DNA from: Paenibacillaceae bacterium ZCTH02-B3
GTDB taxonomy: Bacteria > Bacillota > Bacilli > Paenibacillales > Paenibacillaceae
DNA length: 64,000 nucleotides
Direction of reading: 5' to 3'
Assembly (NCBI GenBank): GCA_002159065.1
Contig: LZRV01000077.1
Span: 12,476 to 76,475 of the forward strand
Part shown: piece by piece, positions 1-64,000 of the stretch
How positions within the stretch are numbered: the stretch's first letter is position 1
Layout of the letters: each line of letters begins with the position of its first letter
Made by a program: the position numbers and the translations under genes
Notes under the pieces: model-generated
Databases searched by the model: none
Seen by the model: only the letters and a program-made list of their open reading frames with translations
Told to the model about the DNA's origin: nothing

Positions 1-423
1 GCGCACTTCGTAAATCTGCGTCGCATGATGGACTCCATACCCGACAAATCCCGCCGTGCACAAAACCGCCAGCAACGCCGACCAAAAGCGCACCGCCGCG
101 GGAACCGGCGAAGGCACCAGCCCCGTCAGCCTGCCGATAAATACCGCGACATCAGCCGCCAGCACCGTCAGAAAAAGATAAACGAAAATCCCCATCCAGT
201 AGGCGCCGAACCAGGACGCGGCGTGTTTGGCAACCCCCGGCAGCGGAAAAAACGACAATATGAGCGTGAGCGCGGCTAAGCCGTGCACGATGGCAAACAG
301 CCGGCCGCTGGCCGCCGGGAGAACCGCTTTAAGACCCTGATAAAGCCGCCGCCCGATGTACCAGTTGGCCCCGCCATAGATCAGCAGCACGACAAATCCC
401 AGAATAATCGCCCAAATGTTCAT
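1..423 (-). CDS. Integral membrane protein, N-terminal part only (gene continues past the left edge); resembles the multi-TM leader region of membrane-anchored metallophosphoesterases
   Basis: Absent from the ORF track because there is no stop inside the window. Reverse-strand ATG at 423-421 is preceded by GGGAAAGAG. My translation MNIWAIILGFVVLLIYGGANWYIGRRLYQGLKAVLPAASGRLFAIVHGLAALTLILSFFPLPG... gives 3-4 hydrophobic helices. The family assignment is a guess. Confidence 0.45.
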   Translation of the reverse strand, partial: MNIWAIILGFVVLLIYGGANWYIGRRLYQGLKAVLPAASGRLFAIVHGLAALTLILSFFPLPGVAKHAASWFGAYWMGIFVYLFLTVLAADVAVFIGRLTGLVPSPVPAAVRFWSALLAVLCTAGFVGYGVHHATQIYEVR

Positions 424-641
424 AACTCTTTCCCGTCCCGCAGCAGCCCCAGTGTTTCCGCCGGCCCCTGCAAGAAAATATTAACTTTGCGGCCTGCTCA
501 ACATCAAGGAGTGTCGTGACAGGCATGCATACTCCGCGAGGCTCAGCAACAGGGACGTGAGCACGATAACAAACAGGTCCGCGGAGAGGCACTCAACCTT
601 GAGCTTCTCCTGTTGCGGAAACAGTTGCCCAGTTAAGCGAT

Positions 642-672
642 AAAAAGAAAGCCGCGGCTTCCGCAGCCTTCT
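642..672 (-). terminator. Possible rho-independent terminator downstream of the DoxX gene
   Basis: Imperfect GC hairpin (minus strand GGCTGCGG-AA-GCCGCGGC) followed by TTTCTTTTTA. It lies about 135 nt after the DoxX stop. Confidence 0.35.
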
Positions 673-806
673 CATGTACGCCGGCGCCATCCGGCCGCCG
701 GGCAACGATGGTCCGTCTCCGGAGCCCGCCGGCTTCGCGGGAATCACGGCTGTCGCGCCGCTGCGGAGCGTTCCGCGGGCGCGGATTTCCGTGCAGGAAC
801 GGCGGG

Positions 807-1331
807 TCACGCCTGCGCGGCCTGCTCAGGCCGCGCGGTTTGATCTTCCCGGGCGGCGGAACCCGTAAGGTCCGGCTCCGGTCCGGCCGACTCCGTCGTC
901 TCCCGAGCATCCCTGTCGGCGGCGTGGAGGATTTTCAGGATTTTTTTTGAAGGAAACAGCGCGTGGTCCACCGAATACAAGCCGGCGCCGGCGATCAGCA
1001 GGGCGAAGGCCATGGCGAAGAATGTGGCCTCCAGCTCCCAGCCGCCCAGGTATCCGCGGGAAAACTGCACCTTGAAGATGGCGACGAGCATCACGATCAT
1101 GTACAGGGCGGACAGAAACCGCGTGAACAGTCCCATGATCAGCCCGAAACCGCCCAGCACCTCCAGCAGCGCCACACCGTAGGCCAGGATGCCCGGCAGG
1201 CCGATGCTGTCGAACCAGCGGGAGGTGTTTTCGATCCCGCCGCTAAATTTGGAGAAGCCGTGCAGGACAAAGTTGAAACCCAGCACCAGCCGCAGAATCA
1301 ACAAGCTCCAAGCGTACTGTTTCAGTTCCAT
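807..1331 (-). CDS. DoxX family membrane protein
   Basis: 174-aa ORF with four hydrophobic helices and a DoxX-like N-terminus (LLILRLVLGFNFVLHGFSKF, GLPGILAYGVALLEVLGGFGLIMGLFTR). It has a charged C-terminal tail. Confidence 0.8.
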   Translation of the reverse strand: MELKQYAWSLLILRLVLGFNFVLHGFSKFSGGIENTSRWFDSIGLPGILAYGVALLEVLGGFGLIMGLFTRFLSALYMIVMLVAIFKVQFSRGYLGGWELEATFFAMAFALLIAGAGLYSVDHALFPSKKILKILHAADRDARETTESAGPEPDLTGSAAREDQTARPEQAAQA

Positions 1332-1362
1332 GTTCGCGCCCCCTGATTTCCCGTTTATTCGT

Positions 1363-3027
1363 TTACAGCCTAAACTCTTGAACCATCCCGTTCAGCTTGT
1401 CCGCTTCCCGGTCGAGACAGGCCACGCTGCCTTCGACCTCGCGGACGAACCGGCGGAACCCGTCCATGATGACGGACACCTCCGAGATGCCTTCCGCCGT
1501 TTGATCCGAAAGCGCCACGGTGTCCTCGAGAAACCGGCGGATATGGATCGTCTGGCTTCGGATCTCGTCCAGCGACACCGCCATGCTCCCGATCTGCTCT
1601 CCAATCCGGCCGATTTCCTCCTTCAGCGCGTGGAACGTCTCGCCCGTGCGATGAATGAGCGCCCTGCCGTCCTTGATGATCCGGTAGCCGTGATCCAAGG
1701 ACTCCACCGTTTCCTTCGATACCTGCAAGATGTCCTCCACCACTTTCGCGATGTGTGCCGCGGAAGACTGCACCTGCTCCGACAGCTTTCGCACGTTGTC
1801 GGCCACCACGGCGAAGCTGCGGCCATGCTCCCCCGCCTGCGCCGCCTCGATGGCCGCGTTGAAGGCAAGCAGCCGCGTCTGGTCGGCGATCTTTTTGATC
1901 AATTCGGCTATTCCGGAAATTTGTGCGGTTTTTTCGTTCAGGCTGCGCACCAGGGCGAGGGAGCGGTCGATGCTTTGGTCGATGATGTTCATGTTTTCAA
2001 TGGAGGACGTCATCGAGACGCTGCCTTCTTCGGTGAGGGCGAGCATTCGGCCGGAAAGTGCGCTCAGCCGCTCCTTCTCGTCGGCGACAGCCAGGATCTG
2101 CGCGGAAAAATGGTCCATGCGTTCGGCCAGTTCGGAAGACGTGCCGGCCTGATCCCGGGAACGGCGCGACAGCTCTTCCATCGTCCGGGAAATTTCCCGG
2201 CTCTCTTCGGACACCCGGGCGGTGAACTCAATCAGCTTCTTGCTTTCGTCCGCCACAAATCCCGAAGTCCCCGCGATTTTCTCCATCATGTCCCGCAGCG
2301 TCCGTTTCATCCGGTTCATGGAATTGGCGAGGCGGCCGATTTCGTCCCGTTCCAGGTATTCCAAGTCCGGAAGGAGCAGATTTTTGCCGGCGATGCCGTC
2401 CGCCATGCCCACGACCTCGTGAAGGCTCCGCCGTACGTTCCGGGTCACGATCAGAGCCATGACCAGCCCGACGACGGCGGAGACGACAACGGAAAAAACG
2501 AGCGCGAGGCGGTTGCCCCTGAGCTGGCCGTAAGTCTGGTCGATCCAGCGGGCGGTTTTCTGTTTCTCGGCATCGAGCAGCCGGTCCATAAGGCTCAGGA
2601 TCTCGGTTCGCAGTTGTCCCGATCTTTCCGCGGCGTCCGGCTGCCCGCGGACCAGCGCGAGATATTCGTTTTCCTTGCTTCGCAGCTCCTCCAGCAGGTT
2701 TTTCTGTTCGTCCGTGTTGTCCCCGGCGGCAAGCCCGTCGATCGCTTCGCCGGACCGCACGGACAGCTCGTCAAATCGCCTTATGTATCGGTCGTCCCCG
2801 CTCAAGCGGTAATCCTGCAGGGCGATTTCCCTGCTTTTGAACAAAGAGATGAGTTCCGTCATGGCCAGCACCCGTTCCTGGATGCGGTCTTTCCGTTCCA
2901 TCCGGTCCCTCGCCAGCTCCATTCCGTGGCCGACAATGTATGAGGAAATGCCGAAAAGGACGACCGTCACGACCAAAACCAGCGTGAACTTCCATCCGAG
3001 GCTCCGGACATCCTTCCGCATTTGCAA
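1363..3027 (-). CDS. Methyl-accepting chemotaxis protein (two TM, helical sensor, HAMP, MCP signalling domain)
   Basis: Contains the highly conserved MCP hairpin [35 protein letters not shown] helices lie at about aa 12-32 and 175-195, followed by HAMP. Confidence 0.9.
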   Translation of the reverse strand: MQMRKDVRSLGWKFTLVLVVTVVLFGISSYIVGHGMELARDRMERKDRIQERVLAMTELISLFKSREIALQDYRLSGDDRYIRRFDELSVRSGEAIDGLAAGDNTDEQKNLLEELRSKENEYLALVRGQPDAAERSGQLRTEILSLMDRLLDAEKQKTARWIDQTYGQLRGNRLALVFSVVVSAVVGLVMALIVTRNVRRSLHEVVGMADGIAGKNLLLPDLEYLERDEIGRLANSMNRMKRTLRDMMEKIAGTSGFVADESKKLIEFTARVSEESREISRTMEELSRRSRDQAGTSSELAERMDHFSAQILAVADEKERLSALSGRMLALTEEGSVSMTSSIENMNIIDQSIDRSLALVRSLNEKTAQISGIAELIKKIADQTRLLAFNAAIEAAQAGEHGRSFAVVADNVRKLSEQVQSSAAHIAKVVEDILQVSKETVESLDHGYRIIKDGRALIHRTGETFHALKEEIGRIGEQIGSMAVSLDEIRSQTIHIRRFLEDTVALSDQTAEGISEVSVIMDGFRRFVREVEGSVACLDREADKLNGMVQEFRL

Positions 3028-3281
3028 CCGAACCCCTTTTATATCCCAAGTAATTCACACATATTTATATACTAACTTTACGTAATTAAGGTTCGCCATG
3101 GGCTCCGGTCCCATAAAAACGAATTGCACTTATTCACTGTTCCAGACGATTCAGCCGCGGCAATGGACTGGACTCAATTCGCCTCGATGCGCCGCGCGAC
3201 AGCCGGGCGACCACAAGCGATCACCGGCAGCGGAGTTATAAAAATTCATCATTCCGCAAAACGCCGCCGTCCGATCACGAG

Positions 3282-3440
3282 TCAGCCGCGGGAGATCGCC
3301 AAGGCCAAGGTTCCCGCGGTCATGAGGAGAAGGCCAAGGTGAACCTTCCTGCAAAGTTTCTCTTTGAACACGATCCAAGAGAAAGCCACGGTGAACGGGA
3401 TGCTGATCATGCCGATCCGCATGTGGAAGGAATCCGGGAC
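3282..3440 (-). pseudogene. Possible remnant of the C-terminus of an EamA/DMT-type transporter
   Basis: My translation of the minus strand gives ...MRIGMISIPFTVAFSWIVFKEKLCRKVHLGLLLMTAGTLALAISRG*. This resembles the last TM pair of EamA proteins, but the upstream 250 aa are missing. It is too short for the ORF track. Confidence 0.25.
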
Positions 3441-3490
3441 ATCCTGTTCATCAGCGGCAGAAAAAGGCGAAAGCCCGACAAAAACGAAAA

Positions 3491-3523
3491 GCCCCTTGCG
3501 GCGTGAGACCGTCCGCGAGGGGC
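3491..3523 (-). terminator. Rho-independent terminator after the 3572-4579 chemoreceptor gene
   Basis: Hairpin GCCCCTTGCGG...CCGCGAGGGGC with one mismatch. On the minus strand it is followed by CTTTTCGTTTTTGTC. It lies 50 nt downstream of the stop at 3572. Confidence 0.7.
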
Positions 3524-3571
3524 GTTTGTCTTTACGCGGCTTTGGGCTGACGGATTGCCAAGGATTCCCCT

Positions 3572-4579
3572 TCAGCCCGCAGTCATTCGTTTTAGTTCCG
3601 CAGCGAGCTCGTCCAGCTGGTTGTGGCTCTCGCTGATCTCGCTGACGCGGTCGTCCTGGGTGGAGATGCTGGACAGCATCTCCTCGACGGCCGCCATGTT
3701 GTTTTCCGTCGTTTCGGCGATCACGTTGATATCCGTCGCGGATTGCCGGTACTCGCGCAGCACGCTGGAGGCGGCCGATTCCACCTGTCCCGCCTGCTCC
3801 TTGACCCTTTCGGCGTCCCCGGAAAGCTCGTCCATCACGTCCGCCATGTGGCGGGCGGCCTCGTGGTTCTCGGCGGTCACCCGCCGGATCTGCATCACCT
3901 GCTCCACCGCCTGGGCCGTCTTGACGCGAATCTGTTCCAGGATATCGCCGATTTGCCTTGTGGAGTCCTGGGACGTATTGGCGAGTTTCCGGATTTCATT
4001 GGCTACCACGACGAATCCTCTGCCGTGTTCCCCCGCCTGGGCGGCTTCGATGGAGGCGTTCAGGGCCAGAAGATTCGTCTGCTGCGAAATGTGGTTGATG
4101 GTCGCCACGACTTCGTGAATCCGCTCGTTGAGGACATTCAGCTCGTTCATGATGGCGGCGGACCGTTCCATCGTTTCGCGGACCCGGCTCATTTTTTCCG
4201 ACAGTTCTTGCGCTTCCGCCCGTCCGTTTTTCGTCAGGGTTTCGGAATTTTCCGACAGCGCTTTCATCTCCATCGAACTTGCGGCAAAGGTTTCGACGGC
4301 CTGTTCGATGTTCTGGATCGCCGCGTTCTCATCGGTGATGCTTTTGGTCTGCGTCTCGATGCTGAACGTGAGCTGCCCGAAGGCGGCGGTGATTTCCTGG
4401 GAAATGGTCCGGGTGGTGGAGATGTTGTCCTTCAGCCTGGAACTGAAATCGTTCAGGGTGACCAGGGAAAAGGAGATCCGTTCAATCATGTTCTGGACGC
4501 GATACTTTTCCGTGACGGCCTGCTCCCGCTGTCGCTCCGCCTCGGCCTGCAATTGTTCGGCAAATTTCGCCGATGCCAT
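3572..4579 (-). CDS. Methyl-accepting chemotaxis protein (signalling domain; N-terminus uncertain)
   Basis: Contains [31 protein letters not shown]. The in-frame sequence upstream of ATG 4579 encodes a TM-like segment with no start codon (see finding). Confidence 0.85.
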
Positions 4580-4775
4580 GAGGGGAGCCGCGATCAGCGC
4601 CAGGAACAGGTAGAACGAGATGGGACTGTGGCCAGCCTGAAATTCCGCCGACCGGAGTCCGTTTTTTGTTTCTCGCTTTCGAGAAGCCGCTCCGGAAAAA
4701 AGACATCCCCGGGCGGATTCACGCCCGGGGATCCCTCTTAGCGGTTTGTGCCGGCCATTGTCGACAACAGGGGGT

Positions 4776-6965
4776 TCACAACGTCAATGTTTCTTCCATC
4801 ATCAGAAGAACACCCCGATATTCGAGGACAACGTAGGCGTAGTAGGTTCCCGGATTGCTGCTCACAAGAACGCGGTCGGAAATCCCCCCCCACAATTTCA
4901 AGCCCCGCGTGATATAAGTGTTACTGTCGTTAAGAAGCTGGATGACATCGTCCGGCGAATTGACGGTCGGAAGCGGCGTGTCGTTGACGACATAATAAAC
5001 CGTTACCGGGGCAGTCTGCGGTGTGTAATCCAGGTACATGACCAATGTGCTTGTTTCGACATTCCCGGAAATCGAAATAAATCGGAACACGTTATTCGAA
5101 TCCGTATCGATCTCCACAGTCTCCTTCTGGGTTTTAATCAATCCATCGCCGGCCGAACCGACCACATAAAGCTTGAATTTCTGATTCAGATCGTTCGGAT
5201 AAACATGAGCAAGTTCCAGCCTTTTCGTTCCGCTGGTTTTGACACGACCGCTAGTGGCCGTCGTACCGGAAATTTGAAGCAAATCTTCCACGTCCGGTTC
5301 AGGGTCGCTCTCGGGCAGCATCATATAATGCAAATCGGTGACCCATTGCGACGTAACCGTGACGTAGGTGGTGATCGTGTAAGTGGCGTCCATGACCGTA
5401 ACGATGGAATTTGGATCGACGGACATGGACGGTTTTATGGAAGCAGGTGTCGGCGGCGGCAGAATTTCTGCATCCTTCTCCACCGTGATGGACTCCTGCG
5501 CGAGTATTTTGCCCAGCTTGGAAGTGATGGTGACGGTGATGACCGTATCCCGCAAATATGAACCGCCTGTCACGGAGACGGACGGCAGTCCGGACTTCGG
5601 ATGTTTCTCCAGCTGTTTCGGCAAGGTGAGCGGTCTGAAATCATGAACGACCGCCGTCACCTGGAGGTTTTCGTTCAACCAGTCCATGTCAACGTCATAG
5701 AACGGATTACCGTATTGATCCAAAGGTGTGAGCAAGAGATAGGCGGTTTCACCCTTTTTCAGGGTCGATACGCGATTTCCTGACGCGTCATAAAAGCCCG
5801 CCGTACTCACGCGGTCGAGCACGCGGATATCTCCGATTTTGTAGATGCGGTCGGCAGAAACGTTGTCTGCCAGGATGACGACTGCAACAAATGTTTCTTT
5901 CGGCAGCTCGGCCAAATCCAGCACGACCAGATTGAGTTCGGGATGAATCTCTGCGCGAGGAGCAATCGAAATGACACGGATGTCCTCGGGCCTCTCGTCC
6001 ATTTCTTCCCCAAACTGGTTGTACAGGGAAAACGGCACGGCCACATCATTCGCCTGGGGAAGCTGATCGGACCCGCCCAGCTCGATCCGTTCCAGCGTTT
6101 CGGCCTCCATGTTGAACTGATACTCGGAAGTGACGGTCTTTTCATCGGAGCGGACGGTAAAGCTGACGATGTAAGAGCCTGTTTCGGCCTTATCGTTCAG
6201 GATGGCCGTTACCGAGCCCTCGTCGGCGTTCCACTCCAGACGTTCGATGCCCACGGGCGTCCGCTCGTTTTCGTTCCCGATCCGTTCGATGACAATGGAC
6301 GCCGCGTCCGGATCGGCTTTTCCCTGGAAGGTGATTTGCACCTTTCGCGCGCCCGTTTGTTCTGCGGACGTCATCCACCCTGTCTCCTCGGCGTTTGCCT
6401 GAAGCTGCTCATTCGCCGCATACGAAACATCCACCAGCAAGTCCCGGCTCGCGGGTTTGGTGTAGTCGGACTGTTCCGGAATCAGTCCGGCGTCGAGGGC
6501 AGCCTTCACATACTTTCCGGCCCAATCGCTGGCTCCCTCCACCTTGGCATCTTCATCAACCTCGAGATCCAGCGCCTCCACCATGATCTTGGCCAACTGT
6601 TCGATGGTGACATCGGAGGAAGGATCGAAAATACCATTTCCATATCCTTCCAATATATCCGCCGCGGTCGCCGCTCCGATATATCCCAACGCCCAATGCG
6701 ATTCGTCCAGATCGATGTAAATATTCGCGCCGGAAGGATTCTCTTTCAAACTCAAAATCAAGGCGATGATCTTGGCGGCCTGCGCCCGCGTCATGTTGTG
6801 GTCCAAATGCGCCTCGCCGTCCGGAAAACCTTCGAAGATGCCTTGTTCCACCAATTTATTGTACTTTTCTTCGGCGGTCAGAACCTCGCCGTGAACCGCC
6901 GCCGGCTGCACCACCGCGGCAAGCAGCGCAAACGCCAGCAGCAATCGGATGATCCTTTTCCCCAA
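4776..6965 (-). CDS. S-layer homology (SLH) domain cell-surface protein with beta-rich repeat region
   Basis: Signal peptide [29 protein letters not shown]-like repeats include [28 protein letters not shown] and [28 protein letters not shown]. The remaining ~540 aa are Thr/Val-rich and Ig-like. Confidence 0.8.
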
Positions 6966-7123
6966 ATCAGAAGGCCTCCCTTTCGGTGCAAACCCACGCC
7001 GGGAGGAATCTCTCCGGCAGGTTGTCGATTGATGAATGTTGAATTTATTTTACATGAGTCCAAAAATGATACCCATAGGCTCTTTTTCCCAAGAATGCGT
7101 TGCAACCGGGAACAATGGCCTAC

Positions 7124-7154
7124 AAAAAACATGCAGCCGCGCCTGCGGCTGCAT
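7124..7154 (-). terminator. Rho-independent terminator after the transaldolase gene
   Basis: Perfect 10-bp stem ATGCAGCCGC-gcct-GCGGCTGCAT (7131-7154). On the minus strand it is followed by TTTTTTG (7124-7129 on the plus strand). Confidence 0.85.
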
Positions 7155-7184
7155 GGAGTCTGCCGGGTTGTGCCGGCTGTCCCG

Positions 7185-7829
7185 TCATTGCGGAACCTTT
7201 TTCCAATCTTCCAGAAATCTTGCGATTCCGACGTCCGTCAAAGGATGTTTCCACAGCGACGGGAACAGGGAACCGGGAATGGTGGCGATATCCGCCCCGA
7301 TCACCGCCGCCTGCTGCACGTGGGCGATGCTGCGGACGCTGGCAACGATGATTTCCGTCTTGAAGCCGTAGTTGTCCTTGATCGCCTTGAGATCCCGGAC
7401 CAGTTGCATGCCTTCCTCGCCGATGTCGTCGATTCTGCCGACGAAGGGGCTGATGTAGGTCGCCCCCGCCTTGCACGCCATGAGGCCCTGGGCCGCGGAG
7501 AAAATCAGCGTCACGTTGGTCTTGATGCCTTCCTTGGACAGAATATTGACCGCTTCCAGCCCCGCTTCCGTCATCGGGATCTTGACCACGATATTGGGGG
7601 CCCAGGTCGCGATCTCCCGCGCTTCCTTCAGCATCTCTTCCGTGGTGAGTCCCACCACTTCGGCGCTCACGGGGCCGGAGACTTCCCGGCAGATTTCCTG
7701 AATGACTTCTTTGAACGGCCTTTTCTCCTTCGCGATCAGCGTGGGGTTCGTCGTTACGCCGTCCACCAGGCCGAGACGGTTGACGCGCCGGATTTCCTCA
7801 ATGTTCCCCGTGTCCAAAAAAAACTTCAT
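7185..7829 (-). CDS. tal: Transaldolase type 3B / fructose-6-phosphate aldolase family
   Basis: 214 aa with [41 protein letters not shown] (Schiff-base Lys region) and [14 protein letters not shown]. It is collinear with my memory of B. subtilis Tal/YwjH. Confidence 0.9.
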
Positions 7830-8017
7830 CTGACTCTCTCCTTCAGATCGGGTTGATATAAGGATTTACGGCAGCATTAGCCGCTGTTTCCAAAACGTCG
7901 CCGTACCCTATTATCCGCCAACGCGCCGTCCATGTCAATGCGGGCTGTAACCCTCCAGCCCGCTCATCCGTCTAATAGGTCAAAGAGAATTAAATGCGCA
8001 AGGAGTGGAGAGAAACG

Positions 8018-8560
8018 ATGGGCAAAGCGAAAGCGTGCTTCCTGGCGGCTGTCTTGGCGGCAACGTCACTGCTCGCCGCCTGCGGCGCCGAGCCCCGCGA
8101 ATCGTCGCAGGGAGCGCCAAACGGGGAAAGCCCGCCGACCGCCACGGAAACGGCATCGCCGGAGACCGGCGAAGAGGCGGACCGGGAAGCCGCCGCGGCG
8201 GTGGTCGAACAGTTCGGCAGGCAACTCCGGATGGTGTCCCTGCTGGCTCCGGAAGAGGATCTCAAGCAGAGTATCCGGGATCACTACGGGGAATATGTAA
8301 CCGGGGAATTGCTGGAAGCCTGGCTGAACGATCCTTCCGCCGCGCCGGGGCGTCTGGTGTCCAGTCCCTGGCCGGATCGCATCGAAATCGGCGAAATCAC
8401 CGCCGCACCCGGCGACTCCTGCGAGGTTACAGGCGAGATCATTGAAATCACCGGGGACGAAGAAATCGCGGCCAAAATCCCGGTCACGCTCCGGTTGGTC
8501 CGGCAGGACGGCAAGTGGCGGATTTCGGAATTTGCGGCGGGCGAACCCGTGGAACCATGA
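8018..8560 (+). CDS. Lipoprotein of unknown function
   Basis: Signal peptide and lipobox MGKAKACFLAAVLAATSLLAACG. GGAGAGA lies 5 nt before ATG 8018, so the ORF-track start at 7994 is less likely. Confidence 0.65.
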   Translation: MGKAKACFLAAVLAATSLLAACGAEPRESSQGAPNGESPPTATETASPETGEEADREAAAAVVEQFGRQLRMVSLLAPEEDLKQSIRDHYGEYVTGELLEAWLNDPSAAPGRLVSSPWPDRIEIGEITAAPGDSCEVTGEIIEITGDEEIAAKIPVTLRLVRQDGKWRISEFAAGEPVEP

Positions 8561-8671
8561 CGGATACGCCCGGAAAACGCAAGGCGCCGGACACGGGTCT
8601 GCTCCCGCCGGCGCCTTCATTCCATCCGGATAAACCAAAGCCTGTCCGCGGCATCCCGAGCCTGCGCCCCG

Positions 8672-9166
8672 TCAGGCCTGGCTTCCGGTCAGTTGCTTCT
8701 TCAAATCTTCCACTTCCATCTCGACCCGGAACAGTCTGGAGATAAAGTATTCGTGCTCCCTCTTGTTGCCGCGCAGTTCCTCCATCACTTCATCAAAGCG
8801 GCGGTCGATCCGCAGGAACTGTTCATCGTGCCGGTCGAGACGGGCTTCAATCCGGTCCAGGCGGCTTTCGATCTGCTCAAACCGCCTGTCAATCTGCTCA
8901 AACCGTCTGTCAATCTGCTCAAACCGCTTGTCGATCTGCTCAAACCGCTTGTCGATCTGCTCAAACCGCTTGTCGATCTGCCCAAACCGCTTGTCAATTT
9001 CCCCGAACCGCTTTCGATTTTCCTCCTTCTCCTCCTCGAACGAGCTTCTCAGCGCGCCGACGGACTTGATCAGGTCGCCGATCATGACCTCCATCCGGTC
9101 GAGCCTTTTCTCCAGACCGTCCACAAAAACCACCACCAAACCGAACATTTGTTCCCATTTTACCAT
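8672..9166 (-). CDS. Coiled-coil protein with a tandem heptad array (IDKRFEQ)n
   Basis: 164 aa containing ...EIDKRFGQIDKRFEQIDKRFEQIDKRFEQIDRRFEQIDRRFEQIESRLDRIEARLDRHDEQF..., with a hydrophobic N-terminal segment FGLVVVFV. Confidence 0.65.
   Translation of the reverse strand: MVKWEQMFGLVVVFVDGLEKRLDRMEVMIGDLIKSVGALRSSFEEEKEENRKRFGEIDKRFGQIDKRFEQIDKRFEQIDKRFEQIDRRFEQIDRRFEQIESRLDRIEARLDRHDEQFLRIDRRFDEVMEELRGNKREHEYFISRLFRVEMEVEDLKKQLTGSQA
8870..9016. repeat. Seven tandem 21-bp units (GATCTGCTCAAACCGCTTGTC consensus) inside the coiled-coil gene
   Basis: Units start at 8870, 8891, 8912, 8933, 8954, 8975 and 8996. The central three are identical and the outer ones are degenerate. Confidence 0.9.
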
Positions 9167-9297
9167 TTTTGGGGTTGGTTGTCAATCCGTAGAGGGGACA
9201 AAGTTCACTTTTTTTCGTGAAAAAAAAAGATACGAGAAACTTTTTCCAGCGGATTGCGGTCTAACCAGATGAACACAAGCCGCGGAGTGATTGGCGA

Positions 9298-10968
9298 ATG
9301 GCAAAACGATTGGCGATGGCGGCGCTTCTCGTCCTGCTCGTTCTCCTCTCGGGCTGCGACCGGAAAAACGCGGACGGCCCGGAAGGAAGCGCGCGCGCTT
9401 CGGATACGTTGAATCCCGCGGAACCCGGCGGAACGGACGCCGCCGGAGAAACCGCGACGCCCGAACTGCCCGGCGAAACTGCCGAACCCGCCGGACCGAC
9501 CGAACCCCCGGCCGTGCGGCCTTCCGACGCGTCGGAGGCGGGGCTTCCCGGCGACAACGCCGAGCTTGTCTGTTTTGACCCTGCGGAAACCGCGGCCGGA
9601 TGGAGATTGGTCGGGAAAGACTACGGTTTTGAGCTCGCGAGCGATCTGAGGGATGCCGCGATGGTGCAAACGCTGCTTTCGCCGCCTGACAGCGGGAACC
9701 CGCTGGTGGTTCAGCTCGCGCGGTGGAATCCGGACGGGCCGTCGGGACTTTTCCGCAAAGACGCCGTCATCCTCGATTTTTCGGACCGGAATGTGCCGGC
9801 ATGCACAGTGTACCCGCTGTTTGAAGCTTATGTCAACGACAGTTACAATGCCGATTCGGTGACGAACGCATTCGGTTTTCTCGACGCGGACCGTCTGCTT
9901 TACGTCGCCGCCGGAGATCACCCCGTCACAGGGGATCTGACGTACAAGGTGCGGACCCTCAATATCCGAACCGGACAGACCGAAGTGCTGTTTCCGGACA
10001 TCCCCGGCACGCCGATGGACGATTTTTTTGCCGACGGCTGGCTGACTGAAGACAAAAGCAAGCTGGTGCTGAACACATACCATTCCGGCAAGCTGTGGAC
10101 GCTCGATCTCGCCCGGCGCGAAGTCTGGCAGTCCGGACGGCTTTTCTCCCACGAATGGCCGTTAACCTTCATCCATCCTTCTCCCGACGGGAAGTTGTTC
10201 TGGTACACGGATATCGCAAGCGCAAAGTATCGGCTGCACACCGCTGATGGCGAACCGGTGGCGGAAATGCCGTTTCCGCCGGGATTCGACCAATACCCGC
10301 CGTTCCGCTGGTCGCCGGACGGGCGCTACGCCTCGTATGCCTATACACGCGACGTGTCCGAGAAACATATCGTCGGTTCCGACGAAATCTATCACATCGC
10401 GCCGCAGGAGGTTCGTTTCCTCGATCGCCGCGGCCGCACCTACCTGACCGTCAAAACGCCCGAAGGTTCCGGCGAATACGTGGAATCGGCCGCCTGGCTG
10501 GACGACGGCAAGGAAGTCTTGCTTCATTTCTTCAAGCTGGATCGCCCCATCCCAGGCCAGCGCCCGAAGAAAGTTACCCTAGGCTATGAACGGCTGCGCC
10601 CGGACACCGGGAAACGCACCGCCCTGCAAATCATCGCGAACGCCGAAGGCCCGGCCGGATGGGAAAATTCCGTCTACGTGCCTTCGATTACGGGAGACGG
10701 TTCACTCTACAGGATTGACCTCGCAAAAAACCGTCTAATGGTGGAACACAGCCACGCATACGGATTCCCGGTGCCGGACGCCGGCACCGGGGAATGGGCC
10801 TGGTACTCCTGGATCGAAGGGGAAGACGCCGTCATCCTTTACCGTTTCGACAAGGAAAAAAGAACGGCCGCGGTGTTCCATCCGGAATCACCATACGGCC
10901 GGTTGCCGGATGCGGTCGTCCTGGATTGGCTGATTGCGGGATCGTCCTATATCCGGCTGGGGAAATGA
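9298..10968 (+). CDS. Lipoprotein with TolB/PD40-like beta-propeller repeats
   Basis: Lipobox LVLLSGCD, then a Pro/Glu/Ala-rich linker. Repeats are of the form FRWSPDGRYASYAY and HPSPDGKLFWY. Confidence 0.75.
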   Translation: MAKRLAMAALLVLLVLLSGCDRKNADGPEGSARASDTLNPAEPGGTDAAGETATPELPGETAEPAGPTEPPAVRPSDASEAGLPGDNAELVCFDPAETAAGWRLVGKDYGFELASDLRDAAMVQTLLSPPDSGNPLVVQLARWNPDGPSGLFRKDAVILDFSDRNVPACTVYPLFEAYVNDSYNADSVTNAFGFLDADRLLYVAAGDHPVTGDLTYKVRTLNIRTGQTEVLFPDIPGTPMDDFFADGWLTEDKSKLVLNTYHSGKLWTLDLARREVWQSGRLFSHEWPLTFIHPSPDGKLFWYTDIASAKYRLHTADGEPVAEMPFPPGFDQYPPFRWSPDGRYASYAYTRDVSEKHIVGSDEIYHIAPQEVRFLDRRGRTYLTVKTPEGSGEYVESAAWLDDGKEVLLHFFKLDRPIPGQRPKKVTLGYERLRPDTGKRTALQIIANAEGPAGWENSVYVPSITGDGSLYRIDLAKNRLMVEHSHAYGFPVPDAGTGEWAWYSWIEGEDAVILYRFDKEKRTAAVFHPESPYGRLPDAVVLDWLIAGSSYIRLGK

Positions 10969-10973
10969 ATCCA

Positions 10974-11678
10974 TCATTGCCGCTCCTTCAATCTCCATAA
11001 AGCGTGGTACAAGCCGGAAAGCATGTCGAATCCCGCCGCCAGTTCGCTCACCAGGTCCGGGGAGAACAACAGATCGTCGATTCTCCGGTTGCAGACAAGA
11101 TAAAGGTTCTTGCGCGCGTACCATTTCAGAATCGACTCGGGCTTGGAACCGGCGTAAAGCTTCTTGTAGCATTCGCCTTCGATGACAAACGTCCGCTGCC
11201 GTTCATAGAACGCCACGGACCGCCGGAATTCTTCCGGCTCCTCGTCGATCCACGCGCGCAGCCTGTCCATCGTCTCTTTCCCGGCCGAATAAAATCCCAT
11301 GCCATACCGGTAAGATTCCGGCCGCAGCTCGAAAAAGAAACCGGGCGCGTCCTGCCATTCGCGGGACGGACGCTTGAACGTGAACCACATGCAGTCGCGG
11401 TACAGCGATTTGTCTTTGGAAAAGCGGGTGTCGCGGTGAATGCGCGAGATCGTTCGGTTCACGGCGGGCCACGTTTCGAGCAGGGGGTCGATTTCCAACA
11501 TTTGCCCGCTCAGATCGGACGCCAGAGCGCGCATCGGCTCCAGCAATGCCCGTTCGTAAACGGACCGGTGCCGTTCGAACCATTCCTTTGAATTGTTTTC
11601 GTGCACATCGCGCAAAAACTGCAGCGCCTCCGGGGTAAACCCGCGGAACAACCGCGGAACCGCCAGGGTCATGGCCAT
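10974..11678 (-). CDS. DUF2461 (TIGR02453-like) family protein
   Basis: Contains FLRDVHENNSKEWFERHRSVYE and RIHRDTRFSKDKSLY. GGAGGAA lies directly upstream of ATG 11678 (alternative start 11672). It is only the last 234 aa of the 537-aa track ORF. Confidence 0.8.
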   Translation of the reverse strand: MAMTLAVPRLFRGFTPEALQFLRDVHENNSKEWFERHRSVYERALLEPMRALASDLSGQMLEIDPLLETWPAVNRTISRIHRDTRFSKDKSLYRDCMWFTFKRPSREWQDAPGFFFELRPESYRYGMGFYSAGKETMDRLRAWIDEEPEEFRRSVAFYERQRTFVIEGECYKKLYAGSKPESILKWYARKNLYLVCNRRIDDLLFSPDLVSELAAGFDMLSGLYHALWRLKERQ

Positions 11679-11813
11679 TCCTCCCCGTCTGTTCCTCATG
11701 CGGAAATGGAATACTCGTTCTCCAGCTGGCGGCCGGACGCCGTGCGAATCCGGGACAGCAGCATCCAGACCACCATCAGCGTGATTCCCGCGGCCCCGAT
11801 GAACAGGGTCGCC

Positions 11814-12020
11814 CTCAATCCGGTCCACCCAAACGCCCACCGGCAAGGCAAACAGCAAAAACGGTAAGCCGCTCATGGATTGGAGCAGCCCGACCTGAAA
11901 GGGAGAAGCTTCCAGAAAGTAAACCGCCGTCAGCGGCAACGCGAACGCCGCGACATTGGAACCGAAAACGGAAAAGGTTTGCCCGATCCAGTATTTTGCA
12001 AATTCGCCGTCTTGCATCAT
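11814..12020 (-). pseudogene. Remnant of the N-terminus of an MFS transporter
   Basis: MMQDGEFAKYWIGQTFSVFGSNVAAFALPLTAVYFLEASPFQVGLLQSMSGLPFLLFALPVGVWVDR covers only TM1-TM2 of an MFS protein. It then reads through into unrelated sequence. Confidence 0.45.
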
Positions 12021-12137
12021 CAGCCGCAGTCTCATGCACAAACTCCCCGCCGTGTCGTTCGGTCCTTCTTCCGGCAGAGTCGCGTTCCTCCGCCGGTGCC
12101 CTTCACATTCTTTAAAACAGCGACTCCTGGATGACCC

Positions 12138-12611
12138 CCCCCCGGTTTCGATCCCGCATATACGCTTTAGTTCCGACAATGTCGCTTTTCCCGAACGGAA
12201 CTCTTCCGCCATCCGGACAAATGCCAGAGCCGCGCCGACCGCGTCGTGCAAAGCGTGGTGTTCGGCCGCGCCGCTCAGTACTTTGACCGCCTCGTCAAGA
12301 CCGTAATGGCGGACAAGATCCGGAAGACGATGGCGTGTCAAACCGGGGCTGAGCTTTCTTGACAATCTCATCGTGTCCAATACGGCCAGAACTTCCGGGT
12401 TCGGAATGTACCGGGTCAGGAGTTTCCAATCGATCCTCGCGTTATGGGCTACAAAAACGGCATGACGCAAACGCTCCGCGACAGAGCGTTCGATATCCGC
12501 AAATCTTGGAGCATCTTCCACCATCTCGTTCGTAATGTTATGCTTCAACCAAGGGAGCCGTTTGATGGGGGATTCGGGCTTGACCAAAGAATAGAACGGA
12601 CGGCGGTCCCC
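12138..12611 (-). pseudogene. N-terminally truncated DnaQ/PolC-type 3'-5' exonuclease remnant
   Basis: The Exo II/III region is present (ITNEMVEDAPRF, AVFVAHNARIDWKLL, HHALHDAVGAALAF). The Exo I DxE segment is missing, and an in-frame stop lies at 12612-12614. Confidence 0.5.
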
Positions 12612-12672
12612 CTAAGCAAGATATGGCGGGAACGGTCTTTTTACGGAAAACGCCGTTCCCCGGCCGGGAGGA

Positions 12673-13593
12673 ATGCCCGTGGGCGAAAGCCGCCTGTTTG
12701 AAATGTTGTACATCCTTCTCGACAAGCGGACCGTCACCGCGCGGGAACTCGCCGGACGGCTGGAAGTTTCGGTGCGCAACGTATACCGGGACGTCGAAAG
12801 GCTCAGCGCGGCGGGCATCCCCGTCTACATGAGCAAGGGCCGGGGCGGCGGCATCCGCCTGCTCGACGGCTTCGTGCTGGACAAGTCCATGCTTTCCCCG
12901 CGCGAACGGCGGGAAATCCTCTCCGCCCTGCACGGCCTGAGAGCCCTTCGCGATCCGGACGCCGGCGCGGTGCTGGAGAAGCTTGCCGCGATCTTCGGCG
13001 GCGGCCTCCCATGGGTGGATGTGGAGTTTTCCCACTGGGGAAGCCGGCGCGAGGAGGTCTTTGCCCTGCTCAAAAACGCGATCATCGAACGCCGTACGGT
13101 CGAGTTCGAATATATCGGCTCCTCCGGCGAGAAGTCGGCCCGGGAAGCGGAGCCCCTCCAGCTTTGGTTCAAACACCGGACCTGGTACCTCAAGGCCTAC
13201 TGCCTGAAGAAGCAGGCTTATCGCATCTTCAAGCTGAGCCGCATGAAAAACGTGCGCATGACACCCCGCGTTTGCGAGCGGCAAATCCGGGACGCGGCCG
13301 TCTGGCCGGATCCGGAGGACGTCCGTTCCGCCCGCGAATCGGAGGTCGTGCTGCGCCTTTCTCCATCCGCCGCCCCCCGCGTCTGCGACGAATTCGACGA
13401 ATCCGAATATGTCCGGCACGAAGACGGCTCGTTTACGGTCAGGGTCACCTGCCCGGAAGACGAATGGGTGTACGGGTACGTGCTGTCCTTCGGAGACCGG
13501 GCGGAAGTGATCGCTCCACGGCATGTCAGGGACAACATCCGGGCGAGGCTGGAAAACATGCTGCGGATCTATCGCGGGGACGAAACCCTGTAA
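12673..13593 (+). CDS. YafY-family transcriptional regulator (HTH + WYL domain)
   Basis: N-terminal HTH RLFEMLYILLDKRTVTARELAGRLEVSVRNVYRDVERLSAAGIPV. WYL-type core RTWYLKAYCLKKQAYRIFKLSRM. Confidence 0.85.
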   Translation: MPVGESRLFEMLYILLDKRTVTARELAGRLEVSVRNVYRDVERLSAAGIPVYMSKGRGGGIRLLDGFVLDKSMLSPRERREILSALHGLRALRDPDAGAVLEKLAAIFGGGLPWVDVEFSHWGSRREEVFALLKNAIIERRTVEFEYIGSSGEKSAREAEPLQLWFKHRTWYLKAYCLKKQAYRIFKLSRMKNVRMTPRVCERQIRDAAVWPDPEDVRSARESEVVLRLSPSAAPRVCDEFDESEYVRHEDGSFTVRVTCPEDEWVYGYVLSFGDRAEVIAPRHVRDNIRARLENMLRIYRGDETL

Positions 13594-13668
13594 AATATGA
13601 CATATCGTTGTCATATTTAATGGGGTAAGCTGTTCTTGATCCAATCGGGAACAAAGGAGAGAACGGCT

Positions 13669-14292
13669 GTGGCGAAAACGGTCGATTACAAAAAAGATTT
13701 CAAACACCTGTACCTGCCGCCCGCATCCCCGGTCATCGTCGAAGTGCCGCCGATGCCCTTTCTCGCCCTGGACGGCGCCGGCGACCCGAACGGCGAAGCG
13801 TTCGCCCGGCGGACGGAAGCGCTGTACGCCCTGAGCTACGCCGTCAAGATGTCGCACCGCGGCGAACAGGTTCCGGAAGGGTACTACGACTACAAGGTGT
13901 TCCCCCTTGAAGGAGTTTGGGACCTGATGGACTACGCCAAGCCGGCGACGGACAAAAACAACCTCAAATACACGATCATGATCCGCCAGCCGGATTTCCT
14001 GACCGAAGCGCTCCTGGAACGGTTCCGCGAACAGACGAAACGCAAAAAGCCCAACCCGTTTCTGGACAAAGTCCGGCTGATCCGCATGGAAGACGGGCTC
14101 TGCTGCCAGATGCTGCACATCGGCCCCTATGACGACGAACCGGCAAGCTTCGCGCGGATGGAAGCGTATTGCGCGGACAACGGGTATGTCCGGATCGAGC
14201 GGACGCACCGGGAAATTTACCTGTCCGATCCCCGCAAGACCGAACCGGCAAAGCTGAGAACGGTACTCCGGTTCCGGGTGCAAAAACGCTGA
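13669..14292 (+). CDS. GyrI-like small-molecule-binding domain protein
   Basis: AAAGGAGAG lies 7 nt before GTG 13669. Motifs include DYKKDFKHLYLP, PFLALDGAGDPNG and CQMLHIGPYDDEP. Pairing with a YafY regulator is common. Confidence 0.75.
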   Translation: MAKTVDYKKDFKHLYLPPASPVIVEVPPMPFLALDGAGDPNGEAFARRTEALYALSYAVKMSHRGEQVPEGYYDYKVFPLEGVWDLMDYAKPATDKNNLKYTIMIRQPDFLTEALLERFREQTKRKKPNPFLDKVRLIRMEDGLCCQMLHIGPYDDEPASFARMEAYCADNGYVRIERTHREIYLSDPRKTEPAKLRTVLRFRVQKR

Positions 14293-14318
14293 AGAGGCAG
14301 GCGCGGGCCTGCCTCTTC
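14291..14318 (+). terminator. Hairpin terminator after the GyrI-like gene
   Basis: Perfect 12-bp stem GAAGAGGCAGGC-gcgg-GCCTGCCTCTTC overlapping the stop codon. The downstream T-tract is weak. Confidence 0.55.
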
Positions 14319-14556
14319 GTGCCTGCTCATTCGTCTTTGCCCTTCGATGATCCGCCCCTCGCAAACCCATCCCCGCACCTCCTTCACGCCCCGCCTTCGG
14401 CCCGCTTCGGGTACTCGCCCCTTCCCGGCATCGAAAATCCGAGGATCGCCGAACCGCGCTTGCGTCACGCCCGCTCCGGGATGCAAGTTATGGATTTAGT
14501 CGGTGCACTATTTTATATAATTTATTAACTCAATATAATCTTTTATATAACATATA

Positions 14557-14586
14557 TTGCAGCCACCGAGATTTATGTTATATAAT
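14557..14586 (+). promoter_or_regulatory. Sigma-A-like promoter inside the AT-rich island
   Basis: TTGCAG (14557-14562), 18-nt spacer, TATAAT (14581-14586), about 50 nt before ATG 14637. It is surrounded by three TTTTATATAA copies. Confidence 0.45.
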
Positions 14587-14636
14587 TTGTCCATATAAAA
14601 TTTATTTTATATAAAAATAAAAAGGAGGCTGCGATC

Positions 14637-14864
14637 ATGAACTGTCCGGTGTGCCAGGGAAGCGGAGAACTGGAACTGCCCGCCCGCGGCATCGTCCCCG
14701 GCTTCGGACGCGGCTCCGGATTCCGCGCCGGGAACGGTTTTGAACACGGCTCCGGCGGCGAAACATCAGGCCCGGGAACCGGAGACGGCCCGCGGGAACA
14801 CAGCGGCGTATTCCTCGCCTGTTACCGCTGCGGCGGAAGCGGAGTCCTGGAAGATTGGGAGTAA
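14637..14864 (+). CDS. Small protein with two DnaJ-type CxxCxGSG zinc-knuckle motifs separated by a Gly-rich linker
   Basis: RBS AAAGGAGG lies 8 nt upstream. The sequence is MNCPVCQGSGELE...(Gly/Ser/Pro-rich 45 aa)...ACYRCGGSGVLEDWE. Confidence 0.6.
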   Translation: MNCPVCQGSGELELPARGIVPGFGRGSGFRAGNGFEHGSGGETSGPGTGDGPREHSGVFLACYRCGGSGVLEDWE

Positions 14865-15063
14865 ATGCGGGACCAAGAGGACAGGGGGGAAGACTCGCCG
14901 GAACAAAGGCGCCAAGATATTCGGACACGGGTCGAAGAATTGGGGCGAAAACGGCAATCCCCCCGGTACCGGGGGGATCGTCAGGCCATCCAGCGCCGAG
15001 ACCGTGATGCGGCCGCGCGGTTCGGTGAGAGTGGAGCATGGACTGGCCAAAACATCCGCATGA

Positions 15064-15477
15064 TCACGATTCCGCTTCATCCCGCTTCAGGTACGGCCTT
15101 AGCCTGTCCGCGATTTCCGGTTCGAGCGGCAGGGAAGCCTTCGCCTCCCTGTCGTAGCGGACCATGACAGTTTCCGCCCTTGCGGCGACGGCGCCGTCTT
15201 CGGTCAGCATTTCATGCCGCAAGGTGACGCTCTTGTTGCCGATGCGGGCGACCCAGCTGCGGATCCGGACGGTCTGCCTGGGATAGAGCGGGCGCAGATA
15301 ATCGCAGCGGACGGAGGCGACGACGAATTTGACCGGCTCGCCGTCCCTGGTGATTCCCGTGTCATGAAAAAAATCGGCCCGGGCCACTTCCAGGTAGGCA
15401 ATGTAGCTCGTGTTGTTGATGTGGCCCATGATGTCCGATTCGTAGTAACGCGTCTTCAGCGACGTTTCATGAAACAT
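15064..15477 (-). CDS. Acyl-CoA thioesterase, 4HBT/YbgC-like hotdog fold
   Basis: The sequence from ATG 15477 reads MFHETSLKTRYYESDIMGHINNTSYIAYLEVARADFF.... The track ORF (252 aa) has a spurious 115-aa Arg/Gly-rich N-terminal extension. Confidence 0.85.
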   Translation of the reverse strand: MFHETSLKTRYYESDIMGHINNTSYIAYLEVARADFFHDTGITRDGEPVKFVVASVRCDYLRPLYPRQTVRIRSWVARIGNKSVTLRHEMLTEDGAVAARAETVMVRYDREAKASLPLEPEIADRLRPYLKRDEAES

Positions 15478-15842
15478 GCGGCGGAGCCCCCTTGCCTGTC
15501 TTGCCGCGGTCTCCGGATGACCGGGAGCTTCTTCCGTTTTCCATGTCCCATTATATCCCGTCGTCCCCCTGGTTCGCAAAACGCCAAATCCGCCGGCTCC
15601 GGCGCCGCGCGCCCCGAAAAGGTCCGGTTCTTTCCGTCCGGACGCCCCATGCTCGCCAAAACGCCCCTTTGGCAGGGTTATGCGCCAATCCCCCACGAAG
15701 GATCGTTTACCGGCAACGCCCGCTTCCCGCCCCGACCGCACGGAACGTTTGTCCCGCCGGCCGGCATCGAATTTCCTGCCTGTGGTAAAATATCGGGTGG
15801 ATTTTTTCCGATCCGAAACCAATGCGGTGGGAGTGAGCGAAC

Positions 15843-16892
15843 GTGAGAATCGGCATACTGGCCCCCGTCACCTGGCGCACGCCGCCGCGCAAATACGGCC
15901 CTTGGGAGCAGGTCTGCGCCAACCTGGCGGACGGACTTGCGGAACGGGGGCACGAAGTGTACCTTTTCGCCACCGGCGATTCCGTCACGAAAGCCAGGCT
16001 CGAATGGGTGTGCCCGGTCCCGCTGGGCGAGCATCCGGAGCTTCCCTCGCGCCCCTGGGAGCTGATCCACATCGGATTCGCGCTGAAGCGGGCCGACGAG
16101 CTGGAACTGGACGTGCTGCACAATCACATGAACTACCTCACGCTGCCGTTCGCCCGGCTCATCCGCACCCCCGTCGTGACCACCCTGCACGGCGCGGCCC
16201 TCCTGGAAGCCGACTCCCGCGAAGCTTACCGGCGTTTCCCGGACATGCCCTATATCTCCATCAGCCACGCGGAACGGGAAGGCTGCCCCGAGCTTCGATA
16301 CATCGCAAACGTGTACAACGGCATCCGGCTGGAGCAGTTCGATTTCGTCGACCGGCCGGGAGACTACCTTCTGTTCATCGGGCGCATCTGCCCGGACAAG
16401 GGGACGGATCTCGCGGTGGAACTGGCGCGCCGGACGGGCCTTCCCCTGGTCATCGCCGGACTCGTGCCGGGCGGGGAAGAGGCGTTTTTCGAGGAAAAAA
16501 TCCGACCCTGGATCGACGGCCAACAAATTCGTTTCGTCGGCGAGGTGGGTCCCGTGGAGAGGAACCGCCTGATGGGCGGCGCTTTGGCGCTCCTGCACCT
16601 CGTCCGCGCGCCGGAACCCTTCGGCCTGGTCATGGCCGAGGCGATGGCCTGCGGCACGCCGGTGATCGGCTTCGGCCGGGGCTCCGTGCCGGAAGTGGTG
16701 GAACACGGACGGACCGGCTTCGTCGTGGCCGACCTGGACGAAGCCGCCGCGTGCGTCGGACGCCTGTCCGAAATCCGGCGGCGGGACTGCCGGGATCGGG
16801 TGGAACGGCTGTTCACGGTGGAACGCATGGTGGAAGGTTACGAAGCGGCGTACCGGTCCCTTCTTTCTTCCCACGCAGACCCGTCCACCTGA
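15843..16892 (+). CDS. Glycosyltransferase family 4 (GT-B fold)
   Basis: GTG start. Motifs include RIGILAPVTWRTPPRKYGPWEQV, EPFGLVMAEAMACGTPVIGF and VPEVVEHGRTGFVV (E-x7-E type motif). Confidence 0.85.
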   Translation: MRIGILAPVTWRTPPRKYGPWEQVCANLADGLAERGHEVYLFATGDSVTKARLEWVCPVPLGEHPELPSRPWELIHIGFALKRADELELDVLHNHMNYLTLPFARLIRTPVVTTLHGAALLEADSREAYRRFPDMPYISISHAEREGCPELRYIANVYNGIRLEQFDFVDRPGDYLLFIGRICPDKGTDLAVELARRTGLPLVIAGLVPGGEEAFFEEKIRPWIDGQQIRFVGEVGPVERNRLMGGALALLHLVRAPEPFGLVMAEAMACGTPVIGFGRGSVPEVVEHGRTGFVVADLDEAAACVGRLSEIRRRDCRDRVERLFTVERMVEGYEAAYRSLLSSHADPST

Positions 16893-16959
16893 TTTTTCGA
16901 CGCCCATATTAAAACGGCAAGCCGCTTCTTCCCGCCAAAAGAAGGCGGGACCCGGTCAC

Positions 16960-17838
16960 TCACGCGGCTTGCCGTTGTTTGTTTTTCCACTTTTTGGCGA
17001 TGATGCCGTGCCGGGGCGAAAACAGGATGCTGACCAGGAAAATCACGCCCGTGGTGAACGCCATCGTGCCGGACACCGACGTATCCAGCAGATACGCGAC
17101 GTAATAGCCCGGGAAGGCGGACAGCACGCCGAAGGCGCAGGCGAGCGCCATCATGACGGACAGCCGCTCCGTCCACAGATACGCCGCGGCGGCCGGGGTG
17201 ATCAGCATTGCGAGGGTCAGAATCGCGCCCACCGCGTCGAAGGCGGCGACGGCGGTCATGGAGGTCATCGCCATCAGGACGTAGTGCATGAGCGCCACCG
17301 GGAAGCCCAGGCTTGCGGCAAGGGCGGGATCGAAGGTGGTGATCTTCCATTCTTTATAAAACAGGATGATGAGCGCCAGCACCGCCAGGCTGACCACCGC
17401 CAGCAGAAACGTCGCTTCCGGCACGCTCCCGAACAGCGGAAGCTCGATGCGCTCCCAGGGAATGAACAGAATTTCCCCCATCAGCGCGTGCTGCACGTCG
17501 AGATGCACATTGCCGACCCGGGTAGCGATCAGGGCCACGCCGATGGCAAACAAGGTGGTGAAGACGACGCCGATGGAAGCCTCCTGGCGCACGCCCCGGT
17601 CGTGGAACCATTCCACCAGCAGCGCGGTCGCGAGCCCCGCCGCCATGGCGCCGATCACCATATGCGGCCCGCTCAGCTGACGGGTAAGAAGATAGGCGGC
17701 GACGATGCCGATCAGCACGGTGTGGCTGATGGCATCCGCCATCATCGCCATCCGCCGCAGGATGAGCAGCGTCCCCACCAATCCGCAGGAAAGCCCCACC
17801 AGCGCCGCCGTCAACAATATCCAGCCGTCGTAGCTCAT
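16960..17838 (-). CDS. mntD: Metal (Mn/Zn) ABC transporter permease, ABC-3 family
   Basis: From ATG 17838 the sequence reads MSYDGWILLTAALVGLSCGLVGTLLILRRMAMMADAISHTVL.... It is the fourth gene of an SBP-ATPase-permease-permease operon, as in B. subtilis mntABCD. Confidence 0.8.
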   Translation of the reverse strand: MSYDGWILLTAALVGLSCGLVGTLLILRRMAMMADAISHTVLIGIVAAYLLTRQLSGPHMVIGAMAAGLATALLVEWFHDRGVRQEASIGVVFTTLFAIGVALIATRVGNVHLDVQHALMGEILFIPWERIELPLFGSVPEATFLLAVVSLAVLALIILFYKEWKITTFDPALAASLGFPVALMHYVLMAMTSMTAVAAFDAVGAILTLAMLITPAAAAYLWTERLSVMMALACAFGVLSAFPGYYVAYLLDTSVSGTMAFTTGVIFLVSILFSPRHGIIAKKWKNKQRQAA

Positions 17839-17911
17839 CGCGGATCGTCCTTTTCGTCGGGATGTGTCGTCAAATCGACGGGATTGCCTCCGCAACGCGC
17901 CGAAGTTCCCG

Positions 17912-18814
17912 TCAGAACGCCCCCGGGGCGCTCCGGCGGCGCATCCGCCTTTTCCGGATATACAGCTGCAAGGCGCCGACCAGCACTCCTTTTCTCCCTC
18001 CGAAAGCCAGGGAAACAAGGAACAGGACGGCCGCGGCGATGACGATGAACGGTCCCGTCGGCCAGCCTTCGCCCATCGTGCTGACCAGCGTGCCGGTTGC
18101 GCCCGCCGCCCCGCCAAACAGCGCCGACAATGCGATCATGGCGCCGAAGGAATGCGTCCAGTAGCGGGCGCTCACGGCGGGGATGATGAACAGCGCGGCC
18201 ATCAGGATGACCCCGACGGCCTGGATGCCGATGACAATGACCAGCACCACCACGGCCAGATAGGCGGCGTCCATCAGGCGCCCCGGCAGGCCGAGCCCCC
18301 TGGCAAACAGCGGATCGAACAGCCAGAGCTTCCATTCCTTGAAGAACAGGATCGTCACGATCAGGACCGTGAGGGCCAGGCCCGCCATGGCGTACACGTC
18401 CTTGCGCACCATGGAGGCGGCCTGCCCGAAAATGAAGCTGTCCAGCCCGGCCTGGTTCCCGCCCGGCAGGCGGTTGACGATGGTGAGAAGCATGATGCCG
18501 AGGCCGAAAAACACGGACAGCACGATGCCCATCGCCGTGTCTTCCTTCACGCGGCTGTGGTCGCGGATCCCCACCACCAGCCATGCGCCGAGCAGGGCGC
18601 TGGCCGCCGCTCCGGCGATCATGAGCGGCACGCTTTTCGCGCCTGCCAGGATGAATCCGACGACCACGCCCGGCAGCGCCGCGTGAGAAAGCGCATCGGA
18701 CAGGAGGCTGTGCCTTTTCCAATAGGCAAGACACCCGACGATGCCCGAGGCCGCGCCCAGGATCAGCGTGCTGAACAGCACCCATTGTGCGTTGGGAGAG
18801 AGCGCGGGGATCAC
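17912..18814 (-). CDS. mntC: Metal (Mn/Zn) ABC transporter permease, ABC-3 family
   Basis: Contains LILGAASGIVGCLAYWKRHSLLSDALSHAALPG. It overlaps the ATPase gene by 4 nt. Confidence 0.8.
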   Translation of the reverse strand: MIPALSPNAQWVLFSTLILGAASGIVGCLAYWKRHSLLSDALSHAALPGVVVGFILAGAKSVPLMIAGAAASALLGAWLVVGIRDHSRVKEDTAMGIVLSVFFGLGIMLLTIVNRLPGGNQAGLDSFIFGQAASMVRKDVYAMAGLALTVLIVTILFFKEWKLWLFDPLFARGLGLPGRLMDAAYLAVVVLVIVIGIQAVGVILMAALFIIPAVSARYWTHSFGAMIALSALFGGAAGATGTLVSTMGEGWPTGPFIVIAAAVLFLVSLAFGGRKGVLVGALQLYIRKRRMRRRSAPGAF

Positions 18815-19611
18815 GGGACCACCGCCTCCAGCCAGCGCAGCGTCCCGCCGTAGGTCCGGGCGAGATTGTCGCGGGTGAACGTTTCTTCCGTCGGGCCGTG
18901 GGCGATGACCGTACGGTTGAACAGCAACACATGATCAAAATAATCCCGCACCGTATGCAGATCGTGGTGGACGACCAGCACGGTCTTGCCCCTGTTTTTC
19001 AGGTCGCGCAGCGTCTCCATGATCGCCCACTCCGTCGCCGCGTCCACGCCGGCCAGCGGTTCGTCCAGAAAATAGAGGTCCGCGTCCTGCACCAGCGCGC
19101 GGGCGAGGAATACCCTCTGCTGCTGTCCTCCCGACAGCTGGCTGATCTGCCGTTTGGCCAGATGTTCGATGCCCATTTTCTCCATCGCGGCCAGGGCCAG
19201 TTCCCGGTGCCGCCGGCGCGGCCACCTCAGCCAGCCGATCTGGCCGTACAGCCCCATCATGACCACGTCGAGGGCGTCGGCCGGAAAGTCCCAGTCCACC
19301 GCCCCCCGCTGCGGCACATACCCGACGCGGGATTTTACCTTTTGATAGGTGGTCCCGAAAAACGACACCGTCCCCGTCAGCCTCGGGTGCAGGTCCAGCA
19401 TCACCTTCAGCAGCGTGGACTTGCCCGCCCCGTTGGGACCGACGATGCAGGTCAGGGTGCCGCGGCCGACGGAAAAATTCACGTCCGCCAGCACCGGATT
19501 TTTCCGGTAGGCGGCGGACAGATCGCGGACCTCAAGCACCGGTTCCGCCGGGCCCGACCCGACGGTCCGCCGCGCCTGCCCCGTCTCCTCCAACCACTGT
19601 TCCGTTTTCAC
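18811..19611 (-). CDS. mntB: Metal ABC transporter ATP-binding protein
   Basis: Walker A GPNGAGKST, signature LSGGQQQR, Walker B LYFLDEP. Confidence 0.9.
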   Translation of the reverse strand: MKTEQWLEETGQARRTVGSGPAEPVLEVRDLSAAYRKNPVLADVNFSVGRGTLTCIVGPNGAGKSTLLKVMLDLHPRLTGTVSFFGTTYQKVKSRVGYVPQRGAVDWDFPADALDVVMMGLYGQIGWLRWPRRRHRELALAAMEKMGIEHLAKRQISQLSGGQQQRVFLARALVQDADLYFLDEPLAGVDAATEWAIMETLRDLKNRGKTVLVVHHDLHTVRDYFDHVLLFNRTVIAHGPTEETFTRDNLARTYGGTLRWLEAVVP

Positions 19612-19630
19612 CCCGTCCGCCTTCCTTTCG

Positions 19631-20620
19631 TCAGCCTTCCCCGCCGCTCAGCGCGCGGGTAATGGTCTCCACGTTGTGGCGAAACATCCCGAGATACGTG
19701 CCTTCTTCCGTCCCGGCCGTTCCCATGGCGTCGGAAAACAGCTCCCCGCCCGGCCGGACGTTAAGTCCCCGCTCCTTCGCGCCTTCGATGACGGCCCGGA
19801 TGGCCGCGGGATTGACGCTGCTTTCCACAAACACCGCGGGAACCTGATACTCGGCCAGGAGTTCGATGGTGTTGTCAATATTCGTCAGGCCGACCTCGTC
19901 TTCCGTGCTCAGCCCCTGCAGGCCCACCACCCGCAAGCCGAGCATGCGGCCGAAATATCCGAAGGCGTCGTGCGCCGTCACCAGCACGCGCTGTTTTTCC
20001 GGAATTTGCGCCACCATTTCCTCCGCTTCCTTCCGCAGCGCGTCCATCCGGGCAAAATAGGCCGCCTTGTTCGCTTCGAAATACGCCGCGTCCCGCGGGG
20101 AAATGCGCTTCAGCTCCTCGACCGCCGCCGCGAGCGCCTTTTTCCACAGGCCGATGTCAAACCACACGTGGGGGTCGATCGCCCCCTGCTCGTCACGCAG
20201 CAGCTCTTCCTCCGGAATCGTCTCTGCGATGGCGAGAACCGGAACGGCTTTGCCCAGTTCCTCGAACACCCTGAGCATGTTGGCTTCCAGATGCAAGCCG
20301 TTGTAGAATACCGCGTCGGCGTTCGCCAGCTTCCGGATGTCGCTCGGCGCCGCCTGGTACAGGTGCGGGTCCACCCCCGGTCCCATCAGGCTTTGCACGG
20401 CGACCCGGTCGCCCCCGATGACCGACAGGGGTTCGGCGATCTGCGCGATGGTGGTCACCACGCGGATTTTGTCTTCCGACCCGCCGAAGGTTTGATCCCG
20501 ACCGTTTCCCACGAACCCGCACGACGCGGCGAGAAGCAGAACCGCGAGCCACGCGGCGGCACGCGCGAGACGCCGGCCCGTTCGTCCGAACCGATCCCCG
20601 AAGCGATCCCTCCCGGACAT
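19631..20620 (-). CDS. mntA: Metal-binding lipoprotein, TroA/ZnuA/MntA cluster-9 family
   Basis: Lipobox LLLAASCG. Motifs include DPHLYQA, DPHVWFD and VTAHDAFGYFG. Confidence 0.85.
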   Translation of the reverse strand: MSGRDRFGDRFGRTGRRLARAAAWLAVLLLAASCGFVGNGRDQTFGGSEDKIRVVTTIAQIAEPLSVIGGDRVAVQSLMGPGVDPHLYQAAPSDIRKLANADAVFYNGLHLEANMLRVFEELGKAVPVLAIAETIPEEELLRDEQGAIDPHVWFDIGLWKKALAAAVEELKRISPRDAAYFEANKAAYFARMDALRKEAEEMVAQIPEKQRVLVTAHDAFGYFGRMLGLRVVGLQGLSTEDEVGLTNIDNTIELLAEYQVPAVFVESSVNPAAIRAVIEGAKERGLNVRPGGELFSDAMGTAGTEEGTYLGMFRHNVETITRALSGGEG

Positions 20621-20658
20621 GTGATTTCCCTCCGCTCCGGTCTGTATGCCGGATTTGC

Positions 20659-20687
20659 AAAATATGACGCTCTTAATTTATGCTCAA
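20659..20687 (-). promoter_or_regulatory. Candidate sigma-A promoter of the mnt operon
   Basis: On the minus strand: TTGAGC (20687-20682), 17-nt spacer, TATTTT (20664-20659). The -35 element sits in the second copy of an exact 13-bp tandem duplication (20676-20701). Confidence 0.45.
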
Positions 20688-20774
20688 GATTTATGCTCAA
20701 GGCCAAATGTTTTTGCATAAGGCAAACTTTTTTTATTGATTAAAAATAATGGCCCCGGGCCATTTTGTCAAGCG

Positions 20775-20814
20775 AAAAAAGCCCGCAAGCGGACCTTCTT
20801 CCGCTTTTGCGGGC
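20775..20814 (-). terminator. Rho-independent terminator of the MATE gene
   Basis: Stem GCCCGCAAGCGGA / TCCGCTTTTGCGGGC with one bulge. On the minus strand it is followed by TTTTTT (20780-20775). Confidence 0.75.
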
Positions 20815-20918
20815 TGATCTTTTCCATTTGCCGGCCGATTATACGGCGCCACAGGCTGCTTTTCGCCGATGACGGCTTTTTTCACCTCACCGGCCGCCCA
20901 GCCTATGCGGGGCCGTCC

Positions 20919-22322
20919 TCACCGGCCGCCCTGACCGCCCTTCGCCGGTTGCGCCTCCCGCATGCGCACGGCGCTCCAGTCGTTGCGGTAGTAGCGGATG
21001 GTCACCGCCAATCCCAGCAGCGTGACGAACGTGTACAGCGCCACCCAGGCGCCGATGCTTCCCCAGCCCAGCACCTGCACGAACAGCCACGTCACCGGCA
21101 CGAAATACGCGAAGTTGAGCAGCAGCGACACCTTCATCAGGAACGACGTGTCGCCGATGCCGCGCAGTCCCCCGGCGTAGAAATTGAACAATCCGTCGAA
21201 AATCTGCAGATACGCGGAAATGGAAATCAGGTACGCGGCCAGCTCGTATACCGTCGGGTCGTCGGTATAAATCCGCGCGATCGGCTCGGCCCAGATCAGC
21301 TCCGCCGTGCCCAGGAGCAGAAGGAACAGCGTGCCCAGGATGGCCGTGTCCGTCCCCGCGCGGCGGGCCGCCCTTCCGTCGCCCCGGCCGACGGCCTGGC
21401 CGACCAGGATGGTGGCCGTTGTGCCGAAGGCAAACGCCGGCATGAACCCGATGGACATGACGTTCAGCGCCACCTCGTTGGCGGCCAGCGCCCGGTCGCC
21501 CAGCCGGGCCACGAACATGGTAAAAATGTACATGGACACGCTCATGGAAAATTCCATCAGGCCGAGCTTACCGCTTTCCCTGGCCATCAGGCCGGCTTCC
21601 CGCCAGGACAGGCGCAGGATCCGGCGGGTACCGAACTGCCCGTGCATAAGCCCCCAGAACACGAAGGCGCAGATGGCAAACTGCAGCGCCTCCCCTACCA
21701 GAAACGCATATCCCGCCCCGATCAGGCCGAGCGCCGGCAAGCCCCAGTGCCCGTACGTCCACGCGTAGCAAAGGGCGAGCATCGCCGCGTTGGACACGAC
21801 CGACACGATCATGGACACCCTCGTGTTGCCCACGCCGCGGAAAAATCCATGGAACACGAAGCTCAGGGTGCCGAAGGCCATGGCGTAAAAACGAAGCTGC
21901 AAAAACTTCGTTCCGTCCGCCACCAGATCCGCCGATCCGCCCGTCAGCCGCAGCACCGCTTCGCTGCCGGCCCATCCGGCCGCCGCCACCAGGATGGCGA
22001 CGGCGAAGGCCGTAAGCAGCGCAATCTGCGTCCGCTGCAGCCCCTTGTCCATGTCGCCGGCTCCATAGTTTTGCGCCACCAGGTAGTTGACGGTATGCCC
22101 GATGCCCGAAAACAGGGCGAACACGTTGTACATGATGATATTGACGACGCCCATGATCGCGATGGCGAGATAGCCGAGGTCGCCGATCATGATGAGCACG
22201 ATGGTCCAGGTGAGGGTCTGCGTCGCAAAGGCAAAAAGGGAAGGCAGGCCGAGGGACAGGATCTGTTTCCATGTCTCCAGCATGCGCCGCAAAGAGGCTG
22301 ATATGAATGGAATGGACGCCAT
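20919..22322 (-). CDS. MATE family efflux transporter
   Basis: 467 aa with 12 TM segments and a typical MATE N-terminus (LSLGLPSLFAFATQTLTWTIVLIMIGDLG, VAQNYGAGD). Confidence 0.9.
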   Translation of the reverse strand: MASIPFISASLRRMLETWKQILSLGLPSLFAFATQTLTWTIVLIMIGDLGYLAIAIMGVVNIIMYNVFALFSGIGHTVNYLVAQNYGAGDMDKGLQRTQIALLTAFAVAILVAAAGWAGSEAVLRLTGGSADLVADGTKFLQLRFYAMAFGTLSFVFHGFFRGVGNTRVSMIVSVVSNAAMLALCYAWTYGHWGLPALGLIGAGYAFLVGEALQFAICAFVFWGLMHGQFGTRRILRLSWREAGLMARESGKLGLMEFSMSVSMYIFTMFVARLGDRALAANEVALNVMSIGFMPAFAFGTTATILVGQAVGRGDGRAARRAGTDTAILGTLFLLLLGTAELIWAEPIARIYTDDPTVYELAAYLISISAYLQIFDGLFNFYAGGLRGIGDTSFLMKVSLLLNFAYFVPVTWLFVQVLGWGSIGAWVALYTFVTLLGLAVTIRYYRNDWSAVRMREAQPAKGGQGGR

Positions 22323-22516
22323 AACCAGCTTCCTTTGATTCCAATGATCCTCCTATTCTCCAATGAAACCGCGCCGGTGTCAACGGCAGCGAATCCGGCC
22401 GGTTCGGCGATCCGCAAAGTTTTCGGACATAAGGTCCGAATGGCGACCGAAAATCGGGCCGTTTTCCATTTTTTCGGACATCCGTCCGAAAAAAAGCCGC
22501 CTCGGACGCTTCATCC

Positions 22517-23785
<1,269 letters not shown>

Positions 23786-23840
23786 GGCTCACAGGAGCTT
23801 GCGAATTCTCCGGCTACGGAGGAAAAAAGGGGCACAAGCC

Positions 23841-25145
23841 ATGCTCATGGTCGACCTGATTGCGAAAAAACGCGACGGCGCGGAACTTTCGAAGGAAGAA
23901 ATCGAGTTTATTGTGGAAGAATACACCCGGGGCGGCATACCCGACTACCAGATGTCCGCGTGGGCGATGGCCGTCTTCTTCCGGGGCATGACGCCGGCGG
24001 AGACGGCGCACCTGACGATGGCGATGGCCCGTTCGGGCGACACCGTCGACCTGTCCCGCATCCGCGGGGTGAAGGTGGACAAGCACAGCACCGGCGGCGT
24101 CGGCGACAAAACCACGCTGGTGGTCGCGCCGCTGGTCGCCGCCGCGGGCGTCCCCGTGGCCAAAATGTCGGGCCGGGGCCTTGGTCATACGGGCGGCACC
24201 ATCGACAAGCTGGAGTCGATCCCCGGTTTCGCCGCCGAACTTTCCCCGGACGCCTTCGTCGAGCAGGTGAACCGCATCGGCATCGCCGTCGTCGGGCAAA
24301 CGGGAAATCTTACACCCGCGGACAAGAAACTTTACAGCCTCCGCGACGTGACCGCCACCGTCAATTCCGTCCCGCTTATCGCCAGCTCCGTCATGAGCAA
24401 AAAAATCGCCGCCGGCGCCGACGCCATCGTGCTGGACGTGAAAGCCGGCTCCGGGGCGTTCATGAAAACCGTGGGGGAAGCCTGGAAGCTGGCCTCCGCG
24501 ATGGTGGACATCGGCCGTTCCGTCGGCCGGCGCACCGTGGCGGTCATCAGCAACATGGACCAGCCCCTCGGCCTTGCCGTGGGCAACGCGCTGGAGGTCC
24601 GGGAAGCCGTTGACGCGCTGCGCGGGGAAGGACCGGAAGACCTGACCCGTCTCGCCCTGACCCTGGGCGCCCATATGGTGGTGCTGGGCGGCAAGGCGGG
24701 CAGCTTCAAAGAAGGGTATGAAATGTTGGAAAAAATATTGAAAAGCGGCAAGGCGCTGGAGAAATTCCGGCAGTTCGTCGCGGCCCAGGGCGGAAATCCG
24801 GACGTGGCGGACCGGCCGGCGGAACTTCTGCCGAAGGCGCCGTACCGTGTCACGGTTCCCTCTCCCGCAGACGGGTTCGTCCACGGCATCCAGGCGGAAG
24901 AGATCGGCCTGGCCGCCATGACGCTGGGGGCCGGCCGCGCCACGAAAGAATCGTCCATCGATCCGGCAGTGGGCATCGTGTTGGCGAAAAAAATCGGCGA
25001 TCCCGTCCGGCGCGGGGAGATCCTCGCGATTCTTCACGCGGGCCGGGAAGACGTCACGGACATCCGGCAAAGAGTTGAACGCGCCTTCGACATCCGGCCC
25101 GAGCGCCGAAAGAAGCCCCGGCTCATCCACGGCGTTGTCGAGTGA
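23841..25145 (+). CDS. pdp: Pyrimidine-nucleoside phosphorylase
   Basis: Contains [26 protein letters not shown] and [16 protein letters not shown]. The start is taken at ATG 23841. Confidence 0.9.
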
Positions 25146-25259
25146 CGCATTTCGGCCGGGGCGTTCCCGGACCGGGCCGGACCGCCCGAAGTTCACCAGA
25201 CCGCCCGCCGGTCATCGGACTATCCGAAGGGGTATTGGCAAAAAGGGGAGTTTGGCGGC

Positions 25260-26435
25260 ATGAACTTTGAGAGAATCATCATCATCGTGCTGGACAGCGT
25301 CGGCATCGGCGAGCTGCCGGACGCCGCCGCCTTCGGGGATGAAGGCGCCCACACGCTGGGACATATCGTGGAGCGCGTACCGGATGTTCAGCTTCCGAAC
25401 CTGCGCGGGATGGGGCTGGCCAACATCGCGCCCCTCGGCGACTGGCCGCCCGAGCCTTCACCCGCCGCCTATTACGGCAAAATGGCGGAGGTCTCCGCCG
25501 GCAAGGATACGATGACCGGCCACTGGGAGCTGGCGGGCCTGGAAATCCGGACGCCGTTCCGCACGTTCCCGAACGGGTTTCCGGAAAAGCTGATCCGCGC
25601 CTTCGAAGAGGAAACCGGCCGCCCGGTCCTTGGCAACAAGCCCGCCTCCGGCACGGAGATCATCGCCGAGCTCGGCGAGACGCAAATGAAAACCGGCGCC
25701 TGGATCGTCTACACCTCCGCGGACAGCGTGTTCCAGATCGCCGCCCATGAGGAGGTCATCCCCCTCGAGGAGCTGTACCAGGCATGCCGCATTGCCCGCC
25801 GGCTCACCATGGCGGAGGAATACATGGTCGGGCGGGTGATCGCCCGGCCGTTCGTCGGCCAGCCGGGGGCGTTCGTGCGCACGCCCAACCGCCACGATTA
25901 CGCGGTAAAACCGCCCAAACCGACGGTGCTGAACGCGCTCAGGGACGGCGGATTCGACGTCATCGCCGTGGGGAAGATCAACGATATTTTCAGCGGCGAG
26001 GGGATTACCCGCGCCATCCCGACCAAGAGCAACGCCGACGGCATCCGGGCCTCGCTGGAGGAGCTCGCGGCACCGTTCCGCGGGCTGCTGTTCGTGAACC
26101 TCGTGGATTTCGACTCGCTGTACGGTCACCGCCGCGACCCGGTGGGCTACGCGCGGGCCCTGGAAGAATTCGACCGGGCGGTGCCGGATCTCGTATCCCG
26201 CCTGACGGAGCGCGACATGCTGGTCATCACCGCCGACCACGGCAACGATCCCGTCCATCACGGCACGGACCATACCCGGGAATACGTGCCGCTGCTGGTC
26301 GCCAGCCCCGCCTTCCGGCAGACCGGCGACCTGGGTGTCCGTTCCACCTTCGCCGATCTGGCGGCGACGGTGGCGGAGAACTTCGGCGTGTCCTTCGACA
26401 CCCACGGGCGCAGTTTCCTGAAAGAATTCAAATAG
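25260..26435 (+). CDS. deoB: Phosphopentomutase
   Basis: Contains [24 protein letters not shown] and ITADHGNDP. Confidence 0.9.
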
Positions 26436-26449
26436 GAGTGAAACAAGCC

Positions 26450-27274
26450 TTGACCCACGCAAGCAAAACCATGGTCGACGAGGCCGCGGCCTTCATTGCT
26501 TCGAAAAGTTCCATCCGTCCAGAAATCGGTCTCATCCTCGGTTCCGGGCTGGATGTGATGGGCGACCGAATGGAAAACGCCGTCCGGCTGCCCTACCCGT
26601 CCATCCCGCATTTTCCGCGGTCCACCGTGGCCGGCCATGCCGGCGAATGGGTACAGGGCGTCCTGGAAGGCCGGCCGGCGGTGATCATGCGCGGGCGTTT
26701 TCACCTGTACGAAGGCTACACGCCGCAACAGGTGGCGCTGCCCGTCCGCGTCATGAAGGCGCTGGGCGCGCGGACGCTGGTCGTCACCAACTCCGCCGGC
26801 GGCATCAACGCCGATTTCCGGCCGGGGGATCTCATGCTGATCGCCGACCATCTCAACCTGACGGGCCGCAACCCGCTGGTCGGCCCCAACGAGGACGCCT
26901 TCGGCCCCCGCTTCCCGGACATGTCCGAAGCCTACAGCCGCCGACTGCGCCGGCTGGCCCGGGAAACGGCCGCGTCCCTGGGCATCTCCCTGCGCGAGGG
27001 CGTGTACGCCGGCCTGCTCGGACCGAGTTATGAAACGCCGGCCGAGATCCGAATGCTGCGCGCCCTCGGCGCCGACGCCGTCGGCATGTCCACCGTCACG
27101 GAAGTGATCGCGGCGCGCCACGCCGGCATCGAGGTTCTCGGCATCTCCTGCATCAGCAACATGGCCGCCGGCATGCTGGACCAACCGCTGTCCCACGAGG
27201 AAGTGCTGGAAACGTCGGAACGGGTGAAGGAAACGTTTCTTTCCCTGCTTCTCGCATTGCTGCCGAAACTATAA
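26450..27274 (+). CDS. punA: Purine nucleoside phosphorylase (PNP family 2, PunA/PupG type)
   Basis: AGGAGTG lies 7 nt before TTG 26450. Motifs include LGSGL, STVAGHAG, RFHLYEGY, VTNSAGGIN and GMSTVTEV. It is the in-frame C-terminal part of a spurious 496-aa track ORF. Confidence 0.9.
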   Translation: MTHASKTMVDEAAAFIASKSSIRPEIGLILGSGLDVMGDRMENAVRLPYPSIPHFPRSTVAGHAGEWVQGVLEGRPAVIMRGRFHLYEGYTPQQVALPVRVMKALGARTLVVTNSAGGINADFRPGDLMLIADHLNLTGRNPLVGPNEDAFGPRFPDMSEAYSRRLRRLARETAASLGISLREGVYAGLLGPSYETPAEIRMLRALGADAVGMSTVTEVIAARHAGIEVLGISCISNMAAGMLDQPLSHEEVLETSERVKETFLSLLLALLPKL

Positions 27275-27748
27275 ATGGGAATCGCAAGACGAAGGTTTTG
27301 GGCCATGGAATTCCGCTCGCGGTTCGACAACGCCTTCATCATCTTCCTGGCAGCCATCACGGTCCTGATCCTGGCCGTCTGTTTCCTTCCGATGGCGCTG
27401 GACAGGGAGGCCCGGGAAGCTCTGCCCGTGATCGCGCCCCTGTGCGTGCTGACGCTCGGTTTTCTTGCATGGAACACGTTATCGATCAAATACGTCCTCA
27501 CCATGGACTATCTCTATGTCCAGGGCGGACCTTTCCGCAGCCGGATTCCTTACGGCGACATCACCCGGGTCGCGCCGACCCGCAACGTGTGGTACGGCTA
27601 CCGGCTGACCACCGCCTTCGACGCCATCGAGATTTTCTACCGCAAGGGCCTGCTGGGCAGCGTCAAGATCACGCCGCGGGACCCTGAACGCTTCATCGCC
27701 GAACTCAAAAAGCGCTGTCCCAACGCCGTTTTCGAACCCCTCCGCTGA
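27275..27748 (+). CDS. Membrane protein with bacterial PH domain (bPH_4/DUF1200-like)
   Basis: Two TM helices are followed by YVLTMDYLYVQGGPFRSRIPYGDITRV...DAIEIFYRKG...VKITPRDPERFIAELKK. The start could be ATG 27305. Confidence 0.6.
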   Translation: MGIARRRFWAMEFRSRFDNAFIIFLAAITVLILAVCFLPMALDREAREALPVIAPLCVLTLGFLAWNTLSIKYVLTMDYLYVQGGPFRSRIPYGDITRVAPTRNVWYGYRLTTAFDAIEIFYRKGLLGSVKITPRDPERFIAELKKRCPNAVFEPLR

Positions 27749-27773
27749 CCCGGCCATTCCGCCCGCAACGCCA

Positions 27774-27964
27774 GCGGACTTCTGGTCCGTTATAATTAGT
27801 TGAAAACGATTTCTTAAAAATCTTACGGACATCCTGTCCGTTAGGCGTTACTGCGACCGTTTGAAACCGCTTACACCAATACCCGTTGCCGCCCTAACGG
27901 ACCCAATGTCCGTAAGAATTCCAATCAGGGCCGGTTCCCCGCTTCTTGCGGACTATATGTCCGT
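27774..27964. repeat. Four copies of a 17-bp palindrome RCGGAC-N5-GTCCGT in a gene-free spacer
   Basis: Copies lie at 27774-27790, 27825-27841, 27897-27913 and 27948-27964, with spacing 51/72/51. Copies 2 and 3 lie within 24-nt inverted arms (27822-27845 and 27893-27916). Confidence 0.85.
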
Positions 27965-28009
27965 TGGCGCCATCCCCGGTTGGCGCCATCCCCGGTTGGC
28001 GCCATCCCG
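27962..28009. repeat. Three tandem 16-bp units GGTTGGCGCCATCCCC
   Basis: Direct reading of cgttggcgccatcccc ggttggcgccatcccc ggttggcgccatcccg. Confidence 0.9.
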
Positions 28010-28097
28010 TTCCGCGCTCCCGTCCGCACCCGCCTCAATTCCGACATCCGCTCCTCCGTCCTCCGCCGAAGGACCAAAATTTACAGGCAGTCGCGCC

Positions 28098-29150
28098 TCA
28101 ATATCTCCGGTTCGGCAGCTCCTGCGCCGCCGTCGCCTGCGTGAACACCGTCTCGGAAGACACGATGCGCTTCGGCAGCGAGCGTCCTTCCATGATTTCC
28201 TGGACCGCCTGCATGATTTGCGGGCCGATGAGCGGGTTGCACTCGACCACGAAATTGAACTCGCCGGCCGCCAGTTTCTCCAGCGCCCTGCGGGATCCGT
28301 CCACGGAGATGATGATGATGTCCTTGCCCGGCCTGAGGCCGTATTCCTTGATCGCTTCCACGGCGCCTAGGGCCATGTCGTCGTTATGGGCGAACAGCAC
28401 GCGGATTTCGCCGCCCCTCTCCCGCAGAAACTGTTCCATCACCTGCCGGCCGCCTTCCACCGTGAAATTGGCGTGCTCGCTCAGGATGATCTCGAAATCC
28501 TCCCGCTCCCGGATGATGTCCCGGAAGCCCTTGGCGCGTTCGATGGTGGGGGAGGAGCCTTCCGTTCCCTTGAGCTCCGCGATCCGGATGGGACCCGGTT
28601 CGTCCCGCATGTAATCCCGCAAGAATTTCCCGGCTTTCCGGCCTTCCTCGTAAAAATCGGAACCGATAAACGTCACGTACAGGGACTGGTCGCTGATTTT
28701 CATCTCGCGGTCGACCATGATCACCGGAATGCCCGCCTGTTTCACTTCCCGCAGGATCGGTTCCCATCCCGTCTCGATGACCGGCGCGATGGCGATGACG
28801 TCCACCTTTTTCTCGACGAAGGAACGGATCGCCTCGAACTGCTTTTCCTGGGATTGCTCCGCGTTTTCAAACAAGAGTTCGATACCCGCTTCCGCGGCGG
28901 CCTCCTTCACCGATTCGCTGTTCGCGTTGCGCCAGTCACTTTCCGATCCGAGCTGGGAGAAGCCGAGCGTGATGGGACGCCTGGAGACGGTGACCGAAGA
29001 CGGTTCCTCGGCGGTTACGACAACGGTCTGCCCCGAAGCGTCGGGCGTCCTTTCCGGCGGAAGCCCGGCCTCCTTCTTGTTGCAAGCCAGCAGCAAAAAA
29101 ATCATGAGAGGCCATACCCACATTGCCGTCCGTCGTCCGTGCATGTCCAT
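28098..29150 (-). CDS. Periplasmic sugar-binding lipoprotein (YtfQ-like, PBP type I), paralogue of 35206-36354
   Basis: Lipobox LLLACN. It shares the blocks LGFSQxGxESxWRxAN, AIRSFxxKKVDVIA, AGIPVI, AHNDDMALGA, FNFVVECNPLIGPQ and LPNRxY with the transporter SBP. Confidence 0.85.
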   Translation of the reverse strand: MDMHGRRTAMWVWPLMIFLLLACNKKEAGLPPERTPDASGQTVVVTAEEPSSVTVSRRPITLGFSQLGSESDWRNANSESVKEAAAEAGIELLFENAEQSQEKQFEAIRSFVEKKVDVIAIAPVIETGWEPILREVKQAGIPVIMVDREMKISDQSLYVTFIGSDFYEEGRKAGKFLRDYMRDEPGPIRIAELKGTEGSSPTIERAKGFRDIIREREDFEIILSEHANFTVEGGRQVMEQFLRERGGEIRVLFAHNDDMALGAVEAIKEYGLRPGKDIIIISVDGSRRALEKLAAGEFNFVVECNPLIGPQIMQAVQEIMEGRSLPKRIVSSETVFTQATAAQELPNRRY

Positions 29151-29198
29151 CCCTCCACGATCGCGCGGGGTGTTGCCTGCTGCCGGAGATCAACCCTC

Positions 29199-31283
29199 TC
29201 AGACCTGGAAACGGGTGACGTGACGTTCCAATCTCAATGAACATTCTCTCATATTTTCCGCCAGCGCGACCAGTTCGTCGCTGATTTTCTGCTGCTGCGA
29301 ACACAACCCGGCCACCTGCCGGGAAGAGGCGGAAGCCTGCTGCGCGACCGCCGCCACTTCTTCGGCCGACCTCGCCAGGCCGGCCTGCGTGTCCCGCATG
29401 ACGGCCACCGCGCCGCTGACCTCCCGGGTCCGTTCCAGCAGCAGACTCATCCGGTCCTGCACGTTTTCAAAGATATCGCACACTTCCCGGACATATGCCG
29501 CAAGTTCCTGAAAAAACGGCATCGTGTCCGCCATTGCCGAGACTGCGCCGGACACCCCCGAACGCAGGGTTTCCAGGAGTTCCCCCGCTTCCCGGATGGC
29601 GTCGTCCGATTGCCCGGCCAGCTGCCGGATTTCTTCCGCGATGACCCGGAAAGAGGAACCTTTCCCGTCGTGGTGTGCCGCCTGGATCGAAGCGTTCAGC
29701 GACAGGATCGTCGTTTGCTTCGCAATCCGGGTCAGCATGTCCAGCAGCCGGTGGATGGAATCCATGTCCTGCCGCAGGCGCTTCAGGCGTTCGCCCACCT
29801 GGGCGAGCCGGGTCTCGGTCTCATGGGTCCGTCCGAGCAGGGATTGCACCTTGATGTTTCCATTTCGGCACGCTTCGTCCACCTCCTGCGTGGTGGCGGA
29901 CATGCTCTCCTGAAAGCGGCCGGTTTCATCCAGCCGGTCGTTCATCTCGCCGACCCGCAGATTGGTGCGTTCCGATTGCGCGGCCAGCTCTTCGGCGCCG
30001 GTCGCGATCTGCGCGCTGGCGGATTGAATCTCCCCGGCCGACAGCGCCGTCCGGCGGGCGGCTTCCGCCACCCGGGCCGCCGTCTCCGACACCTGGGCGG
30101 TCGACAGGCGGATTTCCCCGATCAGCTCGCCGATCCGCTCCGCCATCCGATCGTACGCTTCCGACACGAGCCCGATTTCATCCCCGCCCCGCTGGTTCAG
30201 CCTGCCGCTGAAATTGCCCGTCGACGCTTCCTCCATCATTTTTCTCAGGCGGCCCAGCCTGCCGCGCAGCCACATGGCGATGCGGATCCCGATGGCCAGC
30301 GCCAGCAGGATGCTGACGACGACGGCGGCCAGGGCGGTCGTCCGGATTTCCCTTGCCGCCGCGGTGAGTTCCCGCTGCGACACCGTCCCGAGAAGCGTCC
30401 AGTTGCTGACGGGCGAGACACGGTAAAAAACAATTTCTTTGCCGTCCGCGCCATCCCGCGTCAAATGCCCCTCCTCTGACTGAACGGAAATGTCCCGCAG
30501 GGCCAGAGCGGCGGCACCAGGCTCATTCGCATACGCGCTTTCAGCCTCTTCTCTCTCCGCTTCTCCGGCTGCCTCCGCATGGACGACGAAAGGCCGGCCG
30601 TCCCGGTCGGCCAAAGCGACGGCGGAGCGGCTTCCCAGCCGGATTTCGCGAATCGTCTCTTCCAGCGAGGAAGCGTCGATCTCCACCAGCAGCGCGTACT
30701 CGTTCGAGCCCACGTTTTGTTTTCCGAACAGACGACCAAAGGCGAACACGGCCATCGGCGAAGACCCGACGTAACCGCCCTCTGTGGCCGGGAACCAGAC
30801 CGGGTCCCCGGCGGCCAGGCGCAGGTCTTCCAGCCACGGGCTGTCCGGTCCCGCTTCCATCGCCAAATCCCGGTTCGTGCTGATCACGGGAACAGGGTCT
30901 TCCAGCGGGATCAGATGAATGTCCCGGATATACGGATCGCCGAGGGCCAGCTGGTCGAGAATGCCCCTTGTTTCGGCGATGCGGCGCTGCCGTTCATCCT
31001 GAGGCAGATTCGGATAGGCGAACTGGAACAGGTTCTCCGTAAACGACGCGTTGCGCATGAGCTGGTTGGAGATTTCCTGGTAATAGCGCAACTGCATGTC
31101 GATCTTCTCGCCGGCCTGCACCATCGTCTGCATGAGCCCCGTCTCTGCCTGCCTGATGAGGCCGGAGCCGGCCGTCCGGTACGCCATCAGGCCGGTCCCG
31201 GTCACAAAAGCGCTTACAAACACCACGAACAAAACGCACAGTTTCGTACCCAGCGACCGCCAAATGTTTTTTACGTCCGTCAC
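29199..31283 (-). CDS. Methyl-accepting chemotaxis protein with large extracytoplasmic (dCache-like) sensor, HAMP and signalling domain
   Basis: GTG start 31283 with GGGGGA upstream. TM1 lies at aa 10-32 and TM2 at about aa 305-325. Contains the signalling hairpin ILSLNASIQAAHHDGKGSSFRVIAEEIRQLAGQS. Confidence 0.9.
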   Translation of the reverse strand: MTDVKNIWRSLGTKLCVLFVVFVSAFVTGTGLMAYRTAGSGLIRQAETGLMQTMVQAGEKIDMQLRYYQEISNQLMRNASFTENLFQFAYPNLPQDERQRRIAETRGILDQLALGDPYIRDIHLIPLEDPVPVISTNRDLAMEAGPDSPWLEDLRLAAGDPVWFPATEGGYVGSSPMAVFAFGRLFGKQNVGSNEYALLVEIDASSLEETIREIRLGSRSAVALADRDGRPFVVHAEAAGEAEREEAESAYANEPGAAALALRDISVQSEEGHLTRDGADGKEIVFYRVSPVSNWTLLGTVSQRELTAAAREIRTTALAAVVVSILLALAIGIRIAMWLRGRLGRLRKMMEEASTGNFSGRLNQRGGDEIGLVSEAYDRMAERIGELIGEIRLSTAQVSETAARVAEAARRTALSAGEIQSASAQIATGAEELAAQSERTNLRVGEMNDRLDETGRFQESMSATTQEVDEACRNGNIKVQSLLGRTHETETRLAQVGERLKRLRQDMDSIHRLLDMLTRIAKQTTILSLNASIQAAHHDGKGSSFRVIAEEIRQLAGQSDDAIREAGELLETLRSGVSGAVSAMADTMPFFQELAAYVREVCDIFENVQDRMSLLLERTREVSGAVAVMRDTQAGLARSAEEVAAVAQQASASSRQVAGLCSQQQKISDELVALAENMRECSLRLERHVTRFQV

Positions 31284-31300
31284 GTACCATCCCCCATTTC

Positions 31301-31445
31301 GGGACCGCTTGACGCGAGACTATGGCATCGGGACCGCTTGACGCGAGACTATGGCATCGGGACCGCCTGAAACGAGGCTTTGGCATCGGGAGCGCCTGCC
31401 GCCAGACCATGGCATAGGGATCGCTTGCCGCGAACCCGAGGCGTG
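31301..31445. repeat. Five tandem 29-bp units directly upstream of the chemoreceptor RBS
   Basis: GGGACCGCTTGACGCGAGACTATGGCATC occurs at 31301 and 31330 (identical). Progressively degenerate copies occur at 31359, 31388 and 31417. Confidence 0.9.
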
Positions 31446-31572
31446 GGCCCCGGGTGGGACCATATCGCGCCGCCGCCGCAAGCGAGGGGCAAGGCGGAAG
31501 GAGCGTCCGGGTGAAACCCGCGGCCGGCGCTCCCTCCCAGGCATCCCTGCGGGCCTTCCGGACGCCGTGCCG

Positions 31573-32550
31573 CTACGCCTCCCGGACTTCGCCCCGGGAG
31601 CTCAGCAGCCGTTGCAGCAGGATGAACAGCAGCAGCAGAACGCCGATGACGATCTTGGTCCACCAGGAACTCAGCGTGCCCTCGAAGCTGATGATCGTCT
31701 GGATGATGCCCTGCAGCATCACCCCGAGGAACGTGCCGAACACATACCCGACGCCTCCCGTGAGCAGCGTGCCGCCGATCACCACCGCCGCGATGGTGTC
31801 CAGCTCCAGCCCGAGGGCGTGCAGCCCGTATCCGGACAGCATATAGAAGGTGAACACCACGCCCGCCAAGGCCGAGCAAAACCCGCTGAACGCGTAGATC
31901 AGTACCTTCGTGCGCCCCACCGGCAGCCCCATGAGCAAAGCCGAATATTCATTCCCGCCGATGGCGTACACGCAGCGGCCGAACCGCGTGAAATGGGCCA
32001 GCCAGATCGCCGCGGCCAATACCGCCAGCGCGATGATGACGCTGATGGAAATGAAATTCCCGCCCGGAATCGGAACCCGCGTCTGCGCCATCGTCACATA
32101 GAACGGATCCTTGATGGTGATGGCGTTGATGCTGATGACAAAGCAGAGTCCCCGGGCCAGGAACATGCCGGCCAGCGTCACGATGAACGGCTGAATCCTG
32201 TAATAATGGATGATCGCTCCCATTCCGGCGCCCATGGAAGTGCCGAGCGCCAGCACCAGCGGGATGACCACCGCGGGCGGCCAGCCGGCCTGCTCGATCA
32301 GGGCGGCGGACAGCATGGTCGTCAGGGCGATCACCGAACCGACGGACAGATCGATGCCCCCGGACAGAATGACGAAGGTCATGCCGACCGCCACGATCAG
32401 CAGGAAGGCGTTGTCAATGAGAAGATTGAGCAGCACCTGCAAGGAAAAGAAACCGGTGTAACGCAGGGAACCCGCGGCAAAAATCAGGATGAGAAGCGCG
32501 GTGGACGCGATGATCGGCACGTGCTGTTTTTTGATCGCGAATCTAGCCAC
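31573..32550 (-). CDS. Sugar ABC transporter permease (YjfF-like, BPD_transp_2)
   Basis: 325 aa with about 9 TM segments. Contains GGIDLSVGSVIAL and overlaps the upstream permease by 8 nt. Confidence 0.9.
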   Translation of the reverse strand: MARFAIKKQHVPIIASTALLILIFAAGSLRYTGFFSLQVLLNLLIDNAFLLIVAVGMTFVILSGGIDLSVGSVIALTTMLSAALIEQAGWPPAVVIPLVLALGTSMGAGMGAIIHYYRIQPFIVTLAGMFLARGLCFVISINAITIKDPFYVTMAQTRVPIPGGNFISISVIIALAVLAAAIWLAHFTRFGRCVYAIGGNEYSALLMGLPVGRTKVLIYAFSGFCSALAGVVFTFYMLSGYGLHALGLELDTIAAVVIGGTLLTGGVGYVFGTFLGVMLQGIIQTIISFEGTLSSWWTKIVIGVLLLLFILLQRLLSSRGEVREA

Positions 32551-33589
32551 GGGTCGTCACCTTCCCTTCCACCCGCTGATGAGACGGGCGTACGGAGACC
32601 AGTGAGCGGGCCAGCGTCCGGCGGAACCCTTCCGACTGGATGAGGCAGACCGCCAGCACGACCAGCGCCTTCACCACCAGGTTGACTTCCGGCGGCACCC
32701 CCGTCGAATAAATGGTGGTGGTCAGCGTCTGGATAATGAGCACGCCGAGCAGCGTCCCCGTCAGGAAAAAGCGCCCGCCGTTCAGCGACGTGCCGCCGAT
32801 GACCACGGCCAGGATCGCGTCCAGTTCGTACCACAGCCCGGCGTTGTTGCCGTCCGCGCTGGACACGTTGGAACTGAGAATAATCCCCGCCAGGCCGGCG
32901 CAGAAGCCGCAGAACAGATACGCAAACAGCCGGACCGTGACCGAGCGGATCCCGGCCAGCCGGCTGGCCGTCGGATTGCACCCGACCGACTCGATAAACA
33001 AACCCAGGGCCGTTTTGCGGGTTAGCAAGGCCGCCAACGCGAACACCAGCGCCGCGATGTAGACCGACACGGGGAGCCACAGAAGCGTGCCGGCGCCGAT
33101 CACCTTGTAATTCGGGCTGATCACCGTGATGATCTGGCCGCTGGTGATGAGCTGGGCGATGCCCCGCCCGGTCACCATCAGGATCAGGGTCGCCACGATG
33201 GGCTGGATGCCGACGCGCGTCACCAAAAACCCGTTCCACAGCCCGAGCAGGGCGCTGGCGGCCAGCGCCAGCAATATCGCCGTCGCCACCAGGCCCGGAT
33301 CGTTCTGGTCCGCCCCCTTGCTGATCGTGAAACAGGCGATGGCGGCGGAGATGGCCACCACCGAACCGACGGACAGGTCGATGCCCCGGGTGGCGATGAC
33401 CAGCGTCATGCCGATGGCGACCAGCGCGAGGGGCGAACCGAAAAAGAGAATGTCGATCAAATTCCCGTACAGCTTTCCGTCGCGCACCTGGATGCGGAAG
33501 AAATCGGGATCGTACAAAAGATTGAAGACCAAGAGCGCGACAAGCACCAAGACCGGCCAAAACAGATGATGCTTCCGGATGCGTTCCAT
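32543..33589 (-). CDS. Sugar ABC transporter permease (YtfT-like, BPD_transp_2)
   Basis: Contains ATRGIDLSVGSVVAISAA. 348 aa. Confidence 0.9.
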   Translation of the reverse strand: MERIRKHHLFWPVLVLVALLVFNLLYDPDFFRIQVRDGKLYGNLIDILFFGSPLALVAIGMTLVIATRGIDLSVGSVVAISAAIACFTISKGADQNDPGLVATAILLALAASALLGLWNGFLVTRVGIQPIVATLILMVTGRGIAQLITSGQIITVISPNYKVIGAGTLLWLPVSVYIAALVFALAALLTRKTALGLFIESVGCNPTASRLAGIRSVTVRLFAYLFCGFCAGLAGIILSSNVSSADGNNAGLWYELDAILAVVIGGTSLNGGRFFLTGTLLGVLIIQTLTTTIYSTGVPPEVNLVVKALVVLAVCLIQSEGFRRTLARSLVSVRPSHQRVEGKVTTRG

Positions 33590-33592
33590 GAA

Positions 33593-35101
33593 TCACCCTC
33601 CCGCGATCGCCTTCATGACCCGCTCGCGGCTGATGTCCTCGCCCGCGATTTCGCTCACCTTCCGGCGATCCCGCATCACCGCGATGCGGTGGCTGATCCG
33701 CAGCACTTCTTCCAGCTCGGAAGAAATGAACAGCACCGACATCCCCTCCCGCGCCAGCGACAGGATCAGTTTTTGGATCTCCGCCTTGGCGCCGACATCG
33801 ATGCCCCGCGTCGGCTCGTCCAGGATGAGCAGTTTCGGGTGCGTGAGCAGCCAGCGCGCCAGCAGCACTTTCTGCTGATTGCCGCCGCTTAGGTTTTTCA
33901 CCGGGATCTCCGGATTCGGCGGATAGATGTTCAGGGCCCGGATGTACTCGTCCGCGAGCTCTTCCTGCCGCTTGCGGCTGAGCGCGCGGAACCATCCCTG
34001 CGACGCCTGCAGGGCGGCGATGATGTTTTCCCGGACGCTCAGCTCGTCGATGATGCCTTCCGTCTTCCGGTTTTCCGAACAGAAGGCGATCCCCTTGTCA
34101 ATGGCCTGCCGGGGGGAATGGATGACGGTATCCTCGCCGGACATCACGAACCGCCCCTGATCGGCCCGATCGGCGCCAAACAACAGACGCGCGGCTTCCG
34201 TGCGGCCCGACCCGAGCAGTCCGGCCATGCCGACGATCTCGCCTTTGCCGATGCCGAGGTCGAACGGTTCGACCGATCCCTTGCGGCCGACCCCGACGGC
34301 TTCGAGGGTTTTCTCGGCCCAATCGGCAACCCGGCTTTCCTCCTTCGGCAGCTCTTCCAGCTCTTTCAGTTCCTTGCCGATCATCTGCGAGACAAGTTCC
34401 AGGCGCGGAAGATTTTCCGTGAGGTGCTCCCCGATGAGCCTGCCGTTGCGAAGCACGGTGATCCGGTCGGAAACCTCGTACACCTGGTCCAAAAAGTGCG
34501 TGACAAAGAGAATGGCCAGCCCGTCTTCCCGCAGTTTGCGCATGACCGAAAACAGCTGTTCCACTTCGCCGCGGTCCAGGCTGGAGGTGGGTTCGTCCAG
34601 GATGAGCACTTTGGCGGAAATGTTCAAGGCACGGGCGATGGCCACGAGCTGCTGGATCGCCACCGAATAGGAGCCAAGGGGCCGGGTCACGTCGATCCGC
34701 AGATGCAGCCGTTCCTCGAGCAGCCGCCTGGCCTCTTCGTTCATCGCCTTCCAGCGGATTCTCCCGAAACGCCGCGGCTCGCGACCGATCAGAATGTTTT
34801 CCGCCACGGACAGATTGGGACACAGGTTGACTTCCTGGTAGACGGTGCTGATGCCCAGCATCTGCGCTTCCAGCGGACTGTGGGGCTGGATGACCCGTCC
34901 TTCCAGGCGAATTTCGCCCCGGTCGGCCGGGTACACGCCCGTGAGCACCTTGATCAATGTCGATTTGCCGGCTCCGTTCTCTCCCATCAGGGCGTGGATT
35001 TCACCCGGAAAAAGCCGAAAATGCACGCCGCTCAGCGCCTGGACGCCGGGAAACGCCTTGTGGATGTCCGACATCACGAGCAGGGGTTCCCTCTCTTGCA
35101 T
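33593..35101 (-). CDS. Sugar ABC transporter ATP-binding protein, duplicated ATPase (YtfR/RbsA-like)
   Basis: GGAGGAGGAA lies upstream of ATG 35101. The first Walker A is GENGAGKST, and a second NBD with signature LSGGNQQK follows. Confidence 0.9.
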   Translation of the reverse strand: MQEREPLLVMSDIHKAFPGVQALSGVHFRLFPGEIHALMGENGAGKSTLIKVLTGVYPADRGEIRLEGRVIQPHSPLEAQMLGISTVYQEVNLCPNLSVAENILIGREPRRFGRIRWKAMNEEARRLLEERLHLRIDVTRPLGSYSVAIQQLVAIARALNISAKVLILDEPTSSLDRGEVEQLFSVMRKLREDGLAILFVTHFLDQVYEVSDRITVLRNGRLIGEHLTENLPRLELVSQMIGKELKELEELPKEESRVADWAEKTLEAVGVGRKGSVEPFDLGIGKGEIVGMAGLLGSGRTEAARLLFGADRADQGRFVMSGEDTVIHSPRQAIDKGIAFCSENRKTEGIIDELSVRENIIAALQASQGWFRALSRKRQEELADEYIRALNIYPPNPEIPVKNLSGGNQQKVLLARWLLTHPKLLILDEPTRGIDVGAKAEIQKLILSLAREGMSVLFISSELEEVLRISHRIAVMRDRRKVSEIAGEDISRERVMKAIAGG

Positions 35102-35205
35102 CTCGCCAACATTCCTCCTCCCCGCGTGCGGACAAAGCCGCACCAACCGCTCAAGGGCGCGGTGCGGCTTTGTCGCTTCTTGTGCCGGATGCCGCCCGGG
35201 CCGCC

Positions 35206-36354
35206 TCAGTATTGGCGGTTGGGCAGTTCGGCGATGGCTTCCTCGATCGTGAAGGTCCGTTCCTCGGTGACGATGCGCTTCGGCACCGGTTCGCCGGCGA
35301 CGACCTTCTTGACGAGATCCATGAGCTGCGGACCGAGCAGCGGATTGCACTCCACGATGAAGTTGATTTTGCCTTCGCTGGCGGCCACGAACGCGTCCCG
35401 GATCCCGTCGACGGACACGATGAGGATGTCTTGTCCCGGTTTCAGGCCGGCCGCTTCGATGGCCTGGATCGCGCCGAGCGCCATGTCGTCGTTGTGGGCG
35501 TACAGCACGTCGATGTCCTTGTGCGCCTTGAGAATCGCCTGCATGACTTCCAGGCCCTTGGCCCGCGTGAAGTCGCCGGACTGGGAAGCGATGATCTTGA
35601 ACTTGGGATCGGCGCTGATGATTTCCTCAAACCCCGCCTTGCGGTCGATCGCCGGCGCCGACCCGACCGTTCCCTGCAGTTCGACGATGTTGACGTCGCC
35701 GTCGTGGTCCTTGAATTGTTCCACCACCCACCGTCCGGCGCGCCGGCCTTCTTCGACGAAGTCGGAGCCGAGGAAGGAGACGTAGAGCGACGTGTCCGGC
35801 GAATCGATGGCGCGGTCGGTCAGGATGACCGGAATGCCGGCATCCTTCGCTTCCTTCAGCACCGTGTCCCAGCCGGACTCCACGACGGGCGAGAAGGCGA
35901 TGACGTCCACCTTTTGCTGGATGAAGGAACGGATCGCCTTGATCTGGTTCTCCTGCTTTTGCTGCGCGTCGGAGAACCTCAGATCGATGCCCGCGGCCGC
36001 GGCGGCTTCCTGGATCGACTTGGTGTTCGCCGTGCGCCATCCGCTCTCGGCGCCCACCTGGGAGAAACCGAGCACGATCTTTTTCTCCCCGGTCGATTCG
36101 GACGGAGTAGACGAACTAGGCGCCGCGGACTGCGAAGGCGCGGGAGCGCCTCCACCGCCGCTCGCCTGCTGCTGGCTGCCCCCGGAGGAACCGCAGGCCG
36201 CCATGAACGCCATCATGGCGCACAGCAGGATGACAAGCCCCGCTCTTCTGCCGATAAAGCGCTTACGCAAGGTGCCATCAACCTCCCCAAGAATTTTTTG
36301 AACGCGTTCACCATGACCCATGGCCTCATGGTGCAAGGTCCATTGTAGAAGCAA
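35206..36354 (-). CDS. Periplasmic sugar-binding lipoprotein of the ABC importer (YtfQ-like)
   Basis: Lipobox FMAACGS followed by a Ser/Gly/Ala linker and a PBP type I fold. The start within 36290-36354 is uncertain. Confidence 0.85.
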   Translation of the reverse strand: MLLQWTLHHEAMGHGERVQKILGEVDGTLRKRFIGRRAGLVILLCAMMAFMAACGSSGGSQQQASGGGGAPAPSQSAAPSSSTPSESTGEKKIVLGFSQVGAESGWRTANTKSIQEAAAAAGIDLRFSDAQQKQENQIKAIRSFIQQKVDVIAFSPVVESGWDTVLKEAKDAGIPVILTDRAIDSPDTSLYVSFLGSDFVEEGRRAGRWVVEQFKDHDGDVNIVELQGTVGSAPAIDRKAGFEEIISADPKFKIIASQSGDFTRAKGLEVMQAILKAHKDIDVLYAHNDDMALGAIQAIEAAGLKPGQDILIVSVDGIRDAFVAASEGKINFIVECNPLLGPQLMDLVKKVVAGEPVPKRIVTEERTFTIEEAIAELPNRQY

Positions 36355-36543
36355 TTTCGCACGGCGGATACGGAGACGCTTTTTCGATTGGTGGGGATTT
36401 TTGGGGAAAAGGCGGAGGGCTTTGGCGGGAAACTTTCAATTTCATGTCCGGATGGTGTAAAATTTTTGTTGGATCGTTTTTTCTTGTTTTATTTTCCCGT
36501 AAATTTGATATATTAGACTTCACAACGGGAAGCGGAAAAAGGT

Positions 36544-38406
36544 GTGGAGCGGGCGGATTCCTTCATGATGCTGCGTAGGTATCCTTTCAACAGCCTGAGA
36601 AGCAAGCTCATGGCCCTGTTCGTCATTCTGACCTCGGCGCCGCTCATCGCCGTCGGAATCGTGTCGTACCAGAAATCGTTCCAGACCCTTTCCGATTACA
36701 GCAAAGCCGCCAACGCCCTGGTCGCCGAGAATTTCCTGCGTGAACTCGACATGATGTTTCTCAACGCCAGCCGGCTTCTGGAACTGGAAAGCAACCCGAT
36801 GGTGCGCCGCTTTCTGTTCTCGCAGACCGAGACGTACCCGGAAGCCATGGGAATCCTGCAAACCTTCAAGCTGTACCGGGAAACGTACCAGTTGAATGAA
36901 CTTGTGCTCAACGTCACCCTGGTCAATTTGTACGGAAAGGGGATCAGCGAACGAAAAGGCGTTTTCCAGTTGAATCAGAATCTGCGAAAAGAACCCTACT
37001 TCCAGACGCTGCTGGAACTCCCCGATGAAACCCTTTACGTTCCCCCCTCGTCGGTCCCCTCCGTACCGAAGCTGGATGGGCTGGATTACGGCGGCAAGAA
37101 GACGATTTCCATCATATCCACCATCAAACAGCCCATCACCCACCAAGTGATCGGCTTCATCACCATCGATCTCGACAGCTCGGTGGTGCAAGAATTCAGC
37201 GAAACCAACCGGATCGGCAGAACCGGATATTTCTTCGTGGCCGACAAAAACGGCAAACCCATCTTCATGCCGGAACCGCAAGCGGCCGGCGTCGGTTGGC
37301 TGCCGCCGCTTACGGACGTCGCCCGTTTCGGCGGAACCCGCGGCCAGCTGGTGGACAACAGTCTCGGCATCCCGGTGTTCGTCATCTACACCATTTCCTC
37401 GCAGACCGGCTGGTACATCGTCGGCCAGGTGCCGCTCGCGGAAATTACCCGGGACGCGGTGCAGATCCGCAATCTCATTTTCGCCAGCGCCATCTTAAGC
37501 GTGGTGGTGGCCATTACGCTCTATTTCTATCTCACCAATCGCATGACCCGGCCGATCCAGATTCTGAAGAACAAGATGCGCCTGGCCGCATCCGGATATC
37601 TGGAAGCCAAGGCGCAGATCGGCGGCACCGACGAAATCGCCGATCTCGGCCGAAGCTTCAACACCATGCTGGAACAGATCAAACAGCTGCTCGACCGCAG
37701 CATCGAGGAACAGAAACAGATCCAGCTGGCGGAACTTCGAACCCTGCAGGCGCAGATCAATCCCCATTTTCTGTACAACACCCTGGATTCCATCGTCTGG
37801 ATGGCCGAAGCGCGCAAGCACGATCAAGTCATCCGCCTGGTGCAAGCGCTTTCGCAATTTTTCCGGATCAGCCTGAGCAAAGGAAAGGATGTGATCTCCA
37901 TCGGGGAAGAAATCGATCACATCCGCAACTATCTCATCATCCAGCAAATGCGTTACAGGGACATCCTGAGCTACGACATCCGGGTCGATCCCGGCATCCT
38001 GCATTGCCGGGTGCTGAAAATGACGCTGCAGCCGCTGGTGGAAAACGCGCTTTACCACGGCATCAAAAACAAACGGCGCAAAGGGTTGATCGAGGTTCGG
38101 GGCTGGCGGGACGGACAGGGAGGCATCCTGCTGAAAGTCTCCGACAACGGGATCGGCATGACGCCCGACCGCCTGGACGAAATCCGCCGTTCCCTGTCGG
38201 GCGGCATCGAACCCAGATCCGACAGTCCGGATGAAACCCGCCATCAAGGCTTCGGACTGCGCAACGTGCATCAGCGCATCCGCCTCTATTACGGAGAGCC
38301 CTACGGCCTCCATATTGAAAGCGCGTATATGGAAGGTACGGAAGTCACCTTGCGGATTCCGGACATCGAAGGTGAGGGGCATGAAGAAGATTCTGCTCGT
38401 GGATGA
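36544..38406 (+). CDS. Sensor histidine kinase, YesM-like (2 TM, extracellular domain, HAMP, His_kinase, HATPase_c)
   Basis: H-box LRTLQAQINPHFLYNTLDSI. ATPase motifs ENALYHG, DNGIGM and GFGLRNV. Confidence 0.9.
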   Translation: MERADSFMMLRRYPFNSLRSKLMALFVILTSAPLIAVGIVSYQKSFQTLSDYSKAANALVAENFLRELDMMFLNASRLLELESNPMVRRFLFSQTETYPEAMGILQTFKLYRETYQLNELVLNVTLVNLYGKGISERKGVFQLNQNLRKEPYFQTLLELPDETLYVPPSSVPSVPKLDGLDYGGKKTISIISTIKQPITHQVIGFITIDLDSSVVQEFSETNRIGRTGYFFVADKNGKPIFMPEPQAAGVGWLPPLTDVARFGGTRGQLVDNSLGIPVFVIYTISSQTGWYIVGQVPLAEITRDAVQIRNLIFASAILSVVVAITLYFYLTNRMTRPIQILKNKMRLAASGYLEAKAQIGGTDEIADLGRSFNTMLEQIKQLLDRSIEEQKQIQLAELRTLQAQINPHFLYNTLDSIVWMAEARKHDQVIRLVQALSQFFRISLSKGKDVISIGEEIDHIRNYLIIQQMRYRDILSYDIRVDPGILHCRVLKMTLQPLVENALYHGIKNKRRKGLIEVRGWRDGQGGILLKVSDNGIGMTPDRLDEIRRSLSGGIEPRSDSPDETRHQGFGLRNVHQRIRLYYGEPYGLHIESAYMEGTEVTLRIPDIEGEGHEEDSARG

Positions 38407-40033
38407 CGAAATTCTGGTGCGCGAAAGCATCCGGGAAAACGTGGATTGGGAAGGGGAAGGCTTCCTGTTCTGCGGCGACGCCCCGGACGGGGAACTGGCG
38501 CTTCCGCTCATCGAAGCCCATCAGCCGGACATCCTGATCACCGACATCAAGATGCCGTTCATGGACGGGCTTGAGCTTTCCCGCATCGTCCGGCAGAAAT
38601 ATCCGCACATCAAGATCGTCATTCTGAGCGGCCATGACGAATTCGAATACGCCCGTTCGGCCCTGCGGCTCGGCATCACGGAATACTGCCTCAAACCGGT
38701 GGGCGCCGCGGAACTCGTGGGCATCCTCAAATCGATCGCGGTCCAGATTGACGAAGAACGGAGGCAAATGGACCGCCTGGCGGAAATGGAGTCGCTTCTT
38801 GCGGCCAACCGGGATTTGAGGTGCCAGAAACTGCTCAGCGATCTGTGCACGGGTCTCATCTCGACGCCGGAAGCGCTCCACCTGGCGGCCACGCTGGGCA
38901 TCGACCTCGCGGCCGGCCATTATGTCGTGGCCATCACGGAAGTGCTGCCGCCGGACGACGATCGCGCCGGAGCGACCGACGAGCAAATCCGGGAAGCGGT
39001 CCGCCGGATCGAGGCCGGCCTTTCGTCCGCCGCTTCGGTCCTGTCCTACCCGCGCAGCCGGACGGAAACCGTCTGGGTGCTCAAGGGAGAAAGCGAAGAG
39101 GCGTTGCGGGAAGGATTGCGCCTTCTGCATGAAAAGTTGCTTCCACGGACCGAATCGGCCCTGGGCTGCGGCATCATCGCGGGAACCGGTTCCCTGCAGC
39201 GGCGGCTGCACGGCATCCACGCTTCCTACCTGGCGGCGGAGGAAGAGAAGACCTACCGGAAACTGTTGCGCGCCAATTTCCGCCAGATGGAAAGATCCGT
39301 CCGCAACGGCGAATCCGCCGTCTGGCTCGACCGAAACCGGTTTGTGGAATTCCTCAAAATCGGCCGCCGGGAGGAACTGGACGCGTTCGTCTCCTCTTTC
39401 GCCGCCGAACTGAAACGCATCGACTGGCATACGAACATGTACGGCTATTTCCTGCTGAACGACCTGACGCTGATGGCGCTCCACGCCTCCCGGGATCTGA
39501 TCCAGGACGCCGAAACCATGGAAAGGCGGTACCGGGAATGGCAGCAATCGATCCAGCTCGTCCGTTCGCACGAAGACGCCCGCGATTATCTGAAGCGCCT
39601 CGCGGCGCAGATTCTGGACTGGCGGGAAGAAGGGGCCGACCGCTACGTTCCGATCCTGGAAAAGGTCAAAAATTTCATCCAGAAGAACTACGAACGGTAT
39701 GATCTGTCCCTGCAGCTGGCCGCCGAACACGCGGGCGTCAGCCCCAGCCATCTGAGCAAGATTTTCAGCCAGGGCACGGGAATCACGTTCATCGAATATC
39801 TGACCCGGACGCGCATCCGCAAGGCGATGGAACTCTTGCTGACCACCCGGCTGAAATCGTACGAAGTGGGCTACCGGGTCGGTTACAATGACGCGCACTA
39901 CTTTTCCAGCCTGTTCAAAAAGATGACCGGCATGACCACGAAGGAATTCCGGAAGCGGGGCACGCTGGGCGCGTCCGCGTTCATGGACGGGGGAAGGGAG
40001 ATTTCCGGCCATGTTCCGGCGTCGAAGGGCTAA
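38381..40033 (+). CDS. Response regulator with AraC-type output domain, YesN-like
   Basis: REC domain MKKILLVDDE...PDILITDIKMPFMDG. C-terminal AraC HTH HLSKIFSQGTGITFIEYLTRTRIRKAMELL...VGYNDAHYFSSLFKK. It overlaps the kinase gene by 26 nt. Confidence 0.9.
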   Translation: MKKILLVDDEILVRESIRENVDWEGEGFLFCGDAPDGELALPLIEAHQPDILITDIKMPFMDGLELSRIVRQKYPHIKIVILSGHDEFEYARSALRLGITEYCLKPVGAAELVGILKSIAVQIDEERRQMDRLAEMESLLAANRDLRCQKLLSDLCTGLISTPEALHLAATLGIDLAAGHYVVAITEVLPPDDDRAGATDEQIREAVRRIEAGLSSAASVLSYPRSRTETVWVLKGESEEALREGLRLLHEKLLPRTESALGCGIIAGTGSLQRRLHGIHASYLAAEEEKTYRKLLRANFRQMERSVRNGESAVWLDRNRFVEFLKIGRREELDAFVSSFAAELKRIDWHTNMYGYFLLNDLTLMALHASRDLIQDAETMERRYREWQQSIQLVRSHEDARDYLKRLAAQILDWREEGADRYVPILEKVKNFIQKNYERYDLSLQLAAEHAGVSPSHLSKIFSQGTGITFIEYLTRTRIRKAMELLLTTRLKSYEVGYRVGYNDAHYFSSLFKKMTGMTTKEFRKRGTLGASAFMDGGREISGHVPASKG

Positions 40034-41006
40034 GCAACGGGGACGGAAACGGCTCGCGGCGCTCCTGGCCGTCCTGGTTCTGGCCGCGGGAACGGGATGC
40101 CAGGGAGGGATGCCGGACACCGCCCTGCCTGGGCCCGGCGACTCTCCCGAGCCGGAACCACCCGCCTACGTGTTCGGCATCATTTACCCTTACGCCCATC
40201 CGCTGTATGAATGGGTGACGAGACAAGCCGAGGAGACCGCCAGGGAGCACCGCGTGAAACTGATGGTGAGGGCGCCGGACGAAGCGCATCTGGAACAGCA
40301 GATCCGCATGATGGAAACCCTGATCAAGGAAGGCGTGGACGGCATCGCCATCGCCCCCGTGGATTCGGACGCCCTCGTCCCGATCATCAATCGCGCCGTC
40401 GAAAGCGGCATTCCCGTCGTCTGTTTCGAATCCGACGCGCCGGACAGCAAGCGGATGGCGTTCATCGGAACCGACAACCTGGAATCCGGGCGCGTGCTGG
40501 CGGACAGGCTGGCGGAAATGCTGGGTGAGGGCGGAATGGTCATCGTGGAGAGCGGCATGAGCCGAATGGAATCGCTGCGGGACCGGCTGGAAGGATTTCT
40601 GACCCGGATCTATGAAACTTCGGACGTCCGGGTGCTGGATGTCCGATACCACGAAGGCGACGACCAGAAAGCGCTGGCCGATCTGGAAATCATGACGGAA
40701 AACCATCCCCATTTCAACGCCCTCATCGCCCTGGATCCCGTTTCCGTTTCCTCCGCCGTTCTTTTCTGGAAGGCCAAAGGGCTCAAACAATATTTGCTGG
40801 CTTTCGGGCTCACGCGGGAGGTATGGGAAGCGGTGAACAACGGGCAGATCACGCATGTCGTTTCGCAGGGCGAATTCCAATGGGGCAAGCGGATCGTCCA
40901 TTCGCTGCTCGCGCTGCAAAGGGGGCGGCAGGCGACCGTTCTTCAGGACACGGGAACCGAATTGTACAGCCGGGATTCGAGGATTGACTGGATGTTTGAG
41001 AATTAG
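40011..41006 (+). CDS. Sugar-binding lipoprotein associated with the two-component system (PBP type I)
   Basis: Lipobox LAAGTGCQ. Contains VDGIAIAPVDSDALVPIINRAVESGIPVVCFESD. It overlaps the RR gene end by 23 nt. Confidence 0.8.
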   Translation: MFRRRRAKQRGRKRLAALLAVLVLAAGTGCQGGMPDTALPGPGDSPEPEPPAYVFGIIYPYAHPLYEWVTRQAEETAREHRVKLMVRAPDEAHLEQQIRMMETLIKEGVDGIAIAPVDSDALVPIINRAVESGIPVVCFESDAPDSKRMAFIGTDNLESGRVLADRLAEMLGEGGMVIVESGMSRMESLRDRLEGFLTRIYETSDVRVLDVRYHEGDDQKALADLEIMTENHPHFNALIALDPVSVSSAVLFWKAKGLKQYLLAFGLTREVWEAVNNGQITHVVSQGEFQWGKRIVHSLLALQRGRQATVLQDTGTELYSRDSRIDWMFEN

Positions 41007-42562
41007 GAGATGTTCTCCCGGTCATCCCCCTTGCCTTCGCGCTTCGCCTGATACATCTTCTTGTCCGCGTGCCACAGGAGCAGGTCGATGGTATCGCCGT
41101 GTTCGGGATACCGGCTGATCCCGATGCTCAGACTGACTTCGTCCATGACCGGCCGGTTCGACATCTTCAGCTGCGCAAAGGCGTCGAGCAGCCGCCCGAC
41201 CCGATCCTCCACGTGGCCTTCATCCGGGTAATCGTCAAGGAATATGACGAATTCGTCTCCGCCGATGCGGGCCGCCATGCCGTCCGTTCCCGCCGTGTCG
41301 CTCATCAGGGCGGCGATCTTCACCAGCGCCTCGTCTCCCGTCTGATGCCCGTAGCGGTCGTTCACCGTCTTGAAGTTGTCGACGTCCACAAGCAGAAGCG
41401 CCAGCGGTTTCCGCCGTTCGGCCGGACGATCCAGCTTTTCCTGCAGCTTTTCCCGGAAGTGCCGGCGGTTCGGCAGTTCCGTAAGCGGATCGTGATAGGC
41501 GAGGTAGGCGATTCGCTTCTGCTGTTCGATGAACGGGGTGGCATCCCGAATGATGACCAGGATGTGCGGATGATGCTCGACGAGGATGTAGCCCGCGTCG
41601 ATCAGGGCGTGGATCGTTTTGCCGCCGCCGGAGATCGTCATCTCATGGTTTCTGACCTCCCGCTGACGTTCCACGAGCTCGCGGAAATTTTCGCCCAGAA
41701 TCGACCACAGATTATCCTGTTTCACGGCATGGGAACCGAACATCTCTTTGGCCCCGGGATTGGCTTCCTTGATGAGGCCGCCCGCATCCGCCAGGAGAAT
41801 CGCGGCCGGGTTGAGATGGAACAGCTTCTCGAATCTCCGGTCCGTAAAATTGAGAAAATCGTATTTCCGCATCGTGCGCCTGAGGAAAAAGAACCACACC
41901 ACGCCGCCGTAAAGATAGGGATACGGCGGAAGGGCGCTGCCGAATTCGATCAGGCCGAAAATGCCGAACCACGCCGCAGCCAGAACCACGCCGATGCCGA
42001 GATGCTTGTAAAGGTCGCGCATTTCCCGGTTCGCCGCCTGCCGTTTACCGATGACGAGCGGGATCAGGTACAGGAGATTGTTGATCACGCACAGCACCAT
42101 GGTGATATAGTAAGGCGTATTGTAGACCGGAAGTTTCCAGAGTCCCGATTCATAAAACCGGGTGACGGAAATGGTGGTGTCGATCCGCAGGAGGTTGATC
42201 ACGACCAGGATGACCGGCAGGTAAAAGATCCAGGGGTACACATACCGGGGCATCTTGCGGTCCAGTTTCGTCAGTTTGACGAAGAGGTGAAATCCGAGTC
42301 CCGGAATCAGGATGCCGGACGTGCTGAACCATACGGCGGCCACCACCGGACTGTATTCAATGGGAAGCTGGTGACGCACGTATTCCGCGAGGAACAGGTT
42401 CATGAAGCAAAGCGAAATCAAGCTGACCAGACGGTGTTCGATTTTCCTCGCGTCGCGGATCAGCATGTCGATGCTCATGAAGGCGAAATACAGGATCGGC
42501 ACGAAGTGGGTCAGCAAAGGGACAAAGACCTGCTGGGGTGTCATCGGGTTCACCGTTTTCAA
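41003..42562 (-). CDS. Membrane-anchored PAS-GGDEF diguanylate cyclase
   Basis: About 7 N-terminal TM helices, then a PAS-like region, then LLLVDVDNFKTVNDRYGHQTGD...RIGGDEFVIFL. The stop codons of this gene and the convergent SBP gene overlap (TTAG). Confidence 0.9.
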   Translation of the reverse strand: MKTVNPMTPQQVFVPLLTHFVPILYFAFMSIDMLIRDARKIEHRLVSLISLCFMNLFLAEYVRHQLPIEYSPVVAAVWFSTSGILIPGLGFHLFVKLTKLDRKMPRYVYPWIFYLPVILVVINLLRIDTTISVTRFYESGLWKLPVYNTPYYITMVLCVINNLLYLIPLVIGKRQAANREMRDLYKHLGIGVVLAAAWFGIFGLIEFGSALPPYPYLYGGVVWFFFLRRTMRKYDFLNFTDRRFEKLFHLNPAAILLADAGGLIKEANPGAKEMFGSHAVKQDNLWSILGENFRELVERQREVRNHEMTISGGGKTIHALIDAGYILVEHHPHILVIIRDATPFIEQQKRIAYLAYHDPLTELPNRRHFREKLQEKLDRPAERRKPLALLLVDVDNFKTVNDRYGHQTGDEALVKIAALMSDTAGTDGMAARIGGDEFVIFLDDYPDEGHVEDRVGRLLDAFAQLKMSNRPVMDEVSLSIGISRYPEHGDTIDLLLWHADKKMYQAKREGKGDDRENIS

Positions 42563-42786
42563 ATTTTTAGCCCATACCTAACAAGTTCGACAAATATCGC
42601 CTTTTCCCTGCGAATTTCGCGCATGACGCGAAAATTCGCCGTTTCCCGTGCCGTTCGTGCGCTTTCGCCTGATGCGCGACTTGAACACGCTCCTCCGCAT
42701 CTGGACTCGGGGGCGGTTCCGGAATACAATAGGATTGTTGCGATACCCCCTGGGGTATAAAAACGAGAGGAAAAGGAGGAAATCCA

Positions 42787-43095
42787 TTGTTCCGGACCGA
42801 ATCGCCCGCCGAAGTGCTGGAGAGGCTGAAACGCAACGAATCTTTCACCCTTCTTGACGTTCGGGAATACGACGAATGGGCGGAGGGACACATTCCGGGC
42901 GCCCTGCACATTCCGCTCCGCGAGCTGCCTTTCCGCCTGGGGGAACTGGACAGGTCGAAAGAGACGGTCGTCGTTTGCCTGAGCGGCGTGCGCAGCGCCC
43001 GGGCGTGCGAGTATCTTGCCTTGTGCGGCTACCGGGCGGTCAACATGGAAGGCGGCATGAAGCGCTGGCCCGGAGACGTCGTCTCCGGGCCGTGA
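42787..43095 (+). CDS. Rhodanese-like single-domain sulfurtransferase
   Basis: Contains LLDVREYDEWAEGHIPGALHIP and the active-site loop VVVCLSGVRSARA. Confidence 0.85.
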   Translation: MFRTESPAEVLERLKRNESFTLLDVREYDEWAEGHIPGALHIPLRELPFRLGELDRSKETVVVCLSGVRSARACEYLALCGYRAVNMEGGMKRWPGDVVSGP

Positions 43096-43107
43096 CCGGC
43101 ATCCCTG

Positions 43108-43308
43108 TCAAACGCCATATCGCGCATCGCAGATGGAACACATCGAGTATCCCGGCTTCTTGGGCCTTTTGCCGCACGCTACGCACAAATCCGATTTGGA
43201 CCCCCCGGCGACCTGCTCCAGATCCGATTTGCCAAGCTCCCGGTGATCCGGACGGTGTCCTTCCCGTCCGCCGGCTTCACTCCGCGCGTGAAGGTTTTCC
43301 CGATCCAT
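43108..43308 (-). CDS. Double-glycine leader peptide, four-Cys core (candidate RiPP precursor A)
   Basis: GGAGGAA lies 6 nt before ATG 43308. Leader ...RELGKSDLEQVAGG, core SKSDLCVACGKRPKKPGYSMCSICDARYGV. Confidence 0.6.
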   Translation of the reverse strand: MDRENLHARSEAGGREGHRPDHRELGKSDLEQVAGGSKSDLCVACGKRPKKPGYSMCSICDARYGV

Positions 43309-43450
43309 GCGTCATTCCTCCGTTTCGCTGGTTATGGTCTGCAAGCTTTCATTTCTTCGCGCTGCGTCCTTCCGATCCGCTTCCCGTTTCTCCGGGCCGG
43401 ATCTTCCCGTGTCCGTCTATCGGGCAACTCCGCTTTCCTTGGATGTTGGT

Positions 43451-43663
43451 TCATCCCTGCCGGGATTTCAAATTCACAAGGCATTTGGAGCAAAGATCGA
43501 ACCCCTGGACGGCCACGTTGTCGCAACCCGGGGTCGCGCACGGGTGAACCGATGCGCCGGTGCCGCCGAAAATGAATTCGAGTTCCTCATCGTTCAGTTC
43601 GCGATTCGACAGACCGCGTTCGCCGTCCTTTTCCCGTTCCGGACTGAAGCCTTCCCCGTTCAT
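43451..43663 (-). CDS. Double-glycine leader peptide, four-Cys core (candidate RiPP precursor B)
   Basis: GAAGGAA lies 6 nt before ATG 43663 (Met17 of the track ORF). Leader MNGEGFSPEREKDGERGLSNRELNDEELEFIFGG, core TGASVHPCATPGCDNVAVQGFDLCSKCLVNLKSRQG. Confidence 0.6.
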   Translation of the reverse strand: MNGEGFSPEREKDGERGLSNRELNDEELEFIFGGTGASVHPCATPGCDNVAVQGFDLCSKCLVNLKSRQG

Positions 43664-43701
43664 CTTCCATTCCTTCTTTTTCCTCGTGTTTTGGTATGCC
43701 C

Positions 43702-43745
43702 ATCGTAACATGCCATTTTAAAATGGAGTTTAAATTCCTTTTAAA
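43702..43745 (-). promoter_or_regulatory. Phased-repeat promoter in front of precursor B/A
   Basis: On the minus strand: TTTAAAAggaaTTTAAACtccaTTTTAAA, 9 nt (atggcaTGt), then TACGAT. The 7-mers are exactly 11 bp apart. Confidence 0.6.
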
Positions 43746-43748
43746 TCA

Positions 43749-44462
43749 TTATAAAATTTCCATCCGGTATCCGATGCCCCTGACGTTCTGGATGACGGAC
43801 AAATTCGAGACTTGCAGGATTTTTTTGCGCAGGGTGCTGATATGCACCGCCACCGTGCGAAAATCGTCCAGGCCGTCGTAGCCCCACACGATGCGGTAGA
43901 TTTCTTCGGGCTGAAAGACACGCTTCGGATTTTCCGCCAGCAGGACAAGCACCTTGAACTCTTTCGTGGTCAGTTGCACCGGGCGGCCTTCGACTTCCAC
44001 GGTGCAGCTTTCCAGATCGATGGTGAGCGGACCCAGCCGGATGACGCTTTTGGTTTCCTGGGCCGCCGCCAGCTCCTTCTTGCGTTTGATCAACAGGCTG
44101 CGGCGCAGGTGCGCCTTGACCCTGGCCACCACTTCCCCCTGGCTGTAAGGCTTGCTGATATAGTCGTCGGCTCCCGCCATGAGCCCCATGATCTTGTCCA
44201 TCTCGGAACATTTCGCGCTGATCATGAGAATCGGCACGTCCGTCAGCTTGCGCAATTCCTGGCAGATCATGACGCCATCGCCGTCCGGCAGGATCGCTTC
44301 CATGAGAATGAGATCCGGGGGATTGTCCCGCGCGCTCCGCAAGGCCGCGTCCGCCGAATGGCAGCCGGTGACGCGGTATCCGTCCGACTGAAGCGCCGTG
44401 CCGATCTCCCGACGAACCGCTTCATCGGGATCGGCGATCAGGATGAGGGGTTGCCCTTGCAT
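43749..44462 (-). CDS. OmpR/PhoB-family response regulator, orphan and atypical (Glu at the phospho-acceptor position)
   Basis: The REC domain reads LILIADPDE...PDLILMEAILPDGDG...ILMISAK...ISKP. The winged-helix output reads LTTKEFKVLVLLAENPKRVF...VRGIGYRM. The start is taken at ATG 44462. The TTG at 44534 lies too close to a TATAAT at 44555-44550. Confidence 0.85.
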   Translation of the reverse strand: MQGQPLILIADPDEAVRREIGTALQSDGYRVTGCHSADAALRSARDNPPDLILMEAILPDGDGVMICQELRKLTDVPILMISAKCSEMDKIMGLMAGADDYISKPYSQGEVVARVKAHLRRSLLIKRKKELAAAQETKSVIRLGPLTIDLESCTVEVEGRPVQLTTKEFKVLVLLAENPKRVFQPEEIYRIVWGYDGLDDFRTVAVHISTLRKKILQVSNLSVIQNVRGIGYRMEIL

Positions 44463-44613
44463 CGGGAAACGGTCTCCTTTACCTCGGTTTTCGGCCATAC
44501 CCATACGATACGAGACATTTCGCTCTATTCGCAAGATTCGTTACTTTCCATTATAATCCGGGAAGGAAAAAAATCTATTCAAACCCAGTTTTTTAGCGGG
44601 GATGGTTTGAAAT

Positions 44614-44668
44614 TTTAAACAGAATTTAAACTTGATTTAAACCAGTTTTGAATGTTGTGTGGTATCTT
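44614..44668 (+). promoter_or_regulatory. Phased-repeat promoter in front of the three plus-strand Nif11-type precursor genes
   Basis: TTTAAACagaaTTTAAACttgaTTTAAACcagtTTTGAAT with 7-mers at 44614, 44625, 44636 and 44647. This is followed by 9 nt (gttgtgTGg) and then TATCTT (44663-44668). Confidence 0.65.
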
Positions 44669-44751
44669 TTGATCACAACGAACGAACGATTCTTCCGTGA
44701 ATCCATATCCGTTCGATCACATCCGCCTAATCTCAAAGGAGGGAATTCCCA

Positions 44752-45093
44752 ATGTCGCTCACAAACGCGCAAGCCTGGTTGGAAAAGGTTCGGACCGACC
44801 CCGATCTTCAGGCCAAAATCCGGGAACTGGCCCCCGAACAGCCGGACCGGATTCTGGACGCCCTCGTGGCCGCCGGTGCGGAGGCCGGTTACGCGTTCGG
44901 CAAGGAAGATTTGCTGCAAGCCGCCAAAGAGGCGGTATCTTCCGCCGCCGGGAGCCCGGACGAGCTGGACGAAGAACAGCTGGAGCTGGTGGCCGGCGGC
45001 GACGATACGATCCTGTACGTTTTAGGGTCCATTATCACGGCGGGAATTGGATGTGCCATGCTTGGCTTGAAGCATGCCATCAAAGGTTCCTGA
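44752..45093 (+). CDS. Nif11-type leader peptide precursor 1
   Basis: RBS GGAGGG. Leader MSLTNAQAWLEKVRTDPDLQAKIRELA...EEQLELVAGG, core DDTILYVLGSIITAGIGCAMLGLKHAIKGS. Confidence 0.85.
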   Translation: MSLTNAQAWLEKVRTDPDLQAKIRELAPEQPDRILDALVAAGAEAGYAFGKEDLLQAAKEAVSSAAGSPDELDEEQLELVAGGDDTILYVLGSIITAGIGCAMLGLKHAIKGS

Positions 45094-45172
45094 AAAGAAA
45101 CCCGCGTCAGGGGACCCGGGTACCCCTTCATCCCTCGAATCAACACCCCTAAATTGACTGGGAGGAGATCCA

Positions 45173-45562
45173 ATGTCGTTGGAAAGCGCTCAAGCCTGGT
45201 TGGAAAAGGTCCGGGCCGACTCCGAGCTTAAGGCCAAAATCCTGGAACCGGCCGCCGGACAGCCGGACCGGATTCTGGACGCCCTCGTCGCCGCCGGTTC
45301 GGAGGCCGGTTACACATTCAGCAAGGATGATCTGTTGCAAGCCGTCAAAGAGGCCGTTTCCGAAATCGTCGCCAGGCGAACGGACGGCCTGGACGAAACG
45401 CAGCTGGAATCGGTGGCCGGCGGCGTTTCGGAGGACGTCATTGCGTACTCCTTTGGATCGTTTGGCTTCGGATGTCTCGTATCGTGGCTTCAGGGCTGCG
45501 ATCTTGAAGAAGAAGCGAAAAAAGCGAATAGACCGCCCGGTCCCTATGATCCTTCCTACTGA
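45173..45562 (+). CDS. Nif11-type leader peptide precursor 2
   Basis: RBS GGAGGAG. Leader MSLESAQAWLEKVRADSELKAKI...ETQLESVAGG, core VSEDVIAYSFGSFGFGCLVSWLQGCDLEEEAKKANRPPGPYDPSY. Confidence 0.85.
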   Translation: MSLESAQAWLEKVRADSELKAKILEPAAGQPDRILDALVAAGSEAGYTFSKDDLLQAVKEAVSEIVARRTDGLDETQLESVAGGVSEDVIAYSFGSFGFGCLVSWLQGCDLEEEAKKANRPPGPYDPSY

Positions 45563-45686
45563 CGATTCGTTCGCCTGCAGGCGATTCACCCTTGCGGGCT
45601 CTTCTCGCGCCGCCGGTTCGGTTTTGCTTTCGGCTCCGGGTCCGTTCGGCGCACTTCATCCAACACAAAGACGGGGAGGGATGACC

Positions 45687-46034
45687 ATGTCTGTAGAAAA
45701 TGTCAAGTCGTTCCTGGAAAAAGTGCGGTCCGACTCCGGCTTGCAAAGCCGCATCGGCTCCCTGGCGTCGGACAAGCCGGTTGACGCGAAGGAGGATTGG
45801 TTCCTGGACAGCCTGGTCGCCATCGGCGCGGAGTCCGGCTTTGCGTTCAGCAGGGAGGATTTGCTGCAGGCCGCCAATGAGATCAGGCATAACGCGGTTT
45901 CCGGCGAACTGGACGACGCCCAGCTGGAATCGGTGTCCGGCGGTCTCGATCTCTTCTGGCATATTGTGTTTTCTTTTGCCGTCTTTGGATGCATAGCCGT
46001 AGAAATTGTGGAATGGGGCGAGAAATTGGAATAA
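45687..46034 (+). CDS. Nif11-type leader peptide precursor 3
   Basis: GGGGAGGG lies upstream. The start is ATG 45687 (MSVENVKSFLEKVRSD...), with 45681 as an alternative. The leader ends DAQLESVSGG and the core is LDLFWHIVFSFAVFGCIAVEIVEWGEKLE. Confidence 0.85.
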   Translation: MSVENVKSFLEKVRSDSGLQSRIGSLASDKPVDAKEDWFLDSLVAIGAESGFAFSREDLLQAANEIRHNAVSGELDDAQLESVSGGLDLFWHIVFSFAVFGCIAVEIVEWGEKLE

Positions 46035-46061
46035 CAAGAATCGGAAAAGCCGTACCGGCGT

Positions 46062-47582
46062 TCAGCCTTCCGTTCTGATCCGGATCCGCCCTTCGCTCCC
46101 GTAATCGACAGACCCTTTTTCCCGCGTCAGTTTCTTTGCATATTGAATCAAGGCGTCGGTCAGGACCCCCGCGTCTTCGTCGACGACCCTGCCTTCAAAC
46201 CGGTATCCGTCGCCGCCCGTGCCAAGGAAATCCGGCACGGCGACCCGGTAGACCCGATCCGGATCGACGGGCTGCCCGCCAATGGCAAGCTCCGCGGACC
46301 TGAACGCGCCGGACCCGTCGGTCACGATGACGTAATGCAGGCCCGACGTCTGCAGGTCGACCCGGTTTCTGCCCTGACGCGTATACGAGTATTCGATCAC
46401 GTCCCGCAGGGCTTTGCCGGTCATTTCCACGATCATCACCCGGTTCTGGAACGGCTCGATCCGATGGATGTCGCCCACGGTCATGTCGCCCGGCGCGATC
46501 TCGTTGCGGATGCCGCCGTTGTTCGTGAAGGCGATCTCCGCGTTGTACGCGTCGCGCATGGCGTCCGTCCAGAAATTGCCGACGGGGACGTCTTTTTCAT
46601 ATAATCCTTCCGCGGACAATCCGGTCGCGGTGCGGCCGATGACTTCGCTCAGGAAGGCTTCCAGTTCCTTCTTGTAGCCTTCCGCCTTATCCCGCACCGC
46701 CGCATCGGTTTCCTTGAGTTCTGCCGTCGGCTGCAGCCGGCTGTCCGCAAGTTTCGTTTGTCCGGTCGCGCGATCCAGTTCCAGCTTCACAACGCCGATG
46801 TATCGCAGATCGGCGCCGGCCCGCACGATGGGCGTGCCGTTCACCACTTCGGGACCGCCCGGCGGAGTTTCCCCGCTGCCGCTCACGATCAGGTCGAACA
46901 GGTCGAACCGCTCGGCGAGCCGGCGGTCTTCCTCATCGCCGATGTGCGTGAGCGCGATCAGGATATCCGCCTCGCCGCGCAGGCTGGCGAAACGCTCCAC
47001 GGTGGAGGCGTAATCCCGGAATTCCAGGCCGACGATCCCGCTCCGGCGCGTCTCCGGAGGCGCCTCGGTGATCCCGAGCACGCCGACCTTCACGCCGTCG
47101 AATTCAAACAGGGCATAGGGCTGCGGCTGCCTGATGGGGATCGAAGGGTCCGCCACCTCCATATTGGCGCTGAGCCACGGAAAACGGGAGTCGGCCATGT
47201 TGCGGGCGAACTGTTCCTGTCCGTAGTCAAAATCGAGATTGCCCACCGTCATGGCGTCGAGCCCGGCATCGTTCATCAGATCGATCATGGGCTTGCCTCG
47301 CAGGATGTCCACCACGGGATTGCCTTTGAACATGTCCCCCGCGTCCAGGTACAGCGCGGGACCGGCGGCCTTCGCGTCTTTGACGAAGCGGGCCAGTTGG
47401 CCCGCCGGATCGACGTTGCCGTGCATGTTCGCGGTGTGCAGGACGGTCAGGGTAAAGCGGCCGTTTTTCCCCTCCTCTTCCGGCGATGCTTCGCGGTCCT
47501 TTGGGGCGCAGGCCGCGGCCCCCGGGACTAGCAGGGTTGCGACAAGGGCGACGAGGAACCATTTTCGCGACATGCGTTTCAT
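46062..47582 (-). CDS. Bifunctional metallophosphatase/5'-nucleotidase-like lipoprotein (UshA/YfkN family)
   Basis: Signal peptide and lipobox MKRMSRKWFLVALVATLLVPGAAACA. Motifs include TVLHTANMHGNV, DAGDMFKGN and GNLDFDYG, plus a C-terminal nucleotidase domain. The start is taken at 47582. Confidence 0.8.
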   Translation of the reverse strand: MKRMSRKWFLVALVATLLVPGAAACAPKDREASPEEEGKNGRFTLTVLHTANMHGNVDPAGQLARFVKDAKAAGPALYLDAGDMFKGNPVVDILRGKPMIDLMNDAGLDAMTVGNLDFDYGQEQFARNMADSRFPWLSANMEVADPSIPIRQPQPYALFEFDGVKVGVLGITEAPPETRRSGIVGLEFRDYASTVERFASLRGEADILIALTHIGDEEDRRLAERFDLFDLIVSGSGETPPGGPEVVNGTPIVRAGADLRYIGVVKLELDRATGQTKLADSRLQPTAELKETDAAVRDKAEGYKKELEAFLSEVIGRTATGLSAEGLYEKDVPVGNFWTDAMRDAYNAEIAFTNNGGIRNEIAPGDMTVGDIHRIEPFQNRVMIVEMTGKALRDVIEYSYTRQGRNRVDLQTSGLHYVIVTDGSGAFRSAELAIGGQPVDPDRVYRVAVPDFLGTGGDGYRFEGRVVDEDAGVLTDALIQYAKKLTREKGSVDYGSEGRIRIRTEG

Positions 47583-47610
47583 CCCATCCTTTGTTTGTTT
47601 CGAGTCCGGA

Positions 47611-48750
47611 TTATCCATCGGTTTTCGTCTCATCGGCCAGCCGGCGGAATCCTTCATCGTCGGCCAATTCCTCCAGCGTGAACCGCGAGAGCGTCAGGAT
47701 GAGCCGCGCCTTCTCCTCATGGGAGAGCTTCCCGCCGGGAAACCGGCGGTTCCATTTTTCCAGCCGCCGGGCGGCTTCGACGACCAGCCCTTGCAAAATG
47801 GCGAAGGCGCCGTCGGACAGCGTTCCCCGGTACTGGTGAATCCGTCCGTCCGGACGGCAGTCCGGGTAGCGTTCCAGGCCGAGGAAACGCAGGAACCACT
47901 CCGCCCGGTATTCGCCCGCCGCGACGATGATCGCGACGAAGTCGGCAATCAGCTCGTCGAGCAGCCGGGTGCGCATCGCGCCGAGCACGCGCCGGGTGAA
48001 ATAGTGGACGGATTCGTGTTCCAGGCGGATGGCCAGCGACAGCATCCGCCATTCGTGCTCCGGAAGCCCCATTTCCGCCGCGCCGACCTTGCTGTAGGGT
48101 CCGTCGGTCACGATGGCAAAGCGGTCCAGGTACAGTTCCTTCGGGAGCTCTCCCCCTTCACCCGATGGTTCCCGCCCGTCCCGGTGCCGTTTCAGCCGGT
48201 CCCAATTGCGATAGCCGGATATCAGGCAGGCGCCCATGGTGTCGGGGATCGGTTCCGGTTCGTTTCTCCGGACCAGGGCCTGGACCAATGCGACGAAATC
48301 GCTCCGCTCGCGGACGACGATGACAGGCAGGTGTCCGGCCGGCGTCGGGTGAAAAATCAGCTCGAGGCTGTCCGGGCTTCGCAGGATGAGTCCCGTCGCT
48401 TCGGGTATGCCCCGGGGATTTGCGCCCTGGCGGGTCACCGCCTGGTAGGCGGCCGTCGAGCTCATGCCTTCCCGGACCGGAAACCGCAGCTGGACCAGCT
48501 TCTCCTTCAGCACGGGAAACACGCCGGTCCCCCGGGCTTCCTCCGCGTAGCGCCGCCAGTCGGCGACAAACGGCTCGTCGTCCAGCGGATACTTCTGCGG
48601 AGGCGGATGCGCAAACACGTTGTCATTGTAGGCAAGCAGTTCTTCCGCTACCCGCCCGGTCGCGCCGAAGCGCGCGAGCACTTCCCTTCGAAGCGTGATC
48701 GGATCCACGGCCGCCTCCGGTTTGAGAAGATTTTCGCGCGACGTGCACAT
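47611..48750 (-). CDS. Uncharacterised 379-aa protein with an HExxH motif, encoded 4 nt after lanM
   Basis: The start is taken at ATG 48750, because Met1 of the track ORF lies inside lanM. HESVH is encoded at 48004-48018 within LAIRLEHESVHYFTRRVL. I recognise no family. Confidence 0.7.
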   Translation of the reverse strand: MCTSRENLLKPEAAVDPITLRREVLARFGATGRVAEELLAYNDNVFAHPPPQKYPLDDEPFVADWRRYAEEARGTGVFPVLKEKLVQLRFPVREGMSSTAAYQAVTRQGANPRGIPEATGLILRSPDSLELIFHPTPAGHLPVIVVRERSDFVALVQALVRRNEPEPIPDTMGACLISGYRNWDRLKRHRDGREPSGEGGELPKELYLDRFAIVTDGPYSKVGAAEMGLPEHEWRMLSLAIRLEHESVHYFTRRVLGAMRTRLLDELIADFVAIIVAAGEYRAEWFLRFLGLERYPDCRPDGRIHQYRGTLSDGAFAILQGLVVEAARRLEKWNRRFPGGKLSHEEKARLILTLSRFTLEELADDEGFRRLADETKTDG

Positions 48751-48754
48751 GTTC

Positions 48755-51700
48755 CTATCGCAATACACTTTGGATTTCCGCGGGAGCCGCGCACCGCAGC
48801 AAGGTATAGCCGATCCCCGAGATCCCCTGGAAAAAGGACGGATTGAACCAGGCGCCCCCGTCGCCCCCGTGAAGCAGATAGTGCCCGTTTCTCCGCTTGC
48901 GGGCGATGACCGCCCCCGCTTTCCGCCTTGCTTCCTCCAGCAGATCCGGCCGGCCAAGCGCAAGCGATGCCTCGACGAGAAAGTCGATTTTGCCCGCGTT
49001 GCCGCAGCAGACGTGGTCGTTCATTTCCAGCGTGCACGTGCGGGCAAATTCCACCGCGTTTTCGACGTCCCGCATGAACCGCCGGCGCAAGTTCCGTTCC
49101 CCGTCTTCCCCGCTTGCTGCGGCTTCCGCCTCTGTCCCGGCTTCGACGCCTGTTCCGGTTTGCGCGCTTTTTCCGGCATTCCCGCCGTCCGCGCCGGCGG
49201 TCAGCATGGCAATGCGGGCCAATCCGACGCCGGGAGCGCCGCTGCACCAGCCCGGCATGAACGCCGCACCGCCGCCCGCCGCCTGTACGGCCTTCTCGCG
49301 CAAATCCGGCCAATTGCCATGCTTTTCGTCATACAGGCTGTTTTCATAATCCACCGCTTCCATGGCCGCGTCCCGAAACGCCCGTTCTCCCGTCGCCCGC
49401 CACAGGCGGTACAGGGCGGCGGCATAGCCGGCCGCGCCGTGACCCATCCCCGTGAGAGGTTCCGGGGCGATTCCGGTGGTCCAGACCCGGTGGCCCGACT
49501 TCGCCCGCACCCGGGATTTCAGCAAATGTTCGCCGCACCGTTTCGCCAGATCGAGGAGATCGCCGCTCTTTTCGGAGCGGTGCAGATCGAGGAGCACCAG
49601 GATGAGGCCTGCCGCCCCGCCGAGCACGTCCAGCCAGCGGTCGCCGTCGATCTGTTCCGGCCGGATCCGGCGCACAAGCCACAGGGCGGCTTCCGTCAGG
49701 CCGGGTTCTCCCAGATAATCGCCCATGACCGCCAGACCCCTGACGATGCCCGCCAGGCCGCTTCCCAGTCCCAGGGGCATCCGGTACGCCGGGAACGGAT
49801 GATCCCGGTCGTTCAGGCTTTTCAGCAAAGGATTCAAGGCCTGGAGGACCGTTTCCCGGATCGCTTCCTTCCCCGTCAGCCGGTACAGGGCGGCCATGAA
49901 CACGCCCAGGCCGGCCAGTCCGTCGTAGAAGCCGAAGCCGATCCGGCCGAGGGTCATTTTTTGGGCCTGCAAATGATACTGCCGCACGATCCACGTGAAA
50001 TCCCCGTCCGCTCCCACGATCCGCCTGGCCATGATTTCCTCGCAGATGCCGGCGGCTTCCCCGATCAGAAGTTCGTCGCCCGGATCTTCCGGTTCCGCCG
50101 GGACGCGGAATTTGTCCGGCCTCTGGTTACGAGTCCGCTCCGGCGTCCGGCCCGGCGTCGGGTCCGGCAGCCGGTCCGGGGGCTGTTCCGAAGTCCGGTC
50201 CGGGGGCCGCTCCCCCGCCGCATGGGACGGCTCCGAGGCCATGGACAGGGCCGTCCTGATGAGATCGATCTGCGCGTTTTTGTCCCGTTCGTCCATGCGC
50301 CGGATCAGGGCTTTCGCCCGGTCGAAGGCGCTTTCGAGAAAATAGCCCGGATGAAGCGTCCCGCTTCCGTCCTCGAGGGCCAGATTCCGCGCGTGCCCGT
50401 AAAAGATCGGGACGTCCCGGTTTTCCAGCGCGTCCCGCTCCGCGCAAAACACCTTCCACAGCTCCCGCAGCCCGTCGTCGGGCGCCGCGATCAGGTAGGC
50501 CGGAGCCAGGCGTTCCACTTCGAAGGAATAGAGCAGTCCGTCGCGGAGAAACCCGGGCTGGGCGGCATGGTTCAGCACATCGGCATAAACTTGCGAGTTC
50601 CGGATCAGGATGCGGAACCGGCACGTTCCGAAAGCGTCGAGCGGCGACGTTTCCCCCGCGTGTTCTCCCAGGATCCGGGGCTTCTCCCCGGCGATCCGGT
50701 CGTAAGCCCACGCGAATCCGGCCAGCAGATGCTCCTCGTAATCCCGCACATCCAGCGGCCGGCCGTCCAGAACGGGCAGATGGAGACCGCGCTCTTCCCG
50801 GCAGGTGAGCGCCCCCCAGTCCGCCGCCTTCCCCTGGGCGTTCACGTGCCAGTACGGCAGCATGCCGACGCGCAGGACCGAATCGCCAAGGGTATCGAGG
50901 GCCAGATCGGCCGCGCTTTTGCCGCTTTCCCCCAGATGGAACGGTTTCACCCGGTGCAGAAGCAGCGTTTCCAGATCGACGGGGACGGGATGGGCGCCGC
51001 TGGCGATCAGGTTTTCGAAATGAAAGTCGTTTCCGCCCAGCGCGTAGATCGTGCCGAGGAGAACACCGGCCCGGAAATAGAAGGCCGCGGCGTCCTCTGG
51101 CCGCGTGAGCGGCCTTCGCTCCACGAATTCCGCCCAGCCGTGGTCTCCCTCGTCCAGCACCCGGGGCGTCCACAGCCGGTGGGGAATTCCGTCCCGTTCC
51201 AGGAAGCGGATCCATTCGTTCCAGGCGGCGTCAATGGCCAGGCTCCTGGGCTTGTAAACGAGTCTCAGGCCGGATTCGAAGGCGAGAAGAAGAACGGTTT
51301 TGCCCCCGTTGTGGACATCGGACGCGTTCGCCTCCACCGCGGTTACCCGCCCAAGCGGCCTGCCTTCGTGAAACGCCTCTTCCAGCTTCATCTGGTCCGC
51401 CGCGAGGCGGGCGGCGAATTCCGCCAGATTCCTCTTCCATTGGCCGATCGCCTGCACCATGAACCGGGCGAGGACGGGATGCTCCGCCAGCACGTCCTTC
51501 CATTTTCCCGCCGCAAGTTCCGCCAAATACGCTTTCCATTCCGCCTGCCACTCCTCGTGGAAGAACGAGGGTCCAAGCAGGAGATGCAGCGGTTTTTTGC
51601 CGCTCATGGCCGCCAGAAAACCGGCGCGGCACGTCCGGAAACTAAGCGTTGCCAGCCGCTTGGCCAGCGCCCTGCGCATGTCCCGTACGGCGGAATCGGC

Positions 51701-52156
51701 GAACAACCGGAGTTTCTCCCCAAGCCTTCCGGCCAGCTGCTCGCAGGCATCCTCCAGAAACGGCTCCAGGGCCGGGGTCGGATCCCACAACCCTTGGCCT
51801 TCTTCCGGCGGCGAAGCGGACATCCGCTGAAGCCGCGACAAGATGCGCTCCAGTTCCCGCACCCATTCGGGAAGGGGCGTTTCCGCCTTCCAACGCACGG
51901 GGCCGAGCAGCCGTCCGGCCTCGTCCGGCGAAAGTCCGTCCAGGGCGAGGCGTTTGCGAAACGCCGTCTCTCCGCCGCTTCCGCCGGCTTTTTTCCGCCA
52001 GCGGGCAAACAGGTCCTCACGGACCCCGGGCGGCGCCTCCCCGATCTCGACGGACCCCGCCCGCGACAGTTCCAGCCGTTCTTTGAGAAACAGCGCCCTG
52101 CCGGCGATTTCGCGCCATTCGTTCTCCGTGAACACGGCCATTCTAGACACCCGCAT
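48755..52156 (-). CDS. lanM: Class II lanthipeptide synthetase LanM (dehydratase + LanC-like cyclase), ProcM-like CCG type
   Basis: 1133 aa. The dehydratase motif is GGNDFHFENLIASGAHPVPVDLETL. The cyclase motifs are GMGHGAAGY, GWCSGAPGVG and VCCGNAGKIDF. The start may be Met6 (52141). Confidence 0.9.
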   Translation of the reverse strand: MRVSRMAVFTENEWREIAGRALFLKERLELSRAGSVEIGEAPPGVREDLFARWRKKAGGSGGETAFRKRLALDGLSPDEAGRLLGPVRWKAETPLPEWVRELERILSRLQRMSASPPEEGQGLWDPTPALEPFLEDACEQLAGRLGEKLRLFADSAVRDMRRALAKRLATLSFRTCRAGFLAAMSGKKPLHLLLGPSFFHEEWQAEWKAYLAELAAGKWKDVLAEHPVLARFMVQAIGQWKRNLAEFAARLAADQMKLEEAFHEGRPLGRVTAVEANASDVHNGGKTVLLLAFESGLRLVYKPRSLAIDAAWNEWIRFLERDGIPHRLWTPRVLDEGDHGWAEFVERRPLTRPEDAAAFYFRAGVLLGTIYALGGNDFHFENLIASGAHPVPVDLETLLLHRVKPFHLGESGKSAADLALDTLGDSVLRVGMLPYWHVNAQGKAADWGALTCREERGLHLPVLDGRPLDVRDYEEHLLAGFAWAYDRIAGEKPRILGEHAGETSPLDAFGTCRFRILIRNSQVYADVLNHAAQPGFLRDGLLYSFEVERLAPAYLIAAPDDGLRELWKVFCAERDALENRDVPIFYGHARNLALEDGSGTLHPGYFLESAFDRAKALIRRMDERDKNAQIDLIRTALSMASEPSHAAGERPPDRTSEQPPDRLPDPTPGRTPERTRNQRPDKFRVPAEPEDPGDELLIGEAAGICEEIMARRIVGADGDFTWIVRQYHLQAQKMTLGRIGFGFYDGLAGLGVFMAALYRLTGKEAIRETVLQALNPLLKSLNDRDHPFPAYRMPLGLGSGLAGIVRGLAVMGDYLGEPGLTEAALWLVRRIRPEQIDGDRWLDVLGGAAGLILVLLDLHRSEKSGDLLDLAKRCGEHLLKSRVRAKSGHRVWTTGIAPEPLTGMGHGAAGYAAALYRLWRATGERAFRDAAMEAVDYENSLYDEKHGNWPDLREKAVQAAGGGAAFMPGWCSGAPGVGLARIAMLTAGADGGNAGKSAQTGTGVEAGTEAEAAASGEDGERNLRRRFMRDVENAVEFARTCTLEMNDHVCCGNAGKIDFLVEASLALGRPDLLEEARRKAGAVIARKRRNGHYLLHGGDGGAWFNPSFFQGISGIGYTLLRCAAPAEIQSVLR

Positions 52157-53294
52157 CCAGGTACTCGAACTTGCCGCCCGTCACCTTCTTCAGCACGACG
52201 AGGTCGCCGATGTCCTCCCCGTTCCGGTCGAAGGTGTGGAACCCGGCGACGCCTTCCCAGTTTTCGATGGTATGAAGGGCAGCCGCGATGTCGCGGGGGA
52301 CGATCGACCGGGCCCGGTTCATGGCCTCGGCCAGCAGGTGGACGGCGTCATACCCCTGCGCGGAATATTGGGTCGGCATGGTGCCGTAAGCCCTGTTGAA
52401 AACATCGATGAACGCCTTCACCTTTTCCCGCCGGCTTTCGGGGTTGAAGAAGGCGCCGATCACCATGCCTTCCGCGGCCTTCGCCCCGGCGATGCTCCAC
52501 AGGTTCGGCGTGTCCATGGCGTTCCCCGCGAACAGCGGAACCCCGATGCCGGCCGCCCGCAGCTCCGCGACGAGCTGCGCGCCCGCCGCGCCCGACTTGG
52601 CGATGAAGATCCCGTCGTACTCCAGGATCTCCCATTTGAACTTGAGCCGCTCCAGTTCCGACGGTCCGGTATAGAAGGTCAGGCGGTCCACAATGTCGAT
52701 GCCGGAACGGCCCGCGTGTTTTTCAAAGGCGTCCGCCAGCCCCTTCCCATAGGCGTCGTCGTCGTACAGGATGACCATCCGGCGGTGTCCGTTCCGGGCG
52801 GCGTAGTTGGCCACGGAGGCGGCCACCTGCTCGTCGCTGGCGATGTTGCGGAACACGAGCCGCTGCTTCTCGCTGATGAATTCGGGAGCGCTGGAAGCGG
52901 GAGACAGCATGAGGATGCCGGCCCGTTCATAGATGGAGGAAACCGGAATGGACACGTAGGAATTCCGATGCCCGATCACGGCCACCACCTGGATGTCCTC
53001 CGAGAAAGACTGGGCGATTTCCAGCCCTTTCGTCACCGAGGATTCGTCGTCCTTGATAATGACGTTCAGCTGGCGCCCCAGCACCCCGCCGTCGGCGTTG
53101 AGTTCCGACACGGCAAGGGCAACGCCTTCCAGGAACCAGTCGTTGGCGGCGGAGATGGGCCAGGCCACTCCGATCGAAATGGGACCCCTGTGGCGCTTGG
53201 CGAAGGCTTCGCGCTCTTGCGCCGTGGATGCGACCGAGCAACCGGCAACGGCCATCGCCAGCAAGAGGAGGATGGCAATCGGCAAGCGTCTCAT
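52143..53294 (-). CDS. LivJ-like (Peripla_BP_6) ligand-binding lipoprotein
   Basis: GAAAGGAGAT lies upstream of ATG 53294. Lipobox LLAMAVAGCS. Contains ISIGVAWPISAANDWFLEGVALAVSELNADGGVLGRQL. It overlaps the annotated lanM start by 14 nt. Confidence 0.85.
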   Translation of the reverse strand: MRRLPIAILLLLAMAVAGCSVASTAQEREAFAKRHRGPISIGVAWPISAANDWFLEGVALAVSELNADGGVLGRQLNVIIKDDESSVTKGLEIAQSFSEDIQVVAVIGHRNSYVSIPVSSIYERAGILMLSPASSAPEFISEKQRLVFRNIASDEQVAASVANYAARNGHRRMVILYDDDAYGKGLADAFEKHAGRSGIDIVDRLTFYTGPSELERLKFKWEILEYDGIFIAKSGAAGAQLVAELRAAGIGVPLFAGNAMDTPNLWSIAGAKAAEGMVIGAFFNPESRREKVKAFIDVFNRAYGTMPTQYSAQGYDAVHLLAEAMNRARSIVPRDIAAALHTIENWEGVAGFHTFDRNGEDIGDLVVLKKVTGGKFEYLDAGV

Positions 53295-54583
53295 GCTTTG
53301 ATCTCCTTTCCAACCCGCACGGGACGGGACGCCTTGACCGCGGAACCATTGACGAGAATGGTCGACGCGCAGGCCAAATGCACGTTCAGCATCGTCAGGA
53401 TCGGGTCGACGATGGGCGTGACCGCGAGCAGCAGCACCACCGCCGTTTCCGAAGGAAGCCCCAGCGGCGCCAGAATGATGCCGATCATCGACAGCGAGAC
53501 GAGGGCGGGAGCCCCCGCGCCCGAGAGAGCGGCCAGGATGGAAGCCAGGAGGACCGTCGCGATTTGCCCCGGGCCCAAGGGCACGCCATACAGCTGGGCC
53601 ACAAAGATCGTCCCGACGGAAAACATCGTCACCATGCTGTACCGGCAAAGGATGATGCTCAGGGGAGTCACGAAATTGACCGTTTTCTCCTCCAGCCGGT
53701 AACGCGCGCGCAGCGCCTGGAAGATGAACGGCAGCGTCGCCAGGCTGTTGCGGGTGCCGAAGGCGATGAGCAGCGGCTGTTTGAGGTCCGCCGTCGACCG
53801 CACCAACGAACGCCCGGTCAGCTTCCAGATCAGAACCGCGCTCAGGAGCAGGATGATCAGGCACGCGAGATGGATCAGGACGATGAATTTCGTCATGGCC
53901 GCCAGCAAATCCATTCCCATCGACGCGAACTGGCCGGCCATCAGGCAGAGCAGCCCGACGGGCAGTCCGTAGATGCTCCAGCCGATGATCCGCTCGAAAG
54001 CCTTGTAGATCACCTCGATGACGTCCAGGACGTCGTCCCGCTTTTTCTCGCGGACGGTACCGATGGCCACGCCGAACACCATGGCCACGAACAGCACCTG
54101 CAGGTTCTGTTCGCCGAGCAGCGATTCGAACAGGTTGGTCGGGATGATCATGGCCAGAAAATCCATCACCGTAAAGGCGCCCTGCGTTCCGGACTGGCCG
54201 CTGACCATCGCCTCTCCGCCCATGATCGCGTTTCCCAGCACTTCCCGCGCGCGCTGATCCAGGCCGGTCCCCGGATTACCGATCAGCCCCACGCCGACGC
54301 CGATGAGGCTGACCAGCAGCAGGCCGGTGGCGAAGGTCAGCACCGTCCGCTTCAGGTAACGCACCGCCTCCCGCGAAGCCATGAGCTTGCCCAGGCTGGA
54401 GATGATGGCCGTCACCATGATGGGAACGACCAGCATTTTTAAAAAGGAAAGATACAATTCCCCGACGGGGGCGATAAACAGGGCGACATTCCGATCGTAG
54501 AGCCCCAGCAGAATGCCGATCGCCATCGCGGCCAGGGACGTGCCGGGCCGCTTGAGCCATTCCAGTTTCGCCATGGGTTTCAC
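53291..54583 (-). CDS. Dicarboxylate/amino acid:cation symporter (DAACS / SDF family)
   Basis: 430 aa. Contains LYLSFLKMLVVPIMVTAIISSLGKL and TRNSLATLPF plus a SxS-type reentrant-loop region. It has 4-nt overlaps with both neighbouring genes. Confidence 0.85.
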   Translation of the reverse strand: MKPMAKLEWLKRPGTSLAAMAIGILLGLYDRNVALFIAPVGELYLSFLKMLVVPIMVTAIISSLGKLMASREAVRYLKRTVLTFATGLLLVSLIGVGVGLIGNPGTGLDQRAREVLGNAIMGGEAMVSGQSGTQGAFTVMDFLAMIIPTNLFESLLGEQNLQVLFVAMVFGVAIGTVREKKRDDVLDVIEVIYKAFERIIGWSIYGLPVGLLCLMAGQFASMGMDLLAAMTKFIVLIHLACLIILLLSAVLIWKLTGRSLVRSTADLKQPLLIAFGTRNSLATLPFIFQALRARYRLEEKTVNFVTPLSIILCRYSMVTMFSVGTIFVAQLYGVPLGPGQIATVLLASILAALSGAGAPALVSLSMIGIILAPLGLPSETAVVLLLAVTPIVDPILTMLNVHLACASTILVNGSAVKASRPVRVGKEIKA

Positions 54584-55512
54584 TCCGTCCCCCGGCCCGG
54601 TTCGCCGGGCGAATTGCCGTACCGGTCAAGCAGCTGGCCGATGTCCAGCGGCGGCAGATAGGCCAGATATTCCTTCAGCCATGCCTGCATGTGGAAGTGG
54701 CTCGGCGGAATGGCGACGGCCAGGTTGTCCTTGCGCCCTTCCAGCACGACAAATTGCAGATCCAACAGGACGTCCGGAAATTCGTTGATGTGCCGCTGGA
54801 ACTCGAACTCGTCGTAAAACGCGGCCGCGATGTCTCCCCGCCGCACGTCTTCCAGCATGCGCTCCCTCGAATCATACGGAACGACTTCCGACGCGTGGAA
54901 AATTTCCCGGGCAAATTCCATGTAGGATGTTCCCGCCATGGCGCCGATTTCCACCGGGTTGGTCCGCAGCAGTTCGATCGGGTCCGTCATCTGCCGGGTT
55001 TTCAGGGCGGCCAGCCGCATCCGGTTGACGAGCAGCGCCTGCCTCAGCGACAGATACGGTTCGCTGAACAGCACCCGCTGGGCGCGGTTCAGCGTGATGC
55101 TGATCTTCGAGACGGCCATGTCGTACCGGCCCGCGGCCACCAGATCGATGAGCTCTTCAAACGACCGCGCCGAGCGGTCGAACCGGACCTCCGCGACGCC
55201 CAATTGGCGGGCGATGTCCCGGGCCATTTCCACGTCGCTGCCGACCAGTTCTCCCCGCTCGTCCACAAAGAAAAAGGGAAAGCGGTCTTCCGCATACATG
55301 CCCACCGTCAGGTAGCCGTTTTCATGGATCCGCCGAAATTCGTCGGGCAGCGTCGGAAAATACCGGGGGTCCATCGTTTTCACGGGCTCGGGCGAGCCGT
55401 TTGGCCTCGGCGTTCCGCTTGTCTCGGGCCCGTTGCCGGCGGGAGCGCCGCATGCGCCAAGGATTGCCGACAGGACCAGTGCGGCCAGGAAGGTTTTGAA
55501 TTCCCGATTCAT
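54580..55512 (-). CDS. Amino-acid-type solute-binding lipoprotein (SBP_bac_3)
   Basis: Lipobox AILGACG followed by a Pro-rich linker. Contains YLTVGMYAEDRFPFFFVDERGELVGSDVEMARDIARQLG. Confidence 0.8.
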   Translation of the reverse strand: MNREFKTFLAALVLSAILGACGAPAGNGPETSGTPRPNGSPEPVKTMDPRYFPTLPDEFRRIHENGYLTVGMYAEDRFPFFFVDERGELVGSDVEMARDIARQLGVAEVRFDRSARSFEELIDLVAAGRYDMAVSKISITLNRAQRVLFSEPYLSLRQALLVNRMRLAALKTRQMTDPIELLRTNPVEIGAMAGTSYMEFAREIFHASEVVPYDSRERMLEDVRRGDIAAAFYDEFEFQRHINEFPDVLLDLQFVVLEGRKDNLAVAIPPSHFHMQAWLKEYLAYLPPLDIGQLLDRYGNSPGEPGRGTE

Positions 55513-55526
55513 GCGCTCCCCCTCTG

Positions 55527-58187
55527 TCAGGCCATTTGCCGTTTGGCCAGTTCGTAAAATGTCCCGCCGCGGTCCATCAGTTCCCGGAACGTCCCTTCTT
55601 CCACGACCCGGCCGTTTTCCAGCACGTAGATGCGGTCGGCGTTCATGATCGTGCTCAGCCGGTGGGCGATGACCACCCGCGTCGCTTTCAGCTGTTCGAT
55701 GCTGTCGCTGACCATCTTCTGCGTCCGGTTGTCCAGGGCGCTCGTGGCTTCGTCGAAGAACAGGATTTTCGGCTTGTGGACCAGGGCCCGGGCGATCAGA
55801 AGGCGCTGCCGCTGTCCGCCCGACAGCGTGCGGCCGCCGTCGTCGACCATGGTGAACATGCCCATCGGCATGTTGCGGATGTCCTCTTCCAGCCCGGCCA
55901 TCCGGGCCGCCTCCCAGGCGTCTTCCATCGTCAGGTTCGAAGAACCGATAATGTTGGTCAAAATGTCGCCGGCGAGCACCTGTCCTCCCTGTAGGACGAC
56001 GCCCAGCTGGCTTCTCACTTCCTGGATATCCAGGTCTTGCAGATTGTGATTGTCGTAGTAAACGGCTCCGGAGGTCGGGCGTTCAAATCCGAGAAGCAGG
56101 CGGAGCAGCGTCGACTTGCCGCTTCCCGACGGTCCCGCGATGGCGACGAATTCCCCGGGGTTGACCCGGATGGACACATCCTTGAGCACAAATTCCCCGT
56201 CTTCATCGTAACGGAAATCGACGTGGCTCACCTCGATGGCGCCCGTGAGCTCCCCGGGATCTTCCTTCTCCTCGCCGATCTCCGGCTCCGTCTCCAGAAT
56301 CGGCTTGGCCCGTTCATACAACGGAATGATGTTGAGCGCCATGATGAGGGACGTCCCCATGGCCATCATCGACATGATGAATCCGGAAAACGCGCTGTGA
56401 AAAGCGAGAAACGCCCCGGCGGGCATCGCCGGCGCGAACCCGATCACCCCGAAAAACAGCAGCATCGTCGTAACCGTGGGATAGACCGCATGGAACACGG
56501 AGGACCAAATGCGGATGAGCCCCGTGCGGAAGCCCGTTTTCCGGACTTCCCCGAAATGGTCCGACCACATGCCGAAGGCTCTTTTTTCCGCGCCGGCCAT
56601 GCGAAACTTGGAGACGCCGCCCACGATCTGGAACACGATTCCGGTCAGCTTGCCGTTGAGTTCCGCCAGCACCCGTTCCTTGCGGACCATGACAAAACCG
56701 ATGAGCGCCACCACCCCGATGCCGACGGCCACCAGGACGGTGGCCATCCAGGCCAGCCGGGCGCTGTAATAGAACAGCAGAAAAAACTGGGTGGATGAAA
56801 ACAGGGCGTTGAAGACGGTGTTCAGCGTCGTCCCCGACAGCGCCTGCCGGATTGCGGCGATGCTGCCCGCGCGAAGGGCCAGATCCCCCGAACTGTATTT
56901 CCGGAAAAACGGCACCGGCAGATTGAGCACCCGGTCCCAGACCGCGGCCTGAATGCCGGAGTCGAGCCGCGCTTCCATGCGCAGCATGGCGATGGAGCGC
57001 GTAATCTGGAACGTAAGCGACGCCACGGCAATGGCGGTGAGGATCAGCACGAAATCGAACATCCGGCCGCGTTCCGCGCCCGGAATGATGCGGTCCACCA
57101 GTTCTCCCGTCCCCATGGGAATGGCGAGGGACAGAAGACCGCCGATGATGCCGAAGGCGGTCATCACAAAGACGTCCTTCCGGAGCCGGGGCGTCTGCGA
57201 GCTGAACCGCATCAGATCCCAGAGGGTGAGCCGGCGCGGGGGAAACGGCCGGTACAACATGTAGGCCCGCCGGTCCAACTGCCGGTCGATTTCCCGGGTC
57301 ACCCGCCGGACGTTCCCGTCGACCAGATCGTGCATCTCGTAGTGTTTGTCTCTTTTGACAATAAGGGCAACCGGACGCCGATCCTCCTTGCGGAAGGCCA
57401 GCAGGTGTCCGTTGTCCTGCTTCCACCACTCGCCTTCCAGCTGGACTTGCCGCATCCGGATTTTGGACGCCTTGACGATCTGTTTCAGCCGCGCCGCGGG
57501 ATCCTCATCGGACGATTTCCTCAGCGGCGCGGTGACGGGAATATGGCTTTTTTGTCCGATGAGCCGGCACGTGCGGAACAGGACATCGCGATCCAGCACC
57601 GTCACCTTGGGAGCCTGGTCCTTCCCGAACCGGATGGTGTCCGTCAGGTTTTTCACGGACAGCTCCATCCGTTTCCGGTCGATGACCGTCAGCCGCCGCA
57701 GGCGTTCGGCTTCCCGCGCGGACGACGCCGCCAGGAACCGCCGCACCGCCTCCAGAAAGGCTTCCCGGTCGAAGGATTCCGGCTTGGGAACATCGGTGCC
57801 GGCGAGCTGCATCCATCTGAGCAGCCGGTCTTCCCACTCCCGGACCAGACGCGCAAATCCCGGAATCGAGGAACGCTCGTCCGCCGGCGCGTCGATCCGG
57901 ATCAGTTCCGTGTCCGCAACCCCGGTCATCACCAACCGGAAGGGAAATTCGCGTTCCCTGTCCGGGTCGATGCCGAGGCCGGCGATGAGCTGGCCTTCCC
58001 GCACGGATAAGAGATATTCCCGTCTCCCCCGCGCTTCCGGATCCGTTCCCGCCACCGCAAACAGGTTCACCTCGCCGGTCCGCACATACCACGCGGACCG
58101 GTCCCGTCCCCAGTCAACGGTCCGGTTTCCCGTGAGCGGCATGATTTCGCCGAGTTTTTCCAGTTCCAACGCGAGACTGTCCGACAT
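55527..58187 (-). CDS. ABC exporter (permease + ATPase) with ~330-aa N-terminal extension and no C39 peptidase; NHLM-type second transporter
   Basis: Six TM segments, Walker A GPSGSGKST, signature LSGGQRQR. The N-terminal region has a beta-barrel-like pattern (cNMP-binding-like) and lacks the QxxxxxCG peptidase motif. Confidence 0.85.
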   Translation of the reverse strand: MSDSLALELEKLGEIMPLTGNRTVDWGRDRSAWYVRTGEVNLFAVAGTDPEARGRREYLLSVREGQLIAGLGIDPDREREFPFRLVMTGVADTELIRIDAPADERSSIPGFARLVREWEDRLLRWMQLAGTDVPKPESFDREAFLEAVRRFLAASSAREAERLRRLTVIDRKRMELSVKNLTDTIRFGKDQAPKVTVLDRDVLFRTCRLIGQKSHIPVTAPLRKSSDEDPAARLKQIVKASKIRMRQVQLEGEWWKQDNGHLLAFRKEDRRPVALIVKRDKHYEMHDLVDGNVRRVTREIDRQLDRRAYMLYRPFPPRRLTLWDLMRFSSQTPRLRKDVFVMTAFGIIGGLLSLAIPMGTGELVDRIIPGAERGRMFDFVLILTAIAVASLTFQITRSIAMLRMEARLDSGIQAAVWDRVLNLPVPFFRKYSSGDLALRAGSIAAIRQALSGTTLNTVFNALFSSTQFFLLFYYSARLAWMATVLVAVGIGVVALIGFVMVRKERVLAELNGKLTGIVFQIVGGVSKFRMAGAEKRAFGMWSDHFGEVRKTGFRTGLIRIWSSVFHAVYPTVTTMLLFFGVIGFAPAMPAGAFLAFHSAFSGFIMSMMAMGTSLIMALNIIPLYERAKPILETEPEIGEEKEDPGELTGAIEVSHVDFRYDEDGEFVLKDVSIRVNPGEFVAIAGPSGSGKSTLLRLLLGFERPTSGAVYYDNHNLQDLDIQEVRSQLGVVLQGGQVLAGDILTNIIGSSNLTMEDAWEAARMAGLEEDIRNMPMGMFTMVDDGGRTLSGGQRQRLLIARALVHKPKILFFDEATSALDNRTQKMVSDSIEQLKATRVVIAHRLSTIMNADRIYVLENGRVVEEGTFRELMDRGGTFYELAKRQMA

Positions 58188-58210
58188 CTGCCGTTCCCCT
58201 TCCCGGAGCG

Positions 58211-60367
58211 TCAGGCTTCCCGTATCAGCCTGGCATAGGGGCCATCCACGCCCGCCAGCTGTTCATGCGTTCCCCGCTGGACGATCTTCCCCCGGTCCAT
58301 CACGATGATCTCGTCGCAGTCGCGAATCGTGCTGAGCCGATGAGCGATGATCAGGCACGTGCAGCCCCTCCTGCGGAGGTTGCGGTCGATCGCGAGTTCC
58401 GTCGTGGGATCAAGGGCGCTCGTCGCTTCGTCCAGGACCAGAATCGACGGATTGTTGACGAGCGCCCGGGCGATCTCCAGGCGCTGCTTCTGGCCGCCGC
58501 TGAAGTTTCGCGCCCCCTCCTCGATGATATGGTCGTAACCGCCCGGCTTTTTGACGATGTCGTCGTGGATGCAGGCGTCCTTGGCCGCGCGGACGATGTC
58601 CGTTTCGGGCACCGTCGGATCCCACAGCGTCAGATTGTCCCGGATGGTGCCCTCGAACATGTGGATGTCCTGGTCCACGACGGCGACGGAATTCGTCAGC
58701 ACGTAACGGTCCCAATCCCGGCGGGGCTTTCCGTCGAACAGGATTTCCCCGCTCCAGGGCTGATAGAGACCGGTCACCAGTTTCGCCACCGTAGACTTGC
58801 CGCTGCCGGAGCCGCCGACGAGCGCCACCCTGGACCCGGGTTCGAGCACCAGGTTGAAATTCTCGATCAGCGGCGGTTCCAGGCGGCTGTATCCGAAGGT
58901 CACGTCGCGCAATTCCACCTTGCCCGTCAGCTTGCTTACCGGATGATCGGCCTGAAACTCCGCTTCCCGCTCCCTTTGCGTTTCGGGATCCAGTCTGTAC
59001 CGGAGCACGTCGTTCAGCCGGTTCAGATCCCCTTTCACTTCGTCCAGCTGGCTGCCGAGCTGGATCAGGCCGTTCACGGGGGCCATGAAGCTTTGCATCA
59101 GGGATTGAAACGCCACCACCATCCCGATCGTCATCTCGCCCGACATGACCAGCCAGCCGCCGATCCCCAGGATGGCGATTTGGCTGAGAAACGTCAGGAA
59201 AGGCGGAACGGCGTTCACCGCCTGTGTCTGCAGCCCGAGCTTTTGCTGCGTGTTCGTCAGCTTCGCATACAGCCCGGCCCACTTGTTGAAGAAGTCCCCT
59301 TCCCGGCCGCCGGCTTTCAGCGTTTCGATCATCCGCAGTCCGGCCATGGTCGTGCCCGCGATTTTCCCCTGTTCCTGGAGGAGCTTCATGTTTTCGTCCA
59401 CGCGGATTCGCGACACGCGCCTGAGATAAAGGAAATTCAAAATGGCGAAAAACACGGCGACCAGCGTCAAGAGAACGCTGTATCGCACCATGATCACCGT
59501 ATAGAAAACGACCGACAGGCAGTTCAGGAAGTTGGTGGAAAGCTGGCCCGACAGCAGCATCGCCACCCGGTCGTTCGAACCGATCCGCTGCGTGATGTCG
59601 CCGCTGTGCCGCTGGGTGAAAAACTCCATGGGCAGGCGAAGCACGTGCCAGAAATACTTGCCCGCCATGCTGATGGACAGCGCCGTTTCCAGTCTCAGCA
59701 GGTAATATTGCTGCAGCCATGTGAAGGCGCCATGGAGCAACGCCGCCGACGCCATGCCGACGAGCAGGGGGAGGAGCCAGTGATGCAGGCCGGCCAGCAG
59801 GATGTCGTCCACGAAAAGCTGGACAAACATGGGAATGACCAGACCCGGCACGACCAGCAGGAGGCTGACGAGCACGACGTACAAGAGCGCCGCTTTCATC
59901 GGCGCGATCCGGGCGTACAGCAGGGAGAGAAAATTCGCTTTTCGCTTTTCCTTCTTGAAATGCTCGCCGGGCTCAAAGACGAGCACAATTCCCGTGAAGC
60001 TGCGGTCGAATTCCTCTTCGGTCACGGTTCGCCGGCCGGTGGCGGGATCGTTCAGGTAAAACTTCTTGTTGCGGAAGCCTTCCAGCACGACAAAATGGTT
60101 GAAATTCCAGTGGATGATCACCGGCATTTTCATCTGTTTGAGCTCTTCCGGCTCTTTCCGGTAGCCTTTGGCAACCAGGCCGTATTCCCGCGCCGCCTTC
60201 ACGATGTTGCTCGCCTTGCTGCCGTCGCGCGACACGCCGCAGGCGACCCGCAGCTCTTCCAAAGGGATGTGCTTGCCGTGGTAACCCAAAATAATGCCCA
60301 AAGCGGCGGCCCCGCACTCCACCGCTTCCATTTGGATGACCGTGGGAGTTTTCACGCGATTGCCCAT
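58211..60367 (-). CDS. Bacteriocin/lanthipeptide ABC exporter with N-terminal C39 double-glycine peptidase domain
   Basis: From ATG 60367 the sequence reads MGNRVKTPTVIQMEAVECGAAALGIILGYHGKHIPLEELR (catalytic Cys). Walker A GGSGSGKST, signature FSGGQKQR. Confidence 0.9.
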   Translation of the reverse strand: MGNRVKTPTVIQMEAVECGAAALGIILGYHGKHIPLEELRVACGVSRDGSKASNIVKAAREYGLVAKGYRKEPEELKQMKMPVIIHWNFNHFVVLEGFRNKKFYLNDPATGRRTVTEEEFDRSFTGIVLVFEPGEHFKKEKRKANFLSLLYARIAPMKAALLYVVLVSLLLVVPGLVIPMFVQLFVDDILLAGLHHWLLPLLVGMASAALLHGAFTWLQQYYLLRLETALSISMAGKYFWHVLRLPMEFFTQRHSGDITQRIGSNDRVAMLLSGQLSTNFLNCLSVVFYTVIMVRYSVLLTLVAVFFAILNFLYLRRVSRIRVDENMKLLQEQGKIAGTTMAGLRMIETLKAGGREGDFFNKWAGLYAKLTNTQQKLGLQTQAVNAVPPFLTFLSQIAILGIGGWLVMSGEMTIGMVVAFQSLMQSFMAPVNGLIQLGSQLDEVKGDLNRLNDVLRYRLDPETQREREAEFQADHPVSKLTGKVELRDVTFGYSRLEPPLIENFNLVLEPGSRVALVGGSGSGKSTVAKLVTGLYQPWSGEILFDGKPRRDWDRYVLTNSVAVVDQDIHMFEGTIRDNLTLWDPTVPETDIVRAAKDACIHDDIVKKPGGYDHIIEEGARNFSGGQKQRLEIARALVNNPSILVLDEATSALDPTTELAIDRNLRRRGCTCLIIAHRLSTIRDCDEIIVMDRGKIVQRGTHEQLAGVDGPYARLIREA

Positions 60368-60384
60368 TGCGGAACGCACCCGCC

Positions 60385-61344
60385 TCATTTGAGCTGAGGG
60401 AAGATCTTCGCCAGGGGCGGCGAATCTTCCACCGTGATGATGCCGTTCACCAGCGTCCCGCTTTGGATGGGAACGGGCGGGCCATCCGAGCTGGACCATT
60501 TATAGCCGCTTTCCGTGCCGGCGTCCGGAATCAGATGAACCCTCACTTCGATGGGAGCGCCCGCCCCGGCCAGCGTTCTCGCCAGATCTTCGTTGCCGAG
60601 CACGTTGACCATTCCCTGGAAGGTCGAAGGAAACTCGTTGACGCGGGTGACCCGTCCGAGCAGATATCCGTAGGTTTCTTTCGAAATGGAAGCCGCCTCG
60701 AGCTTCACTTCCATCCCGGGATGGATCCGCTTTCCGTCGCCGGGCGACACGTACAGGACGGCCTCGAGGGTGTTCAGCTGCTCTCCCGCCTGCTCGATGG
60801 TGGCCACCTGGGCCCCCCTGGGGATATATTCGCCGCGCCGCACTTTCACCTCGACGACTTTGCCCGAGTACGGGCTGACGATTCTGGTCGCGAGATTCAG
60901 CTGGTCCCTCAGGGCGTCCAGTTTCTCGCGCAACTCCCGCACCAGGGGCTGGTCGTCCCCGGCTCCGGCGGCGAGCAGGCTGCGGAGCTGGGCTTCGGTA
61001 AACTGGATCTCGCTCAGGATTTCCGGTTGCTGGAGCCGCGCGACCACTTCGCCCTTTTCGATGAAATCGCCGGTCCCGACCCGGATGTCCGACACCTGTC
61101 CGCTTTCGGTGGTCACGATGGTCTGGATCCCGCCCGAACTGATCAGGATGCCCTGGCCGTACACGTTCACCGGCAGACTTCCGGCGAATCCCCAGACGAC
61201 AATGGCCCCGAGCAGGGCAACGACGCCGGCGAGGGCGATCCACGACCGCCAGGAAATGACCGTAAGCAGCCGGTCGAGCTGCTCCGGCGATTCCAGAGAT
61301 TCAAGAGACGCTTTGCGAAAAAGCTGCTGATTCCTCATCGCCAT
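60385..61344 (-). CDS. HlyD-family secretion adaptor (NHLM bacteriocin secretion protein type)
   Basis: The start is taken at ATG 61344. Contains MAMRNQQLFRKASLESLESPEQLD, a single TM helix WIALAGVVALLGAIVVWGF, and coiled-coil plus barrel-sandwich regions. Confidence 0.85.
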   Translation of the reverse strand: MAMRNQQLFRKASLESLESPEQLDRLLTVISWRSWIALAGVVALLGAIVVWGFAGSLPVNVYGQGILISSGGIQTIVTTESGQVSDIRVGTGDFIEKGEVVARLQQPEILSEIQFTEAQLRSLLAAGAGDDQPLVRELREKLDALRDQLNLATRIVSPYSGKVVEVKVRRGEYIPRGAQVATIEQAGEQLNTLEAVLYVSPGDGKRIHPGMEVKLEAASISKETYGYLLGRVTRVNEFPSTFQGMVNVLGNEDLARTLAGAGAPIEVRVHLIPDAGTESGYKWSSSDGPPVPIQSGTLVNGIITVEDSPPLAKIFPQLK

Positions 61345-61574
61345 CGTCAGGATCTCCCTCCGCCCATTCAGGCCGCTCCCCGCCCCGGCGCACGCGGAGC
61401 CGCCGGACAACGCTTGCAACCTCGCCGTATCGATTTTTCCGGTTTATTTCCGAAATTCGTCGTTTTCCAGCGCTTTTTGCGGAAACCCTTTTATTTGTTC
61501 CACAATCGTCCCGCTTTTTCCTTCCGGGTTGTCCCGACATCTTGTCGTTTCATGCCGGACGCGTCGCCATTTCA

Positions 61575-61618
61575 TTCTTAGCACTCCAACCTAAAGTTCA
61601 ACTAAAATTTACATTAAA
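61575..61618 (-). promoter_or_regulatory. Phased-repeat promoter for the export-lanM operon
   Basis: On the minus strand: TTTAATGtaaaTTTTAGTtgaaCTTTAGG, 9 nt (ttggagTGc), then TAAGAA (61580-61575). It lies about 230 nt upstream of the HlyD start. Confidence 0.5.
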
Positions 61619-61765
61619 TTTTTTTTACCGGCGCCGCGGCCCGCAATATTCCGTTCATCCGGCGGACCGGACGCGGATCTCATGCAAAGACCCGGCTTTC
61701 GGATGCGCACCCTGACTTGAGGAGTGGCACCCGAAGCCGGGCCCGTCTGAAGACTCCCGAGCCGA

Positions 61766-62128
61766 TCATTTAAAAACACAAGAGAAGTGTGAATCGCCCG
61801 CCGCCTCCGCGACCGCCCCGATTGCCGAAAGTGCGCATAAAACGCCGGTCGCGGGTATGAACGAAAAAATGAGCCACCAATCTCCGCCGGCGACCGCCTC
61901 CAATTGCGCGTCGTCCAGTTCCCCCGCCGCCCGATACTGGGCGACGATCTCCCGTTGGTACCGTTCCAGATCTTCCGTGCTGAAAGGAAGACCCGCTTCC
62001 TCCCCGAGCCGGACCAGGACGCCCTTCATGTTTTCCCGGCTTTCCTGGCCAAGGCGGGCGATCTTTTCCCGCAACGCTTCATCCTCCCGAACCTTTTGCA
62101 AAAAAAGCCTGACATTTTCCATCGACAT
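61766..62128 (-). CDS. Nif11-type leader peptide precursor 4
   Basis: RBS GGAGTG. Leader MSMENVRLFLQKVREDEALREKIARL...DAQLEAVAGG, core DWWLIFSFIPATGVLCALSAIGAVAEAAGDSHFSCVFK. Confidence 0.85.
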   Translation of the reverse strand: MSMENVRLFLQKVREDEALREKIARLGQESRENMKGVLVRLGEEAGLPFSTEDLERYQREIVAQYRAAGELDDAQLEAVAGGDWWLIFSFIPATGVLCALSAIGAVAEAAGDSHFSCVFK

Positions 62129-62238
62129 CTTGATTCACTCCGCTTCTTTATTTCTGTCCATAAAAAAATATCTTCTTAAACGTGAATACAGTTAAAATCC
62201 GTCCAAAAAAACCGGATGGCAAAACGAACGCGTCGGCG

Positions 62239-62574
62239 TCATCCCTTGAAGGGGGCAAAACCCAACCGGACCGCCGCCTGAAGGATGTACGAATGGCCGT
62301 CGATTTCGTCCTGCGAGATGGAACCCGTTCCGCCGGCCACCAGATCCAGCTGCTCGTCGTCCAGCTCCCCGTTTCTGTTGAAGTTGGCGAAGAGTTCCTC
62401 CTGGAACCGCAAAAAATCATCCGCGCGGAAAGGCAGCCCCGCTTCCTCGCCCAGCCTGGTCAGGCCAACCAGCATATTTTCCCAGCTGTCGGCTTCCATG
62501 CCGGAGATCCTCTTTTGCAGCTGTTCATCGTTGTTGACCTTTTTCAGAAACATCTTCACGTTTTCGACGGACAT
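62239..62574 (-). CDS. Nif11-type leader peptide precursor 5 (core without cysteine)
   Basis: GGAGGG lies 7 nt before ATG 62574 (Met6 of the track ORF). Leader MSVENVKMFLKKVNNDEQLQKRI...DEQLDLVAGG, core TGSISQDEIDGHSYILQAAVRLGFAPFKG. Confidence 0.8.
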   Translation of the reverse strand: MSVENVKMFLKKVNNDEQLQKRISGMEADSWENMLVGLTRLGEEAGLPFRADDFLRFQEELFANFNRNGELDDEQLDLVAGGTGSISQDEIDGHSYILQAAVRLGFAPFKG

Positions 62575-62616
62575 CTTGATTCCCTCCATCGCGGAATTTC
62601 CTGATCGGCTGACTCT

Positions 62617-62671
62617 ACAATAACACGCTATGTTAAAGAACAGTTAAAATTTTTATAAAAACTCATTTAAA
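62617..62671 (-). promoter_or_regulatory. Phased-repeat promoter in front of precursor 5 (and probably 4)
   Basis: On the minus strand: TTTAAATgagtTTTTATAaaaaTTTTAACtgttCTTTAAC, 9 nt (atagcgTGt), then TATTGT (62622-62617). Confidence 0.6.
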
Positions 62672-62719
62672 ATCGGTCCGATCGGAAATCCGCGGGAGCA
62701 GGCGGAAGATCGACGGAAC

Positions 62720-62753
62720 GAAAAAAGCGGAACTCCCTTGCGGGAATTCCGCT
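62720..62753 (-). terminator. Rho-independent terminator of groEL
   Basis: Stem AGCGGAACTCCC-ttgc-GGGAATTCCGCT with one mismatch. On the minus strand it is followed by TTTTTTCG. Confidence 0.75.
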
Positions 62754-62779
62754 TCCGATTTTATTGCCGGCGTTTCGGC

Positions 62780-64000
62780 TTACATGTCCATGTCGCCCAT
62801 GCCCGGACGGCCGCCTTTTTCCTTCTCCGGCTTGTCGGCCACGATGGCTTCCGTCGTCAGGAACAGCGACGCCACGGAGGCCGCGTTTTGCAGGGCGGTG
62901 CGGGTCACCTTGACCGGGTCGATGATGCCCGCGTCGTACATGTTGACCCATTCGCCGGTGGCGGCGTTGAAACCGACCCCCAGCGGTTCCTTCTTCAGGT
63001 GTTCGACGATGACGGAACCTTCTTCGCCGGCGTTGGCCGCGATGGTGCGCACCGGTTCTTCCAGCGCGCGCAGCACGATGTTGACGCCGGTCTTTTCGTC
63101 GCCTTCGGCCTGCACCGCGGCCACGGCTTTGAGCACGTTGATGTACGCCGTGCCGCCGCCGGACACGATGCCTTCTTCCACGGCCGCCTTGGTGGCGTTC
63201 AGGGCGTCCTCGATGCGCAGTTTGCGCTCCTTGAGCTCGGTTTCCGTCGCCGCGCCGACCTTGATGACCGCCACGCCGCCCGACAGTTTGGCCAGGCGTT
63301 CCTGCAGTTTTTCGCGGTCAAAGTCGGAGGTCGTTTCCTCAATTTGCGCCTTGATTTGCTTGATGCGGGCTTCGATGTCTTCCTTGCGGCCATGGCCGTC
63401 GACAATGATGGTGTTTTCCTTGCTCACACGGACCTGGCGGGCACGTCCGAGCTGATCCAGACGAGTCGTTTTCAGCTCGAGGCCGAGTTCTTCCGTGATC
63501 ACCTGGCCGCCGGTCAGCGTGGCGATGTCGCCCAGCATGGCCTTGCGGCGGTCGCCGAAGCCGGGCGCCTTCACGGCCACGCAATTCAGGACGCCGCGCA
63601 GCTTGTTGAGCACCAGCGTGGGCAGGGCTTCGCCTTCCACGTCCTCGGCGACGATGAGCAGCGGCTTGCCCGTTTGCACGACTTGTTCCATGATGGGCAG
63701 GATGTCCTGGACGTTGGACAGTTTCTTGTCCGTGATCAGGATGTACGGATCGTCCAGGATGGCTTCCATCTTGTCGGTGTCCGTCACCATGTAGTGGGAG
63801 ATGTAGCCGCGGTCGAACTGCATCCCTTCCACGACTTCAAGCTCGGTCTGGAAGCCCTTCGACTCTTCCACGGTGATGACGCCGTCGTTGCCGACTTTCT
63901 CCATGGCGTCGGCGATGAGGGTGCCCACCGATTCGTCCGACGCGGAGATGGCGGCCACCTGGGCGATGTTGTTGCGGCCTTCGACGGGCTTGGCGATCTT
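62780..64000 (-). CDS. groEL: Chaperonin GroEL, C-terminal ~405 aa (gene continues past the right edge)
   Basis: Contains [43 protein letters not shown] and the tail [11 protein letters not shown]. The reading frame stays open to position 64000. Confidence 0.95.

Follow-up and report, generated by a model that had tools for sequence, protein, structure and literature searches.

Three tandem genes in the stretch of DNA analysed here (the window, 64,000 nucleotides) encode small peptides in which a Nif11-type leader is followed, past a Gly-Gly site, by a hydrophobic core, raising the question of what these cores are and what becomes of them. A first-pass annotation had described them as unrelated sequences that share only a G-x-G-C patch behind a conserved leader, in the manner of hypervariable ProcA-type substrates, and had proposed membrane-active products with one or two small lanthionine rings.

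Precursor genes, leaders and cores

The tandem open reading frames of the trio all lie on the plus strand:

44752-45093, plus strand: precursor 1, 113 aa, with an 83-aa Nif11 leader ending in ...LDEEQLELVAGG and the core DDTILYVLGSIITAGIGCAMLGLKHAIKGS
45173-45562, plus strand: precursor 2, 129 aa, with an 84-aa Nif11 leader and the core VSEDVIAYSFGSFGFGCLVSWLQGCDLEEEAKKANRPPGPYDPSY
45687-46034, plus strand: precursor 3, 115 aa, with an 86-aa Nif11 leader that contains a 5-residue insertion and the core LDLFWHIVFSFAVFGCIAVEIVEWGEKLE

The three core sequences are exactly those quoted by the first-pass annotation. Precursor 1 has the ribosome-binding site AAAGGAGGG, and the Shine-Dalgarno sequence GGGGAGGG lies 7 nt 5' of the ATG of precursor 3 at 45687. 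A longer in-frame reading of precursor 3, opening at 45327, was set aside as an artefact, since the Shine-Dalgarno sequence fits the ATG at 45687; public gene calls also give 115 aa. A consensus terminator scan among the three genes turned up nothing convincing, and an Rfam scan of the window returned no match.

All three leaders exceed the cut-offs of both the TIGR03798 leader_Nif11 model (49.6, 45.1 and 45.8 bits for precursors 1, 2 and 3, against 32.3) and Pfam Nif11 PF07862 (37.2, 36.7 and 39.5 bits, against 23.8). As the first-pass annotation had it, the leaders of precursors 1 and 2 are close paralogues (71% identity), with that of precursor 3 more distant (46-51%). Each carries G-1, G-2, V-4, L-7 and L-12, the recognition determinants established for the C39 protease LahT150 (PMC6363468), and the other four Gly-Gly peptides of the window have the same cleavage determinants except for I at -4 in one. 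The assignment of the trio as Gly-Gly-cleaved precursors of the ProcA/Nif11 type therefore stands in silico. AlphaFold2 predicts the Nif11 domain as a folded helical bundle (pLDDT 81-92); for precursor 2 the leader is confidently modelled, and the core is drawn as a helix at low confidence (pLDDT 41-61). In a word-indexed search of 5.8 billion clusters, precursor 1 matched only same-species copies and its paralogue, precursor 2.

The cores are strongly hydrophobic, as previously described, with best 19-residue Kyte-Doolittle windows of 1.96, 1.26 and 2.04 for cores 1-3, in the transmembrane range, and they are neutral to anionic (net charges 0, -4 and -4). Neutral or acidic cores are unusual for pore-forming or membrane-permeabilising bacteriocins. 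The expected arrangement of one or two Cys per core, with Ser or Thr N-terminal of a Cys, is present throughout (1, 2 and 1 Cys; spacing of 5-9 residues), and the ring-capable residues are S10, T13 and C19 in core 1, S9, S12, C17, S20 and C25 in core 2, and S10 and C16 in core 3. This composition is compatible with the one or two small rings originally suggested, and the Cys content permits no more.

The core family and its association with LanM

Pairwise identity among cores 1-3 is 17-23%. An exhaustive profile search, with 2505 hits in all, returned many matches that align through the core and share the motif W-x3-S-x2-[S/T]-x-G-x2-C-x2-S ... C-x-L-D. Core 2 contains this motif in full (S, S, G, C, S and the second C, with DLE after it) and runs on into a polar tail; core 1 contains the first half of the motif, keeping S, T, G and the first Cys without the second Ser and second Cys. 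Core 3 fits weakly: it keeps W, one Ser and one Cys, with an S to C spacing of 6, and a MAFFT alignment lines up its W, S, G and C with the corresponding family positions.

The relationship was quantified with a profile HMM built from the cores of other organisms only, with significance assessed by 1000 shuffles. No core scored higher than core 1, at 25.3 bits; core 2 scored 17.9 bits, and no shuffle reached either value (0/1000), whereas core 3 scored 0.8 bits, a value reached by 90 of the 1000 shuffles and hence not significant. The view of the cores as unrelated sequences sharing a G-x-G-C patch consequently fails for at least two of them. A search for core homologues, which the first-pass annotation had recommended, was successful: among the best database representatives, the pattern S..[ST].G..C occurs in 33/134 cores, against 0.2 expected by shuffling. 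Both family Cys residues are invariant in a 25-sequence alignment, and the family Ser at -8 is S or T in 46/46 sequences and never Ala or Gly, conservation figures that are inflated because part of the set was selected by motif. Family cores often extend into long polar tails, with the second Cys past the hydrophobic stretch, and one-Cys truncated cores also stand beside two-Cys cores in an unrelated organism (e.g. P0333 and P0335). On a helix, the conserved S, S/T, G, C and S line up approximately along a single face; instead of ring formers they could be a small-residue packing stripe, with a disulfide joining the two Cys.

The family is almost entirely metagenomic and unnamed, and is therefore absent from current lanthipeptide catalogues; two of its members carry the precomputed Pfam accession PF27893, and we found no published characterisation of it in the literature. 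When the five Nif11 precursors of the window were compared with GTDB representatives, a set outside which the source organism falls, a single match was obtained, in an unrelated Rhodocyclales Nif11 locus (L007). Taken together, the cores, or at least two of the three, are most likely diverged members of one conserved, widespread and uncharacterised family.

Related organisms provide a view of how the trio may have arisen. At two loci (L018 and L019), an orthologue of precursor 2 (P0053 and P0051, respectively) stands alone, with no further precursor in the interval from the response regulator gene to that of the 5'-nucleotidase, and precursor 2 is, on this comparison, the ancestral gene at the site. 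Because both loci have only this orthologue here, precursors 1 and 3 are lineage-specific additions that retain one Ser...Cys pair. Between precursor 2 and P0053, identity is 76% in the core and 58% in the leader, which speaks against the proposed conserved leader with hypervariable, unrelated cores. A core more conserved than its leader between orthologues is the opposite of the prochlorosin pattern.

The presumed modifying enzyme of the precursors is encoded nearby, in an operon convergent to the three precursor genes, which lie outside it:

48755-52156, minus strand: LanM, class II lanthipeptide synthetase of the ProcM type, 1133 aa (DUF4135 and LANC_like domains)

LanM scores 691 bits with TIGR03897 (cut-off 304), its stop lies 2.7 kb from precursor 3, and its zinc ligands are found in GWCSG and HVCCG. 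The CCG motif is common to the LanMs of all family loci, and Nif11 precursors have been reported as partners of CCG LanMs (PMC10027976). We found a LanM within 10 kb in 9/10 informative family loci, compared with 2/10 among Nif11 loci whose cores are of other kinds (Fisher p = 0.0055, rising to 0.015 once close relatives are collapsed, in a small and partly motif-selected sample). Two family loci, L017 and L018, each have one family precursor near LanM, and no other Nif11-type precursor was found there; at one family locus (L016) no LanM was present within the 12 kb examined.

The surrounding cluster and a proposed pathway

The LanM operon also holds a three-gene NHLM export and cleavage cassette and two more Nif11 precursors. 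With its neighbours on that strand, the order is as follows:

46062-47657, minus strand: predicted 5'-nucleotidase/metallophosphatase, at the end of the operon and convergent on precursor 3
47611-48708, minus strand: DUF7005 protein, 365 aa, directly downstream of LanM (PF22541, E = 6e-122)
52143-53294, minus strand: Peripla_BP_6 protein, between exporter and LanM
53291-54583, minus strand: sodium:dicarboxylate-family symporter, between exporter and LanM
54580-55512, minus strand: SBP_bac_3 protein, between exporter and LanM
55527-58187, minus strand: second NHLM ABC subunit, without peptidase domain (TIGR03797, 928 bits, cut-off 709)
58211-60499, minus strand: PCAT, peptidase-containing ABC exporter (Peptidase_C39, ABC_membrane and ABC_tran domains)
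60385-61419, minus strand: HlyD-like NHLM adaptor (TIGR03794, 314 bits, cut-off 156)
61766-62128, minus strand: precursor 4, 120 aa, at the head of the biosynthetic operon
62239-62589, minus strand: precursor 5, 111-116 aa, with a Nif11 leader

The NHLM cassette is complete (55527-61419), with TIGR03794, TIGR03796 and TIGR03797 all above their equivalog cut-offs, and the association of Nif11 precursors with such cassettes has been described (PMC2887384). The PCAT scores 1130 bits with TIGR03796 (cut-off 853) and its C39 domain keeps the catalytic Cys (VECG); cleavage behind Gly-Gly and peptide export are its expected functions.

Precursors 4 and 5, on the minus strand, had been overlooked by the first-pass annotation. 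The core of precursor 4 (DWWLIFSFIPATGVLCALSAIGAVAEAAGDSHFSCVFK) follows the family motif apart from an insertion of 2 residues, contains two Cys and scores 8.3 bits with the external-core HMM (reached by 3/1000 shuffles). That of precursor 5 (TGSISQDEIDGHSYILQAAVRLGFAPFKG) has no significant match to the same HMM and is free of Cys, so not all Nif11 peptides of the cluster can become lanthipeptides. Among metagenomic variants, cores 1 and 3 are invariant, and the few amino-acid changes in precursors 1, 3, 4 and 5, too few for a selection test, all fall in leaders.

Several other genes recur at related loci. The SBP_bac_3, symporter and Peripla_BP_6 genes (52143-55512) have overlapping stops and starts, and adjoin LanM at two other loci, with 81-86% identity in L018 and 30-38% in L017, a distant locus whose LanM is 31% identical; they are a conserved part of the cluster type. 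The 5'-nucleotidase keeps its adjacency in L018 and L019 and has a homologue near the precursor array of L016. The DUF7005 protein is an accessory gene, also found in four further Nif11 loci (L015, L024, L025 and L029) and missing in the closest relative, L018. Its residues H231, E232, H235, D251, E252 and D256, forming an HExxH with downstream D/E, are invariant in 26 sequences, and the invariant HExxH makes it a possible zinc peptidase. Its AlphaFold2 model has a pLDDT of 92; we obtained no sequence match in the PDB, nothing significant with Foldseek (best E = 0.4, the weak top matches being zinc peptidases) and no mention in the literature searched. Two other Gly-Gly-leader peptides with four Cys each are encoded near the precursors, and L018 has both small genes, with the Cys kept and the Ser/Thr not.

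Two features upstream of the trio bear on its expression:

43749-44462, minus strand: OmpR-family response regulator (Response_reg and Trans_reg_C domains), divergent from the precursor operon
44614-44653, plus strand: three to four copies of TTTAAAC in direct orientation, repeating every 11 bp, some 100 bp upstream of precursor 1

The repeat pattern is matched 8 times in the window, where 0.07 matches would be expected; every match lies either in this tract or ahead of the small peptide gene at 43663, and repeats are also located at 43717-43746. The tract at 44614-44653 is followed by an extended -10-like element (TGgTATCTT, 44660-44668). The repeats are kept upstream of the orthologous precursor in L019; in L018 they are degenerate upstream of the precursor and clear upstream of a pepX-like gene. 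We regard the repeats and the -10-like element as the putative operator and promoter of the precursor operon. The response regulator keeps its position in L018 (84% global identity) and L019 (a partial protein, 93% over 30% of its length), and is a candidate for binding the repeats.

These observations can be assembled into a model that we consider, on balance, probable, in which the trio encodes class II lanthipeptide precursors with Nif11 leaders, and the products are hydrophobic peptides with one or two rings that belong to a conserved, uncharacterised core family. Transcription would probably start from the promoter overlapped by the TTTAAAC repeats, under the adjacent OmpR-type regulator. 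The helical Nif11 leader (83-86 residues) would present the core to the ProcM-type (CCG) LanM, which would dehydrate the conserved Ser/Thr at -8 and -5 relative to the first Cys (-6 in precursor 3) and add that Cys to one dehydrated residue, closing the first ring; in precursor 2 the second Cys could form a second ring, most simply with the Ser three residues past the first Cys. The NHLM exporter, comprising the C39-ABC protein, the second ABC subunit and the HlyD-like adaptor, would then cleave after Gly-Gly and release hydrophobic, neutral to acidic peptides of 29-45 residues that may act at membranes, those from precursors 1 and 3 having a single ring and that from precursor 2 having two.

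Alternative readings and relation to known systems

We think it rather unlikely that the precursors instead yield unmodified or disulfide-only peptides resembling double-glycine bacteriocins or pheromones, whose leader would serve only for cleavage and export by the C39 ABC protein, whose Ser, Thr, Gly and Cys would form a helix-packing face, and whose neighbouring LanM would act elsewhere. Core hydropathy in the transmembrane range would suit such peptides, as would the Cys-free precursor 5 and the many Nif11 precursors elsewhere that are Cys-free, Gly-rich and transmembrane-like (P0060, P0094 and P0114), and the two nearby four-Cys peptides would offer LanM and the exporter possible alternative clients. 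A further point in its favour comes from the Firmicute Lachnospiraceae bacterium C6A11, whose nine Nif11-led Gly-Gly precursors (LahA1-9) resemble the present array in their diverse, partly hydrophobic cores and in their PCAT, and differ in that a LanM goes unmentioned (PMC6363468). However, LanM adjoins the core family specifically (9/10 loci versus 2/10), the lone family precursors of L017 and L018 lie near LanM while the small Gly-Gly peptides of L018 fail to keep their Ser/Thr, and S or T occupies the -8 position throughout the partly motif-selected set. Weak matches to the Bacteriocin_IIc, cerein 7B and lactococcin models (E = 0.03-0.07) are all under the curated cut-offs (Bacteriocin_IIc, 14.1 bits against 27.1; TIGR03949, 13.4 against 21.5; NF038167, 13.8 against 32), and with such scores and leaders of 83-86 residues, precursors 1-3 do not classify as class II/IIb bacteriocins.

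Further readings were weighed as well. That only precursor 2 (and 4) is a functional lanthipeptide precursor, with precursors 1 and 3 as recent, decaying or non-functional duplicates, seems to us quite unlikely: it would account for the single orthologue at L018 and L019, for the loss of the second Ser and second Cys from cores 1 and 3, for the insignificant family score of core 3 and for the failure to find a precursor 1 orthologue outside the species in 5.8 billion clusters, but both genes are intact ORFs with strong ribosome-binding sites, complete leaders and intact -1/-2/-4/-7/-12 positions, their cores are invariant among variants whose changes are confined to leaders, one-Cys cores recur beside two-Cys cores in an unrelated organism, and core 1 tops the external-core HMM scores. 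It is very unlikely, in our estimation, that the core-family peptides are widespread membrane-resident or membrane-targeted lanthipeptides with a non-killing role, partnering conserved neighbours, for example as a signal or a transporter modulator. The neighbours in such a case would be the two solute-binding proteins, the dicarboxylate/amino-acid symporter, the DUF7005 HExxH protein and the 5'-nucleotidase, with the core-family peptides and two exported four-Cys mini-peptides co-regulated through the TTTAAAC operator. We give almost no credence to the idea that the trio encodes small Nif11-domain proteins that stay uncleaved and use their hydrophobic C-termini as membrane anchors, an outcome that the first-pass annotation had named as contrary to its proposal. 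The hydrophobic segment (about 19 residues, Kyte-Doolittle near 2) and the folded helical bundle predicted for the Nif11 domain (pLDDT 81-92) would permit it, against the canonical Gly-Gly site with V-4, L-7 and L-12, the dedicated C39 exporter in the cluster, the specificity of TIGR03798 for the precursor subfamily and the polar tails and distal second Cys of many family cores.

Returning to the lanthipeptide reading, we compared the cluster with characterised systems. The enterococcal cytolysin peptides CylLL and CylLS and the beta-peptides of two-component lantibiotics are, like the products envisaged here, LanM-made, largely hydrophobic and helical, with few rings and action on membranes; they differ in their short non-Nif11 leaders, CHG-type LanM and rings at the termini. 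In an HMM scan, the Pfam cytolysin/mersacidin precursor model did not match the window peptides. Class IIb two-peptide and other double-glycine bacteriocins also combine Gly-Gly leaders and C39 ABC export with tandem genes for hydrophobic, helical, Gly/Ser-rich peptides; their leaders span 15-30 residues, they have no modification enzyme and they are usually cationic. The window leaders are, in contrast, Nif11 domains of about 85 residues, and the cores are neutral or acidic.

Prochlorosins and cyanotins share with the window the Nif11 leader with Gly-Gly, several precursor genes per genome, a single CCG-type LanM, NHLM export and precursors that sometimes lie outside the LanM operon (Haft et al. 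2010, PMC2887384; Walker et al. 2020, PMC7268733). Prochlorosins are polar and polycyclic, whereas the window cores are hydrophobic with 1-2 Cys, form one conserved family and are conserved above the leader between orthologues; the hypervariable, unrelated cores of the prochlorosin type are not what we found, as an HMM trained on the cores of other organisms recognises cores 1, 2 and 4. The host also differs, being a thermophilic-consortium Paenibacillaceae MAG rather than a cyanobacterium; the organism is present in consortia such as ERZ795043 and JGI 3300005117.

Nostolanthin (NltA1/A2 and NltM; bioRxiv 10.64898/2026.08.14.744816) is similar in being a Nif11-leader class II system with a conserved core motif, only two rings, three transporter genes including a C39 ABC protein, and an associated response regulator, and antibiotic activity was not found for it. 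Its core motif, (S/T)HxHxSCCxDCP, is however polar, with 19 residues and three Cys, and has no similarity to the hydrophobic W..S..S.G..C..S...C cores; regulation in the nostolanthin system falls to a PAS-type two-component system. Nostolysamides and selidamides (NpuA/NpuM/NpuN, PMC13060382; Hubrich et al. 2022, PMC8784127) have Nif11 or NHLP leaders and a ProcM-clade LanM, as here, and their products are membrane-disrupting. The NpuA core differs in sequence and has four rings, with S4, C5, T9, T12, C14, S18, C20, S23 and C25. None of the NpuA, NltA and MppE (ACWRWSG) cores resembles the family motif, and we rejected identity with the nostolysamide, nostolanthin or mpp products. Selidamide- or lipolanthine-type membership was likewise rejected, with no GNAT among the ORFs scanned in the cluster (42787-62589). 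Among homologous loci, GNAT genes occur in L008 and L015 and fatty-acid-synthase-like genes in L008 and L014, and the family cores of these three loci start with Lys, like selidamide cores. The presence of such genes in some clusters suggests that the family includes lipidated variants.

The practical value of the peptides is moderate: a thermophilic Firmicute would contribute new scaffolds, but their hydrophobicity would probably make them difficult to work with. DUF7005, the two binding proteins and the symporter stand as conserved accessory genes without an assigned role in lanthipeptide biology. If LanM modifies these peptides, they would constitute a conserved lanthipeptide family with one or more rings inside a transmembrane-like helix, encoded here in adjacent one-ring and two-ring versions, in contrast to the hypervariable-core model of ProcM-type systems, and would offer a natural series for the effect of a single ring on a membrane-active helix.

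Nif11-leader precursors and their biosynthetic operon

The tandem ORFs p1, p2 and p3 are real Nif11-leader precursor genes, as the first-pass annotation had proposed: they share one strand, and each exceeds the curated cut-offs of Pfam Nif11 and of NCBIfam TIGR03798 ('Nif11-like leader peptide family RiPP precursor') and has its own ribosome-binding site. A p3 start at 45327, taken from a mechanical ORF list, was ruled out, as GGGGAGGG lies 7 nt before the ATG at 45687 and the protein has 115 aa in public gene calls. NCBI lists the exact proteins under the MAG Paenibacillaceae bacterium ZCTH02-B3, each annotated as 'hypothetical protein', and they recur with identical synteny in roughly a hundred metagenome assemblies.

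Precursor genes and biosynthetic operon (window coordinates, strand, feature)
44752-45093, +, p1, 113 aa, strong ribosome-binding site
45173-45562, +, p2, 129 aa, strong ribosome-binding site
45687-46034, +, p3, 115 aa, strong ribosome-binding site
46062-47657, -, predicted secreted 5'-nucleotidase/metallophosphatase, final gene of the LanM operon
47611-48708, -, DUF7005 protein, adjoining LanM
48755-52156, -, LanM (class II lanthipeptide synthetase), 1133 aa, TIGR03897 691 bits
52143-55512, -, SBP_bac_3 binding protein, sodium:dicarboxylate-family symporter and Peripla_BP_6 binding protein, between exporter and LanM, stops and starts overlapping
61766-62128, -, p4, Nif11 precursor
62239-62589, -, p5, Nif11 precursor heading the biosynthetic operon, core Cys-free and less hydrophobic (TGSISQDEIDGHSYILQAAVRLGFAPFKG)

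The cluster is complete, with a tightly packed minus-strand operon spanning 62589 down to 46062, on whose end p1-p3 converge, and is of a kind already known, a Nif11/ProcM-type class II lanthipeptide cluster with an NHLM export and cleavage cassette (PMC2887384, PMC7268733). The cassette's HlyD-like adaptor (TIGR03794), C39-ABC protein (TIGR03796, catalytic Cys kept) and second ABC subunit (TIGR03797) all score above equivalog cut-offs. By its zinc-ligand motifs, GWCSG and HVCCG, the LanM is classed as ProcM (CCG) type, the only type with which Nif11 precursors were associated in a published survey (PMC10027976). Since its core lacks Cys, p5 on its own cannot form a lanthionine.

Several further genes of the operon recur at other loci. 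The SBP_bac_3, symporter and Peripla_BP_6 genes are of transport type, and what they would do in making lanthipeptides is not obvious; their homologues flank LanM both in the close relative L018 and in the distant locus L017 (30-38% identity). The 5'-nucleotidase/metallophosphatase again adjoins the precursor in L018 (10446-11957) and in L019, a second relative, and a homologue (L016 1-1332, 25% identity) lies near the L016 family precursor array. The DUF7005 family, whose members from Firmicutes, Nostoc and Acidobacteriota share about 50% identity, also occurs in Nif11 loci L015, L024, L025 and L029 and is absent from the closest relative, L018. Its invariant H-E-x-x-H, together with D251, E252 and D256, suggests a candidate zincin-type metallopeptidase; AlphaFold2 models the protein with confidence (pLDDT 92), and comparison with the PDB by sequence and by fold gave no significant match.

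A conserved core family and the history of p1-p3

The core sequences read in the first pass were exact, but the same reading held them to be unrelated and to share only a G-x-G-C patch, which is incorrect for cores 1 and 2. Pairwise identity among p1-p3 is 46-71% in the leaders (71% for p1 and p2) and 17-23% in the cores. The core-homologue search that the first-pass annotation had called for was run exhaustively with HMMER, using a profile built from the window's five precursors and a database of 1.84 billion representatives. It returned 2505 matches, many of the best of which align through the core and reveal a conserved family. Its motif, numbered from an invariant first Cys (position 0), has Trp -12, Ser -8, Ser/Thr -5, Gly -3 and, as a rule, Ser +3; another invariant Cys comes 8-20 residues after the first, often succeeded by x-L-D. 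Of 134 parsed cores, taken without pre-selection, 33 contain the pattern S..[ST].G..C, vs 0.2 expected from shuffling.

The motif is complete in core 2 (YSFGSFGFGCLVSWLQGCDLE); core 1 (GSIITAGIGCAML) has the first half, without the +3 Ser and second Cys; and core 3 (WHIVFSFAVFGC), in which two residues are deleted, retains the Trp, the Cys and a single Ser. We scored each window core, along with 1000 shuffles of it, against an HMM built from 46 cores of other organisms with their leaders removed.

Window cores against the external-core HMM (score, shuffles reaching it)
core 1, 25.3 bits, 0/1000
core 2, 17.9 bits, 0/1000
core 4, 8.3 bits, 3/1000
core 3, 0.8 bits, 90/1000
core 5, -1.9 bits, 687/1000

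By these comparisons at least two of cores 1-3 are diverged copies of one conserved core; the statistics alone are insufficient to call core 3 a member. Database members of the family are almost all unnamed metagenomic proteins. No paper describing it was found in the literature searched, an absence of evidence that does not prove novelty. Two one-Cys members (P0333 and P0335) carry Pfam accession PF27893 in precomputed annotation, and a curated Pfam model touching the family may already be in existence.

At the corresponding site in L018, whose LanM is 71% identical to that of the window, and in L019, a single precursor, the orthologue of p2, lies between the response regulator and the 5'-nucleotidase, so that p1 and p3 are, by this comparison, lineage-specific additions. 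The L018 orthologue matches p2 at 76% in the core, including the polar tail GCDLEEEAKKAN.PPGP.DPSY, vs 58% in the leader, which argues for purifying selection on the p2 core and is the opposite of the prochlorosin pattern of conserved leader and hypervariable core that the first reading had assumed. Although p1 and p3 might be decaying one-ring copies, both are intact, cores 1 and 3 are identical in every metagenomic variant seen, and one-Cys truncated cores stand beside two-Cys cores on an unrelated 270-kb contig (P0333, P0335), so the one-ring versions seem to be a subtype that recurs, not products of decay. The few amino-acid changes among variants of p1, p3, p4 and p5 all fall in leaders. 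One protein from JGI metagenomes (P0005) joins the first ~40 residues of the p1 leader to the remainder of p2, through either recombination of tandem paralogues or an assembly chimera.

Association with LanM and the predicted products

LanM lies adjacent to or <10 kb from family precursors in the window and in L008, L012, L014, L015, L017, L018, L020 and L036; in L016, where the contig ends 2 kb past the precursor array, it was not seen. It is thus present in 9 of 10 informative family loci vs 2 of 10 Nif11 loci with other cores and ≥5 kb of sequence (Fisher p 0.0055; 0.015 once two pairs of closely related loci are merged), figures that are indicative rather than definitive, the locus sample being small and partly motif-chosen. 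The LanMs of all these family loci are CCG-type, and identity to the window LanM is 37-49% in most family loci and 28% for those of other-core loci. In L017 and L018 one family precursor is the sole Nif11-type precursor found near LanM, and in L012 eight tandem Nif11 genes surround it, with cores that include five with the full motif (one with Thr for the first Ser), one variant lacking the Gly and one unrelated.

Two groups of other cores were also seen. In L026, LanM (2005-5388) adjoins Nif11 precursors (173-1834) whose cores, for instance TPAVTAVTGVVVPVATALIDKIKW, have several Thr and K(I/P)KW ends and, apart from a single Cys in one of the four, no Cys. Such substrates are unexpected beside a LanM; similar cores occur in the database precursors P0346 and P0348. 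Precursor arrays in L021, L022 and L023 combine Nif11 leaders with large cores of ~60-75 aa that are conserved, rich in Cys and His and follow the pattern NRYDP..C....Y.CVGF...CDH...C.MG; their short contigs show no gene for a modifying enzyme.

On balance, p1-p3 are probably LanM substrates that yield one- or two-ring hydrophobic peptides. The main rival, an unmodified or disulfide-bonded bacteriocin-like peptide, appears unlikely, being disfavoured by the specific association of the core family with LanM. As LanM substrates, the precursors would be recruited to the CCG enzyme through the Nif11 leader, for which a helical bundle is predicted with confidence (pLDDT 81-92). LanM would then dehydrate the conserved Ser/Thr that precede the first Cys and close a ring onto that Cys; the spacing is 5 or 8 residues for the canonical motif, core 1 has 6 or 9, and core 3 has 6. 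In p2 a second ring would form through the second Cys, most simply with the Ser three residues past the first. Because Cys-first rings are documented for related enzymes, in phaeornamide (Cys4-Thr7) and nostolysamide (Cys5-Thr9 and Cys14-Ser18; PMC13060382), a C-x-x-S ring is a possible alternative. [quoted passage not shown]

Top 19-residue Kyte-Doolittle windows reach 1.96, 1.26 and 2.04 in cores 1, 2 and 3, and this hydropathy suggests that the products may be membrane-active. Cytolysin is a precedent for a hydrophobic few-ring lanthipeptide acting on membranes. Caution is warranted here since the window cores are neutral to acidic (net charge 0, -4 and -4); the family mean is -0.5, with 20 of 46 cores negative.

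Regulation and relation to known systems

An OmpR-type response regulator gene lies upstream of p1-p3, divergent from them; after it, on the strand of the regulator, come two genes for small Gly-Gly-leader peptides.

Repeats and small peptide genes (window coordinates, strand, feature)
44614-44653, +, TTTAAAC repeats, site 1, ~100 bp upstream of p1, then an extended -10-like TGgTATCTT
43717-43746, -, TTTAAAC repeats, site 2, upstream of the first small Gly-Gly peptide gene
43451-43663 and 43108-43308, -, small Gly-Gly-leader peptide genes downstream of the response regulator, with Leu -12, Leu -7 and Ile/Val -4

The direct repeat TTTAAAC-N4-TTTAAAC (11-bp period) occurs at these two places only in 64 kb, with 8 overlapping matches vs 0.07 expected (triple-repeat pattern, 4 vs 0), and is conserved in L018 and L019. 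Its presence at both promoter regions suggests that the precursor operon and the small peptides are co-regulated, and the repeats are probably an operator for the adjacent OmpR-family regulator. A similar, weaker A/T-rich repeat, TTTAAA..TTTTAT..TTTAAC..TTTAAC, lies upstream of p5 (~62635-62675). G+C is 0.56-0.57 at 42001-46000, the small-peptide and precursor region, vs 0.63-0.66 in the flanking biosynthetic operon. The small peptides have four-Cys cores (TGASVHPCATPGCDNVAVQGFDLCSKCLVNLKSRQG and SKSDLCVACGKRPKKPGYSMCSICDARYGV) and no match in Pfam and NCBIfam scans; their L018 counterparts keep the four Cys, as C-x2/4-C ... C-x2-C, but not most Ser/Thr, so exported peptides of a zinc-ribbon-like or disulfide kind seem more likely than lanthipeptides.

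The window system differs from the prochlorosins in host and in having a core that is conserved, hydrophobic and poor in Cys. Its cores also differ in sequence from those of three characterised Nif11 lanthipeptides, nostolysamide (PMC13060382), nostolanthin (bioRxiv 10.64898/2026.08.14.744816) and the MppE product (PMC11791876). A link to the selidamides (PMC8784127) runs through family members at L008 (3396-11463), L014 (1-5663) and L015 (237-8740), where Lys-initiated cores accompany clusters next to LanM with a GNAT and fatty-acid-synthase-like genes: two ketosynthases, an ACP, a FabA-like dehydratase and a ketoreductase. These genes and cores suggest that the hydrophobic core family also has lipidated, selidamide-like forms; in the window's cluster, the ORFs scanned included no GNAT. 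Added interest comes from the conserved core family, with predicted one-ring and two-ring paralogues side by side, and from several conserved accessory genes without known role.

What the first reader, a model, noticed from the sequence alone, without database searches (positions are those of the whole stretch)
52143..55512. Two orphan solute-binding lipoproteins and a DAACS symporter embedded between the exporter genes and lanM
Seen: the SBP_bac_3 lipoprotein (lipobox LGAC), the DAACS carrier and the LivJ-like lipoprotein (lipobox VAGC) are linked by 4-nt ATGA-type overlaps (54580-54583 and 53291-53294). The last gene overlaps the lanM start by 14 nt. They are therefore translated as part of the biosynthetic operon. 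No importer-type ABC permease or ATPase genes are present for the two binding proteins. Established: the DAACS family includes Glu/Asp, Ser/Thr (SstT) and cystine (TcyP) carriers. The SBP_bac_3 family includes cystine- and amino-acid-binding proteins. Lantibiotic self-immunity proteins (LanI) are typically membrane-anchored lipoproteins. Inference: I see three alternatives. (i) Dedicated supply of Ser/Thr/Cys for peptide production. (ii) Binding proteins recruited as LanI-like immunity or product-sensing lipoproteins, since no LanFEG genes are seen. (iii) A signal input for the kinase-less regulator. I am not aware of this module being described in lanthipeptide clusters.
Basis: partly seen in the sequence, partly recalled or inferred. 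Interest (0 to 1): 0.7.

Follow-up and report, generated by a model that had tools for sequence, protein, structure and literature searches.

The report
Amino-acid binding proteins attached to peptide exporter
The two lipoproteins and the carrier are real, but they are not special to this lanthipeptide cluster: they are conserved, so far undescribed companions of one type of peptide-export pump, and the carrier looks like a new kind of binding-protein-dependent transporter or sensor.

Summary
The three genes exist as described: an SBP_bac_3 lipoprotein, a DAACS/SDF carrier and a LivJ-like lipoprotein, packed into the exporter–lanM operon. Two gene junctions need small corrections.

They are not lanthipeptide-specific. 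In 33 of 36 well-flanked genome loci that carry this SDF subfamily, the NHLP/Nif11-type exporter (HlyD, C39-ABC, second ABC) is also present. Only 1 of the 36 has LanM; 18 have KS+GNAT and 5 have radical SAM.

The LivJ-like protein belongs to a distinct subfamily that sits beside this exporter in 29 of 31 flanked metagenome loci, mostly without the carrier. Its 47%-identical relative from a Desulfitobacterium exporter locus was crystallised with L-leucine (PDB 4Q6B).

The SBP_bac_3 protein is adjacent to the carrier in 30 loci and fused to it in 10, always with an extra membrane helix. The carrier clade has lost the NMDGT sodium motif (now CRYSM, Arg near-invariant). Clade relatives are fused to dCache–cyclase signalling modules.

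[quoted passage not shown] I found no prior description. The physiological role remains inferred.

The parts
54580..55512 (-). SBP_bac_3 lipoprotein ('SBP3', 310 aa, lipobox LGAC). Predicted alpha-amino-acid binding protein and partner of the carrier.
   Evidence: PF00497, 74 bits. All NCBIfam equivalogs far below cutoff. Carboxylate-binding Arg conserved 44/44 and Asp 42/44 in the subfamily. Adjacent to SDF in 30 loci and fused to it in 10.
53291..54574 (-). Divergent DAACS/SDF carrier (427 aa; an alternative GTG start at 54583 is less likely). Lacks the canonical Na+ sites.
   Evidence: PF00375, 231 bits. DctA, GltP and SstT models at 111/106/45 bits against cutoffs of 513/638/308. NMDGT is replaced by CRYSM, the R397 equivalent is Leu and the D405 equivalent is Ala. 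Distinct subfamily scoring >200 bits, against <=124 bits for ordinary SDF proteins.
52143..53294 (-). LivJ-like type-I binding lipoprotein ('PBP6', 383 aa, lipobox VAGC). Exporter-associated subfamily, predicted to bind Leu or another branched-chain amino acid.
   Evidence: PF13458, 177 bits. PDB 4MLC/4Q6B at E=3e-106. AF2 model pLDDT 90.3; Foldseek target-normalised TM-score 0.94 to 4Q6B, 'complex with Leu'. Next to an exporter gene in 29 of 31 flanked loci.
55527..58187 (-). NHLP bacteriocin export ABC permease/ATPase without a peptidase domain (ABC2). Its first ~330 aa have no Pfam or PDB match; TIGR03797 aligns from residue 201.
   Evidence: TIGR03797, 927.7 bits against cutoff 709.4. No PDB match for residues 1-330.
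58211..60367 (-). NHLP-family C39 peptidase/permease/ATPase exporter subunit (ABC1).
   Evidence: TIGR03796, 1130 bits against cutoff 853.3. PF03412.
60385..61344 (-). NHLP bacteriocin system HlyD-type secretion protein.
   Evidence: TIGR03794, 313.6 bits against cutoff 156.2.
48755..52141 (-). Class II lanthipeptide synthetase LanM. The conserved start lies 1 nt after the PBP6 stop.
   Evidence: TIGR03897, 691 bits. N-terminus matches the L001 orthologue.
61766..62128 (-). Nif11-leader precursor. Core after GG: DWWLIFSFIPATGVLCALSAIGAVAEAAGDSHFSCVFK.
   Evidence: TIGR03798, 48.7 bits. Translation.
62239..62574 (-). Second Nif11-leader precursor. Its core has no Cys.
   Evidence: TIGR03798, 34.7 bits. 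Translation.
47611..48750 (-). DUF7005 protein with an HESVH (HEXXH) motif. A recurrent neighbour of PBP6 and the exporter in other loci.
   Evidence: PF22541, 406 bits. Adjacent to or overlapping PBP6 in L060, L095, L098, L099, L105-L108, L113, L117 and L118.
43749..44462 (-). Orphan OmpR-type response regulator with Glu at the phospho-acceptor position. Conserved orthogroup in these loci.
   Evidence: PF00072 + PF00486. Acceptor column is D15/E5 across 20 orthologues; the window has Glu. The nearest kinase is an unrelated YesM-type kinase at 36544-38406.

Best explanation
The three genes are two separable accessory modules of an NHLP/Nif11-type RiPP exporter. They are not part of lanthipeptide chemistry.

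(1) PBP6 is a surface-anchored Leu-type amino-acid binding protein. It forms a constant fourth gene alongside HlyD, C39-ABC and the second ABC in a large clade of these exporters.

(2) SBP3 binds a free alpha-amino acid outside the cell and hands it to the DAACS carrier. That carrier has lost the Na+-coordinating residues and carries a fixed Arg in their place. The pair would therefore be a binding-protein-dependent, Na+-independent elevator carrier or 'transceptor'. In this lineage the ligand is predicted to have a neutral or aliphatic side chain.

(3) Inferred role: together they read, and partly import, the extracellular amino-acid pool. They couple production or export of the peptide to that signal, much as the orphan binding protein DctB and the DAACS carrier DctA act as co-sensors for DctS in Bacillus subtilis.

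Shown: gene linkage, the fusions, motif loss and retention, and a Leu-bound crystal structure of a 47%-identical relative from another exporter locus. Inferred: the direct SBP3-to-carrier hand-off, the ligand class, any contact with the exporter, and the regulatory output.
For: Linkage to the exporter:
- Of 36 species-level genome loci with >=19 kb around an SDF-subfamily gene, 30 contain SBP3, PBP6, HlyD, ABC1 and ABC2. Three more have an SBP3::SDF fusion plus the exporter.
- There are five gene orders. The loci come from Bacillota, Desulfobacterota-type lineages, Muiribacteriota and Planctomycetota.
- Maturase class varies: KS+GNAT 18, radical SAM 5, LanM 1.
- Two separate copies of the six-gene set occur in one genome, one per RiPP cluster: Paenibacillus sp. 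HJGM_3 (L008, L026) and P. plantiphilus (L017, L041).

PBP6:
- 64 metagenome loci score >=200 bits. Of the 31 with flanks, 29 show an adjacent exporter gene. The median gap to HlyD or ABC2 is about 0 nt.
- 16 ordinary LivJ-like loci (141-165 bits) never have the exporter; at least six of them carry weak ABC-ATPase matches (50-75 bits) as expected of importer genes.
- D. hafniense DCB-2 (L059) has Nif11, rSAM, PBP6, HlyD, ABC1 and ABC2 with no SDF. Its PBP6 is PDB 4MLC/4Q6B, 'complex with Leu'.

SBP3 and SDF:
- 10 natural fusions all show a signal peptide, the SBP domain, an extra membrane helix, a K/R patch and then carrier TM1. This is the topology needed to keep the SBP outside the cell.
- The two genes are adjacent in 30 loci.
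- SBP3 keeps its Arg 44/44 and Asp 42/44.

Carrier motifs (117 subfamily members against 49 canonical SDF proteins):
- NMDGT becomes C107 R114 Y99 S101 M99.
- The D405 equivalent becomes N/T/A.
- The R397 equivalent becomes L/I/V.
- The D394 and N401 equivalents are kept.

Signalling links:
- Clade members are fused to dCache plus a class III cyclase (P0301, P0304, P0381).
- The Treponema locus reads HK-MCP-SBP3-SDF-racemase.
- A hybrid kinase lies next to SBP3 in 19 loci.
- The regulator orthogroup is conserved.

Precedents: the DctS-DctB-DctA tripartite sensor (PMC6978683). TAXI-GltS was proposed from the same kinds of evidence (PMC12344293).
Against: - No experiment bears on function.
- The genes are co-transcribed with biosynthesis and export. 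That fits supply or immunity as well as sensing.
- PBP6 has no identified membrane partner; contact with HlyD or the ABC subunits is pure inference.
- The window has no histidine kinase for the regulator, so any signalling route here is undefined.
- Loss of the Na+ sites does not exclude H+-coupled or other concentrative uptake.
- The AF2 model of a natural fusion gave no confident docking (pTM 0.59).
- Metagenome loci are partly redundant, so those counts are not independent.
- The SBP3 homologue search was shallow: 16 hits, limited by the word index.
Confidence: 0.42

Rival explanations
1. Nutritional supply. The module is a high-affinity amino-acid uptake system, co-expressed with the cluster to replace the amino acids lost in exported peptide and long leaders. 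SBP3, and possibly PBP6, feed the carrier.
For: A binding protein next to a carrier is the classical uptake arrangement, and the fusions support a hand-off. All the predicted or observed ligands are amino acids. The genes are co-transcribed with biosynthesis. The hydrophobic R397-equivalent fits neutral amino acids, which are abundant in the hydrophobic cores.
Against: - The carrier has lost N310, D312 and D405, the residues that couple transport to Na+.
- Most PBP6-exporter loci have no carrier at all: 7 of 10 with >=9 kb of flank on both sides, including D. hafniense. PBP6 cannot be an uptake component there.
- Two cluster-specific copies in one genome are unnecessary for general nutrition.
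- Linkage is to the exporter rather than to the maturases.
Confidence: 0.22
2. Structural or chaperone parts of the export apparatus. PBP6, and perhaps SBP3, receive or hold the exported peptide or stabilise the HlyD assembly outside the membrane. Amino-acid binding is vestigial.
For: PBP6 is embedded in the exporter operon: directly upstream of HlyD, directly after ABC2, or between the outer-membrane factor gene and HlyD in Muiribacteriota.
Against: The subfamily keeps the cleft loops of amino-acid-binding LivJ proteins (Ser112 94/94, Thr 90/94). A 47%-identical orthologue crystallised with a free Leu in a closed LivJ-type fold. A closed flytrap of this type cannot enclose a peptide; that last point rests on established knowledge of LivJ-type proteins and was not tested here.
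Confidence: 0.15
3. Self-immunity. The lipoproteins sequester the mature product as LanI does, or the carrier is a resistant copy or decoy of the product's target.
For: The cluster contains no LanFEG or LanI genes, and both proteins are lipoproteins.
Against: - Neither lipoprotein matched any Pfam family other than binding-protein families.
- The module is shared by chemically unrelated RiPP classes and also occurs in loci that carry an outer-membrane factor gene.
- The ligand-binding residues are those for free amino acids.
Confidence: 0.08
4. Chance neighbours. An unrelated uptake operon was inserted into the cluster.
For: A Treponema locus has the SBP3-SDF pair with no RiPP genes nearby.
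Against: The six genes co-occur in 33 of 36 well-flanked loci, across four phyla and five gene orders.
Confidence: 0.02

Closest known systems
NHLP/Nif11 ('NHLM') bacteriocin export system: TIGR03794 HlyD, TIGR03796 C39-ABC, TIGR03797 ABC (Haft et al. 2010, PMC2887384)
   Same: The window's three exporter proteins pass the equivalog cutoffs. Nif11-leader precursors and a mix-and-match maturase are present, as Haft described.
   Different: Haft's phylogenetic profiling found only the three transport genes. Here a large clade carries a fourth constant gene (PBP6), and a subset also carries the SBP3-SDF pair. No NCBIfam or Pfam model exists for these accessories.
[quoted passage not shown] 2025, PMC12344293); also TRAP and TTT systems
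   Same: The evidence pattern is the same: a binding-protein gene co-localised and tightly coupled with an elevator-type secondary carrier, rare natural fusions with the binding protein at the N-terminus, and no ABC importer.
   Different: The membrane component comes from a different family (DAACS/SDF, the GltPh fold, rather than GltS, DctQM or TctAB). The binding protein comes from a different family too (SBP_bac_3 rather than TAXI, DctP or TctC). The carrier lacks its family's Na+ sites. The pair is embedded in RiPP export loci.
DctB-DctA-DctS tripartite C4-dicarboxylate sensor of Bacillus subtilis (Graf et al. 2014, cited via PMC6978683)
   Same: An orphan extracellular binding protein and a DAACS carrier act together as a sensory input rather than only as an uptake system.
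   Different: DctA is a canonical DAACS dicarboxylate carrier. DctB belongs to a different binding-protein family (from my own knowledge, not tested). A cognate kinase is present there. The window has no kinase, and its regulator has Glu at the acceptor site. A kinase is adjacent to SBP3 only in the KS+GNAT-type loci.
LivJ/LivK branched-chain amino-acid binding proteins of HAAT ABC importers; PDB 4MLC/4Q6B
   Same: Same fold, and Leu is bound in the 47%-identical orthologue.
   Different: No LivHMGF genes are nearby; the protein always sits next to a peptide exporter. It is a separate subfamily, scoring >=200 bits against 141-165 bits for ordinary LivJ-type neighbours of importers.
LanI-type lantibiotic immunity lipoproteins
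   Same: They are lipoproteins encoded in a lanthipeptide cluster.
   Different: No sequence family in common. The ligand residues are those for free amino acids. The genes are present mostly in non-lanthipeptide clusters.

Membership tests
DAACS / SDF superfamily (PF00375) | Full-length match to the family profile and to solved GltPh-type transporters | tested here: met
   231 bits against cutoff 27.9, covering profile positions 6-385 of 387. Aligned over residues 15-409 to PDB 9bgz at E=1.8e-34.
Canonical ion-coupled DAACS carriers (GltPh/GltP/DctA/SstT type) | NMDGT motif and the D405-equivalent that coordinate Na+ | tested here: not met
   The window has CRYSM and Ala. Subfamily columns: C107 R114 Y99 S101 M99 of 117, and N/T/A at the D405 equivalent. 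The 49 canonical relatives have N34 M46 D41 G49 T30 and D34.
Canonical ion-coupled DAACS carriers (GltPh/GltP/DctA/SstT type) | Substrate-binding residues D394, R397 and N401 | tested here: inconclusive
   D is kept in 105/117 and N in 103/117. R is replaced by L/I/V (107/117) in unfused members and kept in 8 of 11 fusion-size members. NCBIfam DctA, GltP and SstT all score far below cutoff.
SBP_bac_3 polar amino-acid binding proteins of ABC importers | Family profile match, plus the Arg and Asp that hold the ligand's alpha-carboxylate and alpha-amino groups | tested here: met
   PF00497, 74 bits. Arg 44/44 and Asp 42/44. The assignment of these two residues to ligand contacts is by homology with HisJ/GlnH-type proteins (established knowledge).
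SBP_bac_3 polar amino-acid binding proteins of ABC importers | Cognate permease and ATPase genes nearby | tested here: not met
   None in the operon or in the related loci.
LivJ-type (HAAT) binding proteins | Fold and amino-acid ligand | tested here: met
   AF2 model pLDDT 90.3. Foldseek target-normalised TM-score 0.94-0.95 and 47% identity to 4MLC/4Q6B, 'complex with Leu'.
LivJ-type (HAAT) binding proteins | Cognate LivHMGF importer | tested here: not met
   Absent. Weak ABC-ATPase matches consistent with importer genes appear only beside the 141-165-bit LivJ relatives, in at least six of those 16 loci. NCBIfam PRK15404 scores 122 against cutoff 477.
Binding-protein-dependent secondary transporters (TRAP, TTT, TAXI-GltS) | Binding-protein gene coupled to a secondary carrier, with natural fusions | tested here: met
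   5-nt spacer in the window. Adjacent in 30 loci. 10 fusions with a topology-correcting extra helix.
Binding-protein-dependent secondary transporters (TRAP, TTT, TAXI-GltS) | Membrane component homologous to DctQM, TctAB or GltS | tested here: not met
   The carrier is PF00375 only. It would therefore be a new class, not a member of these families.
Binding-protein-dependent secondary transporters (TRAP, TTT, TAXI-GltS) | Transport requires the binding protein | not testable with these tools
   Needs reconstitution or genetics.
NHLP/Nif11 bacteriocin export system | TIGR03794, TIGR03796 and TIGR03797 all present above cutoff, next to NHLP/Nif11 precursors | tested here: met
   313.6/156.2, 1130/853.3 and 927.7/709.4 bits. 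Three Nif11 precursors are present.
LanI-type immunity lipoproteins | Sequence or fold relation to known LanI proteins, and restriction to lantibiotic clusters | tested here: not met
   Only binding-protein families were hit. LanM is present in 1 of 36 loci.
DctB-DctA-DctS-type tripartite sensor | Orphan binding protein + DAACS carrier + cognate histidine kinase and regulator | tested here: inconclusive
   The binding protein, carrier and regulator are present. There is no kinase in the window. A hybrid kinase lies next to SBP3 in 19 related loci. Physical interaction is not testable here.

The most novel reading that the evidence does not exclude
A nutrient-gated secretion system. An ABC peptide exporter of the NHLP/PCAT type would have its activity or expression controlled from outside the cell by amino-acid-loaded binding proteins. 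PBP6 would act on HlyD or the ABC subunits. A Na+-independent DAACS 'transceptor' fed by SBP3 would relay the signal inward. [quoted passage not shown]
Probability: 0.15. Interest if true: 0.9.

Novelty: new variant of a known kind. Interest (0 to 1): 0.72.

Why it matters
For RiPP biology, it redefines a widely used export system. The NHLP/Nif11 exporter, used by lanthipeptides, proteusin-like radical-SAM peptides and ribosomal lipopeptides, would have four to six components rather than three. The extra components are exactly the genes that genome-mining pipelines filter out as 'common transporters'. Heterologous expression and yield may depend on them.

[quoted passage not shown] The carrier is built on the best-understood elevator fold (GltPh), and its Na+ sites are replaced by a fixed Arg. 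That bears directly on the question raised in 2025: why binding proteins pair only with elevator-type carriers.

It also gives a biological context to an orphan structural-genomics entry (4MLC/4Q6B).

Tried and rejected
- AF2 model of the natural SBP3::SDF fusion P0069. Mean pLDDT 71.7 and pTM 0.59, with the SBP part poorly modelled because the alignment was shallow. It says nothing about docking. It only confirms a long extra helix (residues 281-308) between the two domains.
- PDB sequence searches with the ABC2 N-terminal 330 aa and with DUF7005. No matches.
- Promoter and terminator scan. Hits were at chance level, so there is no evidence for independent transcription.
- Homologue search with SBP3. 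Only 16 hits, because of the word index. I used phmmer on the fetched loci instead.
- Literature searches for a prior description. I searched NHLP with binding protein and symporter, Pfam accessions with RiPP, DAACS with binding-protein fusion, 4MLC/4Q6B, and DUF7005. Nothing relevant turned up. The library lacks most subscription-journal papers, so absence is not proof.
- Both binding proteins feeding the carrier. Rejected as a general model, because most PBP6-exporter loci, including D. hafniense, have no carrier.
- A hidden importer elsewhere in the window. Only a CUT2 sugar system with its own binding protein is present.
- Not done: testing whether exporters without PBP6 form a separate clade.

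Full report
**Observation.** The minus strand of the window carries a tightly packed operon.
- Two Nif11-leader precursors: 62574..62239 and 62128..61766.
- The NHLP-type exporter, with all three proteins above their NCBIfam equivalog cutoffs: HlyD 61344..60385 (TIGR03794), C39-ABC 60367..58211 (TIGR03796) and a second ABC 58187..55527 (TIGR03797).
- An SBP_bac_3 lipoprotein, 55512..54580, lipobox LGAC.
- An SDF/DAACS carrier, 54574..53291.
- A Peripla_BP_6/LivJ-like lipoprotein, 53294..52143, lipobox VAGC.
- LanM (52141..48755), a DUF7005 protein and a 5'-nucleotidase lipoprotein.

The ATGA overlap at 53294-53291 is real. Two junction details need correcting.
- The junction at 54580-54583 reads GTGA. 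The start conserved in orthologues is the ATG at 54574, 5 nt after the stop and with a well-spaced GGAG.
- LanM starts at the conserved ATG at 52141, 1 nt after the stop, not at 52156.

Terminator-like and promoter-like hits are at chance level. The only importer in the 64-kb window is a CUT2 sugar system 17 kb away, with its own binding protein. One of the window's own proteins is 100% identical to a protein of 'Paenibacillaceae bacterium ZCTH02-B3'.

**The carrier belongs to a distinct subfamily that travels with the exporter, not with LanM.** A homologue search separates a subfamily scoring >200 bits from ordinary SDF proteins at <=124 bits. A scan of one genome per species returned 51 loci. 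I searched these with the window's proteins. Of the 36 loci with >=19 kb of sequence:
- 30 contain SBP3, PBP6, HlyD, ABC1 and ABC2;
- 3 more have an SBP3::SDF fusion plus the exporter;
- 1 (L043) is an NHLP/radical-SAM cluster whose exporter would fall just outside the flank;
- 1 is pseudogenised;
- 1 (Treponema) has HK-MCP-SBP3-SDF-racemase and no RiPP genes.

Five gene orders occur. The loci come from Bacillota, Desulfobacterota-type lineages, Muiribacteriota and Planctomycetota. Maturase class among the 36 is KS+GNAT 18, radical SAM 5, LanM 1 and undetermined 12. Two genomes carry two complete sets, one per RiPP cluster (L008/L026 and L017/L041).

**The LivJ-like protein is a fourth exporter gene with a wider distribution.** Its homologues also form a separate subfamily, scoring >=256 bits with a gap down to <=191. 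A metagenome scan anchored on it gave 64 subfamily loci.
- Of the 31 with >=1.5 kb on both sides, 29 show an adjacent exporter gene. The other two have a HlyD remnant.
- Of the 10 with >=9 kb on both sides, all have HlyD and ABC1, but only 3 have SDF and SBP3.
- The 16 loci with ordinary LivJ-like proteins (141-165 bits) never have the exporter. At least six of them carry weak ABC-ATPase matches, as expected of importer genes.
- The median distance from PBP6 to HlyD or ABC2 is about zero.
- These metagenome loci are partly redundant, so the counts are not independent.

The closest solved structure, PDB 4MLC/4Q6B (E=3e-106), is the Desulfitobacterium hafniense DCB-2 protein P0164. Its locus reads Nif11, radical SAM, PBP6, HlyD, ABC1, ABC2, with no carrier within 10 kb. 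The AF2 model of the window protein (pLDDT 90.3) matches 4Q6B, 'complex with Leu', at target-normalised TM-score 0.94 and 47% identity. A Longimicrobium locus reads OEP-HlyD-ABC1-ABC2-PBP6-DUF7005.

**SBP3 and the carrier work together.**
- Ten natural fusions come from Muiribacteriota, Wallbacteria, Planctomycetota and Desulfonatronovibrio. All show a signal peptide, the SBP domain, an extra hydrophobic helix followed by K/R residues, and then carrier TM1. This topology keeps the binding domain outside while the carrier N-terminus stays inside.
- In unfused loci, SBP3 is immediately upstream of the carrier in 25 and immediately downstream in 5. It lies 5.0-5.9 kb away in the 19 KS+GNAT-type loci, where it sits next to a hybrid histidine kinase.
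- SBP3 keeps the Arg (44/44) and Asp (42/44) that hold the alpha-carboxylate and alpha-amino groups in homologous amino-acid binding proteins.

**The carrier is not a canonical symporter.** I compared 117 subfamily members with 49 canonical SDF proteins.

| Position (GltPh numbering) | Canonical | Subfamily |
|---|---|---|
| NMDGT motif | N34 M46 D41 G49 T30 | C107 R114 Y99 S101 M99 |
| HP1 Ser-Ser | S49 S48 | N104 S110 |
| D405 | D34/Q13 | N/T/A |
| R397 (side-chain contact) | R 49/49 | L/I/V in 107/117; R kept in 8 of 11 fusion-size members |
| D394 | D 48/49 | D 105/117 |
| N401 | N 48/49 | N 103/117 |

A profile search of 1.84 billion representative proteins shows the clade exceeds 150 clusters at 50% identity. 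The 150th-best hit still scores 344 bits. Among the top 149, Arg occupies motif position 2 in 101, and none has NMDGT. Other architectures in the clade:
- SBP_bac_3 fused at the C-terminus, mostly without an extra helix and therefore presumably cytoplasmic;
- SDF-TM-dCache-TM-class III nucleotide cyclase.

**Mechanism.** My best reading treats the trio as two accessory modules of the exporter that read or import extracellular amino acids.
- PBP6 binds Leu or a similar amino acid and acts with the exporter. Its partner is unknown.
- SBP3 loads a neutral amino acid onto a Na+-independent DAACS elevator that acts as carrier, transceptor or both.
- The closest functional precedents are the DctB-DctA-DctS co-sensor of B. 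subtilis and the TAXI-GltS proposal. The latter states that only TRAP and TTT carriers were previously known to use soluble binding proteins.
- The OmpR-type regulator is a conserved orthogroup. Its phospho-acceptor is Glu in this lineage (D15/E5), and no cognate kinase lies nearby.

The rivals are nutritional supply, a structural or chaperone role in export, and immunity. All remain possible, and none has been tested experimentally.

**Novelty.** Haft 2010 linked NHLP peptides only to the three transport genes. Hubrich 2022 filtered out transporters before analysing clusters. No Pfam or NCBIfam model covers these subfamilies. Six targeted literature searches found no description. I rate it a new variant of known kinds: a binding-protein-dependent secondary carrier, and an accessory of a known exporter.

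Noticed in passing
window 45681-46034 (+): A third Nif11-leader precursor lies on the opposite strand, between the 5'-nucleotidase and the regulator. Core after GG: LDLFWHIVFSFAVFGCIAVEIVEWGEKLE. It shares a W-x-I-x-FSF motif with the precursor at 62128..61766. The same arrangement occurs in L001.
   Followed up: partly
window 43749-44462 (-): The OmpR-type response regulator has Glu where the phospho-acceptor Asp should be (PDLILMEAILPDGDG). Five of 20 orthologues share this; the others keep Asp. No cognate kinase is nearby.
   Followed up: partly
window 47611-48750 (-): A DUF7005 protein with an HESVH (HEXXH) motif starts 4 nt after the lanM stop. In many other loci it is adjacent to or overlapping PBP6 (ABC2-PBP6-DUF7005). 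It has no PDB homologue and no literature.
   Followed up: partly
window 57198-58187 (-): The first ~330 residues of the second ABC subunit match no Pfam family and no solved structure. TIGR03797 aligns only from residue 201. This may be a regulatory or leader-binding domain.
   Followed up: partly
window 62239-62574 (-): The first precursor's core (TGSISQDEIDGHSYILQAAVRLGFAPFKG) has no cysteine, so it cannot form lanthionine rings on its own.
   Followed up: no
window 46062-47582 (-): A 5'-nucleotidase-family lipoprotein is the last gene of the operon. It is conserved in the closest LanM-type relatives (L001, L061, L073). Its role in a RiPP cluster is unexplained.
   Followed up: no
L059 (D. 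hafniense DCB-2, CP001336.1 103685-124827): The structural-genomics entries 4MLC/4Q6B are annotated as an ABC-importer binding protein. They in fact come from a Nif11/radical-SAM/NHLP-exporter locus with no importer genes.
   Followed up: yes
P0287, P0302, P0278, P0264 and P0301, P0304, P0381 (one search hits): Sister members of the carrier clade carry a C-terminal SBP_bac_3 domain with no extra membrane helix, so it is presumably cytoplasmic. Others carry a C-terminal dCache plus adenylate/guanylate cyclase module.
   Followed up: partly
L060 14201-16370: The Longimicrobium locus has eight tandem ORFs of about 50-57 aa after a sigma-54 activator, next to OEP-HlyD-ABC1-ABC2-PBP6-DUF7005. They may be short precursors without an NHLP/Nif11 leader.
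   Followed up: no
L007, L043 and other KS+GNAT or radical-SAM loci: A ~290-aa GNAT gene directly follows, and in L007 overlaps, the SDF gene in the KS+GNAT-type and Muiribacteriota loci. GNAT genes also accompany LanM in L025 and L027.
   Followed up: no
window 31576-41006: An unrelated CUT2-type sugar ABC importer, a YesM/YesN-type two-component system and a Peripla_BP_4 sugar-binding protein lie here. A PAS-GGDEF protein lies at 41003-42562.
   Followed up: partly
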